Part shown: piece after piece, positions 1 to 64,000 of the stretch
Numbering within the stretch: the stretch's first letter is position 1
How the letters are laid out: each line of letters begins with the position of its first letter
IMG/VR virus record: IMGVR_UViG_3300025466_001444
DNA length: 64,000 nt
Source of the DNA: a virus
Lineage: Duplodnaviria; Heunggongvirae; Uroviricota; Caudoviricetes
Strand: one strand, 5' to 3'
Position numbers and translations under genes: made by a program
Notes under the pieces: model-generated
What the model was told of the DNA's origin: nothing
Seen by the model: only the letters and a program-made list of their open reading frames with translations
The model's database searches: none

Positions 1-559
1 TAATTCCAGAAGCATAACTCAAAGAAGGTTCAATGTCAAGAACTTGTTTCTTAGAAAAGATACTTCTTTCTTCACCAATCCTCCAATATATTTCTTCACA
101 ACTTTTCTTTGCTGCTTCGAAATATTCTTCGTTTTTATAGAAATGAAGAATGCCTTTCTTTTTCAAATCAAATTGAATTTTCTCTTCTTCCACAATCCTA
201 TTATAAAGCCAACGAGCCTGTAAACCTATCTCTGCAGTCTTGATAGTATTTTCAACTGCATTTCCAGTAAATGATTGCATAATAAATTTAGCAATCCAAT
301 TGTACTTAGCAATGGAAGGAGAAGGATTCATAAGAAGCGGTGCATCTTTAGTAAATGCCCACTTCATACCTTTAATCAAATTAGGAACTGTAGTCCACAC
401 ATCACTATTACTAACTGATAACTGACCACCATTAGCATATGAAGTTTTCATAGCAGGATAGTTTTCTTCATCAATTACTGTAACATCAACGCCACGTTTC
501 GCTAGACTATATGCAGTCGTTATTCCTGTAATACCAGCACCAATAACAAGAACTTTCAT
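1..559 (-). CDS. FAD-dependent oxidoreductase (DadA/glycine oxidase-like), N-terminal part; truncated by window edge
   Basis: Reverse-complement of 559..1 reads MKVLVIGAGITGITTAYSLAKRGVDV... (GxGxxG Rossmann motif), with GAGG 8 nt upstream of the ATG. Absent from the ORF track because it runs off the window. Confidence 0.6.
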   Translation of the reverse strand, partial: MKVLVIGAGITGITTAYSLAKRGVDVTVIDEENYPAMKTSYANGGQLSVSNSDVWTTVPNLIKGMKWAFTKDAPLLMNPSPSIAKYNWIAKFIMQSFTGNAVENTIKTAEIGLQARWLYNRIVEEEKIQFDLKKKGILHFYKNEEYFEAAKKSCEEIYWRIGEERSIFSKKQVLDIEPSLSYASGI

Positions 560-578
560 ATTTTCCTCATGATTAAAA

Positions 579-652
579 TGGCACCAGTGGAAGGAGTCGA
601 ACCCTCGCCCTCAGTTTTGGAGACCGATGTGCTACCGTAACACTTCACTGAT
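579..652 (-). tRNA. tRNA-Trp (anticodon CCA), CCA encoded
   Basis: Cloverleaf found by hand. T-arm GAGGG-TTCGACT-CCTTC, anticodon loop CTCCAAA, acceptor ATCAGTG/CACTGGT. Confidence 0.55.
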
Positions 653-661
653 ATTAATTAT

Positions 662-1267
662 TTATATATTTTTTCTACCTTTAATCCAACCATCAGGTAT
701 ATGATTGTCGGATACTTTTTTATTATTAAATCCGTCCGTTATCCAATAACTACCATACTGTGAATTTGTTATTCCTATATTTTTAAATTTTCTAGAATCT
801 CTCATTTTTTGTTTTGTTTCTTCTGTATGTTTTTTTCCTAGAAAAGCTTTGTTATTTTTTTTAATAATTGATATTTTTTGTTTTGTTTCTTCTGTATGTT
901 TTTTTCCACCAAAAGTTCCTTGTGGATGTAATTTAGCCGCAGCTTTTCCACCTAAACTAGCTTGATTATGTAAATTACTTAAACCTGTTCGATTTATATA
1001 CCCAAACCCACCATGTCCACCATCACAAAGATTATAACTCATTTCATTTATAACAACAAGTTCTTTTTCTTTGTTCTTCATATCTTCTTCATTATCAAAC
1101 ACATGAAGTATTTCTTTGGTAAAATTTTCAATACTATATTTTTGTATAGCTTTTTTAATAAGCTTACCAGAACCCATATATCCGTCATCAAGATTTTTTG
1201 TCTGATGCATTCCAATATAGTATTTGTTATTAATATTGTTTGTAATTTTATAAACTGTATAAAACAA
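662..1267 (-). CDS. GIY-YIG homing endonuclease (seg-like) with NUMOD3 repeats; TTG start
   Basis: N-terminus YKITNNINNKYYIGMH...GYMGSGK is a GIY-YIG motif. C-terminal FLGKKHTEETKQKM repeats are NUMOD3-like. Confidence 0.8.
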   Translation of the reverse strand: MFYTVYKITNNINNKYYIGMHQTKNLDDGYMGSGKLIKKAIQKYSIENFTKEILHVFDNEEDMKNKEKELVVINEMSYNLCDGGHGGFGYINRTGLSNLHNQASLGGKAAAKLHPQGTFGGKKHTEETKQKISIIKKNNKAFLGKKHTEETKQKMRDSRKFKNIGITNSQYGSYWITDGFNNKKVSDNHIPDGWIKGRKNI

Positions 1268-1269
1268 TG

Positions 1270-1330
1270 CTGCCCCCGTTTGTATAATAGACTTATTTCT
1301 AATGCTATTTATACAAACGGGGCGCTTATG
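1270..1330. repeat. 61-bp element identical to 3011..3071, forming a 13-bp perfect stem hairpin immediately upstream of the endonuclease start
   Basis: tgcccccgtttgtataatagacttatttctaatgctatttatacaaacggggcgcttatg occurs twice. The stem ccccgtttgtata pairs with tatacaaacgggg, and the G-run 4-8 nt before the start codon lies inside the stem. Confidence 0.85.
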
Positions 1331-1418
1331 TGGAAAGTGTGGGATTCGAACCCACGGAACCAGTCAAGGTTCGCACATTTAGCAAACGTGTGCTTTAGAC
1401 CACTCAATTATTTTTCCG
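1331..1418 (-). tRNA. tRNA-like gene with long variable arm (type II-like); identity uncertain, possibly degenerate
   Basis: Clear T-arm GTGGG-TTCGAAT-CCCAC and a variable-arm hairpin GAACC/GGTTC. The acceptor and anticodon arms pair poorly, and CCA is not encoded. Confidence 0.4.
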
Positions 1419-2303
1419 TTTAAACAATTCACTCAAATATACACTAAGGCACATATCTACTAAATTATATCTACATTCTAAATAATCAGATTTTTCTAAA
1501 TTATTTGGTATCAACGATGAAATAGGATCGCCTATTCTTCCGTTAGTTTCAATAACTTTAAAATTTATACCAGTAACATCTTTCATTACTTCAATAACTT
1601 GACGGCATGAAGTTGCATAACCAGAACCAATACATTCATACTGTGTATTTTTTGGTTTGTCAATTGCTTTAACAATAGCTTCTGTCAAATCCAATATATG
1701 AATATAATCTCTTAAACATGTTCCATCTTTAGTATCATAATTAGTACCAAATAAATGCATATATGGTCTAGTACCTACCGCAGTTTCTGCAGCAATTCTA
1801 ATTAAGTGGGTTGCTTTACCAATTTGACCAAACGTTCCATTATTGCCAGCAACATTGAAGAATCGAAAGATTGTGTATTCTGTTTCTTTTTCTTTTGCAT
1901 GTTCTTTAATAATACTTTCTGCTATGAGTTTTGATTGAGCATAAGGGGAAGAAAATGGATCAAATGCAGCTGCAGTAGATGCAAAGATAAAATTATCTGT
2001 AGGTGCATATTTTAAGATATTTTTTACACCGATTAAATTTGTTTTAACTTGATCCCATGGTTTGTAAATAGATTCTGATACATCTATTAAACCAGCAAGA
2101 TGCACAACTGCATCATAACTTCCCAAATAATTATCAGTTCTAATATCACCAAAAATATTTTTTCTGACATATGGTAATATATCATTAGATGAGGGTTTAA
2201 TGTCAAGTGAATCGACTACATATCCACATTCGGCTAATCTCTTAATCGTATGTGAACCAATATAGCCATATCCACCTGTCACTAATACTTTTTTCATCAT
2301 CAA
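1404..2303 (-). CDS. NAD-dependent epimerase/dehydratase (UDP-glucose 4-epimerase GalE-like)
   Basis: N-terminal VLVTGGYGYIGSH Rossmann motif and a YAQSK catalytic YxxxK. 299 aa. Confidence 0.75.
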   Translation of the reverse strand: MMMKKVLVTGGYGYIGSHTIKRLAECGYVVDSLDIKPSSNDILPYVRKNIFGDIRTDNYLGSYDAVVHLAGLIDVSESIYKPWDQVKTNLIGVKNILKYAPTDNFIFASTAAAFDPFSSPYAQSKLIAESIIKEHAKEKETEYTIFRFFNVAGNNGTFGQIGKATHLIRIAAETAVGTRPYMHLFGTNYDTKDGTCLRDYIHILDLTEAIVKAIDKPKNTQYECIGSGYATSCRQVIEVMKDVTGINFKVIETNGRIGDPISSLIPNNLEKSDYLECRYNLVDMCLSVYLSELFKRKNN

Positions 2304-3007
2304 ACTTTTTTCATTTTTTGTTTTGCCTCTTCAGAATGTGTTTTTCCTAAAAAAGATGGCGGTGGTTTCATTAATCTACCTTTAATATAACCTAAAATAA
2401 TAAATTTGTCGAGTTCATCTTTATGAATTTTTTTATCTTCATTTCCATTAGTAATCCAACAAGTACCATATTGAGAATTTTTTGATCCTATTAAATTTTT
2501 AGATTTTTTAGAATTTCTCATTTTTTGTTTTGTCTCTTCAGAATGTTTTTTTCCTAAAAAAGATGGAGGAGGTTTCATTAACCCTTTTTCATGTCTTAAT
2601 TTTGTTTTCTCACTTAGTTTAATTTTTACGAAATCTATTTGCGAAGAATTTGATACTCCATATTTTTCTTTAAGTGCAATATTAGTAGCAATTCTACCTT
2701 TTAATACCCAATCTTTTTTTTCAGGTTGTTTATTGATATAACTAAATCCACCATGTCCACCATCACAAAGATTATAACTCATTTCATTTATGACAACAAG
2801 TTCTTTTTCTTTGTTCTTCATATCTTTTTCATTATCAAATATGTGAAGAATATCTTTGGTAAAGTTTTCAATACCATATTTTTTTATAGCTCTTTTAATA
2901 AGTTTACCAGAACCCATATATCCATCTTCTAAATTAGATGTTTTGTGCATTCCGATATAATATTTTTGATTTATATTATTTGTAATTTTATATATTGTAT
3001 AGAACAT
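2300..3007 (-). CDS. GIY-YIG homing endonuclease (paralog of 662..1267) with NUMOD3 repeats
   Basis: MFYTIYKITNNINQKYYIGMH...GYMGSGK motif. Repeated GKKHSEETKQKM and PPPSFLGK segments. Confidence 0.8.
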   Translation of the reverse strand: MFYTIYKITNNINQKYYIGMHKTSNLEDGYMGSGKLIKRAIKKYGIENFTKDILHIFDNEKDMKNKEKELVVINEMSYNLCDGGHGGFSYINKQPEKKDWVLKGRIATNIALKEKYGVSNSSQIDFVKIKLSEKTKLRHEKGLMKPPPSFLGKKHSEETKQKMRNSKKSKNLIGSKNSQYGTCWITNGNEDKKIHKDELDKFIILGYIKGRLMKPPPSFLGKTHSEEAKQKMKKV

Positions 3008-3010
3008 ATA

Positions 3011-3071
3011 CTGCCCCCGTTTGTATAATAGACTTATTTCTAATGCTATTTATACAAACGGGGCGCTTATG
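3011..3071. repeat. Second copy of the 61-bp hairpin element upstream of a GIY-YIG gene start
   Basis: Identical to 1270..1330. Ends 3 nt before the ATG at 3005..3007. Confidence 0.85.
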
Positions 3072-3143
3072 AGCGGATGACTGGATTCGAACCAGCGACC
3101 AACAGTTTGGAAGACTGTGACTCTACCCCTGAGTTACACCCGC
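3072..3143 (-). tRNA. tRNA-Gly (anticodon UCC), CCA not encoded
   Basis: Acceptor GCGGGTG/CATCCGC, D-arm ACTC-AGGGGTA-GAGT, anticodon loop CTTCCAA, T-arm GCTGG-TTCGAAT-CCAGT. Confidence 0.7.
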
Positions 3144-3160
3144 ATATTCATTATATAGTA

Positions 3161-4387
3161 TTACTTGTTGATACGAATAACTCCATCCTTATCAACCTTG
3201 TTTGCAAACTTTCCAGCATCTTCATTCTTGACGCCCTTAAGCTTCAAACCAGAAACAACTCCCTGATCTTTTTTTCCTTCATGAAGTCCAGCCTGTGCAT
3301 GACGATCAAATGTATTATCATCATTATCGCCACCAACAACAGGGAAACGCTTTCCAGTCTTCACATCTTCAACATGAGTTGGATGAGGTACATTCTTTCC
3401 ACGTTGATAAACCATTGCTACAACATGACCCTTGTGAAGTGCAGCTGCTGCTTCCTTATCATTTGACTCTTCATGGTTGGCACCAGTATGAGAAAGAGAA
3501 AGATGATAATTCTCAGGAAGATTAGGATGACCTACTCTGTTGTGCATTTTAGTATAATCATAAAACTGTGCAGTAGGATGACGCTTGAACAACTGTGGAG
3601 CATGTTTTTCCCATGCAATATCAGAAGTTACATTCAAACGAACGCCGGGCTTATAACCTGCTTTTGTTGCTGCCTTAACATGTCTACCAACTTCATGATC
3701 AAGAATACGAGCAGCATGTTCTGGATGTGCAGCAAGAAAATGTGTACGAAGAACTTTTGATGAAAGAGAATTATCAGGGTACTGTCTATTACCACCAGCT
3801 TCTGTTCCAAGACAATTCTTACGACATTCTTTAGAAGCTCTTGGGCATACGTCAAAATCCTTCAAACCATTAGTAGCATGAGGTGCAAGAGCAAGACCTT
3901 TAGTATGAACACCTTCACCAGTTGACTTCATTGTCTTGCCATTTTCACCTAGAAGTTCAGGACGAGTTTTGAACCCACGATCCTTGGCAAATTGATGCAA
4001 AACAGCATGTGATTCCTTAAGCTTTGCTTTGCTTTGGGCTGGTGTTTCTTTATCCATTTCACCAAAAGCTTTATGGAAACCTGCACCAATCTTCTTATGA
4101 AGATTTTCGTTTTCACCAAGACCTTCTTCCTTAGACTTGTTAATAATAGCACTTGTCTTAGGAAGATTCATTGACTTATGTGCAAGTTCGCCCGGCTTAT
4201 CACCACGATTAATGTCAAAAAGAGTTGCCTCATCTAGATCATTATCTTCATTAAGACCCTTCTTACTTTTTCCAGTGGGATCACATGGACCACTCAAATG
4301 AAAAAGAAAATCATGGAGAACTTTAGGTACACCCGGCAAGTCACTCTCTGACATTGATTCTGTAAGAAACGAACTAAATGATAGCAT
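3161..4387 (-). CDS. hypothetical His/Cys-rich protein (408 aa)
   Basis: Long ORF with many HP/HxxH motifs and conserved Cys. Local GC is noticeably higher than in neighbouring genes. Confidence 0.5.
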   Translation of the reverse strand: MLSFSSFLTESMSESDLPGVPKVLHDFLFHLSGPCDPTGKSKKGLNEDNDLDEATLFDINRGDKPGELAHKSMNLPKTSAIINKSKEEGLGENENLHKKIGAGFHKAFGEMDKETPAQSKAKLKESHAVLHQFAKDRGFKTRPELLGENGKTMKSTGEGVHTKGLALAPHATNGLKDFDVCPRASKECRKNCLGTEAGGNRQYPDNSLSSKVLRTHFLAAHPEHAARILDHEVGRHVKAATKAGYKPGVRLNVTSDIAWEKHAPQLFKRHPTAQFYDYTKMHNRVGHPNLPENYHLSLSHTGANHEESNDKEAAAALHKGHVVAMVYQRGKNVPHPTHVEDVKTGKRFPVVGGDNDDNTFDRHAQAGLHEGKKDQGVVSGLKLKGVKNEDAGKFANKVDKDGVIRINK

Positions 4388-4437
4388 GTGATAAATCCTT
4401 TGAAAAATAAATTAATATCATATATTTATACAAAATA

Positions 4438-4992
4438 TTATTTTGGGTTTCTTGCATGGAAAACAGGAGCTTGTTTAGTACCACCAATAACATTAACATC
4501 AGAAAATCTTTTCTTCAATTCATCATGAACATCTGTGTGCTTAAGATCAGACTTACGTGGACTCATTGGATAATTTCCAACAAATTGACCACCGGGAAGT
4601 GTTGCCTTATGAATTTGGTCAAGAGTTTTACCAAGCATTTCCTGTCCACTTTGAACATTAAGAACATTAGAAGCATAAACTGTGTGGTACTGTTTATCTA
4701 ATGCCTTGGGATCATGTATACCTTCTTTTTGGTTTGAACCAAACTCATGAGCAGTAACATTGAACCCCTTTTCACGCAATCCTTTTGCATGAACAGCATC
4801 TTTTCCAGCACCAAAATCTAAAATATGATCATTTTTAGCAGCAACAGTCTCTACATGACGAGGAACCAAAGCTTTTCCAGAAACAGCTCCACCAGACCTA
4901 GAAGTTTTGTTTGCAACAGAAACTTCATCATCATTGAACTTTTCATTCAACTTTTCGACAAATTCCCTGAAAGATACGATATTCTTAGACAT
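4438..4992 (-). CDS. small class I SAM-dependent methyltransferase
   Basis: ILDFGAGKD (motif I), followed by VTAHE and VYASNVLNV-like motifs. 184 aa. Confidence 0.55.
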   Translation of the reverse strand: MSKNIVSFREFVEKLNEKFNDDEVSVANKTSRSGGAVSGKALVPRHVETVAAKNDHILDFGAGKDAVHAKGLREKGFNVTAHEFGSNQKEGIHDPKALDKQYHTVYASNVLNVQSGQEMLGKTLDQIHKATLPGGQFVGNYPMSPRKSDLKHTDVHDELKKRFSDVNVIGGTKQAPVFHARNPK

Positions 4993-5027
4993 TGTTAGTA
5001 TATCCTTTTTTATAAGAAGTATTATAT

Positions 5028-5501
5028 TTATGCAACAAGCAATTCTTTCATACGATCAGCTGCAATCGAAGCAGCAAACGCATTAGGCTTGACCATTGGA
5101 ATGACATTACACATGCCCTTGATATATCCAATAGCTTCATTAAGAACACACGATGAACCATGCAATTCATCAGGATTGATGTCTAGATGAACTTCAACAT
5201 AACGATCTTCAAGAACTTCTGCCAATTGTAAATATAATTCTGCAACCTTATAAACTTCAGTCATCAAACGCATACGGGGACGATCTTTCCTTGCATTATC
5301 ATAATCCCGTTCACGGTGGACTGAACCAAAAACTTTACATCCATTATTGCCATTAATATGAACAACAACTGCTAGAGTGTAATCTGCATACCAAATTCCT
5401 TTAACATTAAGTTTTTCAGAATCAGCACCAATATAAATTTTTGTTTCTGGTGATTGATTCTTAATAAACTCAATAACATTTTCGATATTCATATTTTGCA
5501 T
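5028..5501 (-). CDS. hypothetical protein (157 aa); possibly RNase H-like fold
   Basis: ORF only. The fold assignment is a weak guess. Confidence 0.4.
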   Translation of the reverse strand: MQNMNIENVIEFIKNQSPETKIYIGADSEKLNVKGIWYADYTLAVVVHINGNNGCKVFGSVHRERDYDNARKDRPRMRLMTEVYKVAELYLQLAEVLEDRYVEVHLDINPDELHGSSCVLNEAIGYIKGMCNVIPMVKPNAFAASIAADRMKELLVA

Positions 5502-5663
5502 TTTACACCTCTATGTTAAGAGCTGAGACTCACGTACATATAAAAATAAGTAAGGAACTTATTCTATATATTTGTCTCAAATTTTGTCTGGCATTGCGAC
5601 TAGGGGTTACGGTAATTACGCACGACTTTATCACGTATCCTAGTATCCAGATCAAATTTTATT

Positions 5664-5879
5664 TTACTTCAAATAAGAATCCTTGACTATATCAAGATGA
5701 TCAAAATAGTATCCAGCTGCCTTTAAAAATGTTTCAAATTGACCAACCACAACACCAAGAGGAGCATCAGTACCATCAAATGATAATGTTGTTAATGAGT
5801 TTCTTGGATGATCAATCAAATCAACATTTTCGTGCTCTACAGTAAAATTATAAGTTACTTTATATGGATCGTTTTTCAT
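5664..5879 (-). CDS. hypothetical protein (71 aa)
   Basis: ORF sits in a gap, in the same orientation as its neighbours. Confidence 0.4.
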   Translation of the reverse strand: MKNDPYKVTYNFTVEHENVDLIDHPRNSLTTLSFDGTDAPLGVVVGQFETFLKAAGYYFDHLDIVKDSYLK

Positions 5880-5899
5880 AATATATCTCCTTGTTTTTT

Positions 5900-5973
5900 T
5901 GGTGCCCTTATCAAGAGTTGAACTCGATTCTCTGGGTTACAAAACCAGTGCATCACCGCTAATGCTTTAAGGG
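5900..5973 (-). tRNA. tRNA-Thr (anticodon UGU), CCA encoded; 31:39 mismatch
   Basis: Acceptor GCCCTTA/TAAGGGC, D-arm GCAT/ATGC, anticodon loop TTTGTAA, T-arm TCGAG-TTCAACT-CTTGA. Confidence 0.55.
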
Positions 5974-6497
5974 CTATTCTTTATTAACTTTATAACTAAC
6001 ACAACTCTAATATCATCAGCTTCTCTAGATATAGAGTCTGGTTTATGTGGTGTGCTTGCTTCATAAGAAACAATTCTACCTGCTTTATAAGATACAGATG
6101 CTATACAATCATCTCTTTCTTTATTATAAAAAGATGTTCCGCCATCCCATTCTATTTTCCAATTTGGATTAGTATAATATAATATAGTAAACTCTCCAAA
6201 ATCATTATGAAGAGGGCAATCATTACCAATACCACTACAATTTATATAAACAGAATTAAAAGTATATTCATCAGATATTTCTAAAGCATTTTTAATTTTT
6301 TGCCATGTATTATTAATACTTGGTAAAGTATGATATATATTTTTACTAGAATCATTTTTATTAAATATCGTACCAGTCCAAAATTTCCATTTTGGATTGC
6401 TTCTGGCACTCCAAATACAAGGAATAGATAAACATTCTCTATGCGTTCTTTCTATTTCTTCTTTAGTAAAGACATCATCTATAACTGTTATTGACAT
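5967..6497 (-). CDS. 2OG-Fe(II) oxygenase superfamily protein
   Basis: HNDFGE...H motif inside a jelly-roll-like C-terminal region. 176 aa. Confidence 0.5.
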   Translation of the reverse strand: MSITVIDDVFTKEEIERTHRECLSIPCIWSARSNPKWKFWTGTIFNKNDSSKNIYHTLPSINNTWQKIKNALEISDEYTFNSVYINCSGIGNDCPLHNDFGEFTILYYTNPNWKIEWDGGTSFYNKERDDCIASVSYKAGRIVSYEASTPHKPDSISREADDIRVVLVIKLIKNSP

Positions 6498-6569
6498 TTT
6501 TTACCTTCAAAAAACTGTGGGTTAACCGTAGACCCACACGAGTCTATTTATAGCGACCAACCTATATAA

Positions 6570-6645
6570 TGGCTTCCCCGGTTCGGCTCGAACGAACGAC
6601 CCTGTGATTAACAGTCACATGCTCTACCAACTGAGCTACAAGGAA
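6570..6645 (-). tRNA. tRNA-Asn (anticodon GUU), CCA encoded
   Basis: D-arm TAGCTCAGTTGGTAGAGCA, anticodon arm TGTGA-CTGTTAA-TCACA, T-arm GTTCG-TTCGAGC-CGAAC. Confidence 0.7.
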
Positions 6646-6655
6646 ATATTTTTAT

Positions 6656-6886
6656 TTACCTACAGACTACATGTTCTCTATAATTTCTATCCCATATTTT
6701 ATAACAATTACCGTAACGACGAGGTGGGATAGGAATATAACGCTCTTCAACATATACAGGAGTTGGTTGTGTCAATAAACTACCAACAACAACTCCAGCA
6801 GCACCAGCTGTCAAAACTTGTTGTTCTCTAACTGTACATCCAGCTAATGATACAGCAATAAGTGAAATAGTCAAGAGCTTAATCAT
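6656..6886 (-). CDS. small lipoprotein with glycine-zipper segment
   Basis: N-terminus MIKLLTISLIAVSLAGC carries a lipobox, followed by the glycine zipper AGAAGVVVGSL. Confidence 0.6.
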   Translation of the reverse strand: MIKLLTISLIAVSLAGCTVREQQVLTAGAAGVVVGSLLTQPTPVYVEERYIPIPPRRYGNCYKIWDRNYREHVVCR

Positions 6887-7080
6887 TATAGGTTTACCTT
6901 ATCTACGACTACAAGATCAAGGCCAATAGCACGAAGCCATGTATTGATGTTTTCCTTGATTTCTTCAATTGGTCGATTTTCCCAATTCATGTTAACACAA
7001 ACAATATCGTCATGTGTATTAGCATCACGAAGAGTATAGCCTACATTGTAGCTGTCTTTTGTCTTGTTTACCTTTGCCAT
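6886..7080 (-). CDS. hypothetical protein (64 aa)
   Basis: Start ATG overlaps the stop of the upstream gene (ATGA). Confidence 0.45.
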   Translation of the reverse strand: MAKVNKTKDSYNVGYTLRDANTHDDIVCVNMNWENRPIEEIKENINTWLRAIGLDLVVVDKVNL

Positions 7081-7094
7081 TTTAAAACTCCATT

Positions 7095-7661
7095 TTATTT
7101 ATTCAGTTTAATCTGAATAGTTTCACTTATAGGAACTTGACGAACATACTCGCCATCAGATTTACGATTTGCCCAAGGTTTCAAAGGATACTCTAAAATC
7201 TTGCGACTGTCAATAAGAACTGCTCTAGTACATTCTTTATTTAATTGAACATATGATATTTGATATTTAGGATGAAGATTGAAAGGAATTTTCTTTGTAA
7301 AACTTTCTTCCCGTCTCCATTGATGATCTTTGCGCTCAATACAATTAATTTCACGGAAAGGGAAATTTTTATCTCCTTGCCAATTTCCATGGCGAACTTC
7401 AATTTCCCAACAATGAACGACTTGTTCTTTATTATCTAAAGTTAAAAGATCAATACCATGAACATTAGGATTATCAATGGTGCGAAATTCTTCAAATTTT
7501 TTGTTGAGAAATTCTTTCATGGCATCACGCCCAAGTTGGTCATACTGAATGTGATCGGCACGATCAAATTTTTTGATGACCCCAATCATTCCACGCCGTT
7601 CTGCTTCACCCATTTGCACCTCCATTTTATCTTTTATATCACATGTCAAAGGTAATTGCAA
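7095..7661 (-). CDS. hypothetical protein (188 aa; start may be internal Met)
   Basis: ORF only. A possible D...EIEVR nuclease-like motif is a weak call. Confidence 0.45.
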   Translation of the reverse strand: MQLPLTCDIKDKMEVQMGEAERRGMIGVIKKFDRADHIQYDQLGRDAMKEFLNKKFEEFRTIDNPNVHGIDLLTLDNKEQVVHCWEIEVRHGNWQGDKNFPFREINCIERKDHQWRREESFTKKIPFNLHPKYQISYVQLNKECTRAVLIDSRKILEYPLKPWANRKSDGEYVRQVPISETIQIKLNK

Positions 7662-8470
7662 TACTCAAATGCGTTTTTAAATGACTCATTTTCCATTAAA
7701 TTAACTGCTTGTGTCATCAAATGGTTATATTCTGTCACATGTTCTTTATTTGTTAAAAGATAATGCAGTCCACGTTTTTTTTGTTTTTCAACCTCTGTTA
7801 CAAGTGGTCCAAATTGTCTAATTCTTTTATATGTAGAAGGATTCCACGGAGAATATTTGTATTTTAATGTAAAAATACTATCAGATTTTAATACGCCGGT
7901 ATTATCATTTATCATATGTCTTCCCGGTTGATAATTACCATTATGTTGATTATGGTAATATCTTCCATACAAAATATCATATTGATTATTTTGTAATCCA
8001 TTAATCAAATCTGTTGCAGTATAATTAGAAATCATACCATGATGTTTTTGTTCAAACAAAGTTTTATTATAATTAGGCAAAATTTCTGGTTCTAAATCAA
8101 CCATACACACGCCATATGTCTTAAGATATCTATAACCGGCAAGAGATGCATTTACATCTTCAAGAGACATAGGAGTAAAGAAAAATTCAGTTAATGTAAG
8201 AGCTATTTTAAATCCTTCTACGGATTGTTCATATTCTATAACTTCTCTATCTACTGATTCTGTTTCATAATATTGATTTTTGCTATCAACAATTAACCAA
8301 TTAGGAGGACAAAGTTCTTTACATATTTCAACAGAACGATCAGTCGAATGATAGTTTATCATTATACCGTTATCAAATAATTTTGAATGATGTTTAATCC
8401 ACCAAGGAAGAAAATATTCTTCATTATAAAAATGTGTGATAACTGTATTCATTAAACTAATCCTAGACAA
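7646..8470 (-). CDS. putative glycosyltransferase (GT-A/GT2- or GT92-like), tandem paralog 1
   Basis: THFYNEEYFLPWWIKHH...INYHSTDRS motif shared with the next two ORFs. Confidence 0.55.
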   Translation of the reverse strand: MSRISLMNTVITHFYNEEYFLPWWIKHHSKLFDNGIMINYHSTDRSVEICKELCPPNWLIVDSKNQYYETESVDREVIEYEQSVEGFKIALTLTEFFFTPMSLEDVNASLAGYRYLKTYGVCMVDLEPEILPNYNKTLFEQKHHGMISNYTATDLINGLQNNQYDILYGRYYHNQHNGNYQPGRHMINDNTGVLKSDSIFTLKYKYSPWNPSTYKRIRQFGPLVTEVEKQKKRGLHYLLTNKEHVTEYNHLMTQAVNLMENESFKNAFEYCNYL

Positions 8471-9258
8471 TAATCATATGCGTTCAAAAATGATGTATCT
8501 GATCTTAAATCATATGCCGTCATTAAAAAATGATTATATAATATTTGATGTTGAAGTTCTGGTTTTTTGTGTAAAGAAGAAATATCATTTGGCAATTTAG
8601 AACCAAACTGTTGTACTCGTTTTATTGTTGTTTCGTTCCATGGCGAATATTTATATTTTAAAGTAAATACATTTGATGCACCACATTCTGTTCCTTCTAA
8701 AATACGATGTCTACCAGTTCCATATTTTCCAAATGGTTGATTATGGTAATACCTGCCGTACATAACATTATATGGGTCCATTCCCCATGGAGAATTTGGA
8801 ATTGCATAACCAGAAATCATTCCATGACATTTTTGTACAAATAAAGGAGCAGCATGAGTTGGCAAATTATATGGATCAACATCAACCATACACACGCCCC
8901 ATAACTTAACATAATCAACATTTCTATATAAAAGAAATTTGTTAAGTTCGCTTAAAGGTTTTGGAGTCAATAAAAATTCTGTTGTTGTAAGAGTCAATTT
9001 AAACCCTTCTACGGAATTTTCATAATATTTAATTTCTTGATCCAAAGGGTCTGGGGAAAAATCATCATTAACTGTGTTAACAATTTTCCAATGTTTAGGA
9101 CAAAGTTCTTTACATATTTCAACAGAACGATCAGTCGAATGATAGTTTATCATTATACCGTTATCAAAAAGTTTTGAATGATGATCAATCCACCAAGGAA
9201 GAAGATATTCTTCATTGTGAAAATGGGTAAGAACTGTGTTCAAACTAAACTCATACAA
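8452..9258 (-). CDS. putative glycosyltransferase, tandem paralog 2
   Basis: Similar over its full length to paralogs 1 and 3. Confidence 0.55.
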   Translation of the reverse strand: MYEFSLNTVLTHFHNEEYLLPWWIDHHSKLFDNGIMINYHSTDRSVEICKELCPKHWKIVNTVNDDFSPDPLDQEIKYYENSVEGFKLTLTTTEFLLTPKPLSELNKFLLYRNVDYVKLWGVCMVDVDPYNLPTHAAPLFVQKCHGMISGYAIPNSPWGMDPYNVMYGRYYHNQPFGKYGTGRHRILEGTECGASNVFTLKYKYSPWNETTIKRVQQFGSKLPNDISSLHKKPELQHQILYNHFLMTAYDLRSDTSFLNAYDYCLGLV

Positions 9259-10046
9259 TAATTATATGCATTCAAAAATGATGTATCTGATCTTAAATCA
9301 TATGCAGTTGATAAAAAATGATTATAAACATTTGTATGTTCATCTTCTGATTGCATATGAGGAAGACCTTTATTAGAATTCAAATCATTTTGTGGTATTT
9401 TATTTTTAAATTGCTGTACTCGCTTTATTGTTGTGTCGTTCCATGGCGAATATTTGTATTTTAAAGTAAATACATTTGATACACCAGCTTGATTCATACT
9501 ATGAACTGTATGTCTACCAGAACCATATTTACCAAATGGTTGATTATGATAATATCTACCATATAACCCTTTATAATAATCAAGGTGTGGATCAAAAGAA
9601 GGACCAACATAATCTTTAATCATTCCATGATATTTTTGTGCAAACAAGGGCATATCATGTGTCGGTATATTTTCTGGATCAATATCTACCATACACACAC
9701 CCCATGTTTTTAAATACTCAACATTTCTTTGTAAAAAATATTTGTTAAGATCATTTAAAGGAGATGGGGCAAATAAAAATTCTGTTGTTGTAAGAGTCAA
9801 TTTAAACCCTTCTACAGAATTTTCATAATATTTAATTTCTAAATCTACATAATCAGCTGAGAAATCATCATTAACTGTATTGACAATTTTCCAGTGCTTA
9901 GGGCAAAGTTCTTTACAAATTTCTAATGATCTATCTGTAGAATGATAATTGATCATGATACCATTATCAAACAGTTTTTTGTGATGGTCAATCCACCATG
10001 GCAACATATATTCTTCATTATAAAAATGGGTAAGAACTGTGTTCAT
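9240..10046 (-). CDS. putative glycosyltransferase, tandem paralog 3
   Basis: Similar over its full length to paralogs 1 and 2. Confidence 0.55.
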   Translation of the reverse strand: MNTVLTHFYNEEYMLPWWIDHHKKLFDNGIMINYHSTDRSLEICKELCPKHWKIVNTVNDDFSADYVDLEIKYYENSVEGFKLTLTTTEFLFAPSPLNDLNKYFLQRNVEYLKTWGVCMVDIDPENIPTHDMPLFAQKYHGMIKDYVGPSFDPHLDYYKGLYGRYYHNQPFGKYGSGRHTVHSMNQAGVSNVFTLKYKYSPWNDTTIKRVQQFKNKIPQNDLNSNKGLPHMQSEDEHTNVYNHFLSTAYDLRSDTSFLNAYNYCMSLV

Positions 10047-10223
10047 AACAAACTCCGATACGTTTCATATCGGTATTTATAATTATTATTCCCACCGTTA
10101 ACTACTGCTCGCTCGTCACATATAGTTATCAGCTTTTTTTACATCGATTGTGCCAAGGTGGGAACAACGGTCGATGACTTTCTGGAACCGTTTATTTCGA
10201 AAACCACGGAACTCAGATCGTAA

Positions 10224-10300
10224 TGGTGAACGGGGTGGGGTTCGAACCCACGACTTATGGTTTAAAAGACCATTATTCTACCTACTGAATTACCCGTTCA
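10224..10300 (-). tRNA. tRNA-Lys (anticodon UUU), CCA encoded
   Basis: Anticodon arm TGGT-CTTTTAA-ACCA, T-arm GTGGG-TTCGAAC-CCCAC. Confidence 0.65.
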
Positions 10301-10401
10301 AATGTTGAAGGATTTCTTCAACAAATTTTTTTTTATCTGACAACTTTTTATATTCTGACCATCTAACTCTAATTATGGTCCATCCAAGTTCTTCTCTATA
10401 A

Positions 10402-10480
10402 TGGTCAGTCTAGCTGGATTTGGACCAGCGATCTCATCCTTCCAAGGGATGCGGGGACGGCCAGACTCCCCTATAGACTG
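10402..10480 (-). tRNA. tRNA-Pro (anticodon UGG), CCA encoded
   Basis: Acceptor CAGTCTA/TAGACTG, D-arm GGGG/CCCC, anticodon arm CATCC-CTTGGAA-GGATG, T-arm GCTGG-TCCAAAT-CCAGC. Confidence 0.65.
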
Positions 10481-10489
10481 AAAATCTTA

Positions 10490-10925
10490 TTAGGTGTGAT
10501 GTTATGTTATGGATATGGATAGACCGCCATACCGTTCGCTTTAATCTGTACCCTTATGCAGTAGGAGCGACCCCACCTTTTAGTTACAACTCAGTATTGG
10601 CCGTGCCAGCTGGACAGAGGAACCCATTGACTGTGCGCTATGCAGGAACACTGCAATTTTCCATAACACCACACCTAATAAGATGTTTCTTCAAAGACGT
10701 ACCGGCTATCTAACTGCTATAACCACCGATCATTATGGCCAATTAATCGGATTGAGCAGCCTAGTCGGCTTTCCGGTAGCCATCGCTCCGATACGCCCGT
10801 GAAGAAACATCGTTACACCCACGATGAGGTAAGAATTCTTACTACAAGAGCAAAAATCCCCGATGTTCTTTATTCCAACAATGTCAAACAGCGTATAACG
10901 TATATTACCACAATTCCTATCCATG
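10490..10925. other. GC-enriched, ORF-poor island beside the tRNA cluster; candidate structured RNA or acquired remnant
   Basis: Local GC near 45% against about 33% in flanking sequence. Only short overlapping ORFs on both strands. Contains the palindromic hairpin gtaagaattcttac. Confidence 0.3.
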
Positions 10926-11543
10926 TCAACTACTATTTTTAGGATAGGGCATTATCTTATATTTCAAACTCTGTAACAATTCTTTCTTTCTCTTTCCCTT
11001 CGCATTCACAAACACATACCTGTGTTTTCTTGGTCTAGGCTTGAGAGAGAACTTATCGCCATAAAGTTCTTTTAATTCCTTTGAGGTGTATTTATCTGCA
11101 ATTGTCTGACAATGCCTATCAATACCTTCAACAACCCAGTTCGTTCTTTTAGCAGATAGTCCCGTATAATACCAGTTTGTTGCCTGATATACAATACCTA
11201 AATGTCCTTGTTCTATCTCAGCATATGATACAACAATCTCCTTACCACATTGTTTTATTGTATTCCCTATCAAGAAACTTTCACCATTCCTTGGTACTGA
11301 ATCACAAACCCATAACCTAGTAAGCTCTACTACATTGTTTACATTTTCATCACCAGCAATTCCTCTCCTTAGAGGTGCAGATGATGGTGTACCATATATA
11401 ACAACACCTTTGCATTCATCATCCAAAAATAATCCAAATGCAATACTACAAGGTGCTTTTCTATGAAGATAATGCTTCTCAACAATTATCTTCATAGCAG
11501 TTTGATAATCAATTCTCTTGATGAGATAGTTCTCAAGAGCCAT
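10926..11543 (-). CDS. hypothetical protein (205 aa)
   Basis: ORF. Conserved HYLHRKAP motif of unknown family. Confidence 0.5.
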   Translation of the reverse strand: MALENYLIKRIDYQTAMKIIVEKHYLHRKAPCSIAFGLFLDDECKGVVIYGTPSSAPLRRGIAGDENVNNVVELTRLWVCDSVPRNGESFLIGNTIKQCGKEIVVSYAEIEQGHLGIVYQATNWYYTGLSAKRTNWVVEGIDRHCQTIADKYTSKELKELYGDKFSLKPRPRKHRYVFVNAKGKRKKELLQSLKYKIMPYPKNSS

Positions 11544-11907
11544 TTTTATTCAAAACAAATAATCTTGAAACGTGTATTGTCAATCCAATATCCAACAACC
11601 CACTTACCCAATTCTACACTATAAGTCTTGATAATCTTGTTCATTTTGTCACTCCATTAATACAACAAAGTTTCTTTCCTGAGATACTCAGGTGTTGATT
11701 CTCTAACATATTCTTGGATATCTTGCAAGATATCTTCTTCATCTTCTGGGATTAATACCGATACAAGGGTATTAAAATCTTCATCATCATAGGAAAAAGT
11801 ATTCTTATCGATCATATTTATATCCTTTCATTAAGACATCCGTAGTATACACTCATAAAAAACCTTGTCAAGTAAAAAATCCCACTTTTTGAGTGGGATT
11901 TCTGTTT

Positions 11908-13290
11908 TTATTTACCAAGAAGACCCTTGATCTTTTGCTTTTTTTCCTCATCAAGTCCACCGAACTTTGATTTGGAGAAAACCGGTTTGTCATCCGCAAT
12001 ATCGTCCTGCGCTGACTGTTCAACGTCATACAATCTCATTTTAGCTCTGTCAACACCCACAACAAACTTTTTATGGATTGTAGGATCATTGTAGCGGTTC
12101 TTGAGTTGCTTGATCATAATTTGATTAAGAGATTCAAGCTGTTCAGAACTTATTAAAGCAAACATGAAATCTGCAGTTGCGGGCAAACCAAATGATTCAG
12201 AAGTATCAGTTAGCTCAACATCTGAGTTGCCATACCCAGAACGTGTTGTTTGAGTTGCAGAAACAATAGGAACAGCAAACTCTACAGCCAATCCACGCAA
12301 TTCTTCTGCAATAGATTTAATCAAGGTATAAGAATTTACATTTGACCCTGACTTGATACGTGAAGAACAACAGATATTCAGATAATCGATATAGATAATA
12401 TCTGGAATAAAGTTCCGTTTGATACGAAGCTCATTGATCAAATGTCTGAAATGTGCTGCACCAGCCGATGCTGTTGGGTATTCTTTGATAATCAACTTTC
12501 CAGTAGTTTTTTCCTTAACACGATTGATTTTCTTATCATACACATCCTTGGGTAGAAGAGCCAATTCGTCAATGGTGACGTTGAGTAGATTGGCATCAAT
12601 TCGTTCAGCAATCTTCTCTTCTGCCATTTCCATGGTAATATAAAGAACATTCTTTCCTTGCGCTAAATTATTTGTGGCGCAATGACACATGAACAATGAT
12701 TTGCCAACGCCAGTACCAGCAAGAGCAATATTTAAGCTCTTTTTGATAAGACCTCCCTTGGTAATTTTATTCATATAATCTAGATCAAATGGAATACGCT
12801 CCTTTTTCTCATGATAAAATTCAAAACGATCATCTGAATTATCTAGATAATCATGACCAATAGACACATCAAACGAAACTCCCAAAGCTTCTGAAAGAAG
12901 ATTGGGAATTGCGCCTTTACTTTGTGACTCTTTCTTATCATCAAGAATTTTAATGGATGCCATGATAGCATTATAGATTGCTTTATCTTGACAAAACTTT
13001 TCAGTTGAATCAAGAAGCCATTCTATTTTAGTATCTTCTTTCGTCATATCATCAATCAAAGATTTTGCATCCTTGAAGATGTTCTCAGAAATTCCATCCT
13101 TGTTATCCAATTCAAGATAAAGCACTTCCTTTGTAGGAAGTGCATTATACTTTTCTACATATTCCTTTATTAAATTATAGATAGTTTTGTCTGAAAGTGT
13201 ATGAAAATAATCATCCTTAATAAAAGGAAGAACCTTACGTGAGTAAGGTTCATTGTAGATCAGATGAGATAGAATGGTTTTTTCAATCAT
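11908..13290 (-). CDS. 41: DnaB-like replicative helicase (T4 gp41-like)
   Basis: Walker A LAGTGVGKS in a RecA-like C-terminal domain. 460 aa. Synteny with uvsX. Confidence 0.85.
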   Translation of the reverse strand: MIEKTILSHLIYNEPYSRKVLPFIKDDYFHTLSDKTIYNLIKEYVEKYNALPTKEVLYLELDNKDGISENIFKDAKSLIDDMTKEDTKIEWLLDSTEKFCQDKAIYNAIMASIKILDDKKESQSKGAIPNLLSEALGVSFDVSIGHDYLDNSDDRFEFYHEKKERIPFDLDYMNKITKGGLIKKSLNIALAGTGVGKSLFMCHCATNNLAQGKNVLYITMEMAEEKIAERIDANLLNVTIDELALLPKDVYDKKINRVKEKTTGKLIIKEYPTASAGAAHFRHLINELRIKRNFIPDIIYIDYLNICCSSRIKSGSNVNSYTLIKSIAEELRGLAVEFAVPIVSATQTTRSGYGNSDVELTDTSESFGLPATADFMFALISSEQLESLNQIMIKQLKNRYNDPTIHKKFVVGVDRAKMRLYDVEQSAQDDIADDKPVFSKSKFGGLDEEKKQKIKGLLGK

Positions 13291-13551
13291 TTACTTCTTT
13301 CTTTTAAAGATACTGTCGAATGATGCGATGATAATTGCAAATAAAATAGCAACAACAGATGCAAACAAAATAACACCAAAGAACAATGCAAAGCCAACCC
13401 ACAAAGGGGAAAGAACCCAAATCCAATCCCAATCAATATATCCAGTAAGCTTAAGCCCAATAAACAAGATTGTCAACAGACCGGGGAATCCAACCCCAGT
13501 GTAATTAACTTCTATTTTCTCACTCATCCTCATCACCTTCATCATCATCAT
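13291..13551 (-). CDS. small membrane protein (gp40-position)
   Basis: Two predicted transmembrane segments. Lies between the gp41 and uvsX genes. Confidence 0.5.
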   Translation of the reverse strand: MMMMKVMRMSEKIEVNYTGVGFPGLLTILFIGLKLTGYIDWDWIWVLSPLWVGFALFFGVILFASVVAILFAIIIASFDSIFKRKK

Positions 13552-14608
13552 GAACCAAAGAACCAGAAACAGTAGTGTACTTATTCTTCAACCAATCTGC
13601 AAAGTCAGTTTCATCAAACAGCTTCTTCCAGAAAGAACTATTGTTTTCGATATCAGCCATTCGCATCTTGTCACCAACAAATTCACCAGTGCTGCTATCG
13701 AACCTTTGATACCATCCCATAGAAGGCTTGACAACATACTTGCCTTCTTCTGCAAGGTCAACAAGACCAGACCACTTATTGATGCCACCTTCGTATGTGA
13801 CGTTAATAGGAATCTTGCTCTTTTCCTTTACATAACGTGACTTCTCAACATTGATGATGAAGCTATAACCATCAATTTCTTTTGTCTTGGTATCCTTATC
13901 TTGCTGACGACCAAGAATCCAGATTGTATCAGCAGAATAATAGATACCAGTACCACCAGAAACAACATCCTTGCTATACATTTCAAGAGTCTTGTAGGTA
14001 TGGTTGACTGCAATCAAAGGAATATCCTTGAGTGTCAAATGAGGTGTAATCATACGGAACAAAGACTTCAATGCCTTTGCACGAGACATATCAGCTACAT
14101 TCTTTCCATCCAAAGCATCATCAACTTCCTTACGTGAAGCAAGATTACCAACAGAGTCAATAACAATAACAACCTTATCATCACGAGTGATAGTGCTATC
14201 AGACTTGCTTTCTTCCTTCACAGTCAAATGACTCATCAAGTCAACCTTCAACTGTTCAACATCTGTGATAGGGATATGAATAACACGATCCATATCAATA
14301 TCGAAAGATTTAAAATAACCTTCTGGCGTACCAAATTCAGAATCATAAAAAAGCATCACAGCTTCTGGATACTTCTTCATATAGGCAGATGCCATAAGCA
14401 AAGAGAATGCAGACTTGAAATGCTTTGAAGGACCAGCAAGAACAGTAAGCCCCGGTGTCAATCCACCATCAATATTTCCAGACAATGCAACATTCAACAT
14501 AGGAATGCTTGTTGGAATCATATCCTTCTTGCCATAAATTTTGCTCTCAGAGAGAACAGAGACTTGCTTGATTTTTGAATTCTTCATAATGCGATCTACT
14601 AGCGACAT
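13520..14608 (-). CDS. uvsX: UvsX RecA-like recombinase
   Basis: GLTVLAGPSKHFKS Walker A and RecA-fold motifs. 362 aa with an acidic C-terminus. Confidence 0.85.
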   Translation of the reverse strand: MSLVDRIMKNSKIKQVSVLSESKIYGKKDMIPTSIPMLNVALSGNIDGGLTPGLTVLAGPSKHFKSAFSLLMASAYMKKYPEAVMLFYDSEFGTPEGYFKSFDIDMDRVIHIPITDVEQLKVDLMSHLTVKEESKSDSTITRDDKVVIVIDSVGNLASRKEVDDALDGKNVADMSRAKALKSLFRMITPHLTLKDIPLIAVNHTYKTLEMYSKDVVSGGTGIYYSADTIWILGRQQDKDTKTKEIDGYSFIINVEKSRYVKEKSKIPINVTYEGGINKWSGLVDLAEEGKYVVKPSMGWYQRFDSSTGEFVGDKMRMADIENNSSFWKKLFDETDFADWLKNKYTTVSGSLVHDDDEGDEDE

Positions 14609-14617
14609 ATTATTTCC

Positions 14618-14866
14618 TTAACTTTCTAGAATTGAATTAAGTTTTTTAATAAACTCATTGATTTTATCCTCACGATCAGGCCAATTGATTGTTGGCTTGT
14701 CTGGATTCTTTTTTAAATTATTTAAGAGTGGCATGATCATGCTATGCATTTCACTACACTTGCTCTTCCATTTCATAACATCTGACGCCTTTGCAGTCAA
14801 GTCTGCTTGAAACTTTTTAGAACTTTCTTCTGGACTATCAGAAAATGTAAAACCAAAATCATCCAT
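14618..14866 (-). CDS. hypothetical protein (82 aa)
   Basis: ORF between uvsX and the polymerase. Confidence 0.45.
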   Translation of the reverse strand: MDDFGFTFSDSPEESSKKFQADLTAKASDVMKWKSKCSEMHSMIMPLLNNLKKNPDKPTINWPDREDKINEFIKKLNSILES

Positions 14867-14871
14867 TTATT

Positions 14872-15981
14872 TTACTCCCAAAATTGATCTAATGTATTTC
14901 GTTTTTCAACTTGCCAACCAATCGCATCTAAAATGGTTTTAATAGGCTCAACGAATGACTTAGAATACTGTAGCTCATAATCAATGTACTTGTCAAGGTC
15001 CAATTGACGAGGAAGATTATGATGACATGCAATAACATTTTCTTTGATTGGATTTGGCATTTTCATATAACAGAACTTGATCTTATCACCATCTTGGATA
15101 AAGGGATAACGATTCCCCAGATTTTCATTCCTTAGAAGATTATTATATACAAGTGCTGCACGAACATGCATTGGTGTCCCTGACTTATATATATCTTGCT
15201 TGTTGGACCACTTAGAAAGATTCTTACAACCACGAGGAAATGCAACTTCTTCAAACGAAAGCTTCTTGAATTCCTGACGAAAATCAGCAATAAATTTAAT
15301 CATATCATCTTCTGTCTTGGACATGATTACGCCCATAGCTTTTTTAATATTATCTCGACAAGCTTGTGGTGTGGATGAACGAACAGCTTCGATGCCCATC
15401 ATTTTCAACTTAGGTTCGCTGTATTGAACACCTTCGTTATTCCATACATTCAAGATATAACGTTTCTTTGCAGTCCAAATTCCCTTACTAGCAATTGATT
15501 CACGCTTCATCTGCATCTTCTGTGCATACGCATTCATCATTACTGCTAGTTCTTGATAACATTTGTCAATGAATGGCTGAACCTTTTGTTCGCAGAAAGC
15601 ATCAACAGCACCAACAATAAATGGCGCATCGTCAGTGTTGAGAAGCTTTACCATCTCAGCCATCTTCACATAGATAGAATCAGTATCAGATGCAATTACA
15701 TAATCAACTTCCTTTGTCTTGCATACCTTATTCATAAACTCATTCATCTTCTTTTCAATCCACTTGATTGAAAGCTGACCAGAAAGAGTGATCGAAGTAG
15801 CAAGATTGTCGTCATACCAACGAAAATATTCGTTAGACAACGCACCATATGCTGAGTTGAGTTGAATTTTCTTTGCAAGTTGAAGATTGTGGGATTGAGA
15901 TATTTTTTTAATTAAATTTTCTCTATGCTCTATCAACTCCTGATCCGTCATCTTTTCTATGTCTAGCTTTTGCAGCATCAC
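14872..15981 (-). CDS. 43: DNA polymerase (family B, gp43-like) C-terminal fragment (palm motif B/C, thumb)
   Basis: KIQLNSAYGALSN (motif B, KxxxNSxYG) and a YVIASDTDS-like motif C. The N-terminus overlaps the HNH ORF. Confidence 0.85.
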   Translation of the reverse strand: MMLQKLDIEKMTDQELIEHRENLIKKISQSHNLQLAKKIQLNSAYGALSNEYFRWYDDNLATSITLSGQLSIKWIEKKMNEFMNKVCKTKEVDYVIASDTDSIYVKMAEMVKLLNTDDAPFIVGAVDAFCEQKVQPFIDKCYQELAVMMNAYAQKMQMKRESIASKGIWTAKKRYILNVWNNEGVQYSEPKLKMMGIEAVRSSTPQACRDNIKKAMGVIMSKTEDDMIKFIADFRQEFKKLSFEEVAFPRGCKNLSKWSNKQDIYKSGTPMHVRAALVYNNLLRNENLGNRYPFIQDGDKIKFCYMKMPNPIKENVIACHHNLPRQLDLDKYIDYELQYSKSFVEPIKTILDAIGWQVEKRNTLDQFWE

Positions 15982-16432
15982 TCAACTTCCTTTTCCATTC
16001 ATCAGTAAATACTCTACCCTTACGTCCAACTTTAGCATTATGTTCTGGACTATGCAACTTTCCTTTCAATGCAGAAGAAATATTATTAATATGATCTTCT
16101 GATAATTTTTTCCCTGTCTGTGCTTTTCTATTATTTTCTACATGAGTAATAGAATGTTTTTTTCCTTTTTTAGCATCACTCATTTTTTTTCTGGTTTCTG
16201 AACTTCTAACTTTTCCAGTATTTGCTTTTCTAACTGCTTCACGTTGAACTTCTTCACTTGGTATTCTTCCACTCAATCCTTTCCAAGCAATTTCATCCTG
16301 CCAACGACCATATTTTTCAAACAATAATTTATGTGCTTCTGCATGTTGTTCAACAGTCAAATATTGAATATTTGAAGGATCATTTGTTCCTCCAACGTGT
16401 TTTGGTATTATATGATGTTTGTGTAATAACAT
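15923..16432 (-). CDS. HNH homing endonuclease with NUMOD-like repeats, inserted inside the polymerase gene
   Basis: HHIIPKHVGGTNDPSNIQYLTVEQHAEAH is an HNH motif. Lys-rich repeats of the form GKK..S..H. Confidence 0.75.
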   Translation of the reverse strand: MLLHKHHIIPKHVGGTNDPSNIQYLTVEQHAEAHKLLFEKYGRWQDEIAWKGLSGRIPSEEVQREAVRKANTGKVRSSETRKKMSDAKKGKKHSITHVENNRKAQTGKKLSEDHINNISSALKGKLHSPEHNAKVGRKGRVFTDEWKRKLSDAAKARHRKDDGSGVDRA

Positions 16433-16462
16433 AAAGGGCTCCCATTGTTAGCTACCTGCATG

Positions 16463-17941
16463 TTATTTATATAACATTTTCCTCTTTTTCATTTCAGATT
16501 CAATTATTTCCAAATCTTTTTTGGCTTCAATCATGCGCTCCTTAAATACGACACGATCATTGTACATCTTCTCCATCAGAGTAGGAAGGAAGCCTTGCTT
16601 ATCCTTACGATAGATAGCACCATTAGCAGCAATAGCATGTTCACAATTATGAGACCATTCACTATTAATCAATTCATCAACAGATGAGAATTTAGGCAAT
16701 ATAGCCACAAAAGTTTCAGGACTTACATTATATTGCATAATAAGATGAGGATATAGAGAATTCAAATCGAATGATACAACCCAATCATGCATTCCAAGAA
16801 TTGGGTCTTTTACATATGCGCCAACAATCTGTTCATCCTTATGCGTCTTCTTATTCTGAGGAATAACAATGCGCTGATTAATAAGATAGTTGTGAATGAT
16901 TACATCCCAGAGACGCACAGAAGTAAACGCATCAGAGAAGTTGACCTTCGCATCATACGCAATAGCAAATACTTGTTCGATCAGTTTCAGCTTGTCATCA
17001 AGGCGACCAACAAGATCAACGTCCTTGATATTGTACTCAATGAAAAGCTGATAATTCTTCTTATACAAATCGAACAGAGATTCATATTCAGAATAATCAA
17101 GTTTGCGTTCGCCAAGTTCAATGTGGGCGATGTGATCCAGACGATAGGATTCCTGATTAGTGAATGTGAACTTCCTGTAGAGTTGTAGATAATCAAGTAC
17201 TGTGATGCCAACAGGAATATACGATTTCTGTTCAACACCATATTTCTCTACAGAACGTTCCTCAATGATGCCCCAAGGTGAAATCTTCTTAGCCATTTCA
17301 TTTCCAAGAAGCCTACGGACACGATTGATGATATACGGAATATCAAAGTACTCCACATTCCAACCAGTCACAACATCAGGCTGAAACCACTTCATACGCC
17401 ATAGGTCAAGGAATTTGATGAGCAAAGATTCTTCATCTTTACACTTGAAGTACTTCACATTTTCATTGGTGTTTACGAACTCCCCACACCCAAGAACAAC
17501 GTAGATGTCATCCTTCTTCATTGTGATGGCAGTTATTTCTTTTTCAGCAGTTTCAATATCGGGAAACCCTTCATCAGCTGCAACCTCAATATCGATATTA
17601 ACGATAGAAATTTGCTTAGGGTCATAATCAATTTCGCCGGGATAATAATCATTGATGAATGGGTAGACGAACTGTGTCATCCCATAGATATCAAAGTTGG
17701 AAACATCGCCATATTGCTTCACATAATCACGAGCATCCTTTGGAGAATCAAAGTCGATACGCTTGACAGGATCGCCCTTTAGGTTCCTGAATTCAATCTC
17801 ATCCACATTGTTTGGATTATTGTTGTGGACAAAGAGGTACGGCTTGCAAGGCAGCTTTTCGAATACACGTTTACCACCATCATAGCCACGAAGCAGAATG
17901 GTATCGAAGTGAAGATGTGCATGGGTGTAAAATTTGCTCAT
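16463..17941 (-). CDS. 43: DNA polymerase (family B, gp43-like) N-terminal fragment (N-terminal, exonuclease and motif A region)
   Basis: Exo motifs (FDIE-like IDIEV) and an SFDLNSLYPH-like motif A (VVSFDLNSLYPHLI). The ORF ends in a stop before motif B. Confidence 0.85.
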   Translation of the reverse strand: MSKFYTHAHLHFDTILLRGYDGGKRVFEKLPCKPYLFVHNNNPNNVDEIEFRNLKGDPVKRIDFDSPKDARDYVKQYGDVSNFDIYGMTQFVYPFINDYYPGEIDYDPKQISIVNIDIEVAADEGFPDIETAEKEITAITMKKDDIYVVLGCGEFVNTNENVKYFKCKDEESLLIKFLDLWRMKWFQPDVVTGWNVEYFDIPYIINRVRRLLGNEMAKKISPWGIIEERSVEKYGVEQKSYIPVGITVLDYLQLYRKFTFTNQESYRLDHIAHIELGERKLDYSEYESLFDLYKKNYQLFIEYNIKDVDLVGRLDDKLKLIEQVFAIAYDAKVNFSDAFTSVRLWDVIIHNYLINQRIVIPQNKKTHKDEQIVGAYVKDPILGMHDWVVSFDLNSLYPHLIMQYNVSPETFVAILPKFSSVDELINSEWSHNCEHAIAANGAIYRKDKQGFLPTLMEKMYNDRVVFKERMIEAKKDLEIIESEMKKRKMLYK

Positions 17942-17977
17942 ACAAATACCTTATACCAAAGTGAGCCAAGATGCAAG

Positions 17978-18012
17978 CAAAAAATAGGGGGCAATGACCC
18001 CCTATTAAGTTT
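17978..18012. terminator. intrinsic terminator hairpin (tagggggcaatgaccccctat) flanked by A/T runs
   Basis: G/C stem with an A-run upstream and a T-rich run downstream, so it can act bidirectionally. Confidence 0.55.
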
Positions 18013-18220
18013 ATTTCCTGCAATTTTGTATTGCTAAGTTCAAGATATCACCACGGCAAATGCCGATATCAGAAAGTTCTCTATCAGACAATTTTGATAG
18101 TTCCTTGATGATATTGTAATACCTTGTAGTGGCTGAAAATTCTTTCTGCCAGTAGTCCATCCATTCATGTATCATTTTTTTATTCTGCGATAAATTGTTT
18201 CGTTGACTTTTTTGTGGCAA
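18011..18220 (-). CDS. hypothetical protein (69 aa)
   Basis: ORF. Confidence 0.4.
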   Translation of the reverse strand: MPQKSQRNNLSQNKKMIHEWMDYWQKEFSATTRYYNIIKELSKLSDRELSDIGICRGDILNLAIQNCRK

Positions 18221-18704
18221 CTTCTGTTGTCACATCGTCGGTGATATCAATCTTTTTAGGTTTCTTACTTTCAGGAATAATATGTTCAAGCCAAATCTTG
18301 AGAATACCATTTACCATGGAAGCATTGTTTACAACGACATTATCATTAAGAGCAAAAGTACGAGTAAAAGCACGATCTGCAATTCCCTTATGAAGATATT
18401 GTACATCAACACCATCAGAAGTAAGGGTGTCCAAAGTTGTTTGGCCCTTGACGACAAGCTTGTTTTCTTCAAGAGTCAATTCAATATCTTGCTTACCAAA
18501 TCCAGCAACAGCAAGTTCGACAACATATACATTTTCGTCTGTCTTCTTTAGGTTAAATGGGGGATACCCATTGCCAGCTGTCTTCTGAATGTGTTCGTAA
18601 GTTTCATTCATCTTCTGAGCAATCTTGTCTGCTCCAACAAAAAACTTGTCAAACTTGGCAAGATCAGAAAATGTATGATCGAATCTATAAGGTGTATTAG
18701 TCAT
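18180..18704 (-). CDS. small heat shock protein (Hsp20/alpha-crystallin family)
   Basis: GYPPFNL...YVVELAVAGFGKQDIELT...GILKIWLE is the alpha-crystallin domain pattern. Confidence 0.75.
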   Translation of the reverse strand: MTNTPYRFDHTFSDLAKFDKFFVGADKIAQKMNETYEHIQKTAGNGYPPFNLKKTDENVYVVELAVAGFGKQDIELTLEENKLVVKGQTTLDTLTSDGVDVQYLHKGIADRAFTRTFALNDNVVVNNASMVNGILKIWLEHIIPESKKPKKIDITDDVTTEVATKKSTKQFIAE

Positions 18705-18815
18705 CTCATCGTTCTCCTATGTTAGCGAGATTCATAAATATGCCGTCCAACTATGCAACGACATAAATATATTTAGGTTGGATTTATCAATTTTCAAGAG
18801 TGAGGAATAAAAAAA

Positions 18816-19277
18816 ATGGCTGACGAATCAAAAGCACCAAGTGAAGATTTTGTTACTTCGAAATGGAGACCCTTTATGGGTTGGACATATATGGCTATAT
18901 GTTCCTTTGATTTTATTTTTGGACCAATTATGAATGTAGTATTTTCCGTCATAACAAAAACACAATTAGTCCCATGGAAGTCACTCACACTTGATAATGG
19001 TGGTTTATTTCATCTTTCAATGGGTGCAGTTCTAGGTGTAGCTGCATATGGAAGAACACAAGAAAAAATTTCAAAGATTGATAATGGAATTCCATTACCG
19101 GGAACAGGAATGGCTTCATCTCCAATAGTATCTGAAACTACGATAACTGATACTTCAGTCAATGTAACTCCAATTCCATCTGCTCCCACACCAGTTTCCA
19201 CAGTAGTTGCTACTCCAGCACCTCAACCAGTTTCTACCCCAGTTGCTGTTTCATCAACACGTAAAAGATTTATTTAA
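18816..19277 (+). CDS. membrane protein with Pro/Thr/Val-rich C-terminal tail
   Basis: Two transmembrane segments, then PIPSAPTPVSTVVATPAPQPVSTPVAV. RBS GAGGAA upstream. A terminator follows. Confidence 0.55.
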   Translation: MADESKAPSEDFVTSKWRPFMGWTYMAICSFDFIFGPIMNVVFSVITKTQLVPWKSLTLDNGGLFHLSMGAVLGVAAYGRTQEKISKIDNGIPLPGTGMASSPIVSETTITDTSVNVTPIPSAPTPVSTVVATPAPQPVSTPVAVSSTRKRFI

Positions 19278-19283
19278 AATAAA

Positions 19284-19312
19284 TTGGGGCGGTTTATGCC
19301 GCCCCTTTTATA
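19284..19312. terminator. intrinsic terminator ggggcggtttatgccgcccc + T-run
   Basis: Perfect 7-bp G/C stem followed by ttttat. Confidence 0.65.
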
Positions 19313-19560
19313 TTGAAGTGTGAAAATACATTATCTTTATCAAAAGACTGAACGTCACGTACCCAATTCAGTGCATCTTTCTCAGTTGCAAAATGCAACC
19401 TATCTCTAATGGTTAGACCGTTTAAAGTTCCTTTGTTGAGTAACTTATCGAATTCAACAACATATCCGAAAGTCTTTTCTTTTAGGTCAGCCATTTTGCA
19501 GTCTCCATGTTTACGTAGTGTATTTATCAAAAAAGATGGTAGGGGATGTAGGACTCTCAC
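19294..19560 (-). CDS. hypothetical protein (88 aa)
   Basis: ORF. Confidence 0.4.
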   Translation of the reverse strand: MRVLHPLPSFLINTLRKHGDCKMADLKEKTFGYVVEFDKLLNKGTLNGLTIRDRLHFATEKDALNWVRDVQSFDKDNVFSHFNIKGAA

Positions 19561-19796
19561 CTACTTTAGCGCCGTTATGAGCGGCGAGCGTCGTTTACTT
19601 TCGCCTATCCCCCAAACTCTTTCTTTTTCCTCCACAACCTATTTAGAACGGAACAATAAAGTCTTCTCCAACTGAAATCAATCTCTCTAAATTATTTATT
19701 TCAGTCTTCAATCTTTCTACGTCTTCATCATTCCATTCTGCTTCACTCAACTCTTTTCGTTTGGCTTTGAGTACATCGTATGTACGGGGAAAAGGT

Positions 19797-20027
19797 TCAT
19801 TCATCTTCTGGCTCCGTATACTGAATCAAAGTTGCATTGCGTATTCTGTATCCACGATCATGCCAATCTTGAATCTTTCTTGAGATATCTGGGTCGTCAT
19901 ATGTGCTTTGACAATGACGAACCCATGCTTCCATAGCAGTAAGACCAAAGGTTTGATAGCTCATTCCCCACCATGCAGCTTTGCTTACTGGAGGTTTGAT
20001 CACAAACCCATAGGTCTCTTTTTTCAT
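19797..20027 (-). CDS. hypothetical protein (76 aa)
   Basis: ORF. Confidence 0.45.
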   Translation of the reverse strand: MKKETYGFVIKPPVSKAAWWGMSYQTFGLTAMEAWVRHCQSTYDDPDISRKIQDWHDRGYRIRNATLIQYTEPEDE

Positions 20028-20266
20028 TATACCATACCAATTGACTGCATATAAAGATCAAGAAGTGTCTCTTCTTCCTGACGCTGTTCCTTTGTCTTAC
20101 GACGAATTGAAATGATCTTACGGACAATCTTTGTTTCATAGCCAGCAGACTTCACTTCAGTGTAAATCTCTTTAATATCTTCAGAGATGGCTCGCTTGTC
20201 TTCATCTAGTCGCTCGATACGATCAATGTATGCAAGCAACTGATCCTTATTCCCATTGTCACTCAT
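20027..20266 (-). CDS. gapR: GapR/DUF2312-family nucleoid-associated protein homolog (start taken at internal Met; track ORF extends to 20356)
   Basis: LLAYIDRIERLDEDKRAISEDIKEIYTEVKSAGYETKIVRKIISIRRKTKEQRQEEETLLDLYMQSIG aligns along its length with Caulobacter GapR. Confidence 0.75.
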   Translation of the reverse strand: MSDNGNKDQLLAYIDRIERLDEDKRAISEDIKEIYTEVKSAGYETKIVRKIISIRRKTKEQRQEEETLLDLYMQSIGMV

Positions 20267-20324
20267 AATCAATATCCTTTTATTAAGAGAAAGTAGTGGG
20301 GGAGATTTCTCTCCCCCGTTTTTG

Positions 20325-21263
20325 TTAGGCGTCAGCAAACTCAACTGCCTTTTCAAGAGCTAGAACCTTGCGATTCCGATTAGGACCATACCATGCAGAC
20401 TGCAAACGAGTCTCAGGATTATGACCAAGAACATGGTCAGTGGTATAGGTTACGGCATTAAAAGCTTGCCACCATGAACCCTTACCAAATTCTGCTCCCG
20501 GTTGAGTATCCAAAACTTCCATGACCTGTGTAGCAGGACGAGAAAGAATCTTCTTATTCTCCTTAGACATAACAGGAAAAATGGTCTGAAGATACTCAGT
20601 AAGGTTTTCCTCATTGTACTGGCGAGAAGAAAGAAACTCAGCGGTTTCCTTATAGGTATCCATCTTGTTATGAGCGATGCCCAAAGTACGCCTTACCATA
20701 TCGGGATCAAAAGCACGACGATGGTTGAGCTTAACCATAAGGTCACTAGAAGTACCAAGAGCAAGAGTAAGAGTATTATTACAGACGACACGAATCGGAG
20801 TAAAGCGGATATCAATAGACTTGCCATACTCATGAGGATTACTAAACAGAAGATAAGAGTCAACACGGTCGCCTCCAAGAATCTCAAAGCTATCCTTCAC
20901 CTTCGCAAGAGCCCAAACGTTCTTGCCTTCACGAAGAGAACCAGCGGTATGCATTTCCATATCACCAGCCATCACGAAGTCATTGAAGAACTCAAAAGCC
21001 TCATGATTCTGAACAGGCTTCCAGTCAGAAGAAACCATAGTCAAAATCTTGTCGTCAGAAGAACGAACCAGAGCTTGAGTATCTGTTACAATCTTCTTGC
21101 CCTTACGGGTGATAAAAGTTGGAACTTTTTCGACTTCCCAGTCCAAACCAGCTTCCTTGAGCATCTGGTCTGGAGTCAGATCATGATGAACGCTTTTGCC
21201 AAGACCATGCCAAGGAGTTTCACCAGCGTATGCCATTGTTTCGACGATGTGTGCCATAATCAA
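20325..21263 (-). CDS. DUF932 (phage/plasmid-related TIGR03299-like) protein
   Basis: N-terminus MAHIVETMAYAGETPWHGLG is characteristic of DUF932. Confidence 0.65.
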   Translation of the reverse strand: MIMAHIVETMAYAGETPWHGLGKSVHHDLTPDQMLKEAGLDWEVEKVPTFITRKGKKIVTDTQALVRSSDDKILTMVSSDWKPVQNHEAFEFFNDFVMAGDMEMHTAGSLREGKNVWALAKVKDSFEILGGDRVDSYLLFSNPHEYGKSIDIRFTPIRVVCNNTLTLALGTSSDLMVKLNHRRAFDPDMVRRTLGIAHNKMDTYKETAEFLSSRQYNEENLTEYLQTIFPVMSKENKKILSRPATQVMEVLDTQPGAEFGKGSWWQAFNAVTYTTDHVLGHNPETRLQSAWYGPNRNRKVLALEKAVEFADA

Positions 21264-21355
21264 GTTCCTTTCAGCTCATGAGTCCATCGACTCAACATAA
21301 TCATATTACTCTAGGAGGATTGTGGAGTCAAGCGTTTTTTTAAATATTTTTACTC

Positions 21356-21937
21356 TCAACTGCCATCATCATCTTCTTTTTCTTCCTGATACGCCTCAAT
21401 ATGCATTTCATAATCATCTTCTAGGTTAAATTGCTCAATAAGGTGATCAGGAATATCATCACGCCAATCATCATCTTCAAAATCAACATTGTAACAATTA
21501 TCTCCATCTTCGCTGGTATATTCACCGACAAAAGATAAACCTTCTTCACGATACTGAAGCTCGACAATAAAACCAAGTTCTGTGAGTGCTTCCATGGCTG
21601 TCACAGGCGGCGACCATGCGGATTGGAACCATCCTGTAGCGGATTTGGTCTCAGGATCATATTCCAGTTCGCCATCCGCAATTTCCCACTTTGTCCCCCA
21701 ATTTTCGATGCGCCATGAGTACCAACTTGCATGACCAAACTTTTCGATGTTCGCAGCTTCCTGAGCTTCACGGCGAGAATTAAACCCATCGCCAATAGAA
21801 ACTTCAACAAGAAGTTCTGGAGGACAAGGAACAAACTCATTCAAGAAATTTCCATCCTTAAATGCCTTATCAAGACGCTCCATCATTGCAGAGTCTTCAT
21901 GTGAAATAGAAATTGAATTATCGCACCAGTTAGGCAT
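21356..21937 (-). CDS. hypothetical acidic protein with N-terminal MPNWC motif (DUF1281-like)
   Basis: MPNWCDNSISI start and an acidic C-terminus. Confidence 0.45.
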   Translation of the reverse strand: MPNWCDNSISISHEDSAMMERLDKAFKDGNFLNEFVPCPPELLVEVSIGDGFNSRREAQEAANIEKFGHASWYSWRIENWGTKWEIADGELEYDPETKSATGWFQSAWSPPVTAMEALTELGFIVELQYREEGLSFVGEYTSEDGDNCYNVDFEDDDWRDDIPDHLIEQFNLEDDYEMHIEAYQEEKEDDDGS

Positions 21938-21948
21938 AGTTTCTCTCC

Positions 21949-22182
21949 TCAGTTGGTATATTTGAAGTAACAGTCAACAATATCCTTGATCTGTTGATCT
22001 GCATCAGTGTAGTATTCTTCGTCCATAATTGCAAGAAGAATTTCTTCATAATCATCTGTCGAAAGATGATTCTTCAAGACCTTTAGATACTTTTCCCCTG
22101 TATCTGTACGTTTCACTTCTTCTTCAAGTGGATCGACAGAAAATTCTACAATCTTTGGAAATGTAATAACATTGTTCATCAT
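21949..22182 (-). CDS. hypothetical protein (77 aa)
   Basis: ORF. Confidence 0.4.
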   Translation of the reverse strand: MMNNVITFPKIVEFSVDPLEEEVKRTDTGEKYLKVLKNHLSTDDYEEILLAIMDEEYYTDADQQIKDIVDCYFKYTN

Positions 22183-22649
22183 TCAGCTCCTGATTCACGA
22201 TAAACATATTCGATTGTTGGTATGTACGGAAACTCGATGTAAACTCGACTATCTCTGCTAGTGTAATGGGATTTATGTTGTACGCCATCTCCGTCAGTAT
22301 ACCAATCCCAAAATACTTTACCTTCACCATCATATGCTCGACCATCAGCATCTTTGAACACATGACCGCAGCGTTTATTCTGATACTTCATATCACCATT
22401 ATAATCAAGTTCATTCCATTCCCAATCTTCACCAGTCAACGGAACGATTGGCTTGTACATCGCAAGCTTGCTGAACATATCAATTGTGTATGGAGCGGTT
22501 GTACCAGAATGTCCTTCATTATCGAATACCTTCAGTAGATCAAGGACGTGATTGCAAATCATTTCCTGCATTTCATCATTGAACTTACCGTTCTCGTCAA
22601 CCCATCCAGCTGCACGAAACTCTGTCATTGCGTGTGTAGCATAACTCAT
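22179..22649 (-). CDS. hypothetical protein (156 aa)
   Basis: ORF overlapping its neighbours by ATGA. Confidence 0.45.
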   Translation of the reverse strand: MSYATHAMTEFRAAGWVDENGKFNDEMQEMICNHVLDLLKVFDNEGHSGTTAPYTIDMFSKLAMYKPIVPLTGEDWEWNELDYNGDMKYQNKRCGHVFKDADGRAYDGEGKVFWDWYTDGDGVQHKSHYTSRDSRVYIEFPYIPTIEYVYRESGAE

Positions 22650-22855
22650 TGCTCAAACTCCAGATTAAAGTGTTTAGCCAATTTGGCGTAACCGTTTCGG
22701 CTTGAACCAACAACATCCATACATTCTTGTATGATCAACTCAGCAAAATCTTGAAGCTCAACATCAATTGAATCAAAAGCATCAGGTGAGAAAACCTTAT
22801 CATTTTCAACAAGAAAGTAAGCTTCTTTGGCAAGCTCTTTGATTCTTTCGTTCAT
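22646..22855 (-). CDS. MNER-family small protein, paralog 1
   Basis: MNERIKELAKEA...FAELIIQECMDV shared with three other ORFs. Conserved upstream DNA. Confidence 0.55.
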   Translation of the reverse strand: MNERIKELAKEAYFLVENDKVFSPDAFDSIDVELQDFAELIIQECMDVVGSSRNGYAKLAKHFNLEFEQ

Positions 22856-22970
22856 ACTTCAACTCCTGATTCACGATAAACATATTCTCGATTTGGGGTG
22901 TAGGGAAAATCGATAAAGAACACAAAGGCAATGGTAAGTATAAGGTTCACAGTCAGTCTGATGAAGTATC

Positions 22971-23198
22971 TCATAGTTCAATCCCAAATCGTTCCTTGAT
23001 TATACGGATAGACTCGTCATCATTAGCACAACGCATTTTACCATTTGAAGTATCATGTGTTTGTTCACAAACATCGATACATTCTCTGATGATCAATGCA
23101 GCAAACTCTACAGTTTGTCTAGTCGGCATATCACAACCACAACTACACATTTCCAATCCAGCCTGTTTAGTAAGCTCTTTGAACCGCTCGTTCATCAC
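22971..23198 (-). CDS. MNER-family small protein, paralog 2
   Basis: MNERFKELTKQAGL...FAALIIRECIDV. Confidence 0.55.
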   Translation of the reverse strand: MMNERFKELTKQAGLEMCSCGCDMPTRQTVEFAALIIRECIDVCEQTHDTSNGKMRCANDDESIRIIKERFGIEL

Positions 23199-23417
23199 TC
23201 AACTCCAACGATTGATCTTAAACTTGCCAAGATGCTTATTGTATCTGGCACAGGCGACAAAATTTCCAAACTTAAAAACGAAGCCTACCTGATTGCTGCC
23301 CTTGGGATAGAAATTAAATCCTGTTTGGACACCTTCACCCTCTTCTCTAATGTGTATCATTACTCTGTTTCCTCTAAAATAGCATAGACGATAGGAATAA
23401 TTTTGAGATACTTCCAT
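23199..23417 (-). CDS. hypothetical protein (72 aa)
   Basis: Fills the gap between the paralogs. Confidence 0.35.
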   Translation of the reverse strand: MEVSQNYSYRLCYFRGNRVMIHIREEGEGVQTGFNFYPKGSNQVGFVFKFGNFVACARYNKHLGKFKINRWS

Positions 23418-23496
23418 CGAAGTGGTTCTTCAAAAAGAATGACAGGAGGTGCCCATTCATCATCATCTTCTTTATAACAAATCCAAGCAAGCTTCA

Positions 23497-23739
23497 TCAT
23501 TCAACTCCAAAGTGATATTTGATAGCGTCATCAGCAAAATCAGCTGCTTCGCCATCATTCCCATACTCGTAGTAACCAACAAGACCGATGCATTCCTCAA
23601 GGATCAACTTAGCAAACTTTTCCAAGTCTTCCTTGATGAATGGCTTATCAGGAGTCATGATATAAGCCAAACCAGCTTCTTTAGCGAAGTTTTCCAAACG
23701 CTCGTTCATCACACCACCTTGTATCCATGTTTGTTGCAT
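23497..23739 (-). CDS. MNER-family small protein, paralog 3
   Basis: MNERLENFAKEAGL...FAKLILEECIGLV. Confidence 0.55.
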   Translation of the reverse strand: MQQTWIQGGVMNERLENFAKEAGLAYIMTPDKPFIKEDLEKFAKLILEECIGLVGYYEYGNDGEAADFADDAIKYHFGVE

Positions 23740-23930
23740 TTAGGACAAACAACTGTTTGCTGTGGAGGATACGAAGTAAGCATCACATGCGGATTATCCA
23801 GGTACATTTCAGTATCGCAATCGTCACACTTTACGCCAGCAGAAAATCGCTGAGGTGGCGTACCATAACCATTGTAGGCAAATACCAGACTATGCTCTTT
23901 GTTGTGTTCACTCAGTTTCTTCATCACCAA
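23709..23930 (-). CDS. zinc-ribbon protein (CxxC...CxxC)
   Basis: CDDCDTEMY...CPKCNKHGY. Confidence 0.45.
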   Translation of the reverse strand: MVMKKLSEHNKEHSLVFAYNGYGTPPQRFSAGVKCDDCDTEMYLDNPHVMLTSYPPQQTVVCPKCNKHGYKVV

Positions 23931-23997
23931 CTCCTCATCATTTAAGTATTATAACCTACTTCTGATAAGAAGTCAAGCTATCACATACTTCATCATA

Positions 23998-24072
23998 ACA
24001 AAAACCTTTCAATTAACGACAAACTGTTTCCCACAGCTTTGTCAGCAAGCTCTTTGATTCGCTCGTTCATCA
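23998..24072 (-). pseudogene. truncated MNER-family paralog (about 25 codons)
   Basis: Reverse-complement reads MNERIKELADKAVGNSLSLIERFLL* and then stops. Confidence 0.45.
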
Positions 24073-24279
24073 TTCAACTCTAAAATATTGTTTAATATTC
24101 CTAGCAATAATAGCACCCATATCATCATCACGATGGCTATTCTTTAAAGATACTTGCTCACATTCCTTAATGATCAATTTGGCGAACTTCTCAACTGGAT
24201 GAGGAGACTGAGTGATGAATGAGCGTATTCGAGAACTTGCTGAACAGGCTGGTCTACATTTAGACGAGAATGGCGACAT
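24070..24279 (-). pseudogene. MNER-family paralog with rearranged N-terminus (C-terminal half conserved)
   Basis: C-terminal VEKFAKLIIKECEQV...KQYFRVE matches the family. The N-terminus is unrelated, and a plus-strand fragment MNERIRELAEQAGL at 24215..24313 indicates a local inversion. Confidence 0.45.
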
Positions 24280-24442
24280 TATCTGGAGTAAAACCAGATA
24301 TAACGGCGAATAGGATAGTGTTTGTCTTCATACGCAAAGATCAGATCGACCAGTTTGGTAAGGACGGTTGCGGCGGGTCCTTCAGCAGAATCGAAGATCA
24401 GATCCACGCATTCTAAGAGGACTTTATAGGTTGCTTCGTCCA

Positions 24443-24634
24443 TCACTTTGCCTTGGGTTCGAGTTTAGCAACGGTACGGATGAGGAAGTTGGCAGCCTTG
24501 GAGTCAACAAGCGCCACACTCAGTAGTGTATCAGCACTAACATGGACCCTGCGGCTAATCTCGTCCAATACGCAGATGAGCGTGTAGCCATCAACAGCAG
24601 GATGCTTACCTAAAAACTGGGCGACCTTTGACAT
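24443..24634 (-). CDS. hypothetical protein (63 aa)
   Basis: ORF. Confidence 0.35.
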   Translation of the reverse strand: MSKVAQFLGKHPAVDGYTLICVLDEISRRVHVSADTLLSVALVDSKAANFLIRTVAKLEPKAK

Positions 24635-24689
24635 CGTATACCTCGTTTGCTAGTGTCTATAATACATAATAGCACATCACAGTGGATTG

Positions 24690-24902
24690 TCAAGTCTGCT
24701 TCTTAGCCAGTTTCAACATGTCGATATGGACTGCGATAGCCTCTGCGCTCTGGCTTCCGTAGAGCCATTCTGTACCATCACAGATAGCGTATTCTTTAGT
24801 ACCGTTCTCTTGGGTAACGACATAGCAGCGGATATCTGGAAACCCTTTGCGTTTAGCATAGGTTTCAATAGTGCGGCACATATCGGTCTTAGCGTATTCC
24901 AT
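24690..24902 (-). CDS. hypothetical protein (70 aa)
   Basis: ORF. Confidence 0.4.
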   Translation of the reverse strand: MEYAKTDMCRTIETYAKRKGFPDIRCYVVTQENGTKEYAICDGTEWLYGSQSAEAIAVHIDMLKLAKKQT

Positions 24903-25177
24903 TACGCAACCTCCTTATCACGGAAGTTAACACGGAACTTCATCATCTTCAAGTTATCTTCTGTGCCGCAAATCTCGACACGCTTGTAGGCATACATGTC
25001 CATGTACTGGATCGTGACCCAAGGAACGATGGTGTTAGCAGCATTGAGCGCCAGACGCATATCAACAATCTCACCACGGATCAGACCAGCTGCGCTGGTG
25101 TAGCGAACACGATCACCAAGCTTCACGCCACCAACCTTGTCCACGTTGTAAGAATTCGTATCCATGACTCTCTCCAT
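24902..25177 (-). CDS. hypothetical protein (91 aa)
   Basis: ORF preceded by the conserved upstream element. Confidence 0.45.
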   Translation of the reverse strand: MERVMDTNSYNVDKVGGVKLGDRVRYTSAAGLIRGEIVDMRLALNAANTIVPWVTIQYMDMYAYKRVEICGTEDNLKMMKFRVNFRDKEVA

Positions 25178-25214
25178 CAGTTGATGATTGATATTAGCAT
25201 ATCCTCAGAGGGTG

Positions 25215-25541
25215 TCAAGCGGCTTTTTTAGCCGCTTCCTCAGAAAGTTGCTTCCAGTACTTCACGATACGGGCGGTTCCACGAACATCCTTGCGGAGCC
25301 ACTGGTTAACTTGCCATTCCAGCAGGGTGCCATTCTTGATGAAATATTTGGCGGTGATAGAACCCTGACGAGCATCAGCCTGAGTGAAACCACGGTTATT
25401 GCTCTCAACAGCGGCATTCATAGCCTTTTCATCCTCAGTTTGGCGACGAAAGAGGGCAACACAAGCCCTCCCAACGATACGAGCCAGCTTTTCCTGATCA
25501 GCGGTGTCGATCATGGTGACAAGAGAGGACTTGGTGAGCAT
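25215..25541 (-). CDS. hypothetical protein (108 aa)
   Basis: ORF preceded by the conserved upstream element. Confidence 0.45.
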   Translation of the reverse strand: MLTKSSLVTMIDTADQEKLARIVGRACVALFRRQTEDEKAMNAAVESNNRGFTQADARQGSITAKYFIKNGTLLEWQVNQWLRKDVRGTARIVKYWKQLSEEAAKKAA

Positions 25542-25579
25542 GTGGTGTCTCCATCAGTTGATGATTGATATTAGGCAAT

Positions 25580-25852
25580 CTAGCAGTAGATGTCAACTGT
25601 TTTTGGCTTAGAAACGAAATTATTTTCACATTCTTTGGGAAATTTCACCCACATTTCTCTGAGCATGATCTGAATGGTATCCGCAGCACCGGGAACCTCA
25701 AGGATTTCAGCGAGATAGATCAGTTCGTTGATGTAGTCAAAGATTTTCCAATGATTACGCATGTTTCTCTCTCCCTCAGATGTAGTAGAAAGTGCTGCCA
25801 GCCTTGAGAATGCGGCTGTAAGCAAAGCGAACCTCACGCTCAAACTCCTCAT
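25580..25852 (-). CDS. hypothetical protein (90 aa)
   Basis: ORF. Confidence 0.4.
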   Translation of the reverse strand: MRSLSVRFALLTAAFSRLAALSTTSEGERNMRNHWKIFDYINELIYLAEILEVPGAADTIQIMLREMWVKFPKECENNFVSKPKTVDIYC

Positions 25853-26008
25853 TCGTACATTCAGAGAAGTCTATAACCATACGTTCGTAAACCTTAAACG
25901 CCATGTCTTCATCACAACCCAGAACTTTTTCGATTTCGCTAATCCAAAGCATGTCCATATCTCCGTTGTTGATGACCCTTTATAGGACATCTGAAACAAC
26001 GTGTCAAC

Positions 26009-26045
26009 AAAAAAATAGCCCCCGAAGGAGCTATTTTAAATAATT
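26009..26045. terminator. intrinsic terminator downstream of regA (atagcccccgaaggagctat with flanking A/T runs)
   Basis: Imperfect G/C hairpin with A-runs on both sides. Confidence 0.5.
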
Positions 26046-26051
26046 TTTTTA

Positions 26052-26456
26052 TTAATATTTGTTACCAATTGTGTATTTTGTAACCAAATTCCATTTATTT
26101 TTTTCTTTAAAAGGAATGATCTTGATCTGGTTGAGAGGAGACTGCAAATTATCAACCTTATCTGGATCAACAATATCAAGCAATTCCCATTCTTCTAAAA
26201 GTGTAACAATCCTATTGCGTCTGGCAATATCACCTTCTGCCAAAGTAGAATCTTTTCCATCTAATAAAAATAATTCTTTAAAATGGACTATGTAATATTT
26301 GCCCTGTTTATGAAGAATGTGGCAAGATTGATATAAAGTATTTTCTTTTTTTGATGCTAGACCAATACGAGAAAGTGTTTCTTTAATTTTTAAGAAATCT
26401 TCTGGATTTTTTAATCTAATTTCCACCAATTGATTGAGATTGAACATTATTGCCAC
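26052..26456 (-). CDS. regA: RegA translational repressor
   Basis: LKNPEDFLKIKETLSRIG matches the T4 RegA N-terminus. Directly upstream of gene 62 as in T4. Confidence 0.8.
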   Translation of the reverse strand: MAIMFNLNQLVEIRLKNPEDFLKIKETLSRIGLASKKENTLYQSCHILHKQGKYYIVHFKELFLLDGKDSTLAEGDIARRNRIVTLLEEWELLDIVDPDKVDNLQSPLNQIKIIPFKEKNKWNLVTKYTIGNKY

Positions 26457-26835
26457 CTTTTATTAATTTTATTTTTATAAGGGTCAGTTGCTCATCAGTC
26501 AATATATTATTAATCTCACGAGCCCTTGCATAGTTTACATTATAATATTCCATGATGGCTTCAATCTTGTCGTCTTCTTCTTTTTTATGCCACTTAGAAT
26601 ACCTTTTTCCTTTTCGTATACTATTTAGGTAATAATCATTTTGAAGTTTGTTATCGATATTGGAATACATATTAATTTCATTAGCATACATAACAGTATC
26701 TTTAAAATAAGAAAAAGCCTTATTAATTGGATAAGGCTTATAAAAGGTTTCGGCTAGATCGGGATTTTCAGAATCCCTGATCAAGTCTTGTTTGGTGGTA
26801 TTGATTGCGTTTACAAATTCAAAAGGACTCATCAT
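26416..26835 (-). CDS. 62: clamp loader small subunit (gp62-like)
   Basis: Position between gp44 and regA. 139 aa. Confidence 0.65.
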   Translation of the reverse strand: MMSPFEFVNAINTTKQDLIRDSENPDLAETFYKPYPINKAFSYFKDTVMYANEINMYSNIDNKLQNDYYLNSIRKGKRYSKWHKKEEDDKIEAIMEYYNVNYARAREINNILTDEQLTLIKIKLIKGGNNVQSQSIGGN

Positions 26836-27770
26836 TCAAACTCAATATCAATCATAATACGTGTAAATGCAGCAACCAAATTAATCTCAGCATCCGCCAC
26901 AAATGCAGCTTTATACTGATACTCAGCTAAGATCAATACCAACTCTGGAATTGAATTTGATTTTACTACATCATTTGCCATATCATAAAGCTTACGAAAA
27001 ATTGTAGTCGTATCAGTATCAGAATTCTCTGCTACCCACTTACGCATTTCCGCAAAGTTTTTATTCTTTAAATGATCAATTAAATTTTTAAAATTAGATT
27101 TGTCGAGATTGACAAAAATACCAGTATCAACAGACCCATTGACCGAATACCTCTGAAGTTCATTGATGACTCGTCGCCAATCAGGTACATGCTTAGAGAT
27201 AAGTTCAGCAACAACAGACTTGTCAAAAGAAATTCGTTCAGAATTAAGAACATTAATAATCCTTTTCATAAATTGAGAAGCAAGTTTTGGAAGATCATCC
27301 TTCGTGATCTTAAACTCTATGACAGAGCACCTAGAATGCAGCGGTTCAATAATTCTGTTTTTAAAGTTACAGGTGAGAATGAAACCACAATTTCTGGAGA
27401 ACTCTTCCATAAAATTTCGTAAGGCTGGCTGGGTGGAATTTGCATTGAGGTAATCCGCCTCGTCAAGAATGACGTACTTGCGTCTACCTGTGAAAGAGAC
27501 TGCCGATGCAAAATTGAGAATTTCAGTTCGGAGAGTATCGATGTTTCCATTCATTGATCCATTAATTACAATATAGTCAGCATCAATCTGATCAAGCATA
27601 GCACGAGCAACCGTTGTTTTACCAACGCCTGCAGAGCCAGACAAAATTAGATTAGGTATATCATTTTGTGCGACGAAAGACCTGAAAGTCTCTTTGAGAC
27701 CTTCAGGCAAAATGCATTCATCGATAGTCTTGGGACGATAACGCTCTACCCAGAGAAATTCATCAAGCAT
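26832..27770 (-). CDS. 44: clamp loader large subunit (gp44, AAA+)
   Basis: Walker A LILSGSAGVGKTT and Walker B ILDEAD. 312 aa. Confidence 0.85.
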   Translation of the reverse strand: MLDEFLWVERYRPKTIDECILPEGLKETFRSFVAQNDIPNLILSGSAGVGKTTVARAMLDQIDADYIVINGSMNGNIDTLRTEILNFASAVSFTGRRKYVILDEADYLNANSTQPALRNFMEEFSRNCGFILTCNFKNRIIEPLHSRCSVIEFKITKDDLPKLASQFMKRIINVLNSERISFDKSVVAELISKHVPDWRRVINELQRYSVNGSVDTGIFVNLDKSNFKNLIDHLKNKNFAEMRKWVAENSDTDTTTIFRKLYDMANDVVKSNSIPELVLILAEYQYKAAFVADAEINLVAAFTRIMIDIEFE

Positions 27771-27782
27771 TTGTTTTTCCTA

Positions 27783-28448
27783 TCAAGAGTTAAACTTAGA
27801 TTCCGCTTCAGTCATAATAAAATATTCAATGTTATTGTCAGTGAATGAAGAGATGCCTTTTGAATTAATCTTGATATTATAGCTCAATGGAAACAACTTA
27901 ACAAGATATTCAACACGAAATACCATATTAAAAATCTTATCTGTTGTACCAACTTCAATACTAAATGTATCAGATGTTGGGTTCCTTGAATTGATAGCAG
28001 AAACTTTTATAACATTACCATCGCCAAAAACTGCAATATTAGGAACCTGAAGAATCGAAGCAGCCTTCAAAACCTTATGAAAATCATAATGATTTATCAA
28101 AAATTCAATTTCAGCCGGATCAACCACAATCTTTTTATCTTCTGGTGGTGCAATAATTGCAGAAATATCTGCATATGTATAATTTACAACCTGATTTCCA
28201 GATGTAATTGATAATTGATGTTCACCAAAATTGATATCATGATCTTGGAAAAGAGACAAGACACCAAGAAACTTAGGCAATTCATAGATTGCAAACTGTT
28301 GAGGAAAATCCTCCTCAACAATAGCAGTTGCATAAATTGACCTTTGAGTGCCAACAGTTTTTAGAACATTTCCCGGTCGCACCAAAATAGAACCATTGAT
28401 ATTGGAAAAATTCTTCAGGATATTGATAGTTTTCTCACTAATTTTCAT
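27783..28448 (-). CDS. 45: sliding clamp (gp45-like)
   Basis: 221 aa ORF immediately downstream of the gp44 gene. Confidence 0.7.
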   Translation of the reverse strand: MKISEKTINILKNFSNINGSILVRPGNVLKTVGTQRSIYATAIVEEDFPQQFAIYELPKFLGVLSLFQDHDINFGEHQLSITSGNQVVNYTYADISAIIAPPEDKKIVVDPAEIEFLINHYDFHKVLKAASILQVPNIAVFGDGNVIKVSAINSRNPTSDTFSIEVGTTDKIFNMVFRVEYLVKLFPLSYNIKINSKGISSFTDNNIEYFIMTEAESKFNS

Positions 28449-28472
28449 AATAAAGTATCCTTTTTCACGGGG

Positions 28473-29417
28473 TTAGATAGGCTTAAACTTCTTCAAAAGT
28501 TCTGGACTAACAGTACTAACTGGAATAGGCGCAGGAGCAGATGGTGCTATAGGCTTTGGATTTCTCTGACTCCTCAAAAGTTCTGCATCAGCTGTAGCAG
28601 ATGCACCAATAGAAGCAAGCGCAGCAAGTTTACCAGCAAAAACATATGTACCAGCATGTTGTAGATGCATCCATGGACACAACCAAACCTTAGCACCCAT
28701 ATTACGAACATTCTGGCAAAACATATAATCTTCTGAAAGATAACGCTTTGATTCAGGATCAATAATACAATCAAAGTATGCATGGATTTCACGAGAACCA
28801 TCGAACTCTGCAGTACGAACATGATCAGGCTTATATGAGTACTGAGGATAGTTTTCCTTATACTTTTCAAAAGTTGGACGACGAATCATCATAAATCCAG
28901 TACCAGTCTCTAATACTTCAGCTGGTTCGTCAAGTCTAATTGTCTTACTGGATTCACCTTTATCCATTGCAGGATTGAAAACAAAGTCACCGACAAAATC
29001 TTCAAGATTTGATGGATTCCCATCTGCAGCACCCTTATTAACTGCTTGCAAAATCTTTTCCCATGTAATGCACTTCTTGGGATAAGGTCCAGCAATAACA
29101 TCATAAGGAGAATCTTCATCCTGTAATGCCATCAATGCGATGATATCCTTTGGATCAAACCCAATATCAGCATCAATAAACATAAGATGATGAGCATCAG
29201 AACGCAAAAATTCATCTACACAATAATTTCTTGCACGAGTAATCAATGATTCATTAAAAAGGAAATAAGAACGAAGTTCAATCCCATACTTAACACATAG
29301 TGCAGTCAAGTCGCACAAAGACCTAGTATAAATTCCACTAGCATTACCACCATACATTGGTGTCGCAACAAATAACTTTCTATTCCTTAGCTTTTCAATA
29401 TCGATTTTGATTTCCAT
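28473..29417 (-). CDS. putative glycosyltransferase (GT2-like, ARN...FIDADIGF motif) with Pro/Ala-rich tail
   Basis: LITRARNYCVDEFL...HLMFIDADIGFDP resembles the GT-A DxD region. Confidence 0.45.
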   Translation of the reverse strand: MEIKIDIEKLRNRKLFVATPMYGGNASGIYTRSLCDLTALCVKYGIELRSYFLFNESLITRARNYCVDEFLRSDAHHLMFIDADIGFDPKDIIALMALQDEDSPYDVIAGPYPKKCITWEKILQAVNKGAADGNPSNLEDFVGDFVFNPAMDKGESSKTIRLDEPAEVLETGTGFMMIRRPTFEKYKENYPQYSYKPDHVRTAEFDGSREIHAYFDCIIDPESKRYLSEDYMFCQNVRNMGAKVWLCPWMHLQHAGTYVFAGKLAALASIGASATADAELLRSQRNPKPIAPSAPAPIPVSTVSPELLKKFKPI

Positions 29418-29812
29418 TATTTCATTCCTTTATAATGATCAACATAAAGGCACATCATAACATAATGAAGTGCTTTCATCAAGTCTGCTTTATTATTTCC
29501 GTTCTTTTTTCCATAACGCCAGAGATACTTAAGTGCTGTGTTTCTGAATGTTGGGGTAGAGTCACCAAGAGCAATCCACGCATCAAAGCATTCGACTGAT
29601 TCTTCTTCAGTCTTGTAATGCTGAGAATAGGTTGCGTCGATATAATCCTTGAAATCACTGATAATATCATCCTCTGCATACTTATAATAAAAATTAGATG
29701 TATCTTCTCGTGTAGGGATATACTTATCTTCAAAAGTAAATGTTACTTCAGGGTTTGGCATATTTTCATATGCATCTTCTACTTGCTTATATGCTTCATC
29801 TTTCTTTACCAT
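29417..29812 (-). CDS. DUF3310-like phage protein
   Basis: ALKYLWRYGKKNGNNKADLMKALHYVMMCL fits the A.KYLWR.G.K...DL.KA..Y pattern. Confidence 0.5.
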   Translation of the reverse strand: MVKKDEAYKQVEDAYENMPNPEVTFTFEDKYIPTREDTSNFYYKYAEDDIISDFKDYIDATYSQHYKTEEESVECFDAWIALGDSTPTFRNTALKYLWRYGKKNGNNKADLMKALHYVMMCLYVDHYKGMK

Positions 29813-29825
29813 AATATAGTTCCTT

Positions 29826-30209
29826 TCACAAAGTTATAGAGTCTTTTAAAATTCTTTCAACATCAGGAGGCGTCCAACCTTCTGGCTTCTTAATCTTGCC
29901 ATCTTCACGACGAATTACCTTGCCGTCTACAAGCTTCGCCATATTACTTCTATGAACTTCAGCAAAAATGTCGTCAAGAGGAATGCCATAAGAAACGGCA
30001 GTACCACAAGCGATGTAAATAATATCAGCGAGTGCATCAACGACTTCAACAAGATCATTCTTATATTCCGCTACAATATATTCTGAATACTCTTCTGCGA
30101 GAAGCTTTTTACGAAGATCACGTTCTTCCTTAGAAGGAAATTCTGGCTTCTCACCAATACGTTGGCCAAATGCCTGATGAAAATCACGAACGTCTGTAAA
30201 ATAACTCAC
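29826..30209 (-). CDS. mazG: MazG-like nucleoside triphosphate pyrophosphohydrolase
   Basis: EEYSEY...EVVDALADIIYI is the MazG EExxE...D motif. 127 aa. Confidence 0.7.
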   Translation of the reverse strand: MSYFTDVRDFHQAFGQRIGEKPEFPSKEERDLRKKLLAEEYSEYIVAEYKNDLVEVVDALADIIYIACGTAVSYGIPLDDIFAEVHRSNMAKLVDGKVIRREDGKIKKPEGWTPPDVERILKDSITL

Positions 30210-30451
30210 TGCTGTTTAACTCCCATAAGACAAATTGCACTGCCTTGAGATTGAGGAATAAAAGAACCACCAGAAGAAGTGCATTTGTCCATTGATGCAT
30301 AATATTTTTCATTAGTATTAGTAGTACCAAAATAAATCGCACTAACGATACTCAAAGTCATAATAACTGCGGTTGTACAACCAATTAGCCATTCCCATTC
30401 AAATTTCATATCAAACTTCCTTTTCACTTTTGTCAAATTTAATGCCTTCAA
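30206..30451 (-). CDS. small membrane protein (81 aa)
   Basis: Transmembrane segment WLIGCTTAVIMTLSIVSAIYF. Confidence 0.45.
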   Translation of the reverse strand: MKALNLTKVKRKFDMKFEWEWLIGCTTAVIMTLSIVSAIYFGTTNTNEKYYASMDKCTSSGGSFIPQSQGSAICLMGVKQQ

Positions 30452-30686
30452 GAAGAAGGCGGTTTACTTCATCAGAAATCATTTTTTCAATTTGTGGAGT
30501 AAGTTCTGTTTCTTTCAACTTGTGTGCAGTTGTTTTATCTTCGTCAATCTTGTATATATCAGCTAAGATAAAAAGTCTACCAGTTTCTTCTTCTTCTTTG
30601 ATAAATTCATCTTCAGGAAAAGTTACAAAATAATTTCCTAATCTAAACCCCGGTCTTTCTTCTTTACTTAAATTTTTTCTTTCCAT
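30411..30686 (-). CDS. hypothetical protein (91 aa)
   Basis: ORF. Confidence 0.4.
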   Translation of the reverse strand: MERKNLSKEERPGFRLGNYFVTFPEDEFIKEEEETGRLFILADIYKIDEDKTTAHKLKETELTPQIEKMISDEVNRLLLEGIKFDKSEKEV

Positions 30687-31170
30687 TTAATTTCTCCAAC
30701 TTTTTGAATGCTTGTTCTTTGTGTATACGATTTGCTCTTTTATAAAATAAAATACCATTAAGATGATCAATTTCATGTTGAAAAACTCTAGCGGTCAAAC
30801 CATCAAATACTTTAGTTTCAACAAGACCAGATGGAGTTTGAAAACGTACACGAATAATTTTTGGTCTCTTTATTTTAATAATAAGATTAGGGAAAGAAAG
30901 ACAACCTTCTTCTAAAACAATCTGTTCTTCACTCATATGAACAATACGAGGGTTAAAACAAACAAAGTTTTCTGGATCACCACGCATTACAAATACACGG
31001 TATAGTTTACCAATTTGATTTGCTGCTAAACCAATACCATTATAATCATTCATAATCTGCATGAGTTCCATTGCAATATCAAATGGGTTCTCAGGCGGAT
31101 TTGTGAAATCAAATTCTTCCATAGTAGAAGTAAGAATTGGAGTTTCGCCCTTAATAATATCTGCCATCAT
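30664..31170 (-). CDS. def: peptide deformylase
   Basis: GIGLAANQIG, EGCLSFP and QHEIDHLNG, the three PDF motifs. Confidence 0.85.
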   Translation of the reverse strand: MMADIIKGETPILTSTMEEFDFTNPPENPFDIAMELMQIMNDYNGIGLAANQIGKLYRVFVMRGDPENFVCFNPRIVHMSEEQIVLEEGCLSFPNLIIKIKRPKIIRVRFQTPSGLVETKVFDGLTARVFQHEIDHLNGILFYKRANRIHKEQAFKKLEKLNGKKKFK

Positions 31171-32876
31171 ACGATCCTTGAAAAATTTTGACTCTTTTCA
31201 AACTTAATCACTTGATTGAATTTATCAAACAATTGGTCAGTCTTATGGCTAATAATAAACGTATTTGTATCACTTGTCAACCCCAAAAGTATCTTTAGGA
31301 ATTCATTTGTTCCATTAACATCAAGAGAACTGTCCATCACCTCATCCATTATAAGAATATTTGTGCTGGCACTGTTACGCATTTTTGCAACTGCTCGCCA
31401 TGTGAAAAGAATAGCTAAATTGATACGCATTTTTTCACCTTCAGAGAATGAAGCATAAGAAAACTCATCACGAAATCTCGACTTTATCTTTTCGTTGAAT
31501 GTCTCGTCTAATTCAAATTGAACAAAGAAATCCATAGCAGAAAGATATTTATTTATAAGTTTATTAATTACAGGAACATATTGCTTGATGATACGTGACT
31601 TGATGCCACTATCTTTTAAGATAAGAGAAGCAACTTGTAAGCAATCCTTACTAGTTGCATATTCTCTTTTTTCATTTATATAATTTTCTAAATCATTTTC
31701 AAGTTGATTCATTTTATCATCAGAAACATGTTCAACAGTTTTCTTATTAAGTTCTTCGATATTTCTATTAAGTTTAGCAATATATGCCTTATAGCCATTT
31801 ACATTATTATTATAAGAAGCTTGTTCAATCTTCAAATTGGTAATTTCTTTTTTGATAGAATCAATTTGTTTGATTTCATCATTTAGGTTGAACAATTCTT
31901 CTTTTAATTGTGTAATTCCATCTTCTACTTCTTCAATGTTTTTTGTCTTATCATCTACTGTCTCACACTTAAAATCATTCTGAATAACTTGCTTGCAAGT
32001 AGGACAATTGTCATTAATTTCAAAAAATGATATATCAGCCTTCAATTTTTTAATTTTATCAACCAACTGTTGTTCAAGAATAAGAAATTTTTGATTTTTA
32101 TTACGAAGTTTTGCTTCATCTTGAATACTATCAATAAGACCATTTATTTTCTTATCGTAAGAAATTACTTTAAATATTTCTATTTCCATAGATGCATCAG
32201 TATCAATAATTTCTTTTTTAATTTTTTCTATCTGTTCTGCGGTATTATCACGCATCTTAGATGCGAGTAAATTTTCCATCCTAATTTTTTCAGACGTAAG
32301 ATTGTAGTTATATTCTGCTTGTTGAAGAGCTTTACTATTTTCAGTAATATCTTCTTTCAGCAAAGAATTCATCGTAGAGAAAATTTGAATATCCAAAAGG
32401 TCTTCGATAACTTCTCTACGAGCTTGTGCTGTTAATTGCATAAAAGGAGTAAAAGATGCAGAACCTAGTACAACTACCTGACAAAAAGATTTATGATTCA
32501 ACTTAAGAATCTGAGTCTCAAGAATTTCTTGATAGTCTTTTGATTCGGCATTTTGATTTAATAAATTGTCATTTTGATATACTTCAAACACATTAGGCTT
32601 GATACCACGAACAATTTTATAAGAAATAGAACCAATAGAAAATTCTACCTCTACAACAAGTTCTTTCTTGTTTATAGAGTTGAGCAACTGTGGTTTATTA
32701 ATTTTACGGAATGGTTTATTATATAAGGCAAACGAAAGTGCATCAAGCATTGTAGATTTGCCTGATCCATTCTCACCGATAATCAATGTTGTATTTGACT
32801 TATCAAGTTGAATTTCGGAAAAAACATTGCCCGTGGAAATAAAATTTTTCCACTTCAAATTACGAAATACTATCAC
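31167..32876 (-). CDS. 46: gp46 Rad50/SbcC-like recombination ATPase
   Basis: Walker A GENGSGKST, a coiled-coil middle region, and signature/D-loop motifs at the C-terminus. Confidence 0.85.
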   Translation of the reverse strand: MIVFRNLKWKNFISTGNVFSEIQLDKSNTTLIIGENGSGKSTMLDALSFALYNKPFRKINKPQLLNSINKKELVVEVEFSIGSISYKIVRGIKPNVFEVYQNDNLLNQNAESKDYQEILETQILKLNHKSFCQVVVLGSASFTPFMQLTAQARREVIEDLLDIQIFSTMNSLLKEDITENSKALQQAEYNYNLTSEKIRMENLLASKMRDNTAEQIEKIKKEIIDTDASMEIEIFKVISYDKKINGLIDSIQDEAKLRNKNQKFLILEQQLVDKIKKLKADISFFEINDNCPTCKQVIQNDFKCETVDDKTKNIEEVEDGITQLKEELFNLNDEIKQIDSIKKEITNLKIEQASYNNNVNGYKAYIAKLNRNIEELNKKTVEHVSDDKMNQLENDLENYINEKREYATSKDCLQVASLILKDSGIKSRIIKQYVPVINKLINKYLSAMDFFVQFELDETFNEKIKSRFRDEFSYASFSEGEKMRINLAILFTWRAVAKMRNSASTNILIMDEVMDSSLDVNGTNEFLKILLGLTSDTNTFIISHKTDQLFDKFNQVIKFEKSQNFSRIV

Positions 32877-32883
32877 GGAAACC

Positions 32884-33894
32884 TCACTCTATAGTTTGGG
32901 CTTTCATATAAAGGTCACTAACTATTTTTTCTACTCTGTCTTTCATATCTGTATTTGCACTCATGCTAGTAAGATACTTTCTAAGAATAGTCATTGTGTC
33001 TTCTGCTTCGTTTATTATATCAGAATCTTCTTCTAGATACAAATTTAAATGGTCTTCAACTACCTGCAAGTCATGAACCCCACGCTTTTCAAGTTGATTA
33101 ATGAACATATCAAACTTATAAGGATCAATTCTGTTTTTAATAATAACTTTGATATGCCTTCCTGCATAAAAATCAAGATCAATTTTTTCTGGTTCATTTC
33201 CAAGAGTTATATCATCATACCAAATTTTTTGAAACATTGTATATGAGTTTTCAATAAATTCTAGTTCTCTCGTTTCTGTGTCAAATACATGAAAACCTTT
33301 TTTATCATTGTAGTCTGCCCAAGTAAATTCACACGGCGAACCAAGATAATGAATATTTCCTCTGCTACTACGATGATGGTAATGCCCACTACATACAGTA
33401 TCAAAACGATTGAAGATATTAGGGTCGTCACCATGAGACGGAGGAGCACCAACAAACATTGGGAAACCTGCAAGTTCCAAATGGCCAAAAAGAATTGGGC
33501 AACGTGTTTCATTAATAATCCTTAATGATTCTTCACGGTTCTCATCACAAATCCATGGTGTCAATAAAATATTAGTATTATTGAATGACCATGATACTGG
33601 TGTGTTATCCCACACTTTAAATGAAGGATATTGATGCACTACAAGTTCTTTCAATGAATTCACATTGTTCGTATTCTTATAGTAAGTATCATGATTGCCA
33701 GCAATGATATGAAAGTCTAAATCCCTTGAAGCAATTTTTTCAAGGAAATCTTCTCTCAATCTCTTAGCAGTGGCAATATTAATATATTTGCGGCGATCAA
33801 CAAGATCACCAAGATGGACAATAGATTTGATAGAGTGTCTATCAATATACGGAAAAAAGATTTCATCAAGAAAATCCTTCATGTTGTTAAGCAT
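32884..33894 (-). CDS. 47: gp47 Mre11/SbcD-like nuclease
   Basis: Metallophosphatase motifs VHLGDLVDRR, GNHD and GHLE/GH.H. Confidence 0.85.
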   Translation of the reverse strand: MLNNMKDFLDEIFFPYIDRHSIKSIVHLGDLVDRRKYINIATAKRLREDFLEKIASRDLDFHIIAGNHDTYYKNTNNVNSLKELVVHQYPSFKVWDNTPVSWSFNNTNILLTPWICDENREESLRIINETRCPILFGHLELAGFPMFVGAPPSHGDDPNIFNRFDTVCSGHYHHRSSRGNIHYLGSPCEFTWADYNDKKGFHVFDTETRELEFIENSYTMFQKIWYDDITLGNEPEKIDLDFYAGRHIKVIIKNRIDPYKFDMFINQLEKRGVHDLQVVEDHLNLYLEEDSDIINEAEDTMTILRKYLTSMSANTDMKDRVEKIVSDLYMKAQTIE

Positions 33895-34218
33895 AACAGG
33901 GGAGTCATTTTTAACTCCAAAAGTGGGTATCAGTTATAAGAGCAATACGTGTCACACTGAGTCTCCTTTCATTTTATATAACTAATGATTCATACGTTGT
34001 TTCTACCAATTCGTGAATAATTTGTTTTAGGACGGGTATCTTTAAAAACATTATTCTTTTGAGTATTACTATTATGCTTATTGATTGATGAGATACAATA
34101 GTCACGAATGGTCTCAAGCCTTACGAGATAATTCATTTTCTCATTTGGATGAGCGATAGGCGAATTAATTTTTTCAACAATATCTACCACACTTGGTGGA
34201 ACCATATGTATATTATCA

Positions 34219-34815
34219 TTATTCATAAAACTTCTCCACTCCAATTTTTTTATCTTTACGCTTTGTTGCTTTCTCTGATTGTTTTTTATCGTATGACTTG
34301 ACAAGATTTTTCATATAATCATTATCCAAATTGACAGTCACATTTTTTTCATCACCTATAGATTGTTCAGCCAGCATACCTTCAAAGTAAAAATTCTCCA
34401 AAGTCTTCTGTTTGATATACAGATGTTTCTTCTCTTTGTCAATACGCCTTAAGAAAGCATACCAAATAATCTGCGTAAAATATGCAAATGGATTTGTTGA
34501 TTTTTCAGGATTAAAATTATTTAAATAATTAACACAGTTCTCTAGTCCATCTGAAATCATTTCATCACGATACGTATAACTGATGAAGTTTGGTTTTAGA
34601 GAAAGACGAGTTGCAATTTTATAAAGACATTCGCCAATATAAGGAGGAATCCTTGGATGTTCTTCACCCTTTTCATCAGCTTCTGCACAATCACTTTTAT
34701 ATTGAATAATAGCTGTATAAAATTTCTTATTATCAATATAATGAATACTTACTTTTTTAACTTTTTCTTTACGAATTTCTTTTGCTAATTCTGGTACTTC
34801 TGGTACTTCTGTCAT
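34219..34815 (-). CDS. 55: late sigma factor gp55
   Basis: FAYFTQIIWYAFLRRIDKEKK region conserved with T4 gp55. 198 aa. Confidence 0.65.
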   Translation of the reverse strand: MTEVPEVPELAKEIRKEKVKKVSIHYIDNKKFYTAIIQYKSDCAEADEKGEEHPRIPPYIGECLYKIATRLSLKPNFISYTYRDEMISDGLENCVNYLNNFNPEKSTNPFAYFTQIIWYAFLRRIDKEKKHLYIKQKTLENFYFEGMLAEQSIGDEKNVTVNLDNDYMKNLVKSYDKKQSEKATKRKDKKIGVEKFYE

Positions 34816-34817
34816 TT

Positions 34818-36269
34818 TTAAATACTCGCATTGTAAATTTTGTAATCAAAACTTTCACTATTGTATATATTTAGACGTTCCATAAAATGTAATAATGTAA
34901 AATTCATTTTTGTTTTATGTTTTAAATCATCTGCAATATCATATACTACTACAGATGATTTTTCTGTTCCTATACGTAGTCCACGACCAATTGATTGTAA
35001 TGTTCTCACACGAGATTTGGTCGGAGAACTAAACACAACATTATGAAGATTGCGTATGTTAACACCAGTTGAGAATGTGCCGTAACTGGCAACAATGATA
35101 GCATTAGTTTCTTTTTCAACGATATGCCGTATTGCTTCACGTTCTTCTCCATCAATTCCTCCATGAATAAAAAATATAGGTCTATCTGGCTGTTTATCCT
35201 TCAACATATCAAATAACATCTTACCATGTTTTTCAACAAATTGAAAGAGAATAAGTGAGTTTCCTTCCAAAGAAAGTGACAAATTACGTAAAAATTTGTT
35301 TCTTGCTTGATGCCTTACAATAAAATCTACTTCATCTTGATATGACATGCTCTTGACGAGTTTTCTTTCCTCATCACTATATCCAAGAACAATTGCTTTA
35401 ATTTTAAGATCAGCAACATGATTTTTTTCCATCAATTCAGCAGTCGTTGTTACTTTATATACAGGACCAAACAATCCTTCTAAAACCATTTTGTTTGTTT
35501 GCGAACCATCTAAAGTACCAGTAAACCCAAAACGATATTTACAATTGCCCATCTTCTCCATAATTGATGTAAGAGATTTGGCTTTGAATAAATGTGCCTC
35601 GTCTCCTATGGCCACATCAAACTGTTCGAAATAGCTTTTAGGCAACTTGTATATAGATTGCCATGTTGAGATGGTAATTGGTTTATCTGTCTGTTTATCT
35701 TGACCCTCATAAATTCTATGGACGAACTTATCGGATATAAAACCATAATCAGCAAAGTCAGAGGCAAGTTGACTAACCAAAGAAGTAGTTGGAACAATAA
35801 TAAGAGTACGTGCATTATAATACCTCGTTAATAGATAGATAATTAATGATTTGCCGGAAGCAGTTGGTGATAAAAAAACGCCTCTGTCATACTTTATTGC
35901 ATGACGAAAGGCGTTTATTTGATAATCACGAGGAGTCAATGTTAACTCACAGTCGTTTAAAAATTCTTTTACCTCTGAATCATTGAATGTAGTTAAGTTT
36001 GGTTTACAGTTATCATCATATTCAACATCATAATTTCTAGAAGATGCAAATTCTGATACTTCTTTAATTAAGCCAAAATATAACAAAGCAGTCATTGTAT
36101 TATAAAGTTTTATTTTTCCATCCCAAAATTTATTGCGAACCGCAGGAATAAATTTAGCACCGGGTACTGTAAATGTAAAATTATCACAAAGTTCCTGTGC
36201 AACAGATGGTTCACATGTCACTCTAGCATAAACTTCATTTACTTTTGTAACGTATAACTTGTCACGCAC
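34818..36269 (-). CDS. uvsW: UvsW SF2 DNA helicase
   Basis: Helicase motif I PTASGKS, motif II DEAH, and a C-terminal helicase domain. Confidence 0.8.
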   Translation of the reverse strand: MRDKLYVTKVNEVYARVTCEPSVAQELCDNFTFTVPGAKFIPAVRNKFWDGKIKLYNTMTALLYFGLIKEVSEFASSRNYDVEYDDNCKPNLTTFNDSEVKEFLNDCELTLTPRDYQINAFRHAIKYDRGVFLSPTASGKSLIIYLLTRYYNARTLIIVPTTSLVSQLASDFADYGFISDKFVHRIYEGQDKQTDKPITISTWQSIYKLPKSYFEQFDVAIGDEAHLFKAKSLTSIMEKMGNCKYRFGFTGTLDGSQTNKMVLEGLFGPVYKVTTTAELMEKNHVADLKIKAIVLGYSDEERKLVKSMSYQDEVDFIVRHQARNKFLRNLSLSLEGNSLILFQFVEKHGKMLFDMLKDKQPDRPIFFIHGGIDGEEREAIRHIVEKETNAIIVASYGTFSTGVNIRNLHNVVFSSPTKSRVRTLQSIGRGLRIGTEKSSVVVYDIADDLKHKTKMNFTLLHFMERLNIYNSESFDYKIYNASI

Positions 36270-36696
36270 CTACTTTAAATTTTTCAAATTCAATTGCATT
36301 TTTAATTTGAAATCCTCTATCTTTAATTGATTTAATAATTGATTCAAGTACATCTACTTTTTCTTGCTGCATAGCAATTCTCAAATTAATATTAATAATA
36401 TCTTGATCAGCTTCTATATGCATAGGAACATCCGATTTCAATACATTTAATTGAAATGGTTGCCATCCATGTTCTTTTAAATCTTCTGGAGGCATTATAC
36501 CACGATAATAATCATATTTCAACTTAATAAATTGTTTACGATCTTGTTCTAGTTTCTTCAAAAGCATATTTTCATCTGAGAAAATACGAAGATACTTGCT
36601 ATGCATTTTAGGAAGCTTTAAACTTTCATTACCAAGTTCAGTACGATCAATATTACAATCTTCGTCCCACATATCATGAATATCATCAAGCTTCAT
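36262..36696 (-). CDS. uvsY: UvsY-like recombination mediator (by position and size)
   Basis: 144 aa ORF adjacent to uvsW as in T4. Confidence 0.45.
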   Translation of the reverse strand: MKLDDIHDMWDEDCNIDRTELGNESLKLPKMHSKYLRIFSDENMLLKKLEQDRKQFIKLKYDYYRGIMPPEDLKEHGWQPFQLNVLKSDVPMHIEADQDIININLRIAMQQEKVDVLESIIKSIKDRGFQIKNAIEFEKFKVGA

Positions 36697-36706
36697 AATA
36701 AAAATC

Positions 36707-37228
36707 CTATATTTTTGCTACCCTAAAAATTTTATATTTAAAACTAACTGTGTTGGTAACATAGTTCACATCCGAATCAGTTGAAGTGAAATTTATATCA
36801 CTTAATGAAACCGGAAACAAGTCTTCAAATGAAACTATGATATTTGGATTCATATTACTATTTAAAATAGTAAGAGTGGCATCAGAGTATAACCCATCTT
36901 TTGAACCGGGACTTACAGATTGAAGAGTTTTATATTGACCAAAATTTTCTGGAAATCCAAGACCAACTAACCAATTATAAACTTCCAAATAATTTTGAAA
37001 ATCTTCGTCTACTTTAAATGTAACTTGAAGATCGCCATAGTCTAATCTATTTCCGGCTATTTCAAGAACTTTAAATGGCGTTGGCGATTGGATAAATCCA
37101 AGTGCTAAGGAAGGAATATTAACGTCAGTGACAAAGAAATCCAAATTTGGAGCCCGTGCCAAAGTAAATTTAAATCCTAATGGAGAAAGAAAATTTATGT
37201 TATTTGGTTGAGTTGTTAAAAGAGGCAT
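36707..37228 (-). CDS. hypothetical protein (173 aa; baseplate gp25-position)
   Basis: ORF. Confidence 0.4.
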   Translation of the reverse strand: MPLLTTQPNNINFLSPLGFKFTLARAPNLDFFVTDVNIPSLALGFIQSPTPFKVLEIAGNRLDYGDLQVTFKVDEDFQNYLEVYNWLVGLGFPENFGQYKTLQSVSPGSKDGLYSDATLTILNSNMNPNIIVSFEDLFPVSLSDINFTSTDSDVNYVTNTVSFKYKIFRVAKI

Positions 37229-37265
37229 AGCATATAATCCTTGTTTATATGCTATTTATCTTCAA

Positions 37266-37610
37266 TCAATCATCGAAATAATGACCTTTTCTATACCTAT
37301 TTTCTTTGATGAATTCGTCGGCATAAGGACGATACATATAATATTGAAGAACTCTTGCCAACGCATTTGAGGTTTCTTCATTATCATACACATCTTGATA
37401 TTCATAATCTTCAAGTGGACTTGACTTTGATACCAATCGAGCAATTTCTTCTTGACAAGAGATGTATGCCTTCTTCAAATCTTCAACAATAATCTTGCTT
37501 ACAAGCTCGTCATCAATTTCCAGATTCATCTTCAATCTCCTGTTTCCAATAGCGGCAATAAAAATGCTTTCCACAAGCATCGATTTCTTTTTGAGGATAT
37601 CCTTGTTCAA
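37266..37610 (-). CDS. hypothetical protein (114 aa)
   Basis: ORF. Confidence 0.4.
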   Translation of the reverse strand: MNKDILKKKSMLVESIFIAAIGNRRLKMNLEIDDELVSKIIVEDLKKAYISCQEEIARLVSKSSPLEDYEYQDVYDNEETSNALARVLQYYMYRPYADEFIKENRYRKGHYFDD

Positions 37611-37726
37611 CTAACCATTCAAGATTTCTGCCCTCTGCATCTTCTGTCAAAGGCTTAGGAAACCCATATTTCCAACCAGAAGGCGGGTCAATCATCATAA
37701 CTTCCTTCTTCATAACAAACCTTTCT

Positions 37727-37933
37727 TTACGATAAAACTTGCCATCCCTTATAAGTTTCCATCCATGCTACTATACACTCTTCTTCGAGAATGTCAAGTG
37801 GCTCTGTTCGATCTGGTTGTCTTTCAATCCATTGTTCCCAATAAATATCGAGAACATCAAACTCTGTAATTTGAATAGTAACTTCTTCATTGTTACCATC
37901 AATTTCTTTGAAACAGTACGACCTATAACTCAT
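37727..37933 (-). CDS. hypothetical protein (68 aa)
   Basis: ORF. Confidence 0.4.
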   Translation of the reverse strand: MSYRSYCFKEIDGNNEEVTIQITEFDVLDIYWEQWIERQPDRTEPLDILEEECIVAWMETYKGWQVLS

Positions 37934-37942
37934 TAGTAAACT

Positions 37943-38344
37943 TCATTCTGTTACGATCCTTTTCCATTCATCATTAATCTTCAACCAAAGATGTCCATCC
38001 TTGCCAACAGACATAGCAACCCTCGTTTCAGAGTCAAAGTTCATATCTGCTTCTACCTCCATGCCTTTACCAATAGTCAATTTGTTATTGAATTTATTGT
38101 CTAAAGATGATACGTAATGATTAACATATTCTTTTGGAATAGTGAATGATCCTCTTTCAAGAAGAGGCGCAAATGTAAATGGATCACGGGGCGTAACAAG
38201 CGGTGGAGTACTATGAGCAGTAAGTGTCATTAATGCTTTATCAGGAGCCATTGATGCTGGGGGAGCTTTTGCCATAGCCTCCGCAGCCATCAACATACCA
38301 ACTGGAGCAGCTGGTAAAAAAGAAAAAAACTTACGCCTATCCAT
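37943..38344 (-). CDS. secreted protein with twin-arginine (Tat) signal peptide
   Basis: MDRRKFFSFLPAAPVGMLMAAEAMAKAP contains the RRxFF motif, an h-region and an AxA cleavage site. Confidence 0.55.
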   Translation of the reverse strand: MDRRKFFSFLPAAPVGMLMAAEAMAKAPPASMAPDKALMTLTAHSTPPLVTPRDPFTFAPLLERGSFTIPKEYVNHYVSSLDNKFNNKLTIGKGMEVEADMNFDSETRVAMSVGKDGHLWLKINDEWKRIVTE

Positions 38345-38345
38345 T

Positions 38346-39530
38346 TTACTTTACCACAGTCTTTGGTACAAGATTAATAAGTGCATCAATCATACCGGGA
38401 GTTACAACAATTGGCAATCCCTTGTTAGCCAAACCAGCACCAAGACCATTTTGAACATTGAGTTGTGCAATTGACTCAAGAGTACTCATAATAGATGCAA
38501 GTTTTTCTGCTTCAAACTTACGATTAATTGCAACTTGAATTTCCTTATCGAAAGTAAAAGTATCAGCCCATCCGACAAAATTAATAGTGATTCCAAGCTT
38601 ACCAAAATAATCTTTAGCATTCTTCTCAATAGTATCCATCATTGGAATGTAGTCAGCATTGGCTTGATCGAATGTGCGACGACCAACTTCACCGCACACC
38701 ATAGTCTGAATCTTCTTACGACCAACATCATCCATAATATCAGTCAGGCTACGCCCATAGTAAACAGAAGTGAAGATGACAACAGGATCAATAGACTTTC
38801 CAGAAGGAGGAATTACACCAAAGTTATAAAGAAACTTTGCAGCATTATCTTCCGATACAGAAGCACCAATAGAAACACCAGCTGTAATATTCAAACCTTC
38901 TTTAGTCTGACAAGGAAAAGACTCATCCCTTGAAGATGTTCCACGATGTGTACCAGCAACCCATTCACGGCTATAAGGTGTACGATCAACAATATAGAGA
39001 CGACCAGTAGGAATATAGAAATCCCAACCAAGATATCCACCAGAGTTAGAAAGTTTCTGATGAGGAACTACGAAACGCTTCGATGCAATCTTGCGTTCAT
39101 TGTAGTAAGACTCACTTTCAAATTGAGCCTGACTTTCCTTGTTAGCACCAACATCTGGAACCCAGAAAGCTGACTGATTAGGAAGGATAGTATATGCCTC
39201 AGTCTTATCTGTCGTATCAGCATATGCCCATGCTTGATCAGGGTTAATAAGGAAAAGTGCGATAGCAAAAGTAGATGCCGCAATAATCCACTGCTTCATT
39301 GGCTTAAACCAGATGACGGCAAGAGTAAAGAAAAGAATAGGTCCAAGCATAAAATTTACCCCATCAAAAAGAAAAAAAATGTACATGGACTTTACATATG
39401 CCATGTCACTGTTTGCAAACTGATCACCAGCTGTGCTACCCAAAATCAATGTTGAAATTGGATTATACAACTTAGTAATGAAACCATACACTACAAGAGA
39501 TACGAATGTCAAGACAATACGAGCAATCAT
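38346..39530 (-). CDS. membrane protein with SPFH/band-7-like domain
   Basis: Multiple N-terminal transmembrane segments. The C-terminal domain has a prohibitin-like pattern. Confidence 0.45.
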   Translation of the reverse strand: MIARIVLTFVSLVVYGFITKLYNPISTLILGSTAGDQFANSDMAYVKSMYIFFLFDGVNFMLGPILFFTLAVIWFKPMKQWIIAASTFAIALFLINPDQAWAYADTTDKTEAYTILPNQSAFWVPDVGANKESQAQFESESYYNERKIASKRFVVPHQKLSNSGGYLGWDFYIPTGRLYIVDRTPYSREWVAGTHRGTSSRDESFPCQTKEGLNITAGVSIGASVSEDNAAKFLYNFGVIPPSGKSIDPVVIFTSVYYGRSLTDIMDDVGRKKIQTMVCGEVGRRTFDQANADYIPMMDTIEKNAKDYFGKLGITINFVGWADTFTFDKEIQVAINRKFEAEKLASIMSTLESIAQLNVQNGLGAGLANKGLPIVVTPGMIDALINLVPKTVVK

Positions 39531-39904
39531 TCTGTTTCTTCCTCAATTTCTAGTGGACCAGAAAACCATGTTTCTGTATCATCGCAAACCCAACCTTCAC
39601 CTTCAAGACCTTCATCATATTCTTCTTCATATGCTTCTTGAAGACGTTCTTGTTCTTCTTCATCCATGTCATCAGGAAATTCCCAATCAGACCAACAGCC
39701 ATCTTCTTGCTCTTGATCAATCACATCACCAAGTTCATAGATATTTACTTCTTCATCATCTTCATCAATCTCTGGCTTCTCAGCATAGCGAGCATATCCC
39801 CAACGCCAACCAATGCTATAGATAATGGTTTTGCCATCTTTTGTCCAGAACTGTTTTTCAGTGATAGACTTCTTATACTTTGTTGAAACTTTCCATGTTG
39901 TCAT
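39527..39904 (-). CDS. highly acidic protein (125 aa)
   Basis: Asp/Glu-rich C-terminal half. Confidence 0.45.
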   Translation of the reverse strand: MTTWKVSTKYKKSITEKQFWTKDGKTIIYSIGWRWGYARYAEKPEIDEDDEEVNIYELGDVIDQEQEDGCWSDWEFPDDMDEEEQERLQEAYEEEYDEGLEGEGWVCDDTETWFSGPLEIEEETE

Positions 39905-39921
39905 TTTAAACTCCTAGTTTA

Positions 39922-40515
39922 TCACGCTACTTCTTTTGTAATTTCATGTGTTTTTTTTCCTGTCGCAGAAAACCCATGTGTTTCTTCTAAAAATATTCTA
40001 TAATCAACTGCTTCTTCAAATGTATCAAAAAATTTCCAATAACATTTTTTATTAGTTATTAATTGGGCTCTCCATTTTTTTCGTCTTGAATCAAACCACA
40101 CACCAACAACACCACTTTTATTTTTTCTTGAAATAGAAATGTTTCTATTATTTTCAATTTGTGTTACTGATCTTAAATTTATAGGTCTATTATCTAAACC
40201 ATTTCCATTAATATGATCAATATATATTGGTTCATATCCATAATATATTTTAAAAATTACTCTATGTGAATAAATCATTTTGTTTTTAAACATAATAATG
40301 TGGTATTGTTTATTTGTACCATTTTTTTTAAAATTATCTTTGATAGACCCAGCTTTTTTATTAGCTAATTTTGCATTCCACGTTACATGCGCTTTATGAT
40401 TTGGAAAATATTTTCTATCACGTTCTTTCCAATAGAGAATGCCGTTTTCAATATCTAATATAAATAAATCATTTAAAATTTCAAGTGAAGGCAATTCATT
40501 TGGTTTAAATGGCAT
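39922..40515 (-). CDS. HNH homing endonuclease with AP2-like DNA-binding domain
   Basis: IDHINGNGLDNRPINLRSVTQIENN (HNH_3) and SGVVGVWFDSRRKKWRAQL (AP2-like). Confidence 0.7.
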   Translation of the reverse strand: MPFKPNELPSLEILNDLFILDIENGILYWKERDRKYFPNHKAHVTWNAKLANKKAGSIKDNFKKNGTNKQYHIIMFKNKMIYSHRVIFKIYYGYEPIYIDHINGNGLDNRPINLRSVTQIENNRNISISRKNKSGVVGVWFDSRRKKWRAQLITNKKCYWKFFDTFEEAVDYRIFLEETHGFSATGKKTHEITKEVA

Positions 40516-40516
40516 A

Positions 40517-40912
40517 TCAAAAAGTCTTCCACTCGTATTCTGAATTGCGAGTCCTGAACTTCATATAGTCCTCACGCTCTTCAAGAATCTCTAATACGGG
40601 GCTAGTCTGCCACCAGTCTTGTGAGTCATAGGTTCTCCCATAGAAAGAACCAACACGAATACCGCACCCAATACGGGGACGGTTCTCACCTTCGATAAAT
40701 TGATAATTTTCTGGATCAAGTATCTGGCACATGGGTCCAGAATCCCCAGCGCCATCATGCAAACGTACCAATGAATATCTCACATTACTCTCTCTACTTT
40801 CAGCTAGTAGTTTCTTTGACTTGTATCCTACCATCTTACCACTCTGGTCCTGTTGTTTTTTCTGTACGCTCATAGATATAGCTAAAGTCAACACCATATG
40901 CAGGAACAACAA
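40517..40912 (-). CDS. hypothetical protein (131 aa)
   Basis: ORF. Confidence 0.4.
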   Translation of the reverse strand: MLFLHMVLTLAISMSVQKKQQDQSGKMVGYKSKKLLAESRESNVRYSLVRLHDGAGDSGPMCQILDPENYQFIEGENRPRIGCGIRVGSFYGRTYDSQDWWQTSPVLEILEEREDYMKFRTRNSEYEWKTF

Positions 40913-41240
40913 GAAGCTTCTGAGGCATATTGTTTAAATCCCGTTCACCAAGAACCCCACTAATAAATAATGTATCAGGAAACTTATCTGGTGTCAAGTG
41001 ACGAAGAATGTTAGCTTGCATATCACATTTTTTTGTGAGACGTTCAATCTCATTTTCTCTATTAGCAATTGTCTGCTTCATTTCCATGATGCCAGCTTCA
41101 AGTCGCTTAATTGTATTCTTAGCAATTAACCAACGATCATAATACATATCTGCTTCATCATCAGTCATTCTTACCTCCCAGCCATCATCATCATTTGTAG
41201 ATAGCATACCTTGCGTTTGAATGTACGTTCCTTGTTCCAT
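40836..41240 (-). CDS. hypothetical coiled-coil protein (134 aa)
   Basis: ORF. Confidence 0.4.
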   Translation of the reverse strand: MEQGTYIQTQGMLSTNDDDGWEVRMTDDEADMYYDRWLIAKNTIKRLEAGIMEMKQTIANRENEIERLTKKCDMQANILRHLTPDKFPDTLFISGVLGERDLNNMPQKLLVVPAYGVDFSYIYERTEKTTGPEW

Positions 41241-41563
41241 TCATAGATGAGAAGCTTGGGACGTTCTTTATTTGTCTTTTCAAACTTGATTTCCAACTCT
41301 GGAGGAAGAAGAATGCCCAAGTGACGAAGTGTCCTATGAGCATTTAATTCCAAACCAGCCATAAGCTTCTTATCATACCAACATCTAGCCAATACAGCAC
41401 CAAGATAGTCCATAACCTTTTCTTTGATATTTTCTGCATCAATGATGGTTTCTACTGGTGGTTCACGATGAAAATCATCATTATGATAATTGTTTTGAAT
41501 TGGTTCAGCAGACCCATGAACTATCATGTTACGATTATAGACAAGTGCAGGAAGTTTAGTCAT
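41171..41563 (-). CDS. hypothetical protein (130 aa); weak NHase-alpha/NHLP-like segment
   Basis: ARCWYDKKLMAGLELNAHRTLRHLGI resembles the nitrile hydratase alpha N-terminal region. Weak call. Confidence 0.35.
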   Translation of the reverse strand: MTKLPALVYNRNMIVHGSAEPIQNNYHNDDFHREPPVETIIDAENIKEKVMDYLGAVLARCWYDKKLMAGLELNAHRTLRHLGILLPPELEIKFEKTNKERPKLLIYEWNKERTFKRKVCYLQMMMMAGR

Positions 41564-41564
41564 T

Positions 41565-42062
41565 TTATAGACCCTTCATGATATCTTCGATTGCGATAGG
41601 TGTGTAATCACGAACCTCAACACAACAATTTACATGTCGTTCTGTAGGAGATTTTTTTTGATGAATGTGCCCATGAAGATTGTATTTAACTTTAGTCATT
41701 CCACTTTCATGCATAGGAATATGAGTAAGAACGCAATCAAACTCAGGGAACCACCGCAGTAACATAACTTTTTGAAAATTTTTCGTGATATGATTGCTTT
41801 TAGGATTATCATGATTGCCTAACACCAATCTTTTACGACCCTTTAGAAAAGGCAAGACTTGATATCCTTTACCAAAGAACACATCACCTAGATGATAAAC
41901 AATATCATTATCTTTGACGGTCTTGTTCCAGTTGTCAATCATAAGTGCATCCATTTCGTCCACATCTGCAAATGAACGAACAACATTACGATGCTCGTCT
42001 GTGAAAGTCAAGATGTTTTCATGACCAAAATGAGTGTCACTAATGATAAAAATGTCTCTCAT
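41565..42062 (-). CDS. calcineurin-like metallophosphoesterase
   Basis: ISDTHFGH, GNHD and GHIH motifs. Confidence 0.75.
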   Translation of the reverse strand: MRDIFIISDTHFGHENILTFTDEHRNVVRSFADVDEMDALMIDNWNKTVKDNDIVYHLGDVFFGKGYQVLPFLKGRKRLVLGNHDNPKSNHITKNFQKVMLLRWFPEFDCVLTHIPMHESGMTKVKYNLHGHIHQKKSPTERHVNCCVEVRDYTPIAIEDIMKGL

Positions 42063-42361
42063 TCTCGTTTTTCTCCAAAGAAGTTTTCATACTCTTCGTC
42101 TTTCATCAGTTCATTGCAGAACATCCATAGATCACCGTCTTGATACAATCTCCATAGATTGTTATTGTTATCTGTGAGAGTTGCGTCATCCAATACATCA
42201 CTCCATGCATCCCAATATTCAGGATGATTTGGACCTTCCTTAACAATATCCAAGGCATCTGAATTTACCAGAAACCAATTATCCGCATATTTTTCTGCAA
42301 ATGTTTGAGGAATGAAAATACCCTGATTATCACCAATCAAAAGCAAGAGACCTTTAGACAT
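42059..42361 (-). CDS. hypothetical protein (100 aa)
   Basis: ORF. Confidence 0.4.
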   Translation of the reverse strand: MSKGLLLLIGDNQGIFIPQTFAEKYADNWFLVNSDALDIVKEGPNHPEYWDAWSDVLDDATLTDNNNNLWRLYQDGDLWMFCNELMKDEEYENFFGEKRE

Positions 42362-42464
42362 TGGTATTCTCCGTATAGTGAAGGAAAGCTAAACCGATTG
42401 CCATGCCAATAACCATACAAATCAACGGTCCAAAGATGATAAGGCAAGTAGTAGTGTCCATGAT

Positions 42465-42923
42465 TCAGACTCCTTCATAAAGCTTGTTGGGCGACTTGTC
42501 CAACGTGTTCCACATCTTCTTTGTATCAGAACTACCGTAGATGTCAACAAATTCTTTCAAGCGACCGTAAAAAATCTCCTTAAAAGCAATTTGATAGTCA
42601 TCTTCATTGATGCGTTCATATTCAACCTTAGATGCACGAATAATCAATTGGCTATTCGTAACGGCAGAAGTCAACTCGTAATGGTATTCCAAATCACTAT
42701 GAGCATCTATAGATGGTGTGAGATAGATATCACCCCCATTTTTCTTATTCGCTGCGACAAAAGCAGCTGAAAAGTCATCAGCCTCATATCTATCCAATCC
42801 CCATGAAATAGGAATTGCTTTGGTCAAGTACTCAGATGCACCTTCTGGGTATCCATCCCAATGTTTATAGACGGCAAAAGTGTTAAGATCGTCCTTAAAT
42901 GTGAAAACTGCACGAGTACCCAT
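42465..42923 (-). CDS. hypothetical protein (152 aa)
   Basis: ORF. Confidence 0.45.
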   Translation of the reverse strand: MGTRAVFTFKDDLNTFAVYKHWDGYPEGASEYLTKAIPISWGLDRYEADDFSAAFVAANKKNGGDIYLTPSIDAHSDLEYHYELTSAVTNSQLIIRASKVEYERINEDDYQIAFKEIFYGRLKEFVDIYGSSDTKKMWNTLDKSPNKLYEGV

Positions 42924-42937
42924 GATACATTCTCCTT

Positions 42938-43156
42938 TTAGATGAAGATTCCGTTTTCATAGCGTTCTTCGTCAGAAAACTTGTATTTTGCTTCCTTACG
43001 AAGGATTTCTAATGCCTCGATTTTATTTTTCTCGTTGTTTGTATCCAAAACATACATCATTTCGAGCATGTAGTCAACCACAGTCCAGCTGACACGCAAC
43101 ATCGCATCAAGGTAAAATTCCATATTAAGCATGGTATTCTCCCTCAAAGGTAACAA
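42938..43156 (-). CDS. hypothetical protein (72 aa)
   Basis: ORF. Confidence 0.4.
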   Translation of the reverse strand: MLPLRENTMLNMEFYLDAMLRVSWTVVDYMLEMMYVLDTNNEKNKIEALEILRKEAKYKFSDEERYENGIFI

Positions 43157-43425
43157 ACACGAGTGTTATCTGTGTTGTCAAATAATTCTTCATGTGTGGG
43201 TTGAAAATAATCGCTGTGATTAATTCCAGCTGTATGCCCAGCCGGAACTTCCTTTTCACTAAGGTATCGGAAACCTTTGTAGTTGCCAGTCTGCATAAGA
43301 ACGTCTTCAAGGATGACAATCATCGACTTGCGACCTTCTGGATTGATAACAGAGCCAGCAAGCATCTTGTTGATGGATTGTTTAAATTCTTCGACATTGA
43401 AGGTTTTGCGCTTGGACATGACCAT
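43144..43425 (-). CDS. hypothetical protein (93 aa)
   Basis: ORF preceded by the conserved upstream element. Confidence 0.45.
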   Translation of the reverse strand: MVMSKRKTFNVEEFKQSINKMLAGSVINPEGRKSMIVILEDVLMQTGNYKGFRYLSEKEVPAGHTAGINHSDYFQPTHEELFDNTDNTRVCYL

Positions 43426-43452
43426 CTCCGTTGTTGATGATTCATATTAGCA

Positions 43453-43482
43453 TAAAAAAAGGGGGCGTCAACCCCCTTTTTA
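43453..43482. terminator. intrinsic terminator gggggcgtcaaccccc flanked by A-run and T-run (bidirectional)
   Basis: Perfect 5-bp G/C stem with aaaaaaa upstream and ttttt downstream. Confidence 0.65.
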
Positions 43483-43492
43483 AATTATTTTA

Positions 43493-43759
43493 TTAGCCAG
43501 TCTGCTTCTGCATGGCCAGATACTGATAACCAGCAGCAATGACAGCACGAGAAGGCTTGCCAAGCTCATACTTGAGAGTAGTTCCCTTAGTGGTCTTATG
43601 CTTACGAAGATAAATTGGGAACCCCTTCATACGAAGGTCAGAGATTGTAGCACGGGGATTGGCAACTCCAAAACGAGCCTTGATCTGACGCTTGGTAAGC
43701 TGATCACCAGCCGTGAGAGCAATGATGACACGATCCATCTTGGTAATGTTGTAATTCAT
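43493..43759 (-). CDS. putative small DNA-binding protein (88 aa)
   Basis: Basic, HTH-like RQIKARFGVANPRATISDLRMKG. Confidence 0.4.
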   Translation of the reverse strand: MNYNITKMDRVIIALTAGDQLTKRQIKARFGVANPRATISDLRMKGFPIYLRKHKTTKGTTLKYELGKPSRAVIAAGYQYLAMQKQTG

Positions 43760-43864
43760 AATGTAACCCTTCTTTCACTGATTGCTACACACCTCATGTG
43801 TGTATGGAGGCATATTAGACCCATCAAAAAAGAATGTCAACACCTATTTTAAACTTTTTTTGGC

Positions 43865-43892
43865 TTGACATCATTTTTTTTATCTATATAAT
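43865..43892 (+). promoter_or_regulatory. sigma70-consensus promoter (TTGACA-16nt-TATAAT)
   Basis: ttgaca at 43865..43870 and tataat at 43887..43892. RBS GGAG before the ATG at 43925. Confidence 0.6.
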
Positions 43893-43924
43893 AGGTATTG
43901 TGATATTGAAATTGGAGATTACAT

Positions 43925-44278
43925 ATGGATATCAAAACCAAATATGACATTGGATATACCTATTGGGTTCCTCGTGTTCATAAGATTTTTGATCGTACAG
44001 AAACTCTTCGTCATGAAGGTGAAGAATGGACCCGTGATATATACGAAATGAAAGCTTTTGCCAAGAAAAAAGTTGTACGTTGTATGGATATTAAAGTTCA
44101 TCGTGACCATTCATATTCTGTTATGTATGGTGTAGAAAATGTTACCGATTCTGGTACAAGCATGTTTCAATATTATCCAGAAGCAAATATCCCAGATAGT
44201 TATGATGAAGAAACCGCTCAAGCTTTTGCTGAATCTTTTATGAAAGATAATCCAAACGAAGAATATTTTGGAAATTAG
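43925..44278 (+). CDS. hypothetical protein (117 aa)
   Basis: Plus-strand ORF with a promoter and RBS. Confidence 0.55.
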   Translation: MDIKTKYDIGYTYWVPRVHKIFDRTETLRHEGEEWTRDIYEMKAFAKKKVVRCMDIKVHRDHSYSVMYGVENVTDSGTSMFQYYPEANIPDSYDEETAQAFAESFMKDNPNEEYFGN

Positions 44279-44281
44279 TGC

Positions 44282-44310
44282 TTGACACCATATATTGGTA
44301 TGATATGGTC
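44282..44310 (+). promoter_or_regulatory. sigma70-like promoter (TTGACA-17nt-TATGGT)
   Basis: ttgaca at 44282..44287, then tatggt. RBS GGAGG before the ATG at 44335. Confidence 0.45.
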
Positions 44311-44334
44311 TTTATATGAACAACGGAGGTTCAC

Positions 44335-44583
44335 ATGGCTAGGTTGTATATCGATTTTCATGATGCTGTCATCAACCGTATGGTTGTTGCTTCTGACTTC
44401 AAACTGAATCAGTTCATCACATGGAATGGTGATAACTATTTTTGTGTATACGAATTTAGTAATAATCAACAAGTTTTTCAAGTGGATCGCTTCACCATTA
44501 AAAATGGTTGTCATCAGTATGATGCTATTGACCATGGTAAACAGTATTTTCATGATACTCATAACTTTCGGGTGTCAGCATGA
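44335..44583 (+). CDS. hypothetical protein (82 aa)
   Basis: Plus-strand ORF. Confidence 0.5.
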   Translation: MARLYIDFHDAVINRMVVASDFKLNQFITWNGDNYFCVYEFSNNQQVFQVDRFTIKNGCHQYDAIDHGKQYFHDTHNFRVSA

Positions 44584-44891
44584 TTACCAAATATAAAGTC
44601 GAATACGGCTATTGGTTTCTTGATAAATCTCAAACTTTGGATTTTGAAAAGAAGTTTGAGATTTTTTCTTCTATAAAAGAAGCAAAGAAATTTGTAGAGA
44701 AAATCTCTGCAAAGAAAAATCATGGAAGCAAAATTAATATAGTTGAAATATACGAAAATGATGTTCCTCCTCCTGTGAAAAAGGAAGAGGTCATTATTGA
44801 TATTCCCGTAACTCAATATAAAGAAATACGTAATCCCAATAGGTTTTTACATACTCATGTTCTGAGTGGTGATACCTTTTATATTATCTAA
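44580..44891 (+). CDS. hypothetical protein (103 aa)
   Basis: ATGA overlap with the upstream ORF. Confidence 0.5.
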   Translation: MITKYKVEYGYWFLDKSQTLDFEKKFEIFSSIKEAKKFVEKISAKKNHGSKINIVEIYENDVPPPVKKEEVIIDIPVTQYKEIRNPNRFLHTHVLSGDTFYII

Positions 44892-45330
44892 GGAGAATAG
44901 TTATATGGTTAAGAAACTTGTGATGTTGGAAGCACTTTCTCAATACCGGATGAGATATGTTTTTGAGGTAGAAGATGATATTGATCATGCGTGTGATGAA
45001 TATATAATGCAAGAAAGTGAAGCTAATTTGAAAGAATTTAGTCAACTTCATCTTGAGCCAACTATCATTTTGTCTCATCGTGAAATTACGAAGGAAGATT
45101 ATCTTCGTATGTTTGATGAAGATAATCATTATCTAAAGTCATGGGATGATGAAAATAAAATGACTTTTGTTAATGTTATTAATTATTCAAAGGATGTTGA
45201 TGAGGTTCCCCAACCTCTTGCGTCATACTATGGAGAAGGAGTAGAAGATGCTCTTTGGAGTATTTTAAAAAATGAATATGGGCCAATAACTGCAGACCAA
45301 CTTGATAAAATTATCAAGGATATGAAATAA
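44866..45330 (+). CDS. hypothetical protein (154 aa)
   Basis: Plus-strand ORF followed by terminators. Confidence 0.5.
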   Translation: MVIPFILSKENSYMVKKLVMLEALSQYRMRYVFEVEDDIDHACDEYIMQESEANLKEFSQLHLEPTIILSHREITKEDYLRMFDEDNHYLKSWDDENKMTFVNVINYSKDVDEVPQPLASYYGEGVEDALWSILKNEYGPITADQLDKIIKDMK

Positions 45331-45358
45331 AAAAAGGGGAGCATCTCTGCTCCCCTTA
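45329..45358 (-). terminator. intrinsic terminator (ggggagcatctctgctcccc) for minus-strand gp23 transcript
   Basis: On the minus strand the hairpin is followed by a 7-nt T-run. Confidence 0.55.
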
Positions 45359-45386
45359 AGTTTGCGGCTTGAAACCGTCTTGTATT

Positions 45387-45417
45387 GCCCCGCCTTTGAA
45401 TCAGCGGGGTTTTTATT
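45387..45417 (+). terminator. intrinsic terminator (ccccgcctttgaatcagcgggg + ttttta) for plus-strand cluster
   Basis: 6-bp G/C stem plus a T-run. Confidence 0.55.
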
Positions 45418-46768
45418 AGAGAATATTGTTGACAATAACTCTACGATAGTAACCATTTGAGTTGCTTATGATAGTTCCGTCTGAAAGATTAGGTGATCCA
45501 ACAACTGAACGGGCGAATGGGTTTGCGACCATTCCGTAACGAGTCTTGAATCCAATCTTTGGCTGGAATGTATCTTGACCAACTGCACGAACCATCTGTA
45601 GAGGAACGTATGGGCAATAGAAGATACCAGCGTCAAATGCATTTGCACCCTTATAACCGATAGTGGCATAGTTGCCAGTGGTATAAGGATCAATGTAAAC
45701 ACGGAAACGACCATTGAGAATACCAGCGAAAGTATTACCAGTGTCATCTACCTGTAGGTTATTTGAAGCAAGAGCAGGAGTGTAGTCAAGAACACCAGCC
45801 ATCTGAAGAGCTGAAGCAACGTCAGAAGAACAGATGATGATGTTACCCTTACCACGACGAGTGTCCTTGGCAATCTGGTTAGCTTCTCTTTCAATCTGGA
45901 ACATAAGACCCTTGAACTTTTCAACTGACCAACGACCGTTTGAGTCAGTATCAAGATCGAATACGCCGGGAGTTGTTGTGCCATACTGAGCGCCAGAAAC
46001 GCCAGAAAGGTTGATTGTACGAACTACTTCACGATTGATTTCAGCAAGAATTTCTGACTGAAGAATGTTAGCAAGTTCTGTTTCAGCATCTAGACCATGA
46101 ACTGCCTTCAAATCTTGAGAAAGTTCCATAGTGTATTCTGCCTTTAGCGCACGGCTACGAGCAGTTACAGAAACCTTATCAATGCTGAATGCCATTTCAG
46201 GGAATGTATAATTTGATCCAAGACCTTCTGACTGTGAAGTAGTCATGCCTTGAGCAAAGTTATAAGCATCAGCGCCTGAAGCACCAGCAAATGCACCTGA
46301 AGTACCAGTCTGTGCGTTGCCGATTGTATTTGCACCAGAAGCAATAGTTGAGTTGTTAGTTAGAACTTCATCATAGAATGTTTCGTTGCCCTTTGCAGTG
46401 CTGTTAGCATACTGTGAACGCATTGCGAAGATAAGTCCAGTAGGACCAGTCATTGGCTGAACGCCGCAGATATCATAAGCAATAAGGTTAGGAACAGAAC
46501 GACGAATAAGTGAGATAAGGATTGGGTCGTAACCAGCAACGCCAGCACCACCAGCTCCACCGTATCCACCAGTTCCGGCAGCATTGATGCCAGTTTCAGT
46601 TAGAAGTGACTGTGGGTTGAAAGCAGCCTGTTCACGGATAGCTCTTTCTGTATTTTCAAGAAGCTGTGCAGTTGTATTACGACGATGCATATCAGTGATC
46701 TTTGGAAGATCAGGATGTTCAAGAAGGGGCTTCCACTTAGCAATTAGTTCTTCATTTAGAGGGTTCAT
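45416..46768 (-). CDS. 23: major capsid protein gp23
   Basis: T4 gp23-like sequence over its length (e.g. ...GYKGANAFDAGIFYCPYVPL...). 450 aa. SD AAGGAG upstream. Confidence 0.9.
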   Translation of the reverse strand: MNPLNEELIAKWKPLLEHPDLPKITDMHRRNTTAQLLENTERAIREQAAFNPQSLLTETGINAAGTGGYGGAGGAGVAGYDPILISLIRRSVPNLIAYDICGVQPMTGPTGLIFAMRSQYANSTAKGNETFYDEVLTNNSTIASGANTIGNAQTGTSGAFAGASGADAYNFAQGMTTSQSEGLGSNYTFPEMAFSIDKVSVTARSRALKAEYTMELSQDLKAVHGLDAETELANILQSEILAEINREVVRTINLSGVSGAQYGTTTPGVFDLDTDSNGRWSVEKFKGLMFQIEREANQIAKDTRRGKGNIIICSSDVASALQMAGVLDYTPALASNNLQVDDTGNTFAGILNGRFRVYIDPYTTGNYATIGYKGANAFDAGIFYCPYVPLQMVRAVGQDTFQPKIGFKTRYGMVANPFARSVVGSPNLSDGTIISNSNGYYRRVIVNNIL

Positions 46769-46815
46769 TTAATTTCTCCTTTAGGAAAGTTATTTGTAAT
46801 ATTATTTATAATTTT

Positions 46816-47862
46816 TTACTTTTTAATTGTTTTAGAAAGATTAGAAACATACATCTGCATAGAAGAATCCATGTTTGAATTTGACTTGTTCATTTCTGGC
46901 TCTTCAACACTCTCACTAAGAAGACGATCTTCAACAACCTTGATATCGCTCTTTCCAGCAAAATATGTTTCCTTAATGACATTTGCCTTCTTACGGAATT
47001 CATTTGCATCAGAATAACTCACAGCTTCAGTAAGCTTAACAAACTTATCTTTTTGTACTGAAGTCATTCCTTCTGTTAGGCTATCAGAAATTTCTCTGAC
47101 TTCCTTTTCATTGACAAGCTTTGTAAGTTCAATATTATCTGCAGTGGTTTCGTTTACTAGAGTTTCTAGTTCTTCGATACGCATTGCCAATGATTCAACA
47201 ACATCAACCTTGTCTTCTGGAATTTCAACATAATGCTCTTCAAATAGACCCTTCAATCCGTTGATAAAAGATTCGGTTACTTGAGCACGAATATTGTTTT
47301 CGATAGCAAGTCTATTATCAGAAGCCCATTCTGCTACTGCATAATTTAGATATGCGTCAATATTTGACATCATATCTTCCTTAATTTCAATATATGATTC
47401 TTCAAGCTTTTCTTCAAATTCTTCTTCTAGACGAGCGTTTTCGATTCCAACTCTAGTTGAAACAGCAGCTTCAAATAGTGTTCCTACCTTAATACGAAAA
47501 TCTTCAGAAAGATCAGTTGAATCACCAAAAAGAAGATTTAGGTCTTCCTTTACTGACTGCATAGGATCGCCCTTAGCATTACTTGATCTAATAGTAGCCT
47601 TGTTTTTTGCAGACATATCGCCAGTTGCAAGATTTGTATTGTTGTTAAAAATTTCTTCTGGCTCAGGAATTCCCATCTTCTCAATTGCTTGAGAAAGGTC
47701 TTCTTTACCAAGTTGTGATGCATAAGCAACCATCTTTGAAATCAAATCAGAACGTGAAATTCCAGTTGGCTTCATAGCAATTGTTGCTTGATTTGATGCA
47801 GCAGCATCTTCTTCAAGAGTGATTTCTTCTACATCATCAATATTGTTTAGTTCGTCAGACAT
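46816..47862 (-). CDS. 22: prohead scaffold protein gp22-like (acidic coiled coil)
   Basis: Glu-rich coiled-coil protein between gp21 and gp23. Confidence 0.7.
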   Translation of the reverse strand: MSDELNNIDDVEEITLEEDAAASNQATIAMKPTGISRSDLISKMVAYASQLGKEDLSQAIEKMGIPEPEEIFNNNTNLATGDMSAKNKATIRSSNAKGDPMQSVKEDLNLLFGDSTDLSEDFRIKVGTLFEAAVSTRVGIENARLEEEFEEKLEESYIEIKEDMMSNIDAYLNYAVAEWASDNRLAIENNIRAQVTESFINGLKGLFEEHYVEIPEDKVDVVESLAMRIEELETLVNETTADNIELTKLVNEKEVREISDSLTEGMTSVQKDKFVKLTEAVSYSDANEFRKKANVIKETYFAGKSDIKVVEDRLLSESVEEPEMNKSNSNMDSSMQMYVSNLSKTIKK

Positions 47863-47907
47863 TAGATATTCTCCTTAAAAATTTTATATGTAAATTATTT
47901 ATACTTT

Positions 47908-48573
47908 TTATAAATTTGAAATTAAATGCTGAAATACTCTCAGCTTTGCTTCTTCAAGTTCTTTTTTAGAATGTGTAACTTTGGCAGCTACTTCATTAAT
48001 GTGCTTCTTAGCTGCTTCTACCTTCTGAGCCTTTATAATACCGTTGTCCCAAATCCACTCAACGCCTTCCATGATGCCATTTACAAAAGCATCAGGTGCG
48101 GAAGGATCAGCAACAATATCACCTGCTGTAGCAAGATAAAAATCGTCTTGAACAACATGAACTCCATTTTCTTCTACAATTGATCCCATACCTCTTGTAG
48201 AAACACCAAGTTGAACGCCACTTTCAATAAGATTGCGAGCAATATTTCCCATTGGAGTATTAAGAATCTTAGCTTTTCCCATAAAATTATTGCCTTCTTG
48301 TGTAAGGCTTGTAATGCAATGTGAAACTCTATCAAGATTCATAGAAGGACTATCTGGATGACCTAGTTCGCCCAAAGCTCTATTCTTATTGACATAATTT
48401 TCTACATAACGCTTAACTTCACGAGAAACTGATTCCATTCTATATATACGGTTATTTCTATTTTTTTGTTCAGTTTGAATAAAAGGACCGACAATATAAA
48501 GTGTCTTTTGCCCTTCTCTTCCTTCTTCCGTGATGCATTTTACATCTTCGTTTAATTCTGTGATAAGTTTCAT
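47908..48573 (-). CDS. 21: prohead core protease gp21
   Basis: GELGHPDSP...H...S pattern, 221 aa, in synteny. Confidence 0.8.
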   Translation of the reverse strand: MKLITELNEDVKCITEEGREGQKTLYIVGPFIQTEQKNRNNRIYRMESVSREVKRYVENYVNKNRALGELGHPDSPSMNLDRVSHCITSLTQEGNNFMGKAKILNTPMGNIARNLIESGVQLGVSTRGMGSIVEENGVHVVQDDFYLATAGDIVADPSAPDAFVNGIMEGVEWIWDNGIIKAQKVEAAKKHINEVAAKVTHSKKELEEAKLRVFQHLISNL

Positions 48574-48577
48574 TTTT

Positions 48578-48829
48578 TTAATTCCTATATGCTACTGAAA
48601 CGGCTTTTAAATTTACACCTGTAAGTAAATCAGTGGTAGATTTTTCTAATGTTATTACTTCATATGGTGTAAGTGTGACGTTAGCATAAGTAGCAGTTGT
48701 ATTAGCAACTGATAAAACAGTTAAAGTATTGTTTGCATTTGTTATTCTAACAAGTCTAGATAAAGAAACAGTATTTCCTGTTCCGTTTAATCCAATTTCT
48801 GTTCCTAAAAATTTATAAACAGCCGACAT
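48578..48829 (-). CDS. hypothetical head-module protein (83 aa)
   Basis: ORF. Confidence 0.4.
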   Translation of the reverse strand: MSAVYKFLGTEIGLNGTGNTVSLSRLVRITNANNTLTVLSVANTTATYANVTLTPYEVITLEKSTTDLLTGVNLKAVSVAYRN

Positions 48830-48831
48830 TT

Positions 48832-50169
48832 TTAAAATCCTTGTTCTTCTGCAAACTGAAATAACTGCATTATGCCTTCTTCAGTTTCTAATTTTTCTAT
48901 AAATTTTTCTTTATTTTCATCAGAAAGATTTTCATATAATCTATTTAGTTTTTCTTCAATCATATCATCTGATTCACCAATTTTAATTTGTTTTCTTGGT
49001 TTGTGACGTTTAAAAAGTTCCACTCTTCCTGCAGGTGAAATTCTTGTAGAAGTTATAATATCACGTTTATCTGATTGCATTGTTGTTGGGTCTGCATCTT
49101 CTGCAAATCTCGATTTACCACTTCTCAGTCTTGCAACAGCTTGCTTATGTTTATCTAATTGTCTAAGAAGATCGTCAGGAACTGCTTTGCCACTCTTCTT
49201 AAGACGAGAAATTGTTCCAGATAAATCTTCTAAAGCATCTTTATGAAAAAATATATCATCACGAGCTTCCGAAGTTACTTCAATTTCTTCATTTCTTGGT
49301 TGTGCTTGTGATGCAATACGACTTCTCATATAAGTTAATTGTTTAGTAAGAAAATTTTGTCTATGCCAATTTTCTGCTCTTTTCTTAAGATCAGGATCAA
49401 GATTTTTTCTTTTATTTGTATCTCTTGCTTTATCTAAAGCCGCTGAAGCTCTTTCTAAATCAGCTCTTTTAAATTCTGTTTCATCAAGAACTTCTTCTGA
49501 AACTTCTTTTTTCTTCATTGCGGCTTTAATTTTTAATTTTTCTAAAGCAGCATTAGCAAAATGTCTTCTCATTGCTTTTTCATCACCAATTCTTCCAGCA
49601 TCATAGCCCATTTCTGTATAATCTTTAGCCTTTTGCTGTGCAGCACGAGCAGAATCAACATCTTCCTTTACTGCTTTATCATAAGCAACATCTTTAGCAT
49701 TAGCATCGCTAGTTCCAACTTTTGCTTTTAAACGTTTGTATCCTTGATTAATTTTATCAAGAGCAAGAGTATGTCCTTTTGATCTTTTCATAAAAGTTTC
49801 ATGACCTTCTGAACCTTTTACCATTGCATTATCCATAGATTTTTCTGCTCTTTTTGCATAATTTAATGCAAGTTTGTCAGAAATTTCATCGATCTGTTCT
49901 ACTTCTTCATTTGTTTTTTTATTATAACCTTTTGGCCATTCACTTTTCATGAGTGCATCATAATCGGCAGCATGTTTCTTAGCTTTTTCAGCATGGCGCA
50001 TTGCTCTTTCTTTATCAGGAAATTTTGCATCCCAAAAATAATGAGCATTTTTTACATTAGAATTTGCCATTCTGCCATGTTCATCCCATGCAGAACCAGC
50101 TTGTGGTTTATCATTTGAAGAAGCAACTTTTTCTCTCTTGTATTGGTCGAAATTTGGTTTCTTATCCAT
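48832..50169 (-). CDS. Lys/Glu-rich prohead core/internal protein candidate (445 aa)
   Basis: Low-complexity charged protein in the head-assembly module. Confidence 0.45.
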   Translation of the reverse strand: MDKKPNFDQYKREKVASSNDKPQAGSAWDEHGRMANSNVKNAHYFWDAKFPDKERAMRHAEKAKKHAADYDALMKSEWPKGYNKKTNEEVEQIDEISDKLALNYAKRAEKSMDNAMVKGSEGHETFMKRSKGHTLALDKINQGYKRLKAKVGTSDANAKDVAYDKAVKEDVDSARAAQQKAKDYTEMGYDAGRIGDEKAMRRHFANAALEKLKIKAAMKKKEVSEEVLDETEFKRADLERASAALDKARDTNKRKNLDPDLKKRAENWHRQNFLTKQLTYMRSRIASQAQPRNEEIEVTSEARDDIFFHKDALEDLSGTISRLKKSGKAVPDDLLRQLDKHKQAVARLRSGKSRFAEDADPTTMQSDKRDIITSTRISPAGRVELFKRHKPRKQIKIGESDDMIEEKLNRLYENLSDENKEKFIEKLETEEGIMQLFQFAEEQGF

Positions 50170-50170
50170 A

Positions 50171-51895
50171 TTACTTCCCGTCCTTCTTCAACATACCACG
50201 TTTATTGATAGTAGCCCATGCAATCTGTTTTGCTACCTTTGGCGATTTTCCAGATTTAATTTCACTTGTTTCAATGTGTCTTTCCATACGATCAACTTCT
50301 GCGCCTTCTTCAACATGATTTACTACTTCTTCAGTAGCCTTTACCTTTGGCTCAGGATAACCAAATTTCTTATCACCCCACTTCTTAAGAAGAGCAAGAT
50401 CAATTCCTTTTTGTCTTTTTCCAGAAGTTTTTACATCATCACCATAATATGCACCACGAGTACTTGTTTTAGCTTTTTGAATATATCTAGAAGCAAGATC
50501 ACGAGAAATTTCATCAAGTGGTTCTACTTCTTCATTTACATTGCCATATACTATGTAATCATGAATACTACAGATAGAAGCTTTTGCCATTGCTACCTTT
50601 GCTTGAACCCATGGTTCTACATGCATCTGTGATGGCATCTTGCTAAGAAGTTCTGTAGCATCGTGGATCATTGACTTAAGTTCTGTTGTAACCATACTGA
50701 CTTCTTCTTTTGAATCATCATAGTTTTCATGCATTTTATTCAAAGTAAGTGCAAGACGTGCACGTTTTCCAGCTTTACCAGAATCATGCTTATGTTCTTG
50801 CTCATATTCTGATGTGGTTTCGCCAGCACGTTTTGCTGCAGCCTTTAGAGCACCAGGATGTTTGATAGCACCAGCAATCCAATTCTTTTCTTCAAGCTCT
50901 TCTGCTTCTTCCTTACGAAGCATTTCAAAGTCTTGCTTATCAAGATGACCATTATGATTCTTGTCAAGAACCTTCTGGTTTCCTTTTAACTTATTTGGCT
51001 TTTTTGTAAACTTTCCAGGAACATAACGAGCATACATAGCTTTTTCTACGTCAATTCTCTTTTCAGCTAAAGCAATTGCTTCTTCTTCTTCGATAGCTTC
51101 CTTGACAATAGTTCTTAAAATTGCTTTAGCAGTATCACACGCATCGTTATAATCTTCTGTAAAATACTCATCTTCATTTACTGGATTAATTACACAATAA
51201 ATATCTGATGATTCTTGTACTGAAATGCCATACTCACCGATAACGAATGTTTTAATAGTTGAGTATATTTCTTCTTCAATAGATTCAACTTCTTCAGAAA
51301 CTTCTTTCTTTCTTGTAAGAATTTCTTTCCAATCAGTTTTTTCTTTTGTTTTATCTGGATTTGGCTTCTTTTTTCCGCCTTTACCATAACGAGCATTGTA
51401 TTCAGTTTCACCCTTCATTTCTTCTTTGACTGGCTCAGAAACTTCTTTTTCACTACTTTTATTATTATACTTATTAAGAACTTTTTCCTTGTTCTTCATA
51501 TAAGAATTTTCTACTTCATCAGATGAACGCTTCTTTCCACCAGCGCCATAACGAGCATTATATTCATCTTCACCCTTCATAGCTTCTTCAACAGATTCAA
51601 CTTCTTCTTTAACCCCAACTTCTTTTTGGGGATAATAATTTTGTGTTACCTTTAAATTTTTATCATAAACATCTTTTGATGCATCATTTTCACCATTCTG
51701 ATATGATGCAGGAAGTTTATTATCTTTACGAGGATTACCATTAAAAATAAAATCTTGGTCAGTAATCCCAGGAATCATATCTCTATTTGTTGGCTTTGGT
51801 TCGCCATGAAGCGCCTTAAAATTAATTTCGCCCTGTGACAAAGGCTGTGCCACTTCCATAATGGAGTTGATGGTGTTACGTACTGACTTTTCCAT
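50171..51895 (-). CDS. Lys/Glu-rich prohead core protein candidate with internal repeats (574 aa; gp68 position)
   Basis: Repeats E.MKGE.EYNARYG.GGKK. Located between gp67 and gp21. Confidence 0.45.
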   Translation of the reverse strand: MEKSVRNTINSIMEVAQPLSQGEINFKALHGEPKPTNRDMIPGITDQDFIFNGNPRKDNKLPASYQNGENDASKDVYDKNLKVTQNYYPQKEVGVKEEVESVEEAMKGEDEYNARYGAGGKKRSSDEVENSYMKNKEKVLNKYNNKSSEKEVSEPVKEEMKGETEYNARYGKGGKKKPNPDKTKEKTDWKEILTRKKEVSEEVESIEEEIYSTIKTFVIGEYGISVQESSDIYCVINPVNEDEYFTEDYNDACDTAKAILRTIVKEAIEEEEAIALAEKRIDVEKAMYARYVPGKFTKKPNKLKGNQKVLDKNHNGHLDKQDFEMLRKEEAEELEEKNWIAGAIKHPGALKAAAKRAGETTSEYEQEHKHDSGKAGKRARLALTLNKMHENYDDSKEEVSMVTTELKSMIHDATELLSKMPSQMHVEPWVQAKVAMAKASICSIHDYIVYGNVNEEVEPLDEISRDLASRYIQKAKTSTRGAYYGDDVKTSGKRQKGIDLALLKKWGDKKFGYPEPKVKATEEVVNHVEEGAEVDRMERHIETSEIKSGKSPKVAKQIAWATINKRGMLKKDGK

Positions 51896-51901
51896 TTTTA
51901 A

Positions 51902-52090
51902 TTATCCTTCGTGATTCTCATCTGTTGTTGATAGTGATGGATTAAAAAGTCTAGCAGAAACATTAGCTACCATATCTTCGATATGATCAGAAACTCTGGC
52001 TTGCATTTCTGCATCCAAAGCTCCACGTAGATTTACTGCATCTTTATTCCATGCATGTACTAAAATATTTTCAAGATTCTCATTATCCAT
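51902..52090 (-). CDS. gp67-like prohead core protein (by position)
   Basis: 62 aa ORF directly downstream of the portal gene. Confidence 0.4.
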   Translation of the reverse strand: MDNENLENILVHAWNKDAVNLRGALDAEMQARVSDHIEDMVANVSARLFNPSLSTTDENHEG

Positions 52091-52132
52091 TATATTTCTC
52101 CAATAAAAAATCTGTTACTTTATTTATATTTT

Positions 52133-53740
52133 TTAATACGCAGAACCTTGACCTGGTATGCTCGAATTTGTTTTTGGAGCATTACCACCCGTATTCTGTA
52201 GTTTTGATTGTTGTTCCATAGATTTTAATCCCTGATTGACTTCATCTTCAGGAACCATAGTTTCTGGTGATGGTTGTTCTTCAGCCATCTGTTGCATCAT
52301 TTCAAGAATTTCTTCATCAGTTTGATGTAGAACATTTTTGCGAACCCATTCATCAGAATAATACTTACCAATATATGGTTGAATTTGATTTAAAATATTA
52401 ATTCTATTTGAAATAACTTCTGCTTCTTTAAATTCTTCAAAATGATTATCAATATGAAAATCAAAATTTAATTTATTAGAAATTTCGGGCCAATCTTCTT
52501 CAGAAACAACACCTTTTAATATTAATTGTTTTTCAAGTGCCTTGAGAAGCAATTGAGAAAAACGTCTACGAAGTCTTCCGACAAATTTTGTAAATTTAAC
52601 TTCATCTCTAGTAATTTCTGCAGAACGGCCAAGATTAAATCCTGACTGACCAGAGTTTAATCTTGAAATAGGAACATTCAATGAATCATATAATCTTTTT
52701 TGAAAATATAATACGTCATCCATTTCACCAAGATTTTGTCCAGCTGGAAGTGTAGTAATTTCAGTACCACGATTTCCTTCACGACGAGGTAGCCAATAAT
52801 CTTCAAGCATAGTCATGTACTTTCGATCATCACGAACTTCACCACTGGCAGCATCATAAACAAGACGATTCTTGTGTCGAACCATCATATCACGAAGATA
52901 CTGTTCTGCTTTAATTTTTGGAAGATTGCCAACATCAATATAAAAAATTCTTCTTTCAGGCGCACGAGAAATACGATAGATAACTGTTGCATCCTCAAGT
53001 GTTCTCAACTGATTAAGAGGTTTAATTGCTTTTTGAAGATACGAATATACAACAGAATTATTTTGATCCATCATGCCAGATGTAACATGAAGAATAGAAT
53101 CAGTTGATATTCTCAAACCAGATGTGTTTGTATCCATAGGAAGACCACCATTACCACCAGCTGGCAAAAATGTTCTATCATTATACACAAAATATTCATT
53201 TTTTGCATCAAAAACAGTAATTGGACCTTTTGGAGTTCTTTTTACTTCTCTAATTTTTCGAATTTTTCTAGGATCAAGGTATCTAAATTCTTTAATACCT
53301 TCTCTTGGTGATTTTTCATCAATAATAACATGATAGTACATACGACCATCAATATACCATCTTTTAAAAATTTCATAAGCTTCATTTTGAAAATTAAACA
53401 AATCTAGTATATTTTCAAATTCTTCTCTAAAAATATTTTTAACATTATCACTATATTCTAATTTATCTGTGTTGAGACTTACGATTTTTTCTGCGTCAAC
53501 ATCCATAGCCTCATTGACAATATCATCAATGGCTTGTTCTAATTCCGGCTGTAAAGAAATTTCTCTATATTTTGCAACTAATTCTGATTCGGTTCTAGCA
53601 GTACCAGCAAGATCAACGAATGTGCCATATGCACCACCAGCTGCAACAACAACAGCACCATCATCCTTTAACTCTGGTGCAAAGGACTCAAGTGGCTTTT
53701 CATTTTTTCTTTTTATTTCATATCCAAATAATTGAACCAT
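52133..53740 (-). CDS. 20: portal protein gp20
   Basis: 535 aa between the gp19 and gp67 positions. T4 gp20-like length and order. Confidence 0.8.
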   Translation of the reverse strand: MVQLFGYEIKRKNEKPLESFAPELKDDGAVVVAAGGAYGTFVDLAGTARTESELVAKYREISLQPELEQAIDDIVNEAMDVDAEKIVSLNTDKLEYSDNVKNIFREEFENILDLFNFQNEAYEIFKRWYIDGRMYYHVIIDEKSPREGIKEFRYLDPRKIRKIREVKRTPKGPITVFDAKNEYFVYNDRTFLPAGGNGGLPMDTNTSGLRISTDSILHVTSGMMDQNNSVVYSYLQKAIKPLNQLRTLEDATVIYRISRAPERRIFYIDVGNLPKIKAEQYLRDMMVRHKNRLVYDAASGEVRDDRKYMTMLEDYWLPRREGNRGTEITTLPAGQNLGEMDDVLYFQKRLYDSLNVPISRLNSGQSGFNLGRSAEITRDEVKFTKFVGRLRRRFSQLLLKALEKQLILKGVVSEEDWPEISNKLNFDFHIDNHFEEFKEAEVISNRINILNQIQPYIGKYYSDEWVRKNVLHQTDEEILEMMQQMAEEQPSPETMVPEDEVNQGLKSMEQQSKLQNTGGNAPKTNSSIPGQGSAY

Positions 53741-53806
53741 AATAATATTTTTCCTTAAGAAAAGAGAGCCGTTATACTCTATTTATAACGGCTCTCGATT
53801 ACTTAA

Positions 53807-54358
53807 TTAGGAACCACCAGCATTACCAGTAGGACCATTCAATATTTGAAATGTGTCATATTGGAATGTTACTTGGAATTCTTCAATCTCGTCAACAGTT
53901 GCCCATGCAAGATCAATTGTAGAAATTGATTCTGGATAAATTCCATTGAACTGATAAGTTCTTAGAACATCTCCAGATTTTCCAAACTGAGTCACAGTTG
54001 CCTGTGACTTATATTCAGATGGAGCACCTGTTGCAAGTGCAGTAACATTTTGCTGATAAAGATTGATGTAGTTGTTCCATTGTTCCATGGCGTTTCTTAC
54101 AGCAAAATCTTCATCATTGATAATTGTTACTGTCCATGGATCAAAACGACGATCACCAGCAATCTTAAGTCTTCTTCCAAAATAAGGAACCTCAATTAGA
54201 CCAAGTTGTGAACTTGGAATTTGAGCTACCTTACAAAGGAAAGGAACTTTAATATCAGCAACTGGATTAATTGGATTGCTGATAATTACTTGGAAGAGAG
54301 AATTTCTCGCACCGCCAAATTTTAGCTGTGATCTAATTTCATTGATATTAAATGCCAT
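53807..54358 (-). CDS. 19: tail tube protein gp19
   Basis: GDRRFDPWTVTIINDEDFAVRNAMEQW matches T4 gp19 (GDRTFDDWTVTVMNDEAHDARQKF). Confidence 0.85.
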   Translation of the reverse strand: MAFNINEIRSQLKFGGARNSLFQVIISNPINPVADIKVPFLCKVAQIPSSQLGLIEVPYFGRRLKIAGDRRFDPWTVTIINDEDFAVRNAMEQWNNYINLYQQNVTALATGAPSEYKSQATVTQFGKSGDVLRTYQFNGIYPESISTIDLAWATVDEIEEFQVTFQYDTFQILNGPTGNAGGS

Positions 54359-54372
54359 TTTATTTCTCCCTC

Positions 54373-56505
54373 TTAAAACTTGCCAACAATTTCAGTAAAC
54401 TCGACACCAGTGCGTACTGCAACGAAGTTGAGCTGAATGAAATTGATTGAACGTGCGGGCTTGATATAAATGTCACCTCTAAATTCGTTTGCATCAATAA
54501 CTTCAGGAGTGTTATTTGTAGTATCACAAATTACTCTGAAATCATAGATTCCACGACGACCCTGAATATCACGAAGATATGGTTCTACAAGATTGCGGAA
54601 TGAAGCTCTTGTAAAATCATCGTTGAATTCAAATAGAGTTGACTTAGCAGCAATCGCAATTGCCTTCTCAAGCACAATGAATAGTCTGCGTACATTGATA
54701 CGATCAAATGCAGATGGTCTTGCAAGCAAGGTCTTATCACCATATAGAACTGTTCCCTGACCGGGGAAATTGACTACAGGGTTTACACCATTACGATAAA
54801 GAACATCACGATTTGCCTTATCAGGATTGTATGCAAGCTTTACAACATTCTTGATAATGCCTCTGTTGAATCCAGCTGGAGACCACCATGCATCACGAAC
54901 ATTATCTGTACGAACACAAAGACCAGCAATATCACCATTAAGAGGAACCCAACGATATGTGTCATTATACTTATCATATTGATACTTATAACCAGAATCA
55001 AGAACTGCATATGAAGTTGAAGTCAATGCATTTCTAAAAGCTGTAACATTATCTAGCTCATGACCGGGAACATTTACTACTGCAGAAAGATCAGGTGAAA
55101 TAAATGCTACACAATCTTTCCTATATTCGCAGATATTATCGATGATGTAATTTGCGAGTACTTCACCAATATTTCCTCTTGCCTTACCACCAAGAATCAA
55201 AGAAACATCTACATCTTCTGATGACTTATACTTGTCATATGCAGTCATTAACTTTGATACAGCAATAGTAGATTCTGGATCACCATCTGCGCCACTAGCA
55301 AAATTCAAAGAAAGATTGTTAGTTAAAGATGGTGCAAGAAGAGTATCATCAGCATTGCGTGGAGTTGTTGATAGTATGTCCTTTGCAGACCATACATACT
55401 TTGAACTCATATTAAGAACGTCTCTATAGAAAATAGAACCGCCTTGTTCGCCCTTTGCATCAGTTGCAATTGAAAGATTTGGCCAAACTTCTAGAATTTC
55501 ACCGGGAATACCAGTAAACTTACCATTTTGATCTACAACAACGATATGGACTTGATCCATAACCATGTTGTTTGCATTTCTTGATGATACATATCCAGAT
55601 GTTCCTGGAGCCATATCAACAGCATTGTGAAATTCCCAATACTTATTGGCTAAAGTTGTGCCATAATAATTTCCAGTGATGCTATTTGCAGTACCAGAAA
55701 TTGTAATATCCATCTTCTGTCTATAAGTTTCATTAAACATTATCTGGAAGCTAGAATTAATTCCTGAACCAACACTAACACTAGTTGTTCCACCAACAGC
55801 ACTAACAGTTAAGTATTGTGTTCCAGTAGAAGTATTACCTACAAGAAACACATCACCGATGTTAATGTTATTCTTCATATCAACTGCCATAGAAGGAGCA
55901 AGATTTACGTCAGTGACACTTTGGAAAACTATATTAGCTTCCATTGATCCTACTGGAATATTGAATGAAAAATATGTATTAGAAATTTGAATTGCAACAT
56001 TTGACCCATTATAAGCCATAAGTTGACTTGCATAAGCAGTTTCTGTTGGGCAGATAGAAATTCTTATAGAATTGCCAACATCACCAGCATACTTAGCAAC
56101 AAAATAAACATTGCTATAAGCATTTGAACCACCAGCTTCATTTAATGTAGTATATTGTGCTTCAAAATCATGAAGATTTTTAATAACAACAGTATTTCCA
56201 CCTACACCTGTTGATCCAACATTAGCGACGGCATTATATGCGGAGGCTGAAGCTGCTCTTGATACATATAGCTGATTGCCATATGCCAAGAAATTTGCAG
56301 CTGTGAAGAAGGTTTCGTAATTATTTGCGTTTGGTTTTCCAAAAACTGATACTAACTCGTCCTCAGATGACACAAGTACTCTGTCTTCTATTGGACCCCA
56401 TTTGAATACTCCAGCAGTTGCTCCAAAAGTTGAAGAAACGGCAGGAACAATGGTTGTTAGATCAATTTCAGAAACGTTAACGCCGGGACTAACTTGAAAT
56501 GGCAT
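54373..56505 (-). CDS. 18: tail sheath protein gp18
   Basis: N-terminal SPGV...GVFKWGPIE matches T4 gp18 (SPGIE...GKFQWGP). 710 aa. Confidence 0.85.
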   Translation of the reverse strand: MPFQVSPGVNVSEIDLTTIVPAVSSTFGATAGVFKWGPIEDRVLVSSEDELVSVFGKPNANNYETFFTAANFLAYGNQLYVSRAASASAYNAVANVGSTGVGGNTVVIKNLHDFEAQYTTLNEAGGSNAYSNVYFVAKYAGDVGNSIRISICPTETAYASQLMAYNGSNVAIQISNTYFSFNIPVGSMEANIVFQSVTDVNLAPSMAVDMKNNINIGDVFLVGNTSTGTQYLTVSAVGGTTSVSVGSGINSSFQIMFNETYRQKMDITISGTANSITGNYYGTTLANKYWEFHNAVDMAPGTSGYVSSRNANNMVMDQVHIVVVDQNGKFTGIPGEILEVWPNLSIATDAKGEQGGSIFYRDVLNMSSKYVWSAKDILSTTPRNADDTLLAPSLTNNLSLNFASGADGDPESTIAVSKLMTAYDKYKSSEDVDVSLILGGKARGNIGEVLANYIIDNICEYRKDCVAFISPDLSAVVNVPGHELDNVTAFRNALTSTSYAVLDSGYKYQYDKYNDTYRWVPLNGDIAGLCVRTDNVRDAWWSPAGFNRGIIKNVVKLAYNPDKANRDVLYRNGVNPVVNFPGQGTVLYGDKTLLARPSAFDRINVRRLFIVLEKAIAIAAKSTLFEFNDDFTRASFRNLVEPYLRDIQGRRGIYDFRVICDTTNNTPEVIDANEFRGDIYIKPARSINFIQLNFVAVRTGVEFTEIVGKF

Positions 56506-56567
56506 TGTTTTCTCCTTTTTATAATAAAAATCACATATTATTTCGTATGATTATTTATAAAAACTCA

Positions 56568-57374
56568 ATTTAGTAAAAATTTTTCAAACTCGTTTTCACT
56601 CATTACTTTATCGTTAAATTCTTCTTCCCTGCCATCATGTATAATACCAAAAGGTGTGAAATCTTCTTCAACTTCTTCTTCAATTCGTCTACGGATATCT
56701 GTATTTGAAACATCTTTAAAATAATTTTGACTTGCCATCCAAGCAAAAAGAACCATGCACATTACCAAATCGTCATGATGTCCTTCTTCTGCATTGTAAG
56801 TATTTCTATCAACAGCATATGTGGACAGTTCATTTATAATATCATAATCATTTAAAATTATTTTATCAGATTCGATAAGAGTTTTTAAGTTAGCGCATCC
56901 TATTCTTTTAGTAACTTGAGTTGTTTTTATACCTAATCTATTTTGATTACCTGATATACCTATTGCTGTGCCTTTTTTACCACTCATTTTTGTCATAACA
57001 ATATTTTCATATTCTAAATCTTGATGTAGAATATTTACTACTTGTGATCCTATATTTATTTCAACCAATATAGCTGCTTCGTTATAATATTTTCCTATAT
57101 TAGAAAGTAATGTTGGTAACATTAATTGTGATATATTTGAATCTTTAAATGTAGCAACGACTTCATATGGAACAGTAGAACAATCGATTACTACGAGTGC
57201 AGATGAATCCATCCCTAAACCTTCGCTAACATCTACTGTTATGGAATAAATATGATCTTTGATTGGATGTTTATATATTTTTACTTCATGAGGATTGTCT
57301 ATTGGTCTCATGTATGCTAATCTAGAAAGAACTGAAGGATGGATAAGAGTGTTAGTAGAACCTAAGAATTCGCA
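56568..57374 (-). CDS. 17: terminase large subunit gp17, C-extein (nuclease domain) portion of fragment 56565..57698
   Basis: Begins with Cys (+1) right after ...SHN, then a RuvC/RNaseH-like nuclease region (VDVSEGLGMDSSALVV...D...HHDD). Confidence 0.8.
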
Positions 57375-57698
57375 ATTATGTGATAAAATATCATTTGCAT
57401 AAAACTGTTCATTTTCTACTCCAACAATATCAAAATATTCAAATTCTCCCTCTTTGTAATCTAGAAAAAATATCTTAGATTTTTCGTTTTTACATATGAT
57501 AATATCGTCGTTCTTAAGATCAATAGATTTCTTCCAACCATCTACAGTCATGATTCGGTGGGTAAGCGAACATTTTAATTGACTGCCGTTTTCTAAATGA
57601 ATTTCAATTTGACCATTTTTTTTAATTTTTTGTACACCTTTAAAAGGTAAATACCCTTCAGATGTTTCTATTAATGTATTATTATTTTTAAAGAACAT
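57375..57698 (-). mobile_element. split intein C-fragment (108 aa, blocks F/G: DIVGVENEQFYANDILSHN) fused upstream of TerL C-extein
   Basis: Own Met start. Ends with HN followed by Cys+1. Confidence 0.8.
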
Positions 57699-58257
57699 TT
57701 CGTTTTCCTGTAATTATATTATATAATTGTGATTCAGTTACGTTATATTCTTTATGAAATTCTTTAGAAAAAACTCTTTCATAAGTAATTTTTCTTCCAT
57801 TTTTTGATATATCACCTACACCATTTAAAGGAATTTTATTATTATATTTTTTCAAAATTAAACAACATTCATGATCAGTAATTTTAACTTTTCCAAATCT
57901 TTTACCTTTTCTGTTGTTTCTAACTTCTTCAGAAAAAGAATATTTTTTCCCTTTATTCCACGGAACTGTTCCTTTTGAAACTCCACCAATATTTGGTCTT
58001 TTCTTTCCTTTTTGTAAATTTGAAGAATAATCTGGACCAAATCCAATTCTTTTAGCAATTAATGCAGCTGCAAACCAATCTTCTTGCTGTAAATGAATAT
58101 CGAAATGTTCTCTTATTGTAACTAATTGTAAATTTTCTATGTTATTATTTTTATGATTACCATCTATATGATGTATTTCATAAGAAAACCCATTTTCATC
58201 AGTTGGTATTTTTCCGTGTGTATTTTCCCAAATTTTTCTATAATGCATATAATTCAA
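57688..58257 (-). CDS. free-standing HNH endonuclease inserted between the two TerL/intein halves
   Basis: EIHHIDGNHKNNNIENLQLVTIREH is an HNH motif. 189 aa. Confidence 0.8.
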   Translation of the reverse strand: MNYMHYRKIWENTHGKIPTDENGFSYEIHHIDGNHKNNNIENLQLVTIREHFDIHLQQEDWFAAALIAKRIGFGPDYSSNLQKGKKRPNIGGVSKGTVPWNKGKKYSFSEEVRNNRKGKRFGKVKITDHECCLILKKYNNKIPLNGVGDISKNGRKITYERVFSKEFHKEYNVTESQLYNIITGKRNVL

Positions 58258-58276
58258 TCCTATAAAATTGCATTCA

Positions 58277-58360
58277 TATTATATTTATAATTTCTTTGAT
58301 TGCAACTTTTTTGGAAATGTTATCTATTAAAATATTAATTTCTGTATCACCGTCTAAACA
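58277..58360 (-). mobile_element. split intein N-fragment (28 aa: CLDGDTEINILIDNISKKVAIKEIINII) at C-terminus of TerL N fragment
   Basis: Cys1 followed by the LDGDTEI Hint block A. Immediately follows extein ...RQEFE and ends in a stop. Confidence 0.8.
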
Positions 58361-59158
58361 TTCAAACTCTTGACGAAATTGATCAACAGAAGTATTTCGA
58401 ATAGTTTCTACTTTCCATGCTTCGTCTCTGCCGGGAACATCTGACCAATGAACATCAACACGGGCATAAGAATTTTCACTATTAACAGAGTCCATCCAAA
58501 TTTTATAAAATAAATTCATACCATTTGGTGTGGAAGTTATTAATAATTTAGAAGTGTTACCAGAAGAAATTGTTGGGAATACTGAAGCAAAAAATGTGTC
58601 TTGAATATTTCTGGGAACGAATGCAAACTCATCAAGATAAATTAGATTATAAGATTGACCACGAATAGCAGATGATGAAGTGGCAGCTGCAAGTATTTTA
58701 GAACCATTTTCCAATTCGATATTTCCTCTATTCCATTGAATAATGCCTTGCTGCATCCATTTGGGCAACCATTCATATGCAAGTTGAATTCGAGAAAGAA
58801 TTTCTTTTGATTGAATTTGTTTATTAGCCAAAACTGCAATATTATAATTTTCATTGAAAAGAATTTTATGAAGCATATACCCAACAACACCTGTTGTTTT
58901 CCCCACCTGACGAGGCATTTTACATATTGTAAAACGGTTGTCATCAAATACTTTAAACATTCTTTTTTGATATTGATAAGGACTAAAAGAAACGAGTCCT
59001 TTATCAATACTCACGATCTTAACATAATTCTCACAAAAATAATTTACATCATTGGCGCACTTTATATATTCTAAAATTTGTTCTTTTGAAAATTCTAGTT
59101 GGACACCTTTACGCTTTAAGTTTATATTACCAAGATATACTTCATTTGTACTATTCAT
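58361..59158 (-). CDS. 17: terminase large subunit gp17, N-extein (ATPase domain) portion of ORF 58274..59158
   Basis: Walker A KMPRQVGKTT and Walker B LIYLDE. Start overlaps the TerS stop as in T4 16/17. Confidence 0.85.
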
Positions 59159-59549
59159 TATAATCAGACCTAATCATCTTCAATAACTCAGAAGAAGAAC
59201 CAACAAATAAATTGTTGTTGACTGTTTTATTACCTTCATTGCTACTATCAGCTTTATTAATTTCTTTGTTCTTTTTTGCTAATTCCATAAGGTCTTTATT
59301 TGTTTCAGCCAAAGTTTTAATTAAATTGGTGACTACTTCATATGCTCTAGGAGATTCTGATTGTCTAGCAATATCTACAATATCTTCTAATGCAGATTGA
59401 CCTTTTTCTATGATATCATACATGTTCTGACGAGCATATTCATAGTCATTCTTTTCTTTTGACGGCAAGAATACAGGATTTGGTGGAGAAGGAATGGGTG
59501 GTATTCCTAATGAATTTGAAATTACATCTTTATTAACCATATGTTTCAC
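59151..59549 (-). CDS. 16: terminase small subunit gp16-like (by position)
   Basis: 132 aa ORF overlapping the TerL start. Coiled-coil-like. Confidence 0.55.
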   Translation of the reverse strand: MKHMVNKDVISNSLGIPPIPSPPNPVFLPSKEKNDYEYARQNMYDIIEKGQSALEDIVDIARQSESPRAYEVVTNLIKTLAETNKDLMELAKKNKEINKADSSNEGNKTVNNNLFVGSSSELLKMIRSDYNE

Positions 59550-60345
59550 TCACAGTTACAATAAATCCATATGTATCTGTCTCTTCTATTTGAGATAATG
59601 GTATAGATAAAGATGGATCAGAAGTTGGCATTCCATTAGCAGTTAGTCCCGGTCTAACATTTATATCAGCAACATCACTATTTGCAGTAAGATTAGGATA
59701 TATTCTAACATCAGAAATTTTAATAAGTTTAGATTCAGTTACAGGACCATAAAAATAACATTTCATAGTAAAATTTAATGTAAATATGAGTGCTCTTCTA
59801 GCAACAAAATCGCTTTCATATGAATCGCTGATGTCCATACCATCCATAATCAATGGAATATCTGTTATATTATCATAATCTGGTAAAAGTCTTGCGCTTA
59901 CAGTCCATTCTGGTGTAAAATAAGGAAGTATTTGCTCTACGATTCTTAAACCGTCTTCCATTGTCTTTACCATAATATCTAATTTAAATCCAAGATTATA
60001 AGGTACTGGATTAAATACTTTTTTATAAGTATTTTTTCCATTTAATTCTCTTTTTGAACCAATCTTGCCTACTGTTTGTAATTTTCTGCTTGGGTCATAA
60101 GTAACACCAGATATCTCAAAAGACATTCTTGGTAATCTTATAGCAGTTACTGCAGATGCATCTGGATTTTCTTCCACACGAGCAAGAAATTTTTCTCTTG
60201 GCCCATAAGCAATAGGAACCTTAAAAGTTTGTTCTAAAACACCAGAATCGCTAACACGTTCTATCATAATATTATTGAAAAGAGTTCCAAATATTACCAC
60301 ATATTTTTTAAAAAGAGAATTGTAAAAAGGAGAGCCACCAATCAT
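59533..60345 (-). CDS. 15: tail sheath stabilizer/tail terminator gp15
   Basis: FYNSLFKKYVVIFGTLFNNIMIER...VPIAYGPREKF matches the T4 gp15 N-terminus. Confidence 0.8.
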   Translation of the reverse strand: MIGGSPFYNSLFKKYVVIFGTLFNNIMIERVSDSGVLEQTFKVPIAYGPREKFLARVEENPDASAVTAIRLPRMSFEISGVTYDPSRKLQTVGKIGSKRELNGKNTYKKVFNPVPYNLGFKLDIMVKTMEDGLRIVEQILPYFTPEWTVSARLLPDYDNITDIPLIMDGMDISDSYESDFVARRALIFTLNFTMKCYFYGPVTESKLIKISDVRIYPNLTANSDVADINVRPGLTANGMPTSDPSLSIPLSQIEETDTYGFIVTVSETYG

Positions 60346-61073
60346 TATGCTCTCCTATCTGATTCACTAAATGGGTCTTTTGCACTGAAATCTAAAAATT
60401 CAATTCCTTGAGATTCAAAATAATCATTTTGTGAATTTGTGTCAATCATATTAAGATCGTATTGTTCTTCTATCAATTCAATTCCATTCTCATCAAATAA
60501 AGGAATACCATTTTCTGTAGTAATAACATAAGGATCAGTAGTTGTTAAAAGAGCATTATACATGTTGTCTATAGTATCAAATCCTGTATTGAATACTTCA
60601 TTAGAATATTCAAACAATTCACATACAACATCATACATTTGTATTGCGCCCATTTGATAAAAAATAGGTGTCTTGTTAACAAATTTAATATGATAAAGAT
60701 GTTGGTTCAACGGAAACCAAATAAGATCACCTTCTAATGGTCTATCTCTTCTTAAGATAGAACCAACTTCATTTTCAAAAATTCTTAAGGCAACAGAAAA
60801 TGTTAATTGATCTCTTACTTCTACACCAAATTTAGAAAGAAATTCTCCATCACCAGCAAATCCGTTGACGTTCTTTAAATACATTTCGACATTTACACCT
60901 TCACCATATTCAGTAACAAATTGTTCTCTGAAAGCATTATCTCTGGTGATAATTGTTCTGGGAACATAATAAGTATTAATACCATAAGCCTTTATAGACT
61001 CTATGACAAGATTCTCTATTAGGTTCTGTTCACTTGCAGAAGTAAAATTGTTAAAATATAATGATGTGGCCAT
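60345..61073 (-). CDS. neck protein (gp14/gp13-like)
   Basis: Position upstream of gp15. 242 aa. Confidence 0.5.
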   Translation of the reverse strand: MATSLYFNNFTSASEQNLIENLVIESIKAYGINTYYVPRTIITRDNAFREQFVTEYGEGVNVEMYLKNVNGFAGDGEFLSKFGVEVRDQLTFSVALRIFENEVGSILRRDRPLEGDLIWFPLNQHLYHIKFVNKTPIFYQMGAIQMYDVVCELFEYSNEVFNTGFDTIDNMYNALLTTTDPYVITTENGIPLFDENGIELIEEQYDLNMIDTNSQNDYFESQGIEFLDFSAKDPFSESDRRA

Positions 61074-61103
61074 TTATAGCTTTCTTTTGTTTTTATATAC
61101 TAT

Positions 61104-62996
61104 TTATAGCTCTTTACTTTTTCTTTTATTTGCTACTCTAAACTGTGCAAGACGTTGTTCTGCATCATTACGAACGAACATTGAAGATTTATCTGTTGAT
61201 GCTTTTAAAGCATGTTCCTCAGTTGCATTGGGATGATTTACTGCTTTTCTTCTTACAACGTCATCTGGATCATTTAATGCTTTAGAAATATGTTCTGCAT
61301 TTGCATTTGGATTAGATATTGCTGTTCTTCTTACAGCCTCATCTGGATCATTTAATGCTTTAGAAATATGTGCAGATGTTGCATTTGGATGAGCTACCGC
61401 TGATCTTTTTATACCATCTTCTTCATTTGGATCATTTAATACTTTAGAAATATGTTCTGCAGTTGCTTTAGGATTTTGAATAGCATGTGATCTGACAAAT
61501 GATTTATCATCATTTAATGCTTTTGTAATATGCTCTGTTGTTGCTTCTGGTCTTCTTACAGCAATTCCTCTTATTCTTGTGTCTACATCATTTAATGCTT
61601 TTGTTATATGTTCTGATGATAATTTAACATGAGGATTTTGAATAGCAGCTTGTCTGATATCAGAATGATTGTGAGCATCCAAAGCTTTATTAATATGATC
61701 TGGTGTTGCATTAGGATTAGATACTGCAAATGCTTTTTCAGGACCACTAGTACCATTTAAAACTTTAGTAATTTCTTTTGCTGGTAATTTTGGATGTTGT
61801 AATGCAGCAATTCTTACATTTCTATCTTCACCCCATTTATTATTTAATACATGGGTAAGATGTTCTGCTGTTGCATTTTTATTTTTTAATGCAGCTTTTC
61901 TTACATAATCATCACCATCATTATGCAATACATGTGTAATATGTTCTGCTGTTGCATTAGGATGTTGAATCGCAGCTGCTCTAATTCCAATATGATCAAT
62001 TCCTAAAGCTTTTGTGATATGCTCTGCCGTTGCATTTGGATGTTGAATAGCAGCAAGTTGTACTTGAGCTTGTTCATCATTTAATCCTTTTGTAATATGT
62101 TCATGTGACACATTACTATTATCAAAAGCTGCGGCTCTGGTATTAGGGTCTTTACTTTTTAATGAAGCATTAGGACTGGCAATCACATCTTTTTGATCAT
62201 CATTATATAATTTTTTATTTTTTCTGTATATTTTATCATCTTTAACAGGAAAATTTGTTTCAGCCCATTTTTTTACTGTATGTCCAAATGCATGATCAGA
62301 AGTTCCATATTGTGATTCTTCTGGTCTGAGAATGGTATCTTTTTTATCTTCCGATTGAAATGGTTTCAATGCTATTCTTGCAAGAGGTTGTTTAGCTTCT
62401 TTGTCATGTTCGTGTACAAGATAAGCAACGTGTGTTCCTTGTTGAACATCATGCTTTAGATAATGACTATTACTACCAGCACCAATACCTTTTTTAGCTC
62501 CTGTTGTACTCATACTCATACATGAACGCCAACCTCTGTCAGTAGACATTCCAGCAACATCATGTGGGTGACGAGAAATAACTACGCCTAGTTTACCAGA
62601 ATTGGAAGCAGCCCTTTTAGGATCGTTGTTAAATGTGCTAACTAATTCTTTTGAAGCACCTGTTGCAGCTAATGCTTTACCAATACGAATTTCTCTGTTA
62701 TACTTAGGCTCAATTGCTTTATTACCTTTATAATCAGTTATCTTATAGCCATGCTTTTCCAGATGCGCTTTAACATCTGGATGAGGTTCTACTGGCTTAT
62801 TGTCATCTGGATGTTCTAGAGGGATATATGTTCTATCTTGTCCTTCTGGAATTGCATCTTTAGAAATTTTCTTAGCCTTTGTGTTTTCACCCCATGAATC
62901 AACAACTTTTTTTTGAGCATCGTTCAATTCTTCGTTTAGAAGGGTATTATAACCTGTAATAGCATTTTCTTTGATAAACTGTTTAAACATTAACAT
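61104..62996 (-). CDS. 630-aa protein with N-terminal globular domain and about 14 tandem about-31-aa HEAT-like/PBS-lyase-like (or LRV) repeats
   Basis: Repeated ...NPNATAEHITKALND.D..VRR.A... units, which are also about-93-bp DNA tandem repeats. Confidence 0.6.
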   Translation of the reverse strand: MLMFKQFIKENAITGYNTLLNEELNDAQKKVVDSWGENTKAKKISKDAIPEGQDRTYIPLEHPDDNKPVEPHPDVKAHLEKHGYKITDYKGNKAIEPKYNREIRIGKALAATGASKELVSTFNNDPKRAASNSGKLGVVISRHPHDVAGMSTDRGWRSCMSMSTTGAKKGIGAGSNSHYLKHDVQQGTHVAYLVHEHDKEAKQPLARIALKPFQSEDKKDTILRPEESQYGTSDHAFGHTVKKWAETNFPVKDDKIYRKNKKLYNDDQKDVIASPNASLKSKDPNTRAAAFDNSNVSHEHITKGLNDEQAQVQLAAIQHPNATAEHITKALGIDHIGIRAAAIQHPNATAEHITHVLHNDGDDYVRKAALKNKNATAEHLTHVLNNKWGEDRNVRIAALQHPKLPAKEITKVLNGTSGPEKAFAVSNPNATPDHINKALDAHNHSDIRQAAIQNPHVKLSSEHITKALNDVDTRIRGIAVRRPEATTEHITKALNDDKSFVRSHAIQNPKATAEHISKVLNDPNEEDGIKRSAVAHPNATSAHISKALNDPDEAVRRTAISNPNANAEHISKALNDPDDVVRRKAVNHPNATEEHALKASTDKSSMFVRNDAEQRLAQFRVANKRKSKEL

Positions 62997-62997
62997 T

Positions 62998-63558
62998 TTA
63001 GTGATCCAACTCCGATAGCTTATGGCGTATAGCTGTAATAATTTTCATATGAGTCTTTGATAAAACTCTTTCCTTCTCTATATAGTTCATTATTCTAAGA
63101 GTTTCTTTTTTATATTTCTCACGCCATGCAGCATTCTTTGCTGACTTGATATCTTGTACATTATCCAATCTATCTGCCAACTTGATGACCAAAGCATAGC
63201 TAGACATTTTTTTCATCTTCTGAGATAAATATTCTGTCTTACCACCAGCTTTTTCAAGATCGTCTTTATCAGTAGTCAACTCTTGTACAAGAGAAGCAAC
63301 TAGACTACCAAACAATTTTTCTAAATCATCTTTAGTAGTATTAGTATCTTCAATAGTATCATGAAGATACGCAGCACTCATAAGAGCATCAATATTATGT
63401 GATTTTTTAAACTGCATAACACTCTTAGCAACTCTTTCAGGATGACGAATATAATCAGAACCATCTGATCTTGTCTGCCCAGCATGGGCTCTAGCAGCAT
63501 ATTTTAATGCTTGTTGCTGATCTTCATCTAATTGTATGAATAAATTAAATGGTAACAT
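62998..63558 (-). CDS. HD-domain (p)ppGpp hydrolase-like (SpoT/Mesh1-type small alarmone hydrolase)
   Basis: YIRHPERVA...AAYLHDTIEDT...LADRLDN motifs. Confidence 0.65.
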   Translation of the reverse strand: MLPFNLFIQLDEDQQQALKYAARAHAGQTRSDGSDYIRHPERVAKSVMQFKKSHNIDALMSAAYLHDTIEDTNTTKDDLEKLFGSLVASLVQELTTDKDDLEKAGGKTEYLSQKMKKMSSYALVIKLADRLDNVQDIKSAKNAAWREKYKKETLRIMNYIEKERVLSKTHMKIITAIRHKLSELDH

Positions 63559-64000
63559 TAAAGTATCTTTCTGTTACATTTATCGTTGTGATATCTAGCA
63601 ATATTGCCCATGTTTCCTTCAAAATCACAATGAACACATTTTATTTTACTACTATTTATTGTTTTAAAATGTGTAGTACTTTTAATTTTTTCTTTGTGTG
63701 TATCTGATAAAGGTCTGCCCGTATTGGCTTCTGTAGCCATTCTTCTAGCTTTTGAATTATCTTTACCTGTATTTTTTCCAATCATAGATACACGACGTTT
63801 TTCACAAACATTTGGATCAGATGATTTGTTATCTCTTGTTGCCAATCCAATAAGATAATTCTCACGAATTTCAGGACGAGCCATAGCTTCTTTGGTACGA
63901 ATAGATATTTTTTCAGATATTGTTTTTACTTTTTCTGGGTATGTTGACCAATGACCAGTAGCTTTAATATTTAAATTATAATATCTAGTTTTTAACTCAT
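63558..64000 (-). CDS. C-terminal part of a homing-endonuclease-like protein (NUMOD3 repeats + Cys/His zinc finger); N-terminus beyond window
   Basis: Frame open to the window end. SEKISIRTKEAMARPEIRE and GRPLSDTHKEKIKST are NUMOD3-like. CVHCDFEGN...HNDKC follows. Confidence 0.5.
   Translation of the reverse strand, partial: ELKTRYYNLNIKATGHWSTYPEKVKTISEKISIRTKEAMARPEIRENYLIGLATRDNKSSDPNVCEKRRVSMIGKNTGKDNSKARRMATEANTGRPLSDTHKEKIKSTTHFKTINSSKIKCVHCDFEGNMGNIARYHNDKCNRKIL

What the first reader, a model, noticed from the sequence alone, without database searches (positions are those of the whole stretch)
20027..21937. Alphaproteobacterial-type early module: GapR homolog next to DUF932 and MPNWC-type proteins
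ORF 20027..20266 aligns along its length with Caulobacter GapR (DUF2312): LLAYIDRIERLDEDKRAISEDIKEIYTEVKSAGYETKIVRKIISIRRKTKEQRQEEETLLDLYMQSIG. The adjacent genes are DUF932 (MAHIVETMAYAGETPWHGLG start) and an MPNWC-start acidic protein, a trio typical of leading regions of alphaproteobacterial conjugative elements and phages. This suggests an alphaproteobacterial host. Together with the low GC, SAR11/Pelagibacter is a candidate.
Basis: partly seen in the sequence, partly recalled or inferred. Interest (0 to 1): 0.55.

Follow-up and report, generated by a model that had tools for sequence, protein, structure and literature searches.

The report
GapR DNA clamp in T4-like phage
An uncultured T4-like phage carries a well-conserved copy of GapR, the ring-shaped DNA-binding protein of Alphaproteobacteria, inside its replication gene cluster; this is a new example of something already seen in other phages, and its two neighbouring genes are not a functional unit with it.

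Summary
On the minus strand lie a 79-aa GapR homolog (20027-20266; Pfam PF10073, 95 bits; E 5e-22 to solved GapR structures), a DUF932/TIGR03299 protein (20325-21257) and an MPNWC-start protein of the YubB/Api92 (DUF1281) fold (21356-21937).

The window is a T4-like myovirus, not a conjugative element. The three genes sit in the variable stretch between regA/clamp-loader genes and Hsp20/gene 43.

GapR keeps all six DNA-channel basic residues and the E-R salt bridge. It is under purifying selection (dN/dS 0.05-0.26) and has phage-like codon GC.

An alphaproteobacterial host is plausible but unproven. SAR11 gets no specific support.

The trio is not a module:
- Of 80 related phage loci that carry DUF932, 7 have GapR and 8 have the YubB-like gene.
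- None of 80 cellular GapR loci has either neighbour.
- The plasmid hit sets do not overlap.

The likely role is a clamp on AT-rich or overtwisted phage DNA that helps replication and transcription through host topoisomerases. This is inferred, not shown. I rate it a new member of a known kind, of modest interest.

The parts
20027..20266 (-). GapR-family gene (79 aa), predicted tetrameric DNA clamp. ATG start with an AAGGA ribosome-binding site 8 nt upstream. Its stop codon overlaps the ATG of the next ORF (TAATG).
   Evidence: PF10073 95 bits. NF010247 101 bits, above the 94 cutoff. PDB 6cfy E 5e-22 and a gapless alignment to Caulobacter GapR 17-88. Channel residues K24, K32, K39, K46, R49, R56 and the E18-R55 pair are retained (with residue roles from PMC7373187). 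dN/dS 0.05-0.26. Sequence read.
20298..20317 (-). G+C-rich hairpin (GGGGGAGA-GAAA-TCTCCCCC) just after the DUF932 stop codon. It is a terminator-like or mRNA-stabilising element that separates DUF932 from GapR.
   Evidence: Terminator scan and sequence. Present in L001, L002 and L005; L005 has a longer stem that still pairs. At the same position L087 has a different G-rich hairpin followed by T8.
20325..21257 (-). DUF932/TIGR03299 protein (310 aa), function unknown. Widespread and highly conserved in related T4-like phages.
21303..21331 (-). Sigma-70-like promoter candidate (TTGACT-17-TAATAT) about 45 nt upstream of the DUF932 start.
   Evidence: Consensus scan and sequence. Consensus match only; the total number of promoter-like sites is not above chance (20 found against 22.6 expected).
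21356..21937 (-). MPNWC-start, acidic-tailed protein (193 aa) of the YubB/Api92 (DUF1281) ferredoxin-like family, function unknown.
   Evidence: PF18406 28.4 bits. N-terminal positions M1 P2 N3 W4 C5 N7 are invariant in 47 homologs. AF2 pLDDT 95. Foldseek 2ijr E 1e-4. BFVD 'YubB ferredoxin-like' E 4e-19, TM 0.85.
19797..20027 (-). Small ORF (76 aa, phrog_31704), probably translationally coupled to GapR, function unknown.
   Evidence: PHROG hit E 3.6e-15. Start overlaps the GapR stop. Found in L003 and L004 next to GapR, and in some loci without GapR.
22179..22649 (-). Tad3-family ORF (156 aa), a candidate Thoeris inhibitor, two genes upstream of the trio in the same variable stretch.
   Evidence: PF25185 114 bits, E 4.6e-33. 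Tad3 is described as a ThsB-binding inhibitor in PMC13402655.

Best explanation
The 79-aa ORF is a functional GapR-family protein encoded by an uncultured T4-like myovirus. By core-gene similarity the phage resembles the aquatic T4-like phages classified as Kyanoviridae. Window GC is 35%.

The gene lies in the variable stretch of the replication gene cluster, between regA/gp62/gp44/gp45 and Hsp20/gene 43. It is probably expressed before late genes.

By analogy with Caulobacter GapR, it should assemble into a dimer-of-dimers ring whose basic channel grips the phosphate backbone of AT-rich or overtwisted DNA. On the rapidly replicating, AT-rich phage genome this would stiffen DNA ahead of forks and RNA polymerase. 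It would also promote removal of positive supercoils by the host's gyrase and topo IV, helping phage replication and transcription elongation.

The gene was captured from the alphaproteobacterial gene pool, or from phages of that pool, long enough ago to have taken on phage base composition. It has since been gained or lost among close relatives.

DUF932 and the YubB-like gene are separate units, not partners of GapR. DUF932 is a widespread, highly conserved gene of these phages, with its own promoter-like site and a terminator-like hairpin. The YubB-like gene is a sporadic accessory gene.

Shown here: family membership, residue conservation, purifying selection, genomic context and distribution. 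Inferred: oligomeric state, DNA preference, topoisomerase stimulation, timing of expression and host.
For: Identity:
- PF10073 95 bits; NF010247 above its cutoff; E 5e-22 to solved GapR structures.
- Gapless alignment to Caulobacter GapR 17-88. All six channel residues stay basic: K34/K42/K49/K56/K59/K66 correspond to K24/K32/K39/K46/R49/R56. The structural pair E28-R65 corresponds to E18-R55. Residue roles come from PMC7373187 and PMC6853979.

The gene is maintained:
- dN/dS is 0.05-0.26 across nine phage copies, with dS near saturation.
- About 42 clusters at 69-100% identity, some on contigs of up to 290 kb, then a gap to 61% or less.
- GC3 is 37.5%, like the phage polymerase gene (39.6%). 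Two of the closest non-clade homologs that were sampled lie on DNA of 63% GC (L177, a temperate phage) and 67% GC (L175, a bacterial chromosome).

Context:
- Gene 43, Hsp20, regA, gp44/45/62-type neighbours, UvsW, UvsY and MCP identify a T4-like phage.
- No TATAAATA late-promoter motif lies between 16472 and 31549, although the motif is enriched elsewhere on the coding strand.

Known mechanism of the family: GapR binds AT-rich and overtwisted DNA, stiffens it, supports polymerase elongation and stimulates type II topoisomerases (PMC13408042; PMC6853979).

Alphaproteobacterial link:
- The top 80 species genomes with GapR are nearly all Alphaproteobacteria, as are all 24 plasmid records.
- 13 of 16 phage records with GapR have alphaproteobacterial hosts.
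- The best cultured-phage matches of the YubB-like and Tad3-like genes are also alphaproteobacterial phages.
Against: - No biochemical or expression data exist for this protein.
- It scores 87.9 against a cutoff of 140 on NCBI's equivalog model for Caulobacter GapR. It is a family member, not a demonstrated functional equivalent.
- It lacks the N-terminal extension found in most cellular homologs.
- Whether the phage has its own type II topoisomerase is unknown, because only 64 kb of a genome that is probably about 200 kb is in the window.
- The host is unknown. Three 'Microcystis phage' records are the best phage-database matches, although the one I fetched has 70% GC over 7 kb, which fits Microcystis poorly.
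- GapR is present in only 7 of 80 related loci, so it is dispensable for the lineage.
Confidence: 0.55

Rival explanations
1. The protein works like phage T4 DsbA. That is a small double-stranded-DNA-binding protein that enhances transcription from some late promoters. Here it would fill the DsbA role in a T4-like lineage that has no recognisable dsbA.
For: - Iyer et al. 2021 (PMC7824862) report that T4 DsbA is a GapR-family homolog predicted to ring dsDNA.
- T4 DsbA hits PF10073 weakly (E 0.026).
- Profile-profile comparison of GapR against a DsbA alignment gives E 2.2e-4, probability 45%, over 49 columns.
- DsbA homologs detectable by tblastn appear confined to phages of Gammaproteobacteria: the ten commonest organism names are all gammaproteobacterial genera or phages of them, and every listed record with a taxonomy line is Straboviridae. 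No cyanophage or Kyanoviridae name appears among the names shown.
- The gene sits beside the clamp and clamp-loader genes on which T4 late transcription depends.
Against: - No PF11126 hit for the window protein at E <= 0.01.
- BLASTP of the two proteins finds nothing.
- The homology signal is weak.
- The position differs from T4, where dsbA lies between gene 33 and rnh.
- The protein is far closer to cellular GapR (50-59% identity) than to DsbA.
- It is present in only 7 of 80 related loci, which is odd for a late-transcription factor.
Confidence: 0.15
2. It is a host-takeover factor. The phage protein mixes with, or out-competes, the host's own essential GapR, or coats host DNA. This would disturb host chromosome replication and partition and redirect resources to the phage.
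For: - GapR is essential or near-essential in Caulobacter and acts as a tetramer, so mixed tetramers are conceivable (PMC7373187; PMC5587793).
- The phage copies lack the N-terminal extension of cellular homologs.
- The gene lies among small early-type ORFs, including a Tad3-family anti-defence candidate.
Against: - All DNA-binding and structural residues are intact and under purifying selection. This fits a working clamp rather than a poison subunit.
- There is no evidence that the host has GapR, because the host is unknown.
Confidence: 0.1
3. GapR, DUF932 and the YubB-like protein form one co-functional establishment or anti-defence module, equivalent to plasmid and ICE leading-region genes.
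For: - DUF932 and YubB/DUF1281 families do occur on plasmids and integrated elements. That yubB lies in the F-plasmid leading region is my recollection, not tested here.
- A Tad3-family gene lies two genes away.
- The trio is syntenic in the closest relatives L001-L005 and L087-L089.
Against: - GapR is present in 7 of 80 and YubB-like in 8 of 80 DUF932 loci.
- In L008, two other ORFs lie between DUF932 and GapR.
- A terminator-like hairpin separates DUF932 from GapR.
- None of 80 cellular GapR loci has either partner.
- The plasmid hit sets do not overlap.
- Cultured phages with GapR (RHph_I46, Cp1R7A-A1, a Bradyrhizobium phage-plasmid) have no DUF932 next to it.
Confidence: 0.07
4. The host is not an alphaproteobacterium. 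It could be, for example, a cyanobacterium or a methylotrophic betaproteobacterium. GapR would then be a free-standing phage DNA-architecture protein spread by phage-to-phage exchange, so it says little about the host.
For: - Core genes are most similar to cyanomyoviruses (DNA polymerase about 50% identity), and to Melnitz (OM43 host), the Pelagibacter phage Mosig and Stenotrophomonas phage DLP6 (MCP 60-69%).
- DUF932 is closest to Melnitz.
- The gene has phage-like composition, which implies an old acquisition.
- GapR is patchy among close relatives.
Against: - Cellular GapR is essentially confined to Alphaproteobacteria (PMC5587793).
- 13 of 16 cultured-phage records with GapR infect Alphaproteobacteria. 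The three exceptions are doubtful, since the one fetched has 70% GC.
- The YubB-like, Tad3-like and, after Melnitz and phage C48C1, the DUF932 best cultured matches are phages of Alphaproteobacteria.
- No photosynthesis genes were found in the 64 kb.
Confidence: 0.35

Closest known systems
Cellular GapR (UPF0335/DUF2312): Caulobacter crescentus CCNA_03428 and Bosea GapR, PDB 6cg8, 6cfx, 6cfy, 6jyk
   Same: - Same single-domain, three-helix protein of about 80 aa.
- Gapless alignment, about 50-59% identity.
- All six channel basic residues and the E-R salt bridge are retained.
   Different: - Encoded by a virulent-type T4-like phage at 35% GC, not a chromosome.
- Lacks the N-terminal extension.
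- Fails NCBI's Caulobacter equivalog cutoff (87.9 against 140).
- No functional data.
GapR/DUF2312 genes in cultured phages of Alphaproteobacteria: Rhizobium phage RHph_I46 (Pootjesviridae), Azospirillum phage Cd, Sinorhizobium phage PBC5, Mesorhizobium phage Cp1R7A-A1, Erythrobacter phage R34L1
   Same: - A phage-borne GapR among small early or replication-region ORFs.
- Already noted in the literature as a phage auxiliary gene (PMC12185513).
   Different: - Only 45-54% identical.
- Those phages are not T4-like and have 48-61% GC.
- The T4-like clade seen here forms its own group at 69-100% identity.
Phage T4 DsbA (Pfam PF11126), dsDNA-binding enhancer of late transcription
   Same: - A small helical dsDNA-binding protein of a T4-type phage.
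- Reported as a distant GapR homolog (PMC7824862), with weak support here (E 0.026; hhalign E 2.2e-4).
   Different: - No direct sequence similarity and no PF11126 hit.
- Different locus: T4 dsbA lies between gene 33 and rnh.
- By the names and taxonomy lines shown, DsbA appears confined to phages of Gammaproteobacteria, all Straboviridae where a taxonomy line was seen.
TIGR03299/DUF932 'phage/plasmid-like protein' of Methylophilales phage Melnitz and Sinorhizobium phages phiM12, phiM7 and phiN3
   Same: - 53-58% identity over the full length.
- In Melnitz it also lies next to the small heat-shock gene and the clamp genes.
   Different: - Those phages have no GapR.
- Function is unknown everywhere, and my fold search gave nothing.
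YubB/Api92 (DUF1281), PDB 2ijr from Yersinia pseudotuberculosis
   Same: - Ferredoxin-like fold and MPNWC-type N-terminus.
- Foldseek probability 1.00.
- Close structural match to viral 'YubB ferredoxin-like' proteins, TM 0.85.
   Different: - Shorter (193 aa against 282), and TM to 2ijr is only 0.40.
- Has an acidic C-terminal helix.
- Family function is unknown. The family is spread from plasmids to giant viruses, so it is not a taxonomic marker.

Membership tests
GapR / DUF2312 (PF10073, UPF0335) | Profile match above the curated threshold over the whole domain | tested here: met
   PF10073 95 bits against a 22.6 cutoff, profile positions 2-72 of 72. NF010247 101.2 against 94.
GapR / DUF2312 (PF10073, UPF0335) | Six conserved basic residues lining the DNA channel (Caulobacter K34, K42, K49, K56, K59, K66) | tested here: met
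   K24, K32, K39, K46, R49, R56 in the gapless alignment. Roles from PMC7373187 and PMC6853979. Two are K-to-R changes.
GapR / DUF2312 (PF10073, UPF0335) | E28-R65 structural salt bridge | tested here: met
   E18 and R55 are present, and both are invariant in the 47-sequence alignment.
GapR / DUF2312 (PF10073, UPF0335) | Tetramer (dimer of dimers) that encircles DNA | not testable with these tools
   No multimer prediction is available. Inferred from 50-59% identity to solved tetramers.
GapR / DUF2312 (PF10073, UPF0335) | Binds AT-rich or overtwisted DNA and stimulates gyrase and topo IV | not testable with these tools
   Biochemical property, known for Caulobacter GapR (PMC13408042).
GapR equivalog of Caulobacter (NCBIfam NF052541) | Score above the equivalog cutoff | tested here: not met
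   87.9 bits against a cutoff of 140.
T4 DsbA (PF11126) | PF11126 profile match | tested here: not met
   No PF11126 hit at E <= 0.01 for the window protein. T4 DsbA itself scores 139.5 bits.
T4 DsbA (PF11126) | Position between rnh and gene 33 | tested here: not met
   The window gene lies between DUF932 and a small ORF, inside the regA-to-gene 43 interval. T4 and seven other phages have rnh-dsbA-33.
T4 DsbA (PF11126) | Detectable distant homology to GapR | tested here: inconclusive
   hhalign E 2.2e-4, probability 45%, 49 columns. T4 DsbA against PF10073 gives E 0.026.
DUF932 / TIGR03299 | Profile match above the curated threshold | tested here: met
   PF06067 153.9 against 23. TIGR03299 234.8 against 110.7.
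YubB / Api92 (DUF1281) | DUF1281_C ferredoxin-like domain and overall fold | tested here: met
   PF18406 28.4 against 22.8. Foldseek 2ijr E 1e-4, probability 1.00, but TM only 0.40. BFVD YubB-like TM 0.85.
   GapR plasmids (24, all Alphaproteobacteria, 1 conjugative) and MPNWC plasmids (12, none alphaproteobacterial) do not overlap. None of 80 cellular GapR loci has DUF932 or MPNWC within 4 kb.
T4-like myovirus | T4-type replication and structural gene set in T4-like order | tested here: met
   Gene 43, regA, UvsW, UvsY and Hsp20. MCP 60-69% and polymerase about 50% identical to T4-like phages. Relatives show gp45, gp44, gp62, regA ... gene 43, uvsX, gp41. The late-promoter motif is enriched on the coding strand.

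The most novel reading that the evidence does not exclude
A clade of aquatic T4-like phages that lack a recognisable dsbA has recruited a genuine alphaproteobacterial GapR into its replication cluster as the functional counterpart of T4 DsbA. If so, a ring-shaped sensor of overtwisted DNA would be a recurrent, convergently filled requirement of T4-type replication-coupled transcription. The long-obscure role of DsbA could then be read through GapR biochemistry: marking positive supercoils ahead of the replisome and RNA polymerase.
Probability: 0.12. Interest if true: 0.55.

Novelty: new member of a known kind. Interest (0 to 1): 0.3.

Why it matters
GapR is one of the few proteins known to read DNA overtwisting, and it is essential for replication in Caulobacter. 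A compact 79-aa version maintained under selection in a lytic T4-like phage shows that viruses also use this activity. It offers a minimal natural variant for biochemistry.

It is also a moderately useful host clue for an abundant, uncultured group of aquatic T4-like phages. It gives a concrete handle on the proposed GapR-DsbA relationship.

GapR genes in phages of Alphaproteobacteria are already on record, however, so the finding extends known biology rather than changing it. The negative result is useful too: DUF932 and YubB-like genes should not be read as alphaproteobacterial or 'leading-region' markers.

Tried and rejected
- **PDB sequence searches.** DUF932 and the MPNWC protein gave nothing below E 0.2.
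- **Literature on DUF932, DUF1281, Api92 and TIGR03299.** No functional study was found. One preprint reports selection on a DUF932 gene of an integrated plasmid after phage exposure.
- **Direct BLASTP of GapR against T4 DsbA.** No similarity. Only profile methods give a weak signal.
- **Habitat of the source samples.** A search for the JGI, SRA and ENA identifiers found nothing relevant, so I could not confirm freshwater or marine origin.
- **SAR11 idea.** P0049, one of the closer cellular homologs (59% identity), is recorded on a contig of up to 1.1 Mb. The copy I could fetch lies on a 104-kb contig at 67% GC, in an ordinary bacterial neighbourhood with many regulators, unlike SAR11.
- **Papers and libraries not available.** Guo et al. 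2018 and Ricci et al. 2016 are not held. The afdb50 fold library was not available.
- **Promoter scan.** The total number of sigma-70-like sites is not above chance, so 'early module' rests on individual sites and on the absence of late motifs.
- **Recent transfer from a high-GC alphaproteobacterium.** Considered and rejected, because the gene's GC3 is phage-like.
Full report
**What is there**

All genes in this part of the window are on the minus strand.
- An AAGGA ribosome-binding site lies 8 nt upstream. The stop codon overlaps the ATG of the next small ORF.
- The longer TTG-initiated reading (109 aa) in the ORF list is not supported, because homologs are 78-80 aa.
- Upstream lie a 310-aa protein (20325-21257, MAHIVETM...) and a 193-aa protein (21356-21937, MPNWC...).

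**Identity of the three proteins**

GapR:
- It matches Pfam GapR_DNA-bd across the whole profile (95 bits, E 2e-27).
- It passes NCBI's subfamily model NF010247 (101 against 94).
- It hits solved GapR structures at E 5e-22 (Bosea, 6cfy/6cfx) and 6e-18 (Caulobacter, 6cg8).
- The alignment to Caulobacter GapR residues 17-88 has no gaps.
- The six channel lysines that contact DNA (K34, K42, K49, K56, K59, K66) and the E28-R65 structural pair are described in PMC7373187 and PMC6853979. They correspond here to K24, K32, K39, K46, R49, R56 and E18-R55, all conserved or conservatively replaced.
- It does not reach the cutoff of NCBI's Caulobacter equivalog model (87.9 against 140).

DUF932: it passes PF06067 and TIGR03299.

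MPNWC protein:
- It has a marginal but above-threshold DUF1281_C hit.
- The N-terminal positions M1, P2, N3, W4, C5 and N7 are invariant in 47 homologs.
- The AlphaFold model is confident (pLDDT 95).
- Its best PDB match is Api92/DUF1281, 2ijr (E 1e-4, TM 0.40).
- Its best viral matches are 'YubB ferredoxin-like' proteins (TM up to 0.85).

**What the surrounding element is**

The window is part of a T4-like myovirus.
- It holds a family-B polymerase of the gene 43 type, Hsp20, regA, UvsW, UvsY, MazG, peptide deformylase and eight tRNAs.
- It holds a gp23-type capsid protein that is 60-69% identical to those of cyanomyoviruses, Melnitz, the Pelagibacter phage Mosig and Stenotrophomonas phage DLP6.
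- The polymerase is about 50% identical to cyanomyovirus polymerases.
- In close relatives the order is gp45, gp44, gp62, regA, small ORFs, YubB-like, DUF932, GapR, small ORFs, Hsp20, gene 43, uvsX, gp41.
- The trio therefore sits in a variable stretch inside the replication cluster, not in a conjugative element.
- The T4 late-promoter motif TATAAATA occurs 18 times against 7.7 expected. Seventeen are on the coding strand, several of them just upstream of structural genes. None lies between 16472 and 31549.
- A TTGACT-17-TAATAT site lies about 45 nt upstream of DUF932.

Expression before the late phase is therefore plausible, though not shown.

**Is the trio a unit?**

No.
- I fetched 80 viral loci through their DUF932 gene. 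A GapR profile finds GapR in 7 of them, and the MPNWC profile finds that gene in 8.
- Close relatives such as L006 (DUF932 83% identical) have other genes in place of GapR. In L008, two unrelated ORFs separate DUF932 from GapR.
- A G+C-rich hairpin follows the DUF932 stop codon. It recurs in L001 and L002. In L005 the stem is longer and still pairs. At the same position L087 has a different G-rich hairpin followed by T8. DUF932 therefore looks like its own transcription unit.
- DUF932 is widespread and highly conserved among related phages. All 120 listed homologs, out of 7999 scored, are at least 69% identical, and several lie on 130-230 kb contigs. It also sits next to Hsp20 and the clamp genes in Melnitz, which has no GapR.
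- None of the 80 best cellular GapR loci has DUF932 or the MPNWC gene within 4 kb.
- In PLSDB, GapR occurs on 24 plasmids, all alphaproteobacterial and mostly non-mobilisable. MPNWC homologs occur on 12 plasmids of other phyla. The two sets do not overlap.
- Cultured phages with GapR have no adjacent DUF932.

**Origin and maintenance of the phage GapR**

- The big-database search shows a tight phage clade of about 42 clusters at 69-100% identity. Some lie on contigs of up to 290 kb. Identity then drops to 61% or less.
- Pairwise dN/dS among nine phage copies is 0.05-0.26, with synonymous sites near saturation.
- The gene's GC3 (37.5%) matches phage genes. I sampled two of the closest non-clade homologs. 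One is a temperate phage at 63% GC and the other a bacterial chromosome at 67% GC.
- This is an old, selected resident of the phage lineage, gained or lost among relatives. It is not a recent pickup.
- The top 80 species genomes with GapR are nearly all Alphaproteobacteria, at 59% identity or less. This agrees with the statement that GapR homologs are exclusive to that class (PMC5587793).

**Host**

- GapR in cultured phages points to Alphaproteobacteria in 13 of 16 records.
- The three 'Microcystis phage' exceptions are doubtful. The one I fetched has 70% GC over 7 kb, while Microcystis is about 43% GC by my recollection.
- The best cultured-phage matches of the MPNWC protein are Roseobacter phage CRP-207 and Puniceispirillum phage HMO-2011.
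- The best match of the Tad3-like neighbour is a Rhizobium phage.
- DUF932 is closest to Melnitz (OM43 host), then to phage C48C1 (host unknown), then to Sinorhizobium T4-like phages.
- Together this makes an alphaproteobacterial host the best guess, at roughly 60-65%.
- Core genes give no host signal, and I found no direct link.
- SAR11 is not specifically supported. No Pelagibacter phage or genome appears in any hit list for the three proteins. The Pelagibacter phage Mosig appears only among the capsid matches, at about 60% identity, the same as cyanophages and Melnitz.

**How it most likely works**

Shown: this is a GapR-family protein with an intact DNA channel, kept by selection in a replication-gene neighbourhood.

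Inferred from the family (PMC13408042; PMC6853979):
- It forms a tetrameric ring on AT-rich or overtwisted DNA.
- It stiffens that DNA.
- It helps type II topoisomerases clear positive supercoils ahead of forks and RNA polymerase.

A 35%-GC genome replicating at T4-like rates is a natural substrate.

The rivals are a DsbA-like role in late transcription, interference with host GapR, and a co-functional trio. I think each is less likely, for the reasons given in the rival entries.

**Link to T4 DsbA**

- Iyer et al. reported T4 DsbA as a GapR homolog (PMC7824862). I tested this.
- T4 DsbA hits PF10073 at E 0.026.
- A GapR profile against an eight-member DsbA alignment gives E 2.2e-4, probability 45%, over the helix 2 and helix 3 region.
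- BLASTP sees nothing.
- DsbA homologs found by tblastn carry names of gammaproteobacterial hosts in all the counts shown. Every listed record with a taxonomy line is Straboviridae. In T4 and the seven other phages I fetched, the gene lies between rnh and gene 33.
- The window protein is not a DsbA-family member. The idea that it fills a similar niche in a lineage without dsbA remains open.

**Novelty**

Phage-borne GapR is already on record.
- RefSeq annotates 'DUF2312 domain-containing protein' in Azospirillum phage Cd and Sinorhizobium phage PBC5.
- A large virulent rhizobiophage, RHph_I46, carries one.
- A 2025 paper highlights GapR in Erythrobacter phages.

What is new is its presence as a distinct, conserved clade in T4-like phages. 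I rate this a new member of a known kind, of modest interest.

Noticed in passing
window 14872-17941 (-): The gene 43 DNA polymerase is split. An N-terminal 492-aa part (16463-17941) and a C-terminal part (14872-15981) flank an HNH + NUMOD3 homing-endonuclease ORF (15923-16432). Relatives L087-L089 have an intact 843-aa polymerase.
   Followed up: partly
window 22179-22649 (-): A Tad3-family ORF (PF25185, 114 bits), a candidate inhibitor of the Thoeris TIR protein ThsB, lies two genes upstream of the trio. Its best cultured match is Rhizobium phage RHph_I1_23 (40% identity).
   Followed up: partly
window 10926-11543 (-): A Mom-family protein (PF25680, 148 bits), suggesting a Mu Mom-like DNA base modification in a T4-like phage.
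   Followed up: no
window 7646-10046 (-): Three tandem, overlapping ORFs of about 270 aa, each with a weak glycosyltransferase family 2 N-terminal hit. They look like a paralog array.
   Followed up: no
window 662-1267 and 2300-3007 (-): Two SegE-type GIY-YIG/NUMOD3 homing-endonuclease ORFs interleaved with tRNA genes. An NAD-dependent epimerase/dehydratase gene lies between them (1404-2303).
   Followed up: no
window, 18 sites (for example 46803-46810, 47896-47903, 61101-61108): The T4 late-promoter motif TATAAATA occurs 18 times against 7.7 expected. Seventeen are on the coding strand, several just upstream of structural genes, and none lies between 16472 and 31549.
   Followed up: partly
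window 18816-19277 (+): The only sizeable plus-strand gene in this region is a GTA_holin_3TM-family membrane protein (PF11351, E 1.5e-7). It is conserved in relatives, also on the opposite strand to its neighbours.
   Followed up: no
L186 (Microcystis phage Mwe-JY25, 1-7065): This 'Microcystis phage', the best phage-database match to the GapR protein, has 70% GC over the 7 kb fetched. That is hard to reconcile with a Microcystis host and suggests a heterotroph from the non-axenic culture.
   Followed up: partly
L177/L178 8001-8240: The most similar GapR outside the T4-like clade (P0043, 58% identity) sits in a 63%-GC temperate phage, next to a DnaA_C-domain protein, ParB_N and an integrase. 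One copy comes from the same ENA sample series (KRAE22-1) as the T4-like relatives L087 and L089.
   Followed up: no
BFVD matches to the model of window 21356-21937: YubB ferredoxin-like (MPNWC) proteins also occur in giant viruses (Moumouvirus, Bodo saltans virus, Aureococcus anophagefferens virus). The family has a very wide viral distribution and no known function.
   Followed up: no

What the first reader, a model, noticed from the sequence alone, without database searches (positions are those of the whole stretch)
37943..39530. Phage-encoded Tat-signal secreted protein next to an SPFH-like multi-pass membrane protein
ORF 37943..38344 begins MDRRKFFSFLPAAPVGMLMAAEAMAKAP, a twin-arginine signal with an AxA site, which is unusual for a T4-like phage protein. 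Its local GC is elevated. Immediately upstream on the transcript is a 394-aa protein with N-terminal transmembrane helices and a prohibitin/band-7-like domain. A periplasm-targeted protein plus a membrane scaffold could act in superinfection exclusion, lysis timing or host envelope remodelling.
Basis: partly seen in the sequence, partly recalled or inferred. Interest (0 to 1): 0.5.

Follow-up and report, generated by a model that had tools for sequence, protein, structure and literature searches.

The report
Tat-leader phage protein beside periplasmic SPFH
An uncultured T4-like phage carries a small protein with a conserved twin-arginine (Tat) export leader, from a family never described before, next to a membrane-scaffold (SPFH) protein whose scaffold domain most likely faces the periplasm; the pair recurs in some related phages but each gene also occurs alone, and what they do is unknown.

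Summary
ORF 37943-38344(-) encodes a 133-aa protein starting MDRRKFF..AMA|K. ORF 38346-39530(-) encodes a 394-aa protein with three N-terminal hydrophobic segments and a genuine SPFH fold (Pfam Band_7 above cutoff; Foldseek hits only SPFH structures).

New findings:
- The small protein founds an undescribed family (84 representatives at 50% identity) found only on uncultured T4-like phage contigs. 186 of 196 complete members have the RR leader, which is under peptide-level purifying selection.
- The SPFH domain is most likely periplasmic. Short homologs have Sec leaders directly before it, and two cysteines are invariant.
- The SPFH gene family is a stand-alone chromosomal gene in many Alphaproteobacteria.
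- The pairing is facultative. All 15 loci that hold both genes have SPFH->Tat gene directly adjacent, even where the cassette is inverted relative to uvsW/uvsY. But 28 Tat-only and 33 phage plus 80 bacterial SPFH-only loci exist.
- No T4-type late promoter lies in the surrounding 15 kb, which suggests early or middle expression.
- The GC bump reflects Ala/Pro/Arg codons.

Function (superinfection exclusion, lysis control or similar) remains inference. There is no homology to NfeD, Sp, RI or Imm. I rate it a new variant of a known kind, of moderate interest.

The parts
37943..38344 (-). TAT133: 133-aa small protein, founding member of an undescribed family from uncultured T4-like phages (Tat-type leader, variable linker, small C-terminal beta domain)
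   Evidence: ORF; 126 close homologs; 84 representatives by profile search; no Pfam, PHROG or PDB match
38270..38344 (-). Twin-arginine leader, residues 1-25: MDRRKFFSFLPAAPVGMLMAAEAMA, with predicted signal-peptidase site AMA|K
   Evidence: Rule-based test; RR in 186/196 members; Tat HMMs are the only multi-member hits; c-region basic residue in 68/75; synonymous variation at all conserved degenerate codons
38198..38269 (-). Conserved post-leader segment, residues 26-49 (KAPPASMAPDKALMTLTAH + Pro run); P34 is invariant across the wide family
   Evidence: Alignments A1 and A3; 90% mean identity among close relatives, with synonymous variation
38045..38197 (-). Hypervariable, indel-rich, predicted disordered middle (residues 50-100); a mosaic recombination junction lies here in relatives
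   Evidence: A1; identity 0.67 against 0.91 in the flanks; low pLDDT; L074/L075 breakpoint
37946..38044 (-). C-terminal small beta domain (residues 101-133), ending in the family signature VGKDGHLWLKINDEWKRIVTE
   Evidence: Invariant columns in A1 and A3; AF2 strands 109-113, 119-123 and 126-130 lie here (two further strands, 88-91 and 95-98, lie just upstream) at pLDDT about 74
38346..39530 (-). SPFH394: 394-aa membrane protein with an SPFH/Band-7 fold
   Evidence: Pfam PF01145 29 bits, above the 23.6 cutoff; Foldseek PDB top hits all SPFH, E to 2.8e-9; viral SPFH proteins in BFVD
39243..39530 (-). N-terminal membrane region of SPFH394 (residues 1-96): three hydrophobic segments, the last resembling a Sec signal (KPMKQWIIAASTFAIALFLINPDQAWA|YA)
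   Evidence: Hydropathy; AF2 helices 2-36, 42-73, 75-93; short-form homologs replace this region with a classical Sec leader
38496..39209 (-). SPFH core domain (residues 108-345), inferred periplasmic, with invariant C207 and C279
   Evidence: Pfam match at 168-345; pLDDT 80-95; 2.6-2.8 A rmsd to the mouse stomatin SPFH domain; exactly two invariant Cys
38345..38348 (-). Gene junction: SPFH stop TAA (38346-38348) plus a 1-nt spacer before the TAT133 ATG; suggests translational coupling
   Evidence: Sequence; the same tight junction in all 15 paired loci
39527..39904 (-). Upstream acidic 125-aa ORF overlapping the SPFH start by 4 nt; not a conserved partner
   Evidence: a 125-aa ORF of unconfirmed relationship occupies the slot after HNH in L074, separated from SPFH by a 415-aa methyltransferase-like gene
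39922..40515 (-). HNH (+AP2) homing-endonuclease-like gene at the edge of the variable interval, GC 0.256
   Evidence: Pfam and PHROG; GC; relatives have 1-2 copies at this site

Best explanation
This is a facultative two-gene envelope cassette in the early/middle replication-recombination block of an uncultured T4-like myovirus.

Gene 1 (SPFH394) is a divergent SPFH/Band-7 scaffold that phages took from a stand-alone bacterial gene family found mainly in Alphaproteobacteria. It is anchored in the inner membrane by three N-terminal segments and exposes its SPFH domain, long helix and probable disulfide to the periplasm, the topology of HflK/C. There it presumably oligomerises on the outer face of the inner membrane.

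Gene 2 (TAT133) is translated from the same transcript, starting 1 nt after the SPFH stop. It is targeted by its twin-arginine leader to the host Tat translocase and probably cleaved at AMA|K. That releases a protein of about 108 residues made of a conserved short N-terminal motif, a proline-rich, hypervariable and disordered linker, and a small conserved C-terminal beta domain that acts in the periplasm.

Shown: the two folds or leaders, family-wide conservation of the leader, the periplasmic orientation (by homolog leaders and cysteines), the recurrent adjacency, and the lack of late promoters. Inferred: actual Tat export and cleavage, physical cooperation of the two proteins, and the biological role. 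I take that role to be most likely modification of the infected cell's envelope early in infection (superinfection exclusion or protection, in the manner of T4 Sp/Imm), and less likely control of lysis timing (in the manner of T4 RI).
For: - Leader: RRKFF, a 16-residue uncharged run, AMA|K and weak hydrophobicity. RR is present in 186/196 members. Tat-leader HMMs are the only recurrent curated hits. 68/75 have a c-region basic residue, and the runs are Ala/Gly/Pro-rich.
- Selection: synonymous variation at every conserved degenerate codon in residues 1-49 shows selection on the peptide.
- SPFH fold: Pfam and Foldseek, stomatin/prohibitin/flotillin/HflKC/QmcA at probability 1.00.
- Periplasmic orientation: short homologs carry classical Sec leaders immediately before the conserved domain. 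Two invariant Cys are usually the only Cys. K76 and K79 lie between TM2 and TM3.
- Cassette: in 15/15 loci with both genes they are adjacent, on the same strand, in the same order. This includes the L038-type lineage, where the cassette is inverted relative to uvsW/uvsY/tube and the Tat protein is only 35-41% identical to the window's. L074-76 keep the pair.
- Timing: TATAAATA is enriched (18 vs 7.7) and strand-biased, but absent on the coding strand from 31558 to 46802. gp55-like sigma and gp23 are present. Distant family members also lie among early/DNA-metabolism genes.
- Origin of SPFH: 80 bacterial loci with median GC 0.64 and no conserved neighbour.
Against: - The window's own leader does not reach the curated Tat HMMs. 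No dedicated predictor (SignalP/TatP) was available.
- The host is unknown, so the presence of TatABC is unverified.
- It is unclear why a largely disordered small protein would need Tat.
- Most Tat-family loci (28) lack SPFH, and most SPFH loci (33 phage, 80 bacterial) lack the Tat gene.
- Within the short-form group, Tat alleles are shuffled relative to SPFH alleles, and a recombination junction lies inside the Tat gene. Adjacency could therefore reflect a shared insertion hotspot.
- There is no homology to any characterised exclusion or lysis protein. The TAT133 model is low-confidence (pLDDT 56) and has no fold match.
- The timing inference rests only on the absence of one motif.
Confidence: 0.55

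Rival explanations
1. The two genes are functionally independent. TAT133 is a stand-alone small Tat-exported phage protein, and the SPFH gene is an unrelated accessory gene that repeatedly lands in, or is lost from, the slot upstream because that slot is a recombination or homing-endonuclease hotspot.
For: - 28 Tat-only loci, including L009, a near relative (UvsY 96% identical) that covers the whole syntenic interval and has other genes in the SPFH slot.
- Distant Tat-family genes sit in T4-like DNA-metabolism clusters without SPFH.
- 33 phage and 80 bacterial SPFH loci lack the Tat gene.
- HNH genes flank the interval.
- A mosaic junction lies inside the Tat gene, and alleles are discordant.
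Against: Whenever both genes are present they are never separated or reordered (15/15). This holds after inversion of the cassette relative to core genes and across 60% SPFH and 35-41% Tat identity. The junctions are tight or overlapping. Both products are predicted to reach the same compartment.
Confidence: 0.35
2. The RR leader is not cleaved. It acts as a Tat-inserted N-in/C-out signal anchor (as in Rieske proteins), tethering the protein to the inner membrane, with the proline-rich linker projecting the C-terminal domain into the periplasm.
For: - The leader is as conserved as the C-terminal domain and far more conserved than the middle among close relatives (0.91 vs 0.67), which is unusual for a disposable signal peptide.
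- Six family members hit the PetC Rieske Tat-anchor model.
- A proline-rich spacer follows the leader.
Against: The uncharged run is short (16 residues in the window, mean 18) and contains two prolines and a glycine. KD19 peaks at 1.42, below the usual TM threshold. An AxA-type motif followed by a basic residue is conserved family-wide. Across the wide family the h-region sequence is not conserved.
Confidence: 0.25
3. TAT133 is a functional analogue of the NfeD-type operon partner of prokaryotic SPFH proteins: a small beta domain that docks on or inside the SPFH assembly, delivered by Tat because this SPFH assembly is periplasmic.
For: The gene order and tight junction are the same as in E. 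coli qmcA->ybbJ (4-nt overlap). The only folded part of TAT133 is a small beta domain. A QmcA-YbbJ complex structure is among the SPFH fold hits (8z5g).
Against: No NfeD Pfam hit in 61 members at E<=1. hhalign against YbbJ gives probability 0.16%. No fold match. Bacterial members of this SPFH family have no such partner. Most Tat-family genes have no SPFH neighbour.
Confidence: 0.12
4. The pair, or TAT133 alone, controls lysis timing: a periplasmic antiholin or holin-modulating factor analogous to T4 RI.
For: T4 RI is a small, exported periplasmic protein with a cleavable signal peptide that binds the holin's periplasmic domain (PMC8385771 abstract). TAT133 has a comparable size and compartment.
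Against: No homology to RI or other lysis proteins. No holin or endolysin was identified next to the pair. No late promoter is nearby. The only candidate lysis-type ORF seen (a lipobox protein at 6656-6886) is 31 kb away.
Confidence: 0.12
5. The N-terminus is not an export signal at all. The protein is cytoplasmic or a virion component, and the RR motif is incidental or is a capsid-targeting or propeptide sequence.
For: The window's copy is not recognised by curated Tat HMMs. Small T4 internal proteins do have conserved cleavable N-termini (general knowledge).
Against: The full Tat pattern (RR-x-F-F/L, uncharged Ala/Gly-rich run, AxA, basic c-region) is conserved across the family while the h-region sequence diverges. 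No L/I-x-E protease motif is consistently present. There is no late promoter.
Confidence: 0.05

Closest known systems
Bacterial Tat signal peptides (TIGR01409 / PF10518; Rieske and formate-dehydrogenase-type leaders)
   Same: N-region RR-x-F-F/L motif, weakly hydrophobic Ala/Gly/Pro-rich h-region of 16-18 residues, AxA site with a basic residue in the c-region. Several family members reach the curated models.
   Different: The leader sits on a small phage protein with no cofactor domain and a largely disordered passenger. The window copy is below the models' thresholds. Export is untested.
HflK/HflC (E. coli periplasm-facing SPFH cage around FtsH)
   Same: SPFH fold followed by a long helix, an N-terminal membrane anchor, and an SPFH domain on the periplasmic side.
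   Different: Not an ortholog: no NCBIfam HflK/HflC hit and only 10-13% identity in structural alignments. It has three N-terminal TM segments (or a Sec leader in short forms), two invariant cysteines, a single gene rather than a K/C pair, and no evidence of an FtsH link.
Virus-encoded SPFH/Band-7 proteins (Bacillus phage G gp65, Rhizobium phage Pasto, RaK2-like jumbo phages, giant viruses)
   Same: SPFH-fold proteins carried by viruses, with function unknown (PMC7760394).
   Different: This subfamily is shared with Alphaproteobacterial chromosomes at 40-60% identity. It is inferred to be periplasm-facing, and in some T4-like phages it is coupled to a Tat-leader gene.
SPFH-NfeD operons (E. coli qmcA-ybbJ)
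   Same: An SPFH gene followed by a tightly coupled small partner gene whose soluble part is a small beta domain.
   Different: No sequence or profile similarity to NfeD. QmcA is reported to face the cytoplasm (general knowledge), whereas this SPFH domain is inferred to be periplasmic. The partner is Tat-targeted instead of multi-TM. The partnership is facultative.
T4 small exported early/immunity proteins: Sp (spackle), Imm, and antiholin RI
   Same: Small phage proteins with N-terminal export signals that act in the periplasm or inner membrane. In T4 these are encoded among early or replication genes (general knowledge; RI: PMC8385771 abstract).
   Different: No homology. Sp and RI use Sec-type leaders, while this family uses a Tat-type leader. 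The architecture also differs (disordered linker plus small beta domain).

Membership tests
Tat (twin-arginine) signal peptide | Consensus (S/T)-R-R-x-F-L-K-like motif with paired arginines near the N-terminus | tested here: met
   D-R-R-K-F-F at residues 2-7. RR within the first 15 residues in 186/196 family members.
Tat (twin-arginine) signal peptide | Uncharged, only moderately hydrophobic h-region of at least about 13 residues after RR | tested here: met
   16-residue run; KD19 max 1.42 and KD13 1.69. Family mean run is 18.2 residues, with 27% Ala, 10.5% Gly and 12% Leu.
Tat (twin-arginine) signal peptide | AxA-type signal peptidase site with a basic 'Sec-avoidance' residue in or after the c-region | tested here: met
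   A23-M-A25|K26. A basic residue lies within 6 residues after the run in 68/75 representatives. This is a pattern match only; cleavage is untested.
Tat (twin-arginine) signal peptide | Recognition by curated models (PF10518, TIGR01409) | tested here: inconclusive
   The window copy has no hit at E<=1. Among 61 relatives: formate_TAT 9, TIGR01409 7, TM_PetC 6, PF10518 3, all weak E-values, but these are the only multi-member hits apart from two of marginal significance (PSI_PsaJ 3, AtzH-like 2).
Tat (twin-arginine) signal peptide | Export that depends on TatABC and on the RR pair | not testable with these tools
   Needs reporter fusions in wild type vs tat mutants. The host, and therefore its Tat system, is unknown.
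SPFH / Band 7 superfamily | Match to PF01145 above the gathering threshold | tested here: met
   29.0 bits vs 23.6, residues 168-345. Precomputed PF01145 on many homologs.
SPFH / Band 7 superfamily | SPFH alpha/beta fold followed by a long helix | tested here: met
   AF2 pLDDT 80-95 over the core, helix 329-370. Foldseek: stomatin, prohibitin, flotillin, HflK/C, QmcA and vault, E to 2.8e-9; 2.6-2.8 A rmsd to the stomatin SPFH domain.
SPFH / Band 7 superfamily | N-terminal membrane anchor | tested here: met
   Hydrophobic segments at about 3-20, 48-75 and 80-96; AF2 helices.
SPFH / Band 7 superfamily | Assembly into large oligomeric rings or cages | not testable with these tools
   Only single-chain prediction was available.
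HflK / HflC | Orthology to HflK or HflC (curated equivalog models) | tested here: not met
   No NCBIfam family at E<=0.1 for the window protein, a short form, or a bacterial homolog. No sequence hit to PDB HflK/C.
HflK / HflC | SPFH domain on the periplasmic side of the inner membrane | tested here: inconclusive
   Inferred from Sec leaders of short-form homologs, two invariant Cys and the positive-inside pattern. There was no topology predictor or experiment.
HflK / HflC | Complex with FtsH | not testable with these tools
   No data.
NfeD (SPFH operon partner) | NfeD C-terminal OB-fold domain (PF01957) | tested here: not met
   No PF01957 hit in 61 members at E<=1. hhalign A3 vs E. coli YbbJ gives probability 0.16%. 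No fold match, though the model is low-confidence.
NfeD (SPFH operon partner) | Encoded next to, and co-transcribed with, an SPFH gene | tested here: inconclusive
   Adjacent in 15/15 loci that hold both genes, but 28 Tat-only, 33 phage and 80 bacterial SPFH-only loci exist.
T4 Sp / Imm / RI (small exported phage proteins) | Sequence homology to these families | tested here: not met
   No PHROG hit for the window protein or 61 relatives. No tblastn hit in 50,697 phage records.

The most novel reading that the evidence does not exclude
The Tat-leader proteins are a previously unrecognised class of early periplasmic effectors in T4-like phages that depend on the host Tat pathway. Their hypervariable middle would be a specificity determinant under diversifying selection, and in some phages they would dock onto a phage-borne, periplasm-facing SPFH cage. 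Together these would form a new kind of envelope-level superinfection-exclusion or lysis-control system.
Probability: 0.15. Interest if true: 0.75.

Novelty: new variant of a known kind. Interest (0 to 1): 0.5.

Why it matters
Small exported phage proteins such as T4 Sp, Imm and RI decide whether an infected cell admits a second phage and when it lyses. Outside coliphages almost none are known. This work defines a sizeable, previously unannotated family of such candidates in environmental T4-like phages. They are the first found here with a Tat-type leader, which would mean these phages exploit the host's folded-protein export route.

It also shows that a phage-borne SPFH scaffold, a protein type long seen in jumbo and giant viruses without explanation, most likely faces the periplasm. 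That scaffold sometimes travels as a unit with the Tat-leader gene, which gives a concrete partner and compartment to test. The predictions are cheap to check with leader fusions, topology reporters and complex prediction.

Tried and rejected
- **Near-DNA search** of the region against deposited phages: no match. The phage has no close cultured relative.
- **GC bump as a sign of foreign origin**: rejected. It is confined to the Ala/Pro/Arg-rich leader codons.
- **DNA- or RNA-level explanation** for the invariant N-terminus (overlapping gene or structure): rejected because synonymous sites vary at every conserved degenerate codon.
- **Fold assignment for TAT133**: the AF2 model is poor (pLDDT 56) and the Foldseek PDB search is meaningless (best E 3.4). 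A profile search against PDB sequences gave only a spurious 18.6-bit hit.
- **The two large profile hits** P0253 and P0289 are unrelated repeat proteins.
- **NfeD homology**: rejected.
- **Defence-system models (PADLOC)**: nothing credible.
- **HflK/HflC orthology**: rejected.
- **Upstream acidic 125-aa ORF as the SPFH partner**: rejected, because its tblastn query found no homolog beside SPFH in any of the 44 SPFH-anchored viral loci and a different gene (MT415) lies directly upstream of SPFH in L074-76.
- **Conserved bacterial operon partner for the SPFH family**: none found. The flotillin-like neighbour in Nitrospirillum is unique.
- **Tat family in bacterial genomes**: none found with close-family patterns. 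The wide-family alignment could not be used for that scan.
- **Single-sequence locus search for SPFH**: failed and was repeated with an alignment.
- **NJ tree of SPFH proteins**: placed L074 oddly despite 71% identity to the window protein, so I do not rely on it beyond 'paired genes are not one tight clade'.
- **Sigma-70-like sites and terminators**: not enriched over shuffles and not used.
Full report
**1. What is there**

Both ORFs exist on the minus strand, in a run of tightly packed same-strand genes.
- The 133-aa ORF (37943-38344, here TAT133) starts at the first start codon after an in-frame stop. Its ATG lies one nucleotide after the TAA of the 394-aa ORF (38346-39530, here SPFH394). 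The junction reads TAA-A-ATG.
- An acidic 125-aa ORF overlaps the SPFH394 start by 4 nt, and an HNH/AP2 endonuclease gene lies upstream of that.
- The context is T4-like: UvsW, UvsY, a tail-tube-like protein, a gp55-type late sigma factor, SbcD-like gp47 and a gp23-type major head protein.
- The phage has no close cultured relative. There is no megablast hit for the region, and its UvsW is at most 56% identical to any deposited phage; Methylophilales phage Melnitz and cyanomyoviruses are nearest.

**2. The Tat-type leader is real and is a family trait**

In the window protein:
- RRKFF sits at residues 3-7.
- A 16-residue uncharged run follows, containing two Pro and one Gly.
- A-M-A at 23-25 is followed by K26.
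- The hydrophobic peak is weak, with KD19 of 1.42.

Pfam, PHROGs and NCBIfam do not recognise the protein. It has 126 close metagenomic homologs. A profile search of 1.84 billion cluster representatives finds 84 at E<=1e-3, nearly all 73-137 aa and matching in two stretches, the N-terminus and the C-terminus.

Across the family:
- 186 of 196 complete-looking members carry RR within the first 15 residues, and 185 pass a TatFind-style rule. Most exceptions are gene calls that start at an internal Met or too far upstream.
- Among 75 non-redundant representatives the uncharged run averages 18 residues (27% Ala, 10.5% Gly, 7.7% Pro, 12% Leu). 68 have a basic residue within six residues after it, which is the Tat c-region pattern.
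- When 61 diverse members are scanned one by one, the only curated models that hit several of them are Tat-leader models, apart from two of marginal significance (PSI_PsaJ 3, AtzH-like 2): formate_TAT 9, TIGR01409 7, the PetC Rieske Tat anchor 6 and PF10518 3. These hits are individually weak, and the window copy itself is not hit.
- Across the wide family the h-region sequence diverges while the RR-x-F-F/L motif, a Pro and the AxA-basic pattern persist. This is how a signal peptide evolves.
- Among close relatives, residues 1-49 are about 90% identical, yet every conserved degenerate codon uses more than one synonymous codon (mean 3.0 for residues 1-27 and 2.58 for residues 28-49). The constraint is therefore on the peptide, not on DNA or RNA.
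- TAT133 is the only credible Tat-type leader among the window's ORFs.

**3. Architecture of TAT133**

- After the leader comes a conserved short segment (..APPASMAPDKALMTLTAH, with P34 invariant family-wide) and a proline run.
- Next is an indel-rich hypervariable middle.
- The protein ends in an invariant C-terminus..VAMSVGKDGHLWLKINDEWKRIVTE.
- AlphaFold with the family alignment gives pLDDT 56 overall. Only a small C-terminal beta sheet reaches about 74 and the rest looks disordered.
- Neither the model nor the family profile matches any solved structure.
- There is no PHROG for any of 61 members. There is no tblastn hit in 50,697 phage records for three divergent members. No close relative occurs in 185,579 species-representative genomes, and I found nothing in the literature library.
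- Distant members lie on T4-like contigs among DNA-metabolism genes: SbcCD, dCMP deaminase, MazG, DNA polymerase B, UvsX and T4_Y07B.

**4. SPFH394 is a genuine SPFH protein and most likely faces the periplasm**

- Pfam Band_7 scores 29 bits against a 23.6 cutoff. There is no sequence-level hit to PDB chains.
- The AlphaFold model (pLDDT 75.5 overall, core 80-95, long helix 329-370) matches only SPFH structures. These are stomatin, prohibitin, flotillin, HflK/C, QmcA and vault, with E down to 2.8e-9 and 2.6-2.8 A rmsd over the stomatin SPFH core.
- It also matches many virus-encoded Band-7 proteins. It is 28% identical to Bacillus phage G gp65.
- It is not an HflK/HflC ortholog.

Topology:
- The window protein has hydrophobic segments at about 3-20, 48-75 and 80-96. 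K76 and K79 lie between the last two. The last segment reads like a Sec signal, KPMKQWIIAASTFAIALFLINPDQAWA|YA.
- Short-form homologs (331-337 aa) replace the first two segments entirely. They begin with a classical Sec leader (..SQTSAFA|FADTTDKTEAYTILPNQSAFWVPD..) directly before the conserved domain.
- The family has two invariant cysteines, and 22 of 26 aligned members have no other cysteine. That is the signature of a structural disulfide in an exported domain.
- I therefore infer an HflK/C-like orientation. No topology predictor or coordinates were available to confirm it.

**5. Origin of SPFH394**

- The family, including the N-terminal membrane region, occurs at 40-60% identity in 80 bacterial genome loci. 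These are mainly Acetobacteraceae, Rhodospirillales and Beijerinckiaceae, and include isolates (Nitrospirillum iridis, Bradyrhizobium sp. Tv2a-2) and Mb-scale contigs. Median GC is 0.64.
- No neighbour family recurs in more than 6 of the 80 loci, apart from opposite-strand shadow ORFs, and the contexts are ordinary chromosomal genes.
- The simplest reading is that phages acquired a stand-alone bacterial envelope gene.

**6. Are the two genes a unit?**

Evidence that the pairing is not obligate:
- In Tat-anchored loci (28 viral contigs with close homologs), none has an SPFH gene in the fetched DNA (up to 10 kb each side where the contig allows).
- L009, whose UvsY is 96% identical to the window's, spans the whole syntenic interval. 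It has a small TM protein and a 415-aa methyltransferase-like gene where SPFH394 sits.
- In SPFH-anchored loci (44 viral contigs), 33 have other downstream genes, for example a C1 papain-like peptidase or a Sec-leader HNH-like protein.

Evidence that the pairing recurs:
- In the other 11 SPFH-anchored loci the next gene, with overlapping or abutting stop and start, is a 93-103 aa short-form Tat-family member. Examples are MNRRSLFGALALSPLMAVAAFA|KE.. and MNRRSFFAFLPVAPLALVAEGARA|A.., ending ..WLKxKxGxWKRIVTE.
- Three further contigs, with SPFH 71% identical to the window's, keep the long-form pair.
- A profile-HMM census over all fetched loci gives 15 of 15 loci with both genes directly adjacent, same strand, SPFH first. 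No locus has the two genes apart.
- In the short-form lineage the cassette points away from uvsW/uvsY/tube, whereas in the window it points toward them. The pair has therefore moved as a unit.

Evidence of allele shuffling:
- SPFH and Tat divergences correlate overall (Spearman 0.76), but within groups the alleles are shuffled. L044 and L045 have SPFH 92% and Tat 48% identical; L040 and L044 have 80% and 86%.
- L074 and L075 are 100% identical in DNA through SPFH and the first ~90 nt of the Tat gene. They diverge in its middle and are unrelated after its stop. A mosaic junction therefore lies inside the Tat gene.

I read this as a facultative cassette. The association is too regular to be random placement in a scrambled region, but neither gene needs the other.

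**7. Timing**

- The T4 late-promoter core TATAAATA occurs 18 times against 7.7 expected. 17 of these are on the coding strand, mostly just upstream of ORFs, including the major head gene.
- None lies on that strand between 31558 and 46802, the block that holds gp46/47, gp55, uvsW, uvsY and the pair.
- This suggests early or middle transcription, though it is an inference from the absence of a motif. Sigma-70-like and terminator-like sites are not enriched.

**8. Comparison with known systems**

- The arrangement resembles the E. coli qmcA-ybbJ (SPFH-NfeD) operon in gene order and coupling. TAT133 has no detectable NfeD similarity.
- In size, export and gene neighbourhood the Tat family resembles T4 Sp, Imm and RI. 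RI has a cleavable signal peptide and acts in the periplasm (PMC8385771 abstract). There is no homology, and those proteins use Sec-type leaders.
- Phage SPFH proteins are on record with function unknown (PMC7760394).
- No anti-phage defence model matches.

**9. Verdict**

- The 'elevated GC' is a codon-composition effect.
- The joint-function idea is partly supported by the inferred shared compartment and the recurrent tight adjacency, and weakened by the many solo occurrences.
- The specific role is unproven. I favour an early envelope-modifying role (exclusion or protection) over lysis timing.
- Novelty: an undescribed Tat-leader family in T4-like phages, and a periplasm-facing phage SPFH that sometimes travels with it. 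This is a new variant of known kinds (small exported phage proteins; viral SPFH proteins) and not a new category.
- Interest is moderate (0.5). It gives clean, cheap experiments, but nothing yet points to an unprecedented mechanism.

Noticed in passing
window 579-19613 (minus strand): Eight tRNA genes (Trp, Ser, Gly, Thr, Asn, Lys, Pro, Met), all on the coding strand and scattered among ORFs.
   Followed up: no
window, 18 sites; e.g. 46803-46810 upstream of the major head gene 45416-46768: The T4-type late-promoter core TATAAATA is enriched (18 vs 7.7 expected), and 17/18 copies are on the coding strand. A gp55-like late sigma factor is encoded at 34219-34815. A 15-kb block (31558-46802) has none on that strand.
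   Followed up: partly
window 6656-6886 (-): A 76-aa ORF starting MIKLLTISLIAVSLAGC.., a lipobox-type leader. It could be an o-spanin or a small lipoprotein. No PHROG match.
   Followed up: partly
window 39922-40515 (-): An HNH+AP2 endonuclease gene with GC 0.256, far below the window mean of 0.35. Relatives L010 and L011 carry two tandem copies at the same site, suggesting a homing-endonuclease hotspot at the edge of the variable interval.
   Followed up: partly
L074 vs L075, about 3660-3972 (L074 coordinates): Two contigs are 100% identical in DNA up to ~90 nt into the Tat-family gene, diverge in its middle and are unrelated after its stop. A mosaic recombination junction lies inside the gene.
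   Followed up: yes
L007 11040-11576: A phage ORF of 178 aa with a Sec leader and an outer-membrane beta-barrel-like sequence, about 650 nt downstream of the TAT133 homolog.
   Followed up: no
L030-L035, L061 (about 13-45 nt after the SPFH stop); L037, L049, L058: In other phages the SPFH gene is followed by a C1 papain-like peptidase (263-272 aa) or by a 152-aa Sec-leader protein with an HNH-like motif. The SPFH gene thus tends to sit next to other exported or enzyme genes.
   Followed up: no
L038/L046/L048, about 7451-7800: In the short-form cassette lineage the Tat-family gene is followed by a 115-116 aa protein with a Sec leader (MKKLLIAGMLLITTPVLA|DKP..). Other loci have a conserved 83-105 aa protein with the motif RRWNKQWALDKSIEWCKHINE.
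   Followed up: no
L106 (Nitrospirillum iridis) 6356-8335: The bacterial SPFH394 homolog is directly followed by a second, 659-aa Band_7 protein and preceded by an OprO/P-type porin. This neighbour is unique among 80 bacterial loci.
   Followed up: yes
L077 6470-9203: A ribonucleotide reductase large subunit interrupted by an intein region and a GIY-YIG endonuclease gene, in a phage contig carrying an SPFH homolog.
   Followed up: no
window 40517-41240 (-): ORFs 40517-40912 and 40836-41240 overlap by 77 nt. Their homologs in L009 and L010 appear as split tblastn pieces. Local GC is the highest in the neighbourhood, at about 0.43.
   Followed up: no

Follow-up and report, generated by a model that had tools for sequence, protein, structure and literature searches.

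A T4-type large terminase gene probably fractured by a split intein around a free-standing HNH endonuclease gene

How can a phage obtain a whole large terminase subunit (TerL) when the gene for it comes in two pieces, with an endonuclease gene between them? The question is posed by a 64,000-nucleotide stretch of caudoviricete DNA (IMG/VR record IMGVR_UViG_3300025466_001444), hereafter "the window". We found that it encodes two polypeptides that are translated separately: an N-extein followed by a 28-residue N-intein (IntN), and a 108-residue C-intein (IntC) followed by a C-extein. The phage is T4-like and its large terminase gene is a fractured gene, a description that we regard as very probably correct. 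Going by sequence, it is also highly likely that the halves are joined through trans-splicing by a split class-1 intein and that the HNH enzyme acts in homing. The architecture is of a known kind, described since 2009, and is common in viral metagenomes.

The two terminase halves and their junction

Three ORFs make up the locus (TerL-N, HNH and TerL-C). All are on the minus strand, each in a different frame, and all lie where the original prediction had placed them. TerL-N (58274..59158; 294 aa) comprises a 266-residue ATPase extein that ends in ...RQEFE (58361..59158; Pfam Terminase_6N, 2e-22) and the 28-residue IntN, CLDGDTEINILIDNISKKVAIKEIINII (58277..58360), which holds Cys1 and Hint block A and is followed by the stop codon (58274..58276). 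The ATPase domain ascribed to this fragment is evident from both its Walker A (RQVGKTT) and Walker B (LIYLDEF) motifs, and the extein aligns with the ATPase structures of T4 gp17 (3EZK/2O0H). TerL-C (56565..57698; 377 aa) starts with its own Met and a Shine-Dalgarno sequence. It opens with the 108-residue IntC (57375..57698), which carries blocks B, F and G, and continues into the C-extein, 269 residues plus the stop (56565..57374), the first of which is Cys+1. The RNaseH-like nuclease domain that had been expected after Cys+1 was recovered in matches to Terminase_6C (Pfam, 1.8e-12) and to the T4/RB49 gp17 nuclease domain (1e-34 to 2e-33).

Between the halves lies a free-standing HNH endonuclease gene (57688..58248; 186 aa, Pfam HNH_3), also as proposed, whose last 11 nt, stop included, are shared with the start of TerL-C. 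The ORF had been delimited as 57688..58257, which stands as a reading from an alternative TTG start at 58257; the likelier start, chosen by independent gene callers, is the ATG at 58248. A gene for a gp16-like small terminase subunit (59151..59549, minus strand; Pfam DNA_Packaging, 5.6e-8) overlaps the start of TerL-N, and a sheath gene (54373..56505) comes after TerL-C. The gene order around the terminase is the T4-like 16-17-18. Both halves keep their original order and orientation, like the fractured genes of Dassa et al. (2009; PMC2677866), and the locus falls within the definition of a fractured gene given there.

The junction can be located precisely by reference to uninterrupted genes. 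In 21 intein-less relatives (67-94% amino acid identity), residue 266 joins Cys+1 directly in a single ORF, and the tblastn homology of these relatives begins exactly at residue 109 of TerL-C. At the corresponding point the IntC/C-extein junction of the window reads ...FDIVGVENEQFYANDILSHN|CEFLGS. Because the intein-less close relatives read ...QEFE-CEFLGS... without interruption, both intein boundaries are fixed to the residue. The predicted spliced product has 266+269 = 535 residues, the length of the intein-less TerL in all four relatives translated in full and, as judged from sequence, the length of about 535 residues originally anticipated. Spliced in silico, the protein aligns with T4 gp17 with no gap across the junction (7e-105). 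Precise removal of the in-frame insertion, which is one of the sequence criteria for a class-1 intein, restores the host protein.

The split intein, its relatives and its probable mode of action

All of the class-1 catalytic positions are present across IntN and IntC. In a fused IntN+IntC family alignment of 27 sequences, the IntN tail has the pattern CLDGDT.I; every row has C or S at position 1, and T6 hardly varies. The proposal that this tail is a Hint block A held up: it spans exactly 28 residues after the junction, keeps T6 and matches CatN of 6DSL, a match that is weak (E 0.08, with the EFE of the extein included), as is that of IntN alone to the family profile (0.02). With the fused-intein profile, VidaL, DnaB and a polymerase intein align from positions 2-7 onwards. 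In IntC we find block B (S-L-T-H47), block F (D90) and block G (H107-N108), then C+1, which bears out the claim that blocks F and G close a 108-residue segment directly before Cys+1. G15, F19, G21, H47, D90, H107, N108 and C+1 are invariant in the IntC family alignment (27 sequences). Among solved structures, CatC and CatN of 6DSL rank best, followed by gp41-1 and VidaL; IntC matches CatC at 1e-7 as a single sequence and at 9.5e-26 with the family profile, and gp41-1 at 8e-5. A single-sequence AlphaFold (AF2) model of fused IntN+IntC has a pLDDT of 39, too low to be of use, and the case for an assembled Hint fold is one of sequence-profile matches to solved inteins.

The split falls between blocks A and B and leaves two separate ORFs, as in atypical split inteins. 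Membership of the atypical TerL split-intein family (AceL-TerL, GOS-TerL and Cat) is supported by the sequence comparisons. These inteins share with that of the window the T4-type TerL host protein, the insertion site (EFE|C...HN|CE) and a split after block A, and fragment sizes are similar, with 28/108 residues here against the 25/104, 37/115 and 30/104 given in PMC11766414. AceL-TerL also has the same Cys1/Cys+1 pair. The likeness to AceL-TerL and GOS-TerL was part of the original prediction; it holds for insertion site and split point and was judged through the Cat consensus, which derives from both and to whose IntC the window's is only ~31% identical. In related loci, IntN measures 27-46 residues and IntC 94-129.

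We propose that a class-1 mini-intein came to occupy the boundary of the ATPase and nuclease domains, with E266 on one side and Cys+1 on the other, and that a free-standing HNH homing endonuclease cassette then broke it apart behind block A. IntN, which is short and probably disordered, would dock onto a partly folded IntC and so complete the Hint fold, a mode of docking that has been demonstrated by experiment for the Cat intein (6DSL). Cys1, the block B His, the block F Asp, the terminal His-Asn and Cys+1 would carry out trans-splicing and yield a 535-residue TerL laid out exactly as in close relatives whose TerL is uninterrupted. The intein would thereby render an insertion into an essential gene harmless.

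The fragments might instead make up a non-covalent two-piece enzyme whose intein halves dimerise without splicing, after the manner of the HNH-split NrdA of Aeh1, which functions unspliced (as cited in PMC2677866). Split genes that work without splicing do occur in T4-like phages (PMC2677866), but this explanation is unlikely to apply here. All of the catalytic splicing residues are kept, and they are invariant in the related IntC and fused alignments (27 sequences each); mere association would make them unnecessary. Further, the family homologues AceL-TerL, GOS-TerL and Cat splice in vitro (PMC11766414).

The set of Dassa et al. (2009; PMC2677866) contains only GIY-YIG and Vsr-like endonucleases, whereas that of the window is of the HNH_3 type; HNH-fractured genes were merely predicted by those authors, and the type is thus no bar to the class. 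The Lake Gatun gp17 terminase is the sole exception in that work with an unusual break, and its 122-residue IntC has all motifs except N1. In cultured phages that are T4-like or related (Aeromonas phage PX29, with gp17A/gp17B, GU396103; Yersinia phage MHG19; Vibrio phage 1.244.A), TerL is split at the same site into a short IntN (33 residues in PX29) and a long IntC, as in the window. The PX29 products are annotated "putative N-intein" and "GIY-YIG endonuclease and C-intein". All three differ from the window in that their endonuclease is a GIY-YIG enzyme, fused in frame to IntC in PX29 and to IntN in Vibrio phage 1.244.A, whereas that of the window is a free-standing HNH protein; their IntC sequences are only 25-35% identical to the window's.

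The description of this short-IntN type as rare is apt for characterised examples only; in sequence data the architecture is common, and it is already annotated in PX29. It is shared by 60 of the best 150 IntC cluster representatives, and at least 545 IMG/VR stretches match. These IntC relatives were found by an exhaustive HMMER search; a word-indexed protein search with IntC alone as the query gave no matches. In homologous loci, the place of the HNH gene is taken by GIY-YIG nucleases, Vsr-like nucleases or nothing. The window belongs to a Cys1 branch that carries HNH or GIY-YIG nucleases, and the Ser1 (GOS-TerL-like) branch has Vsr-like nucleases or none. The survey places hundreds of such split inteins at this TerL site across viral metagenomes. 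No fewer than four types of nuclease have been recruited into the gap, and the cassette is still moving between phage lineages. The loci form a natural series for the study of how endonucleases invade inteins and how split inteins originate. One related locus, L092, oddly combines intein-less with intein-bearing sequence.

Short-IntN split-intein pairs are used for protein labelling with synthetic peptides. The window adds a natural pair of 28/108 residues, Cys1/Cys+1, that is ~31% identical to the engineered Cat and is, given this use, a candidate orthogonal tool.

The HNH endonuclease and the probable movement of the cassette

The HNH protein consists of an N-terminal HNH_3 nuclease (5.5e-13; 48.8 bits against a cut-off of 24.8 bits), a NUMOD3-like linker and a putative C-terminal helix-turn-helix-like module. 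The HNH beta-beta-alpha-metal motif has its conserved His and Asn residues, and H26, H27, N34, N39, H48 and H52 are invariant in 42 homologues. Every homologue at 45-49% identity is located between TerL halves, in keeping with a site-specific nuclease. The HNH model matches the structure of I-HmuI weakly. Elsewhere in the window there is no second intein or HNH protein of these families. We envisage that the enzyme cuts intein-less terL alleles of co-infecting phages, whose repair would copy the whole IntN-HNH-IntC cassette into the cut allele.

An HNH protein encoded beside terminase genes could also be a packaging accessory of the HK97 gp74 type, since such proteins adjoin terminases in cos phages (Kala et al. 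2014, as cited in PMC10055350). We consider this role very unlikely for the window's protein. The HNH gene may be present or absent among close relatives whose TerL is otherwise intact, and homologous loci have the substitutes described above at the same position. Further, its putative DNA-binding module is common to the HNH and GIY-YIG versions (40% identity, 2e-27), the gene moves with the intein cassette, and the best PHROG match is to "intron-like DNA endonuclease".

The case for homing gains from comparison with locus L001, on a 202-kb contig, which has the same three-ORF layout (90-95% identity). The IntN-HNH-IntC cassettes of the two are 93-94.5% identical, their exteins only 83-84%, and the identity falls sharply at the C junction; the exteins of L001 are 95-97% identical to those of the intein-less L005. 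Since the cassette is closer to that of L001 than the exteins are, and the L001 exteins stand near an intein-less allele, these sequences point to a recent horizontal movement of the cassette between phages. In a short tract around the junction, from about -7 to +77, 10 of the 13 informative sites are the same in L001 as in the window. High identity ~130 nt upstream of the N junction was considered as a co-conversion tract and rejected, as a three-way comparison found that stretch conserved in all alleles; the real tract is the one from -7 to +77. Between the window and L001, IntC differs by 21 synonymous and 3 non-synonymous codons, and the HNH gene by 21 and 10, which speaks for selection on the encoded proteins; the greater amino acid change in the HNH gene could mean that it is decaying.

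It is most improbable that the fragments arose in sequencing or assembly, or that the terminase gene is dead and its contig defective or chimeric. Metagenomic assemblies can be chimeric, and the hybrid L092 is at hand. Yet the exact TerL-C protein recurs on 14 independent contigs from different samples and assemblers, and L001 repeats the arrangement of three ORFs, with codon changes in IntC that are mostly synonymous. The architecture is found in about 60 other loci as well, and the terminase is essential. Nor could a single frameshift merge the pieces, because the 578-nt gap between them contains a whole conserved ORF. The separateness of the fragments, on which the original prediction depended, is thus secure against sequencing error.

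A putative control module ahead of the endonuclease gene

Two side observations at the 5' side of the endonuclease gene appear to be new, namely a predicted late promoter set within a hairpin that covaries and a sequence that resembles the homing site. The first concerns a motif of the T4-type late-promoter consensus, TATAAATA, which lies in the last IntN codons (58282..58289, minus strand), 33 nt upstream of the HNH ATG. The motif occurs 18 times in the window against 7.7 expected, and 17 of the 18 copies are on the coding strand. Among related loci, 10 of the 11 with an HNH-type endonuclease and 4 of the 7 with a GIY-YIG-type one also have the motif shortly ahead of the endonuclease gene, on its 5' side. 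These facts suggest that it acts as a late promoter.

The motif sits in the loop of a conserved stem-loop (58258..58315, minus strand). The 5' arm (58315..58297) is within the IntN coding sequence; the stop codon of TerL-N and the Shine-Dalgarno sequence of the HNH gene both fall in the 3' arm (58276..58258). Across 10 related loci the hairpin has 16 pairs, with 90.6% of cells paired compared to 30-47% when slid; 7 pairs show compensatory changes, and the covariation is 0.306 against 0.158 in shuffles (0/500). The argument for the hairpin is one of covariation, because the fold of the single sequence is not significant (z -0.5); the short 5'UTR that follows the promoter motif folds no better than shuffles. 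The HNH gene would probably be expressed from late transcripts alone: its promoter would lie in the hairpin loop, and in other transcripts the hairpin would mask the HNH ribosome-binding site.

Directly 5' of the HNH gene is a mimic of the uninterrupted TerL junction (58252..58278, minus strand), which reads TATGAATGCAATTTTATAGGATTGAAT where the junction itself reads TTTGAA|TGCGAATTCTTAGGTTCTACT. By a weight matrix built from 40 real junctions, the mimic ranks 2nd of 23,929 positions here. By the same measure, the equivalent site ranks 1st-4th in 18 of 21 loci of the HNH type, the GIY-YIG type or lacking a catalytic domain, and 34th-857th in loci with a Vsr-like endonuclease or none. The argument rests on this rank and on positional consistency across loci, since the ungapped match at the single locus is only marginally better than shuffles.

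A similar arrangement controls the expression of the T4 intron endonuclease I-TevI and of Aeh1 mobE. Studies by Gott et al. in 1988, Edgell et al. in 2004 and Gibb and Edgell in 2007 reportedly described a late promoter embedded in a hairpin; on read-through transcripts the hairpin masks the ribosome-binding site of the endonuclease gene. In the case of I-TevI, an operator resembling the homing site reportedly overlaps the late promoter. The window's elements differ in that they occupy the 3' end of an ORF that encodes an intein and their functions are predicted. If functional, the promoter-hairpin-mimic module would tie intein-borne endonucleases to the regulatory logic of the T4 intron endonucleases.

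We therefore raise, tentatively and as somewhat short of an even prospect, the idea that the endonuclease cassette dictates the atypical split point by bringing into the intein ORF a three-part control module, which comprises the late promoter in the hairpin loop, the arms (IntN codons, stop codon and ribosome-binding site) and the homing-site mimic. By analogy with I-TevI, the mimic could be an operator that allows the endonuclease to repress the late promoter of its own gene. Alternatively, it could be a scar of the invasion that created the short-IntN class of split inteins. In either case, the last residues of IntN would be shaped by nucleic-acid constraints and not by the Hint fold. A homing-site-like sequence at the equivalent point of contiguous family inteins would have supported a pre-existing cryptic target; none was found in three such inteins. 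The mimic is also found in L167 and L169.

The split terminase locus and its intein

Four head-to-tail minus-strand genes make up the terminase locus of the window: the small terminase gene (59549..59151; Pfam DNA_Packaging), TerL-N (59158..58274), which carries Walker A and Walker B motifs and matches Terminase_6N, an HNH endonuclease gene (58257 or 58248..57688; HNH_3 match) and TerL-C (57698..56565). With the tail sheath gene downstream of TerL-C (56505..54373, minus strand), the gene order is 16-17-18, as in T4-like phages. TerL-N, the HNH gene and TerL-C occupy three different frames, and the HNH stop and the TerL-C start overlap by 11 nt. TerL-N ends in ...RQEFE, followed by the N-terminal intein half (IntN), CLDGDTEINILIDNISKKVAIKEIINII, and a stop. 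TerL-C begins at its own AGGA-N7-ATG; its residues 1-108, the C-terminal intein half (IntC), end in FDIVGVENEQFYANDILSHN, after which come CEFLGS... and the Terminase_6C/gp17 nuclease domain. The ORF coordinates and residue counts originally predicted all hold, with a sole adjustment: because a TTG at 58257 abuts the Shine-Dalgarno sequence, the HNH start is likely the ATG at 58248 (186 aa), which independent gene callers also picked. The window otherwise represents a phage genome coded on one strand. Its eight tRNA genes (579-19613, minus; Trp, Ser, Gly, Thr, Asn, Lys, Pro and Met) are all on the coding strand; seven lie within 579-10480, and tRNA-Met is at 19537-19613. A 630-aa ORF (61104-62996, minus) has about a dozen tandem repeats of type HPNATAEHITKALND filling its C-terminal two thirds.

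Scanning IMG/VR with TerL-C as the query revealed the complete three-ORF arrangement in locus L001 and a TerL that is one continuous ORF in 21 loci (L002-L023 except L004; 67-94% amino-acid identity). In these intein-less loci, TerL-N residue 266 is joined directly to Cys and then EFLGS, and tblastn homology to TerL-C begins exactly at residue 109. Because such natural alleles run straight through the junction, both intein boundaries are fixed. The TerL proteins of L002, L003, L005 and L006, translated fully or nearly so, have 535 aa, as does the in-silico join of the window's two exteins; the latter aligns to T4 gp17 (3EZK) from residue 3 to 496, gap-free at the junction (E 7e-105). The insertion falls where the ATPase domain meets the nuclease domain. 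The TerL-N frame of L092 (1906-3570) stays open across an intein-less junction (QEFD-CEFLGS...) and reaches a stop 41 codons on, and an IntC-TerL-C ORF lies ~400 nt downstream; this locus may have arisen by recombination between intein-less and intein-bearing alleles, or by their chimeric assembly.

On its sequence matches, the intein belongs to the atypical TerL family of Hint domains. The best solved-structure match of IntC alone is CatC, the C-terminal half of the engineered consensus Cat (6DSL_B; 1e-7, 31% identity), followed by the gp41-1 and DnaB inteins. The TerL-N tail matches CatN (6DSL_A) at 0.08, in an alignment that opens at the common extein residues EFE. Fused IntN+IntC sequences of related loci, 27 in all, were combined in a family profile, which matches CatC (9.5e-26), gp41-1 (5e-14), VidaL (profile positions 7-142) and DnaB (3-102); its IntN part therefore corresponds to the N-terminal strands of contiguous inteins. 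The block B His, block F Asp, His-Asn and Cys+1 are invariant in the family and kept in the window, as are a C or S at position 1 (all family rows) and the nearly invariant Thr6. The Pfam Intein_splicing model was matched below its cut-off only, and AlphaFold, run on the fused halves without an alignment, gave no usable model. The original observation of a TerL broken by split-intein halves with an intervening HNH endonuclease is confirmed, and its interpretation is supported except for the rarity.

Cassette mobility and selection

In DNA, the IntN-HNH-IntC cassettes of the window and L001 are 93-94.5% identical (96-99% across the 5' part of the HNH gene), and the flanking exteins are 83-84% identical, with an abrupt fall at the C junction. 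The L001 exteins are 95-97% identical to those of intein-less L005. At sites differing between L001 and L005 from -7 to +77 of the junction, the window agrees with L001 at 10 and with L005 at 3, which marks a short, co-conversion-like tract. The simplest reading of these data would be that the whole cassette was recently transferred between terL alleles differing by ~16%; the alternative to recent transfer is a precise loss of the cassette in L005. An assembly or sequencing artefact is ruled out by the identical TerL-C protein found on 14 contigs (JGI, ENA and Logan assemblies). The intein is under selection, as seen in the codon differences between the window and L001: synonymous and non-synonymous differences number 21 and 3 in IntC, 21 and 10 in the HNH gene, 87 and 25 in the N-extein, and 94 and 30 in the C-extein.

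Candidate control elements at the split point

The window has 18 copies of TATAAATA, the consensus of T4 late promoters (7.7 expected), 17 of them on the coding strand. One copy (58289..58282, minus strand) falls within the final codons of IntN, and the HNH ATG follows after 33 nt; the others are at 56552-56559, 61101-61108 and 15 more sites, and several copies stand just 5' of structural genes. At the corresponding position, the motif is carried by 10 of 11 loci of the HNH type and by 4 of 7 of the GIY-YIG type, and a fifth of the latter has a copy with one mismatch; Vsr-like and endonuclease-less loci mostly lack it. In the window, the motif sits in the loop of a conserved, covarying hairpin (58258-58315, minus strand) whose 5' arm is IntN coding sequence and whose 3' arm comprises the TerL-N TGA stop and the HNH Shine-Dalgarno sequence. 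Across 10 loci, the hairpin's 16 pairs are 90.6% paired (30-47% with partners slid), 7 of them show compensatory changes, and the covariation score of 0.306 (0.158 shuffled) was reached by none of 500 shuffles; folding of the window's sequence alone gives the hairpin no significant stability.

The 5' flank of the HNH gene also contains a homing-site mimic (58252-58278, minus strand), which resembles the uninterrupted TerL junction (coding DNA for FE-CEFLGS). By a weight matrix built from 40 real junctions, with 8,000-24,000 positions ranked per locus, the mimic ranks 1st-4th in 18 of 21 HNH-type, GIY-YIG-type and catalytic-domain-less loci, and its position ranks 34th-857th in Vsr-like or empty loci. 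Three contiguous inteins were inspected at the corresponding position, and none has it. A mimic at the TerL-N stop was likewise seen in L104, L107, L149, L158, L167 and L169; L158 has the out-of-frame relic ECEFIGTLNTSIN, and in L167 and L169 the mimic accompanies the promoter and hairpin. The endonucleases T4 I-TevI and Aeh1 mobE are translated from late transcripts only. From the sequence features here, we infer that the promoter and hairpin would exert a similar late-transcript-only control of translation. The mimic may serve as an operator like that of I-TevI, or it may be a scar left by the invasion.

Prevalence and endonuclease exchange

Fractured genes were defined by Dassa et al. 2009 (PMC2677866), whose single terminase locus has an unusual split point and a long IntC; their endonucleases were GIY-YIG and Vsr-like only, whereas that of the window is an HNH. 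Natural inteins with an atypical split form a recognised and sought-after class (PMC10189870). IntN/IntC sizes are 25/104 in AceL-TerL (Cys1), 37/115 in GOS-TerL (Ser1) and 30/104 in Cat (PMC11766414). L154, one of our IMG/VR loci, has the published GOS-TerL values (37 and 115 aa, Ser1/Cys+1). The split terminase intein is therefore a further member of an already known class. A search of open-access full text turned up no terminase described as having a free-standing HNH between its split-intein halves. The candidate regulatory module and the large natural allele series add some interest to the intein.

The short-IntN split architecture had been called rare, which holds among characterised examples only; it is common in sequence data, with at least 545 stretches confirmed in an IMG/VR scan for the block G/+1 motif. 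An exhaustive HMMER search with IntC gave 609 cluster representatives at E<=1e-3; among the best 150, 60 are 300-460-aa proteins that open with IntC and continue as C-x-F-x-G-S TerL, and the intein is internal in 27, some of them TerLs with two or three additional inteins at Walker A, Walker B and elsewhere. In about 60 of 80 loci kept from the IMG/VR scan, the TerL-N ORF has a short IntN at its end, and across 41 non-redundant loci IntN spans 27-46 aa (median 31) and IntC 94-129 aa (median 109). The same split occurs in cultured phages, namely Aeromonas phage PX29 gp17A/17B (annotated as N-intein, and GIY-YIG plus C-intein), Yersinia phage MHG19 and Vibrio phages, and probably in Campylobacter phages, which gave shorter IntC matches only. 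Some TerLs hold between two and four inteins spread over conserved sites, namely Walker A, Walker B, a C-A-F-I/V site and the CEFLGS site (representatives P0004, P0009, P0018, P0072, P0080, P0094 and P0101), and some of these open with IntC and are thus split there too. L171 (528-2504) has a LAGLIDADG-containing intein in TerL-N besides the HNH-split intein.

The gap between the halves varies in content. In the Cys1 branch it encodes HNH_3 (~190 aa), GIY-YIG (~190-235 aa), a NUMOD3-only remnant (~170 aa) or a small classical HNH (109 aa). DUF559/Vsr-like ORFs (315-390 aa) go with Ser1 in 8 of 8 loci (L121, L125, L127, L129, L140, L144, L156 and L160; GOS-TerL-like), and ORF-less gaps of 6-160 nt are mostly Ser1. 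The window's HNH protein matches HNH_3 well over the Pfam cut-off, as well as PHROG 12324, "intron-like DNA endonuclease". Its 164 full-length homologous clusters (42-95% identity) bear no informative name, "hypothetical protein" being the only label in any source. In 42 homologues, the His and Asn residues of the HNH motif do not vary. All three distant homologues examined lie between a Terminase_6N and a Terminase_6C ORF; this HNH family is therefore specific to the TerL split site. HNH_3 and GIY-YIG gap proteins have in common their C-terminal 100-150 residues (40% identity, 2e-27), and thus different nuclease domains have been exchanged on one shared, putative DNA-binding module. GIY-YIG proteins with this HNH_3-type C-terminal module occupy the same gap in L104, L106, L107, L109, L120, L138 and L151.
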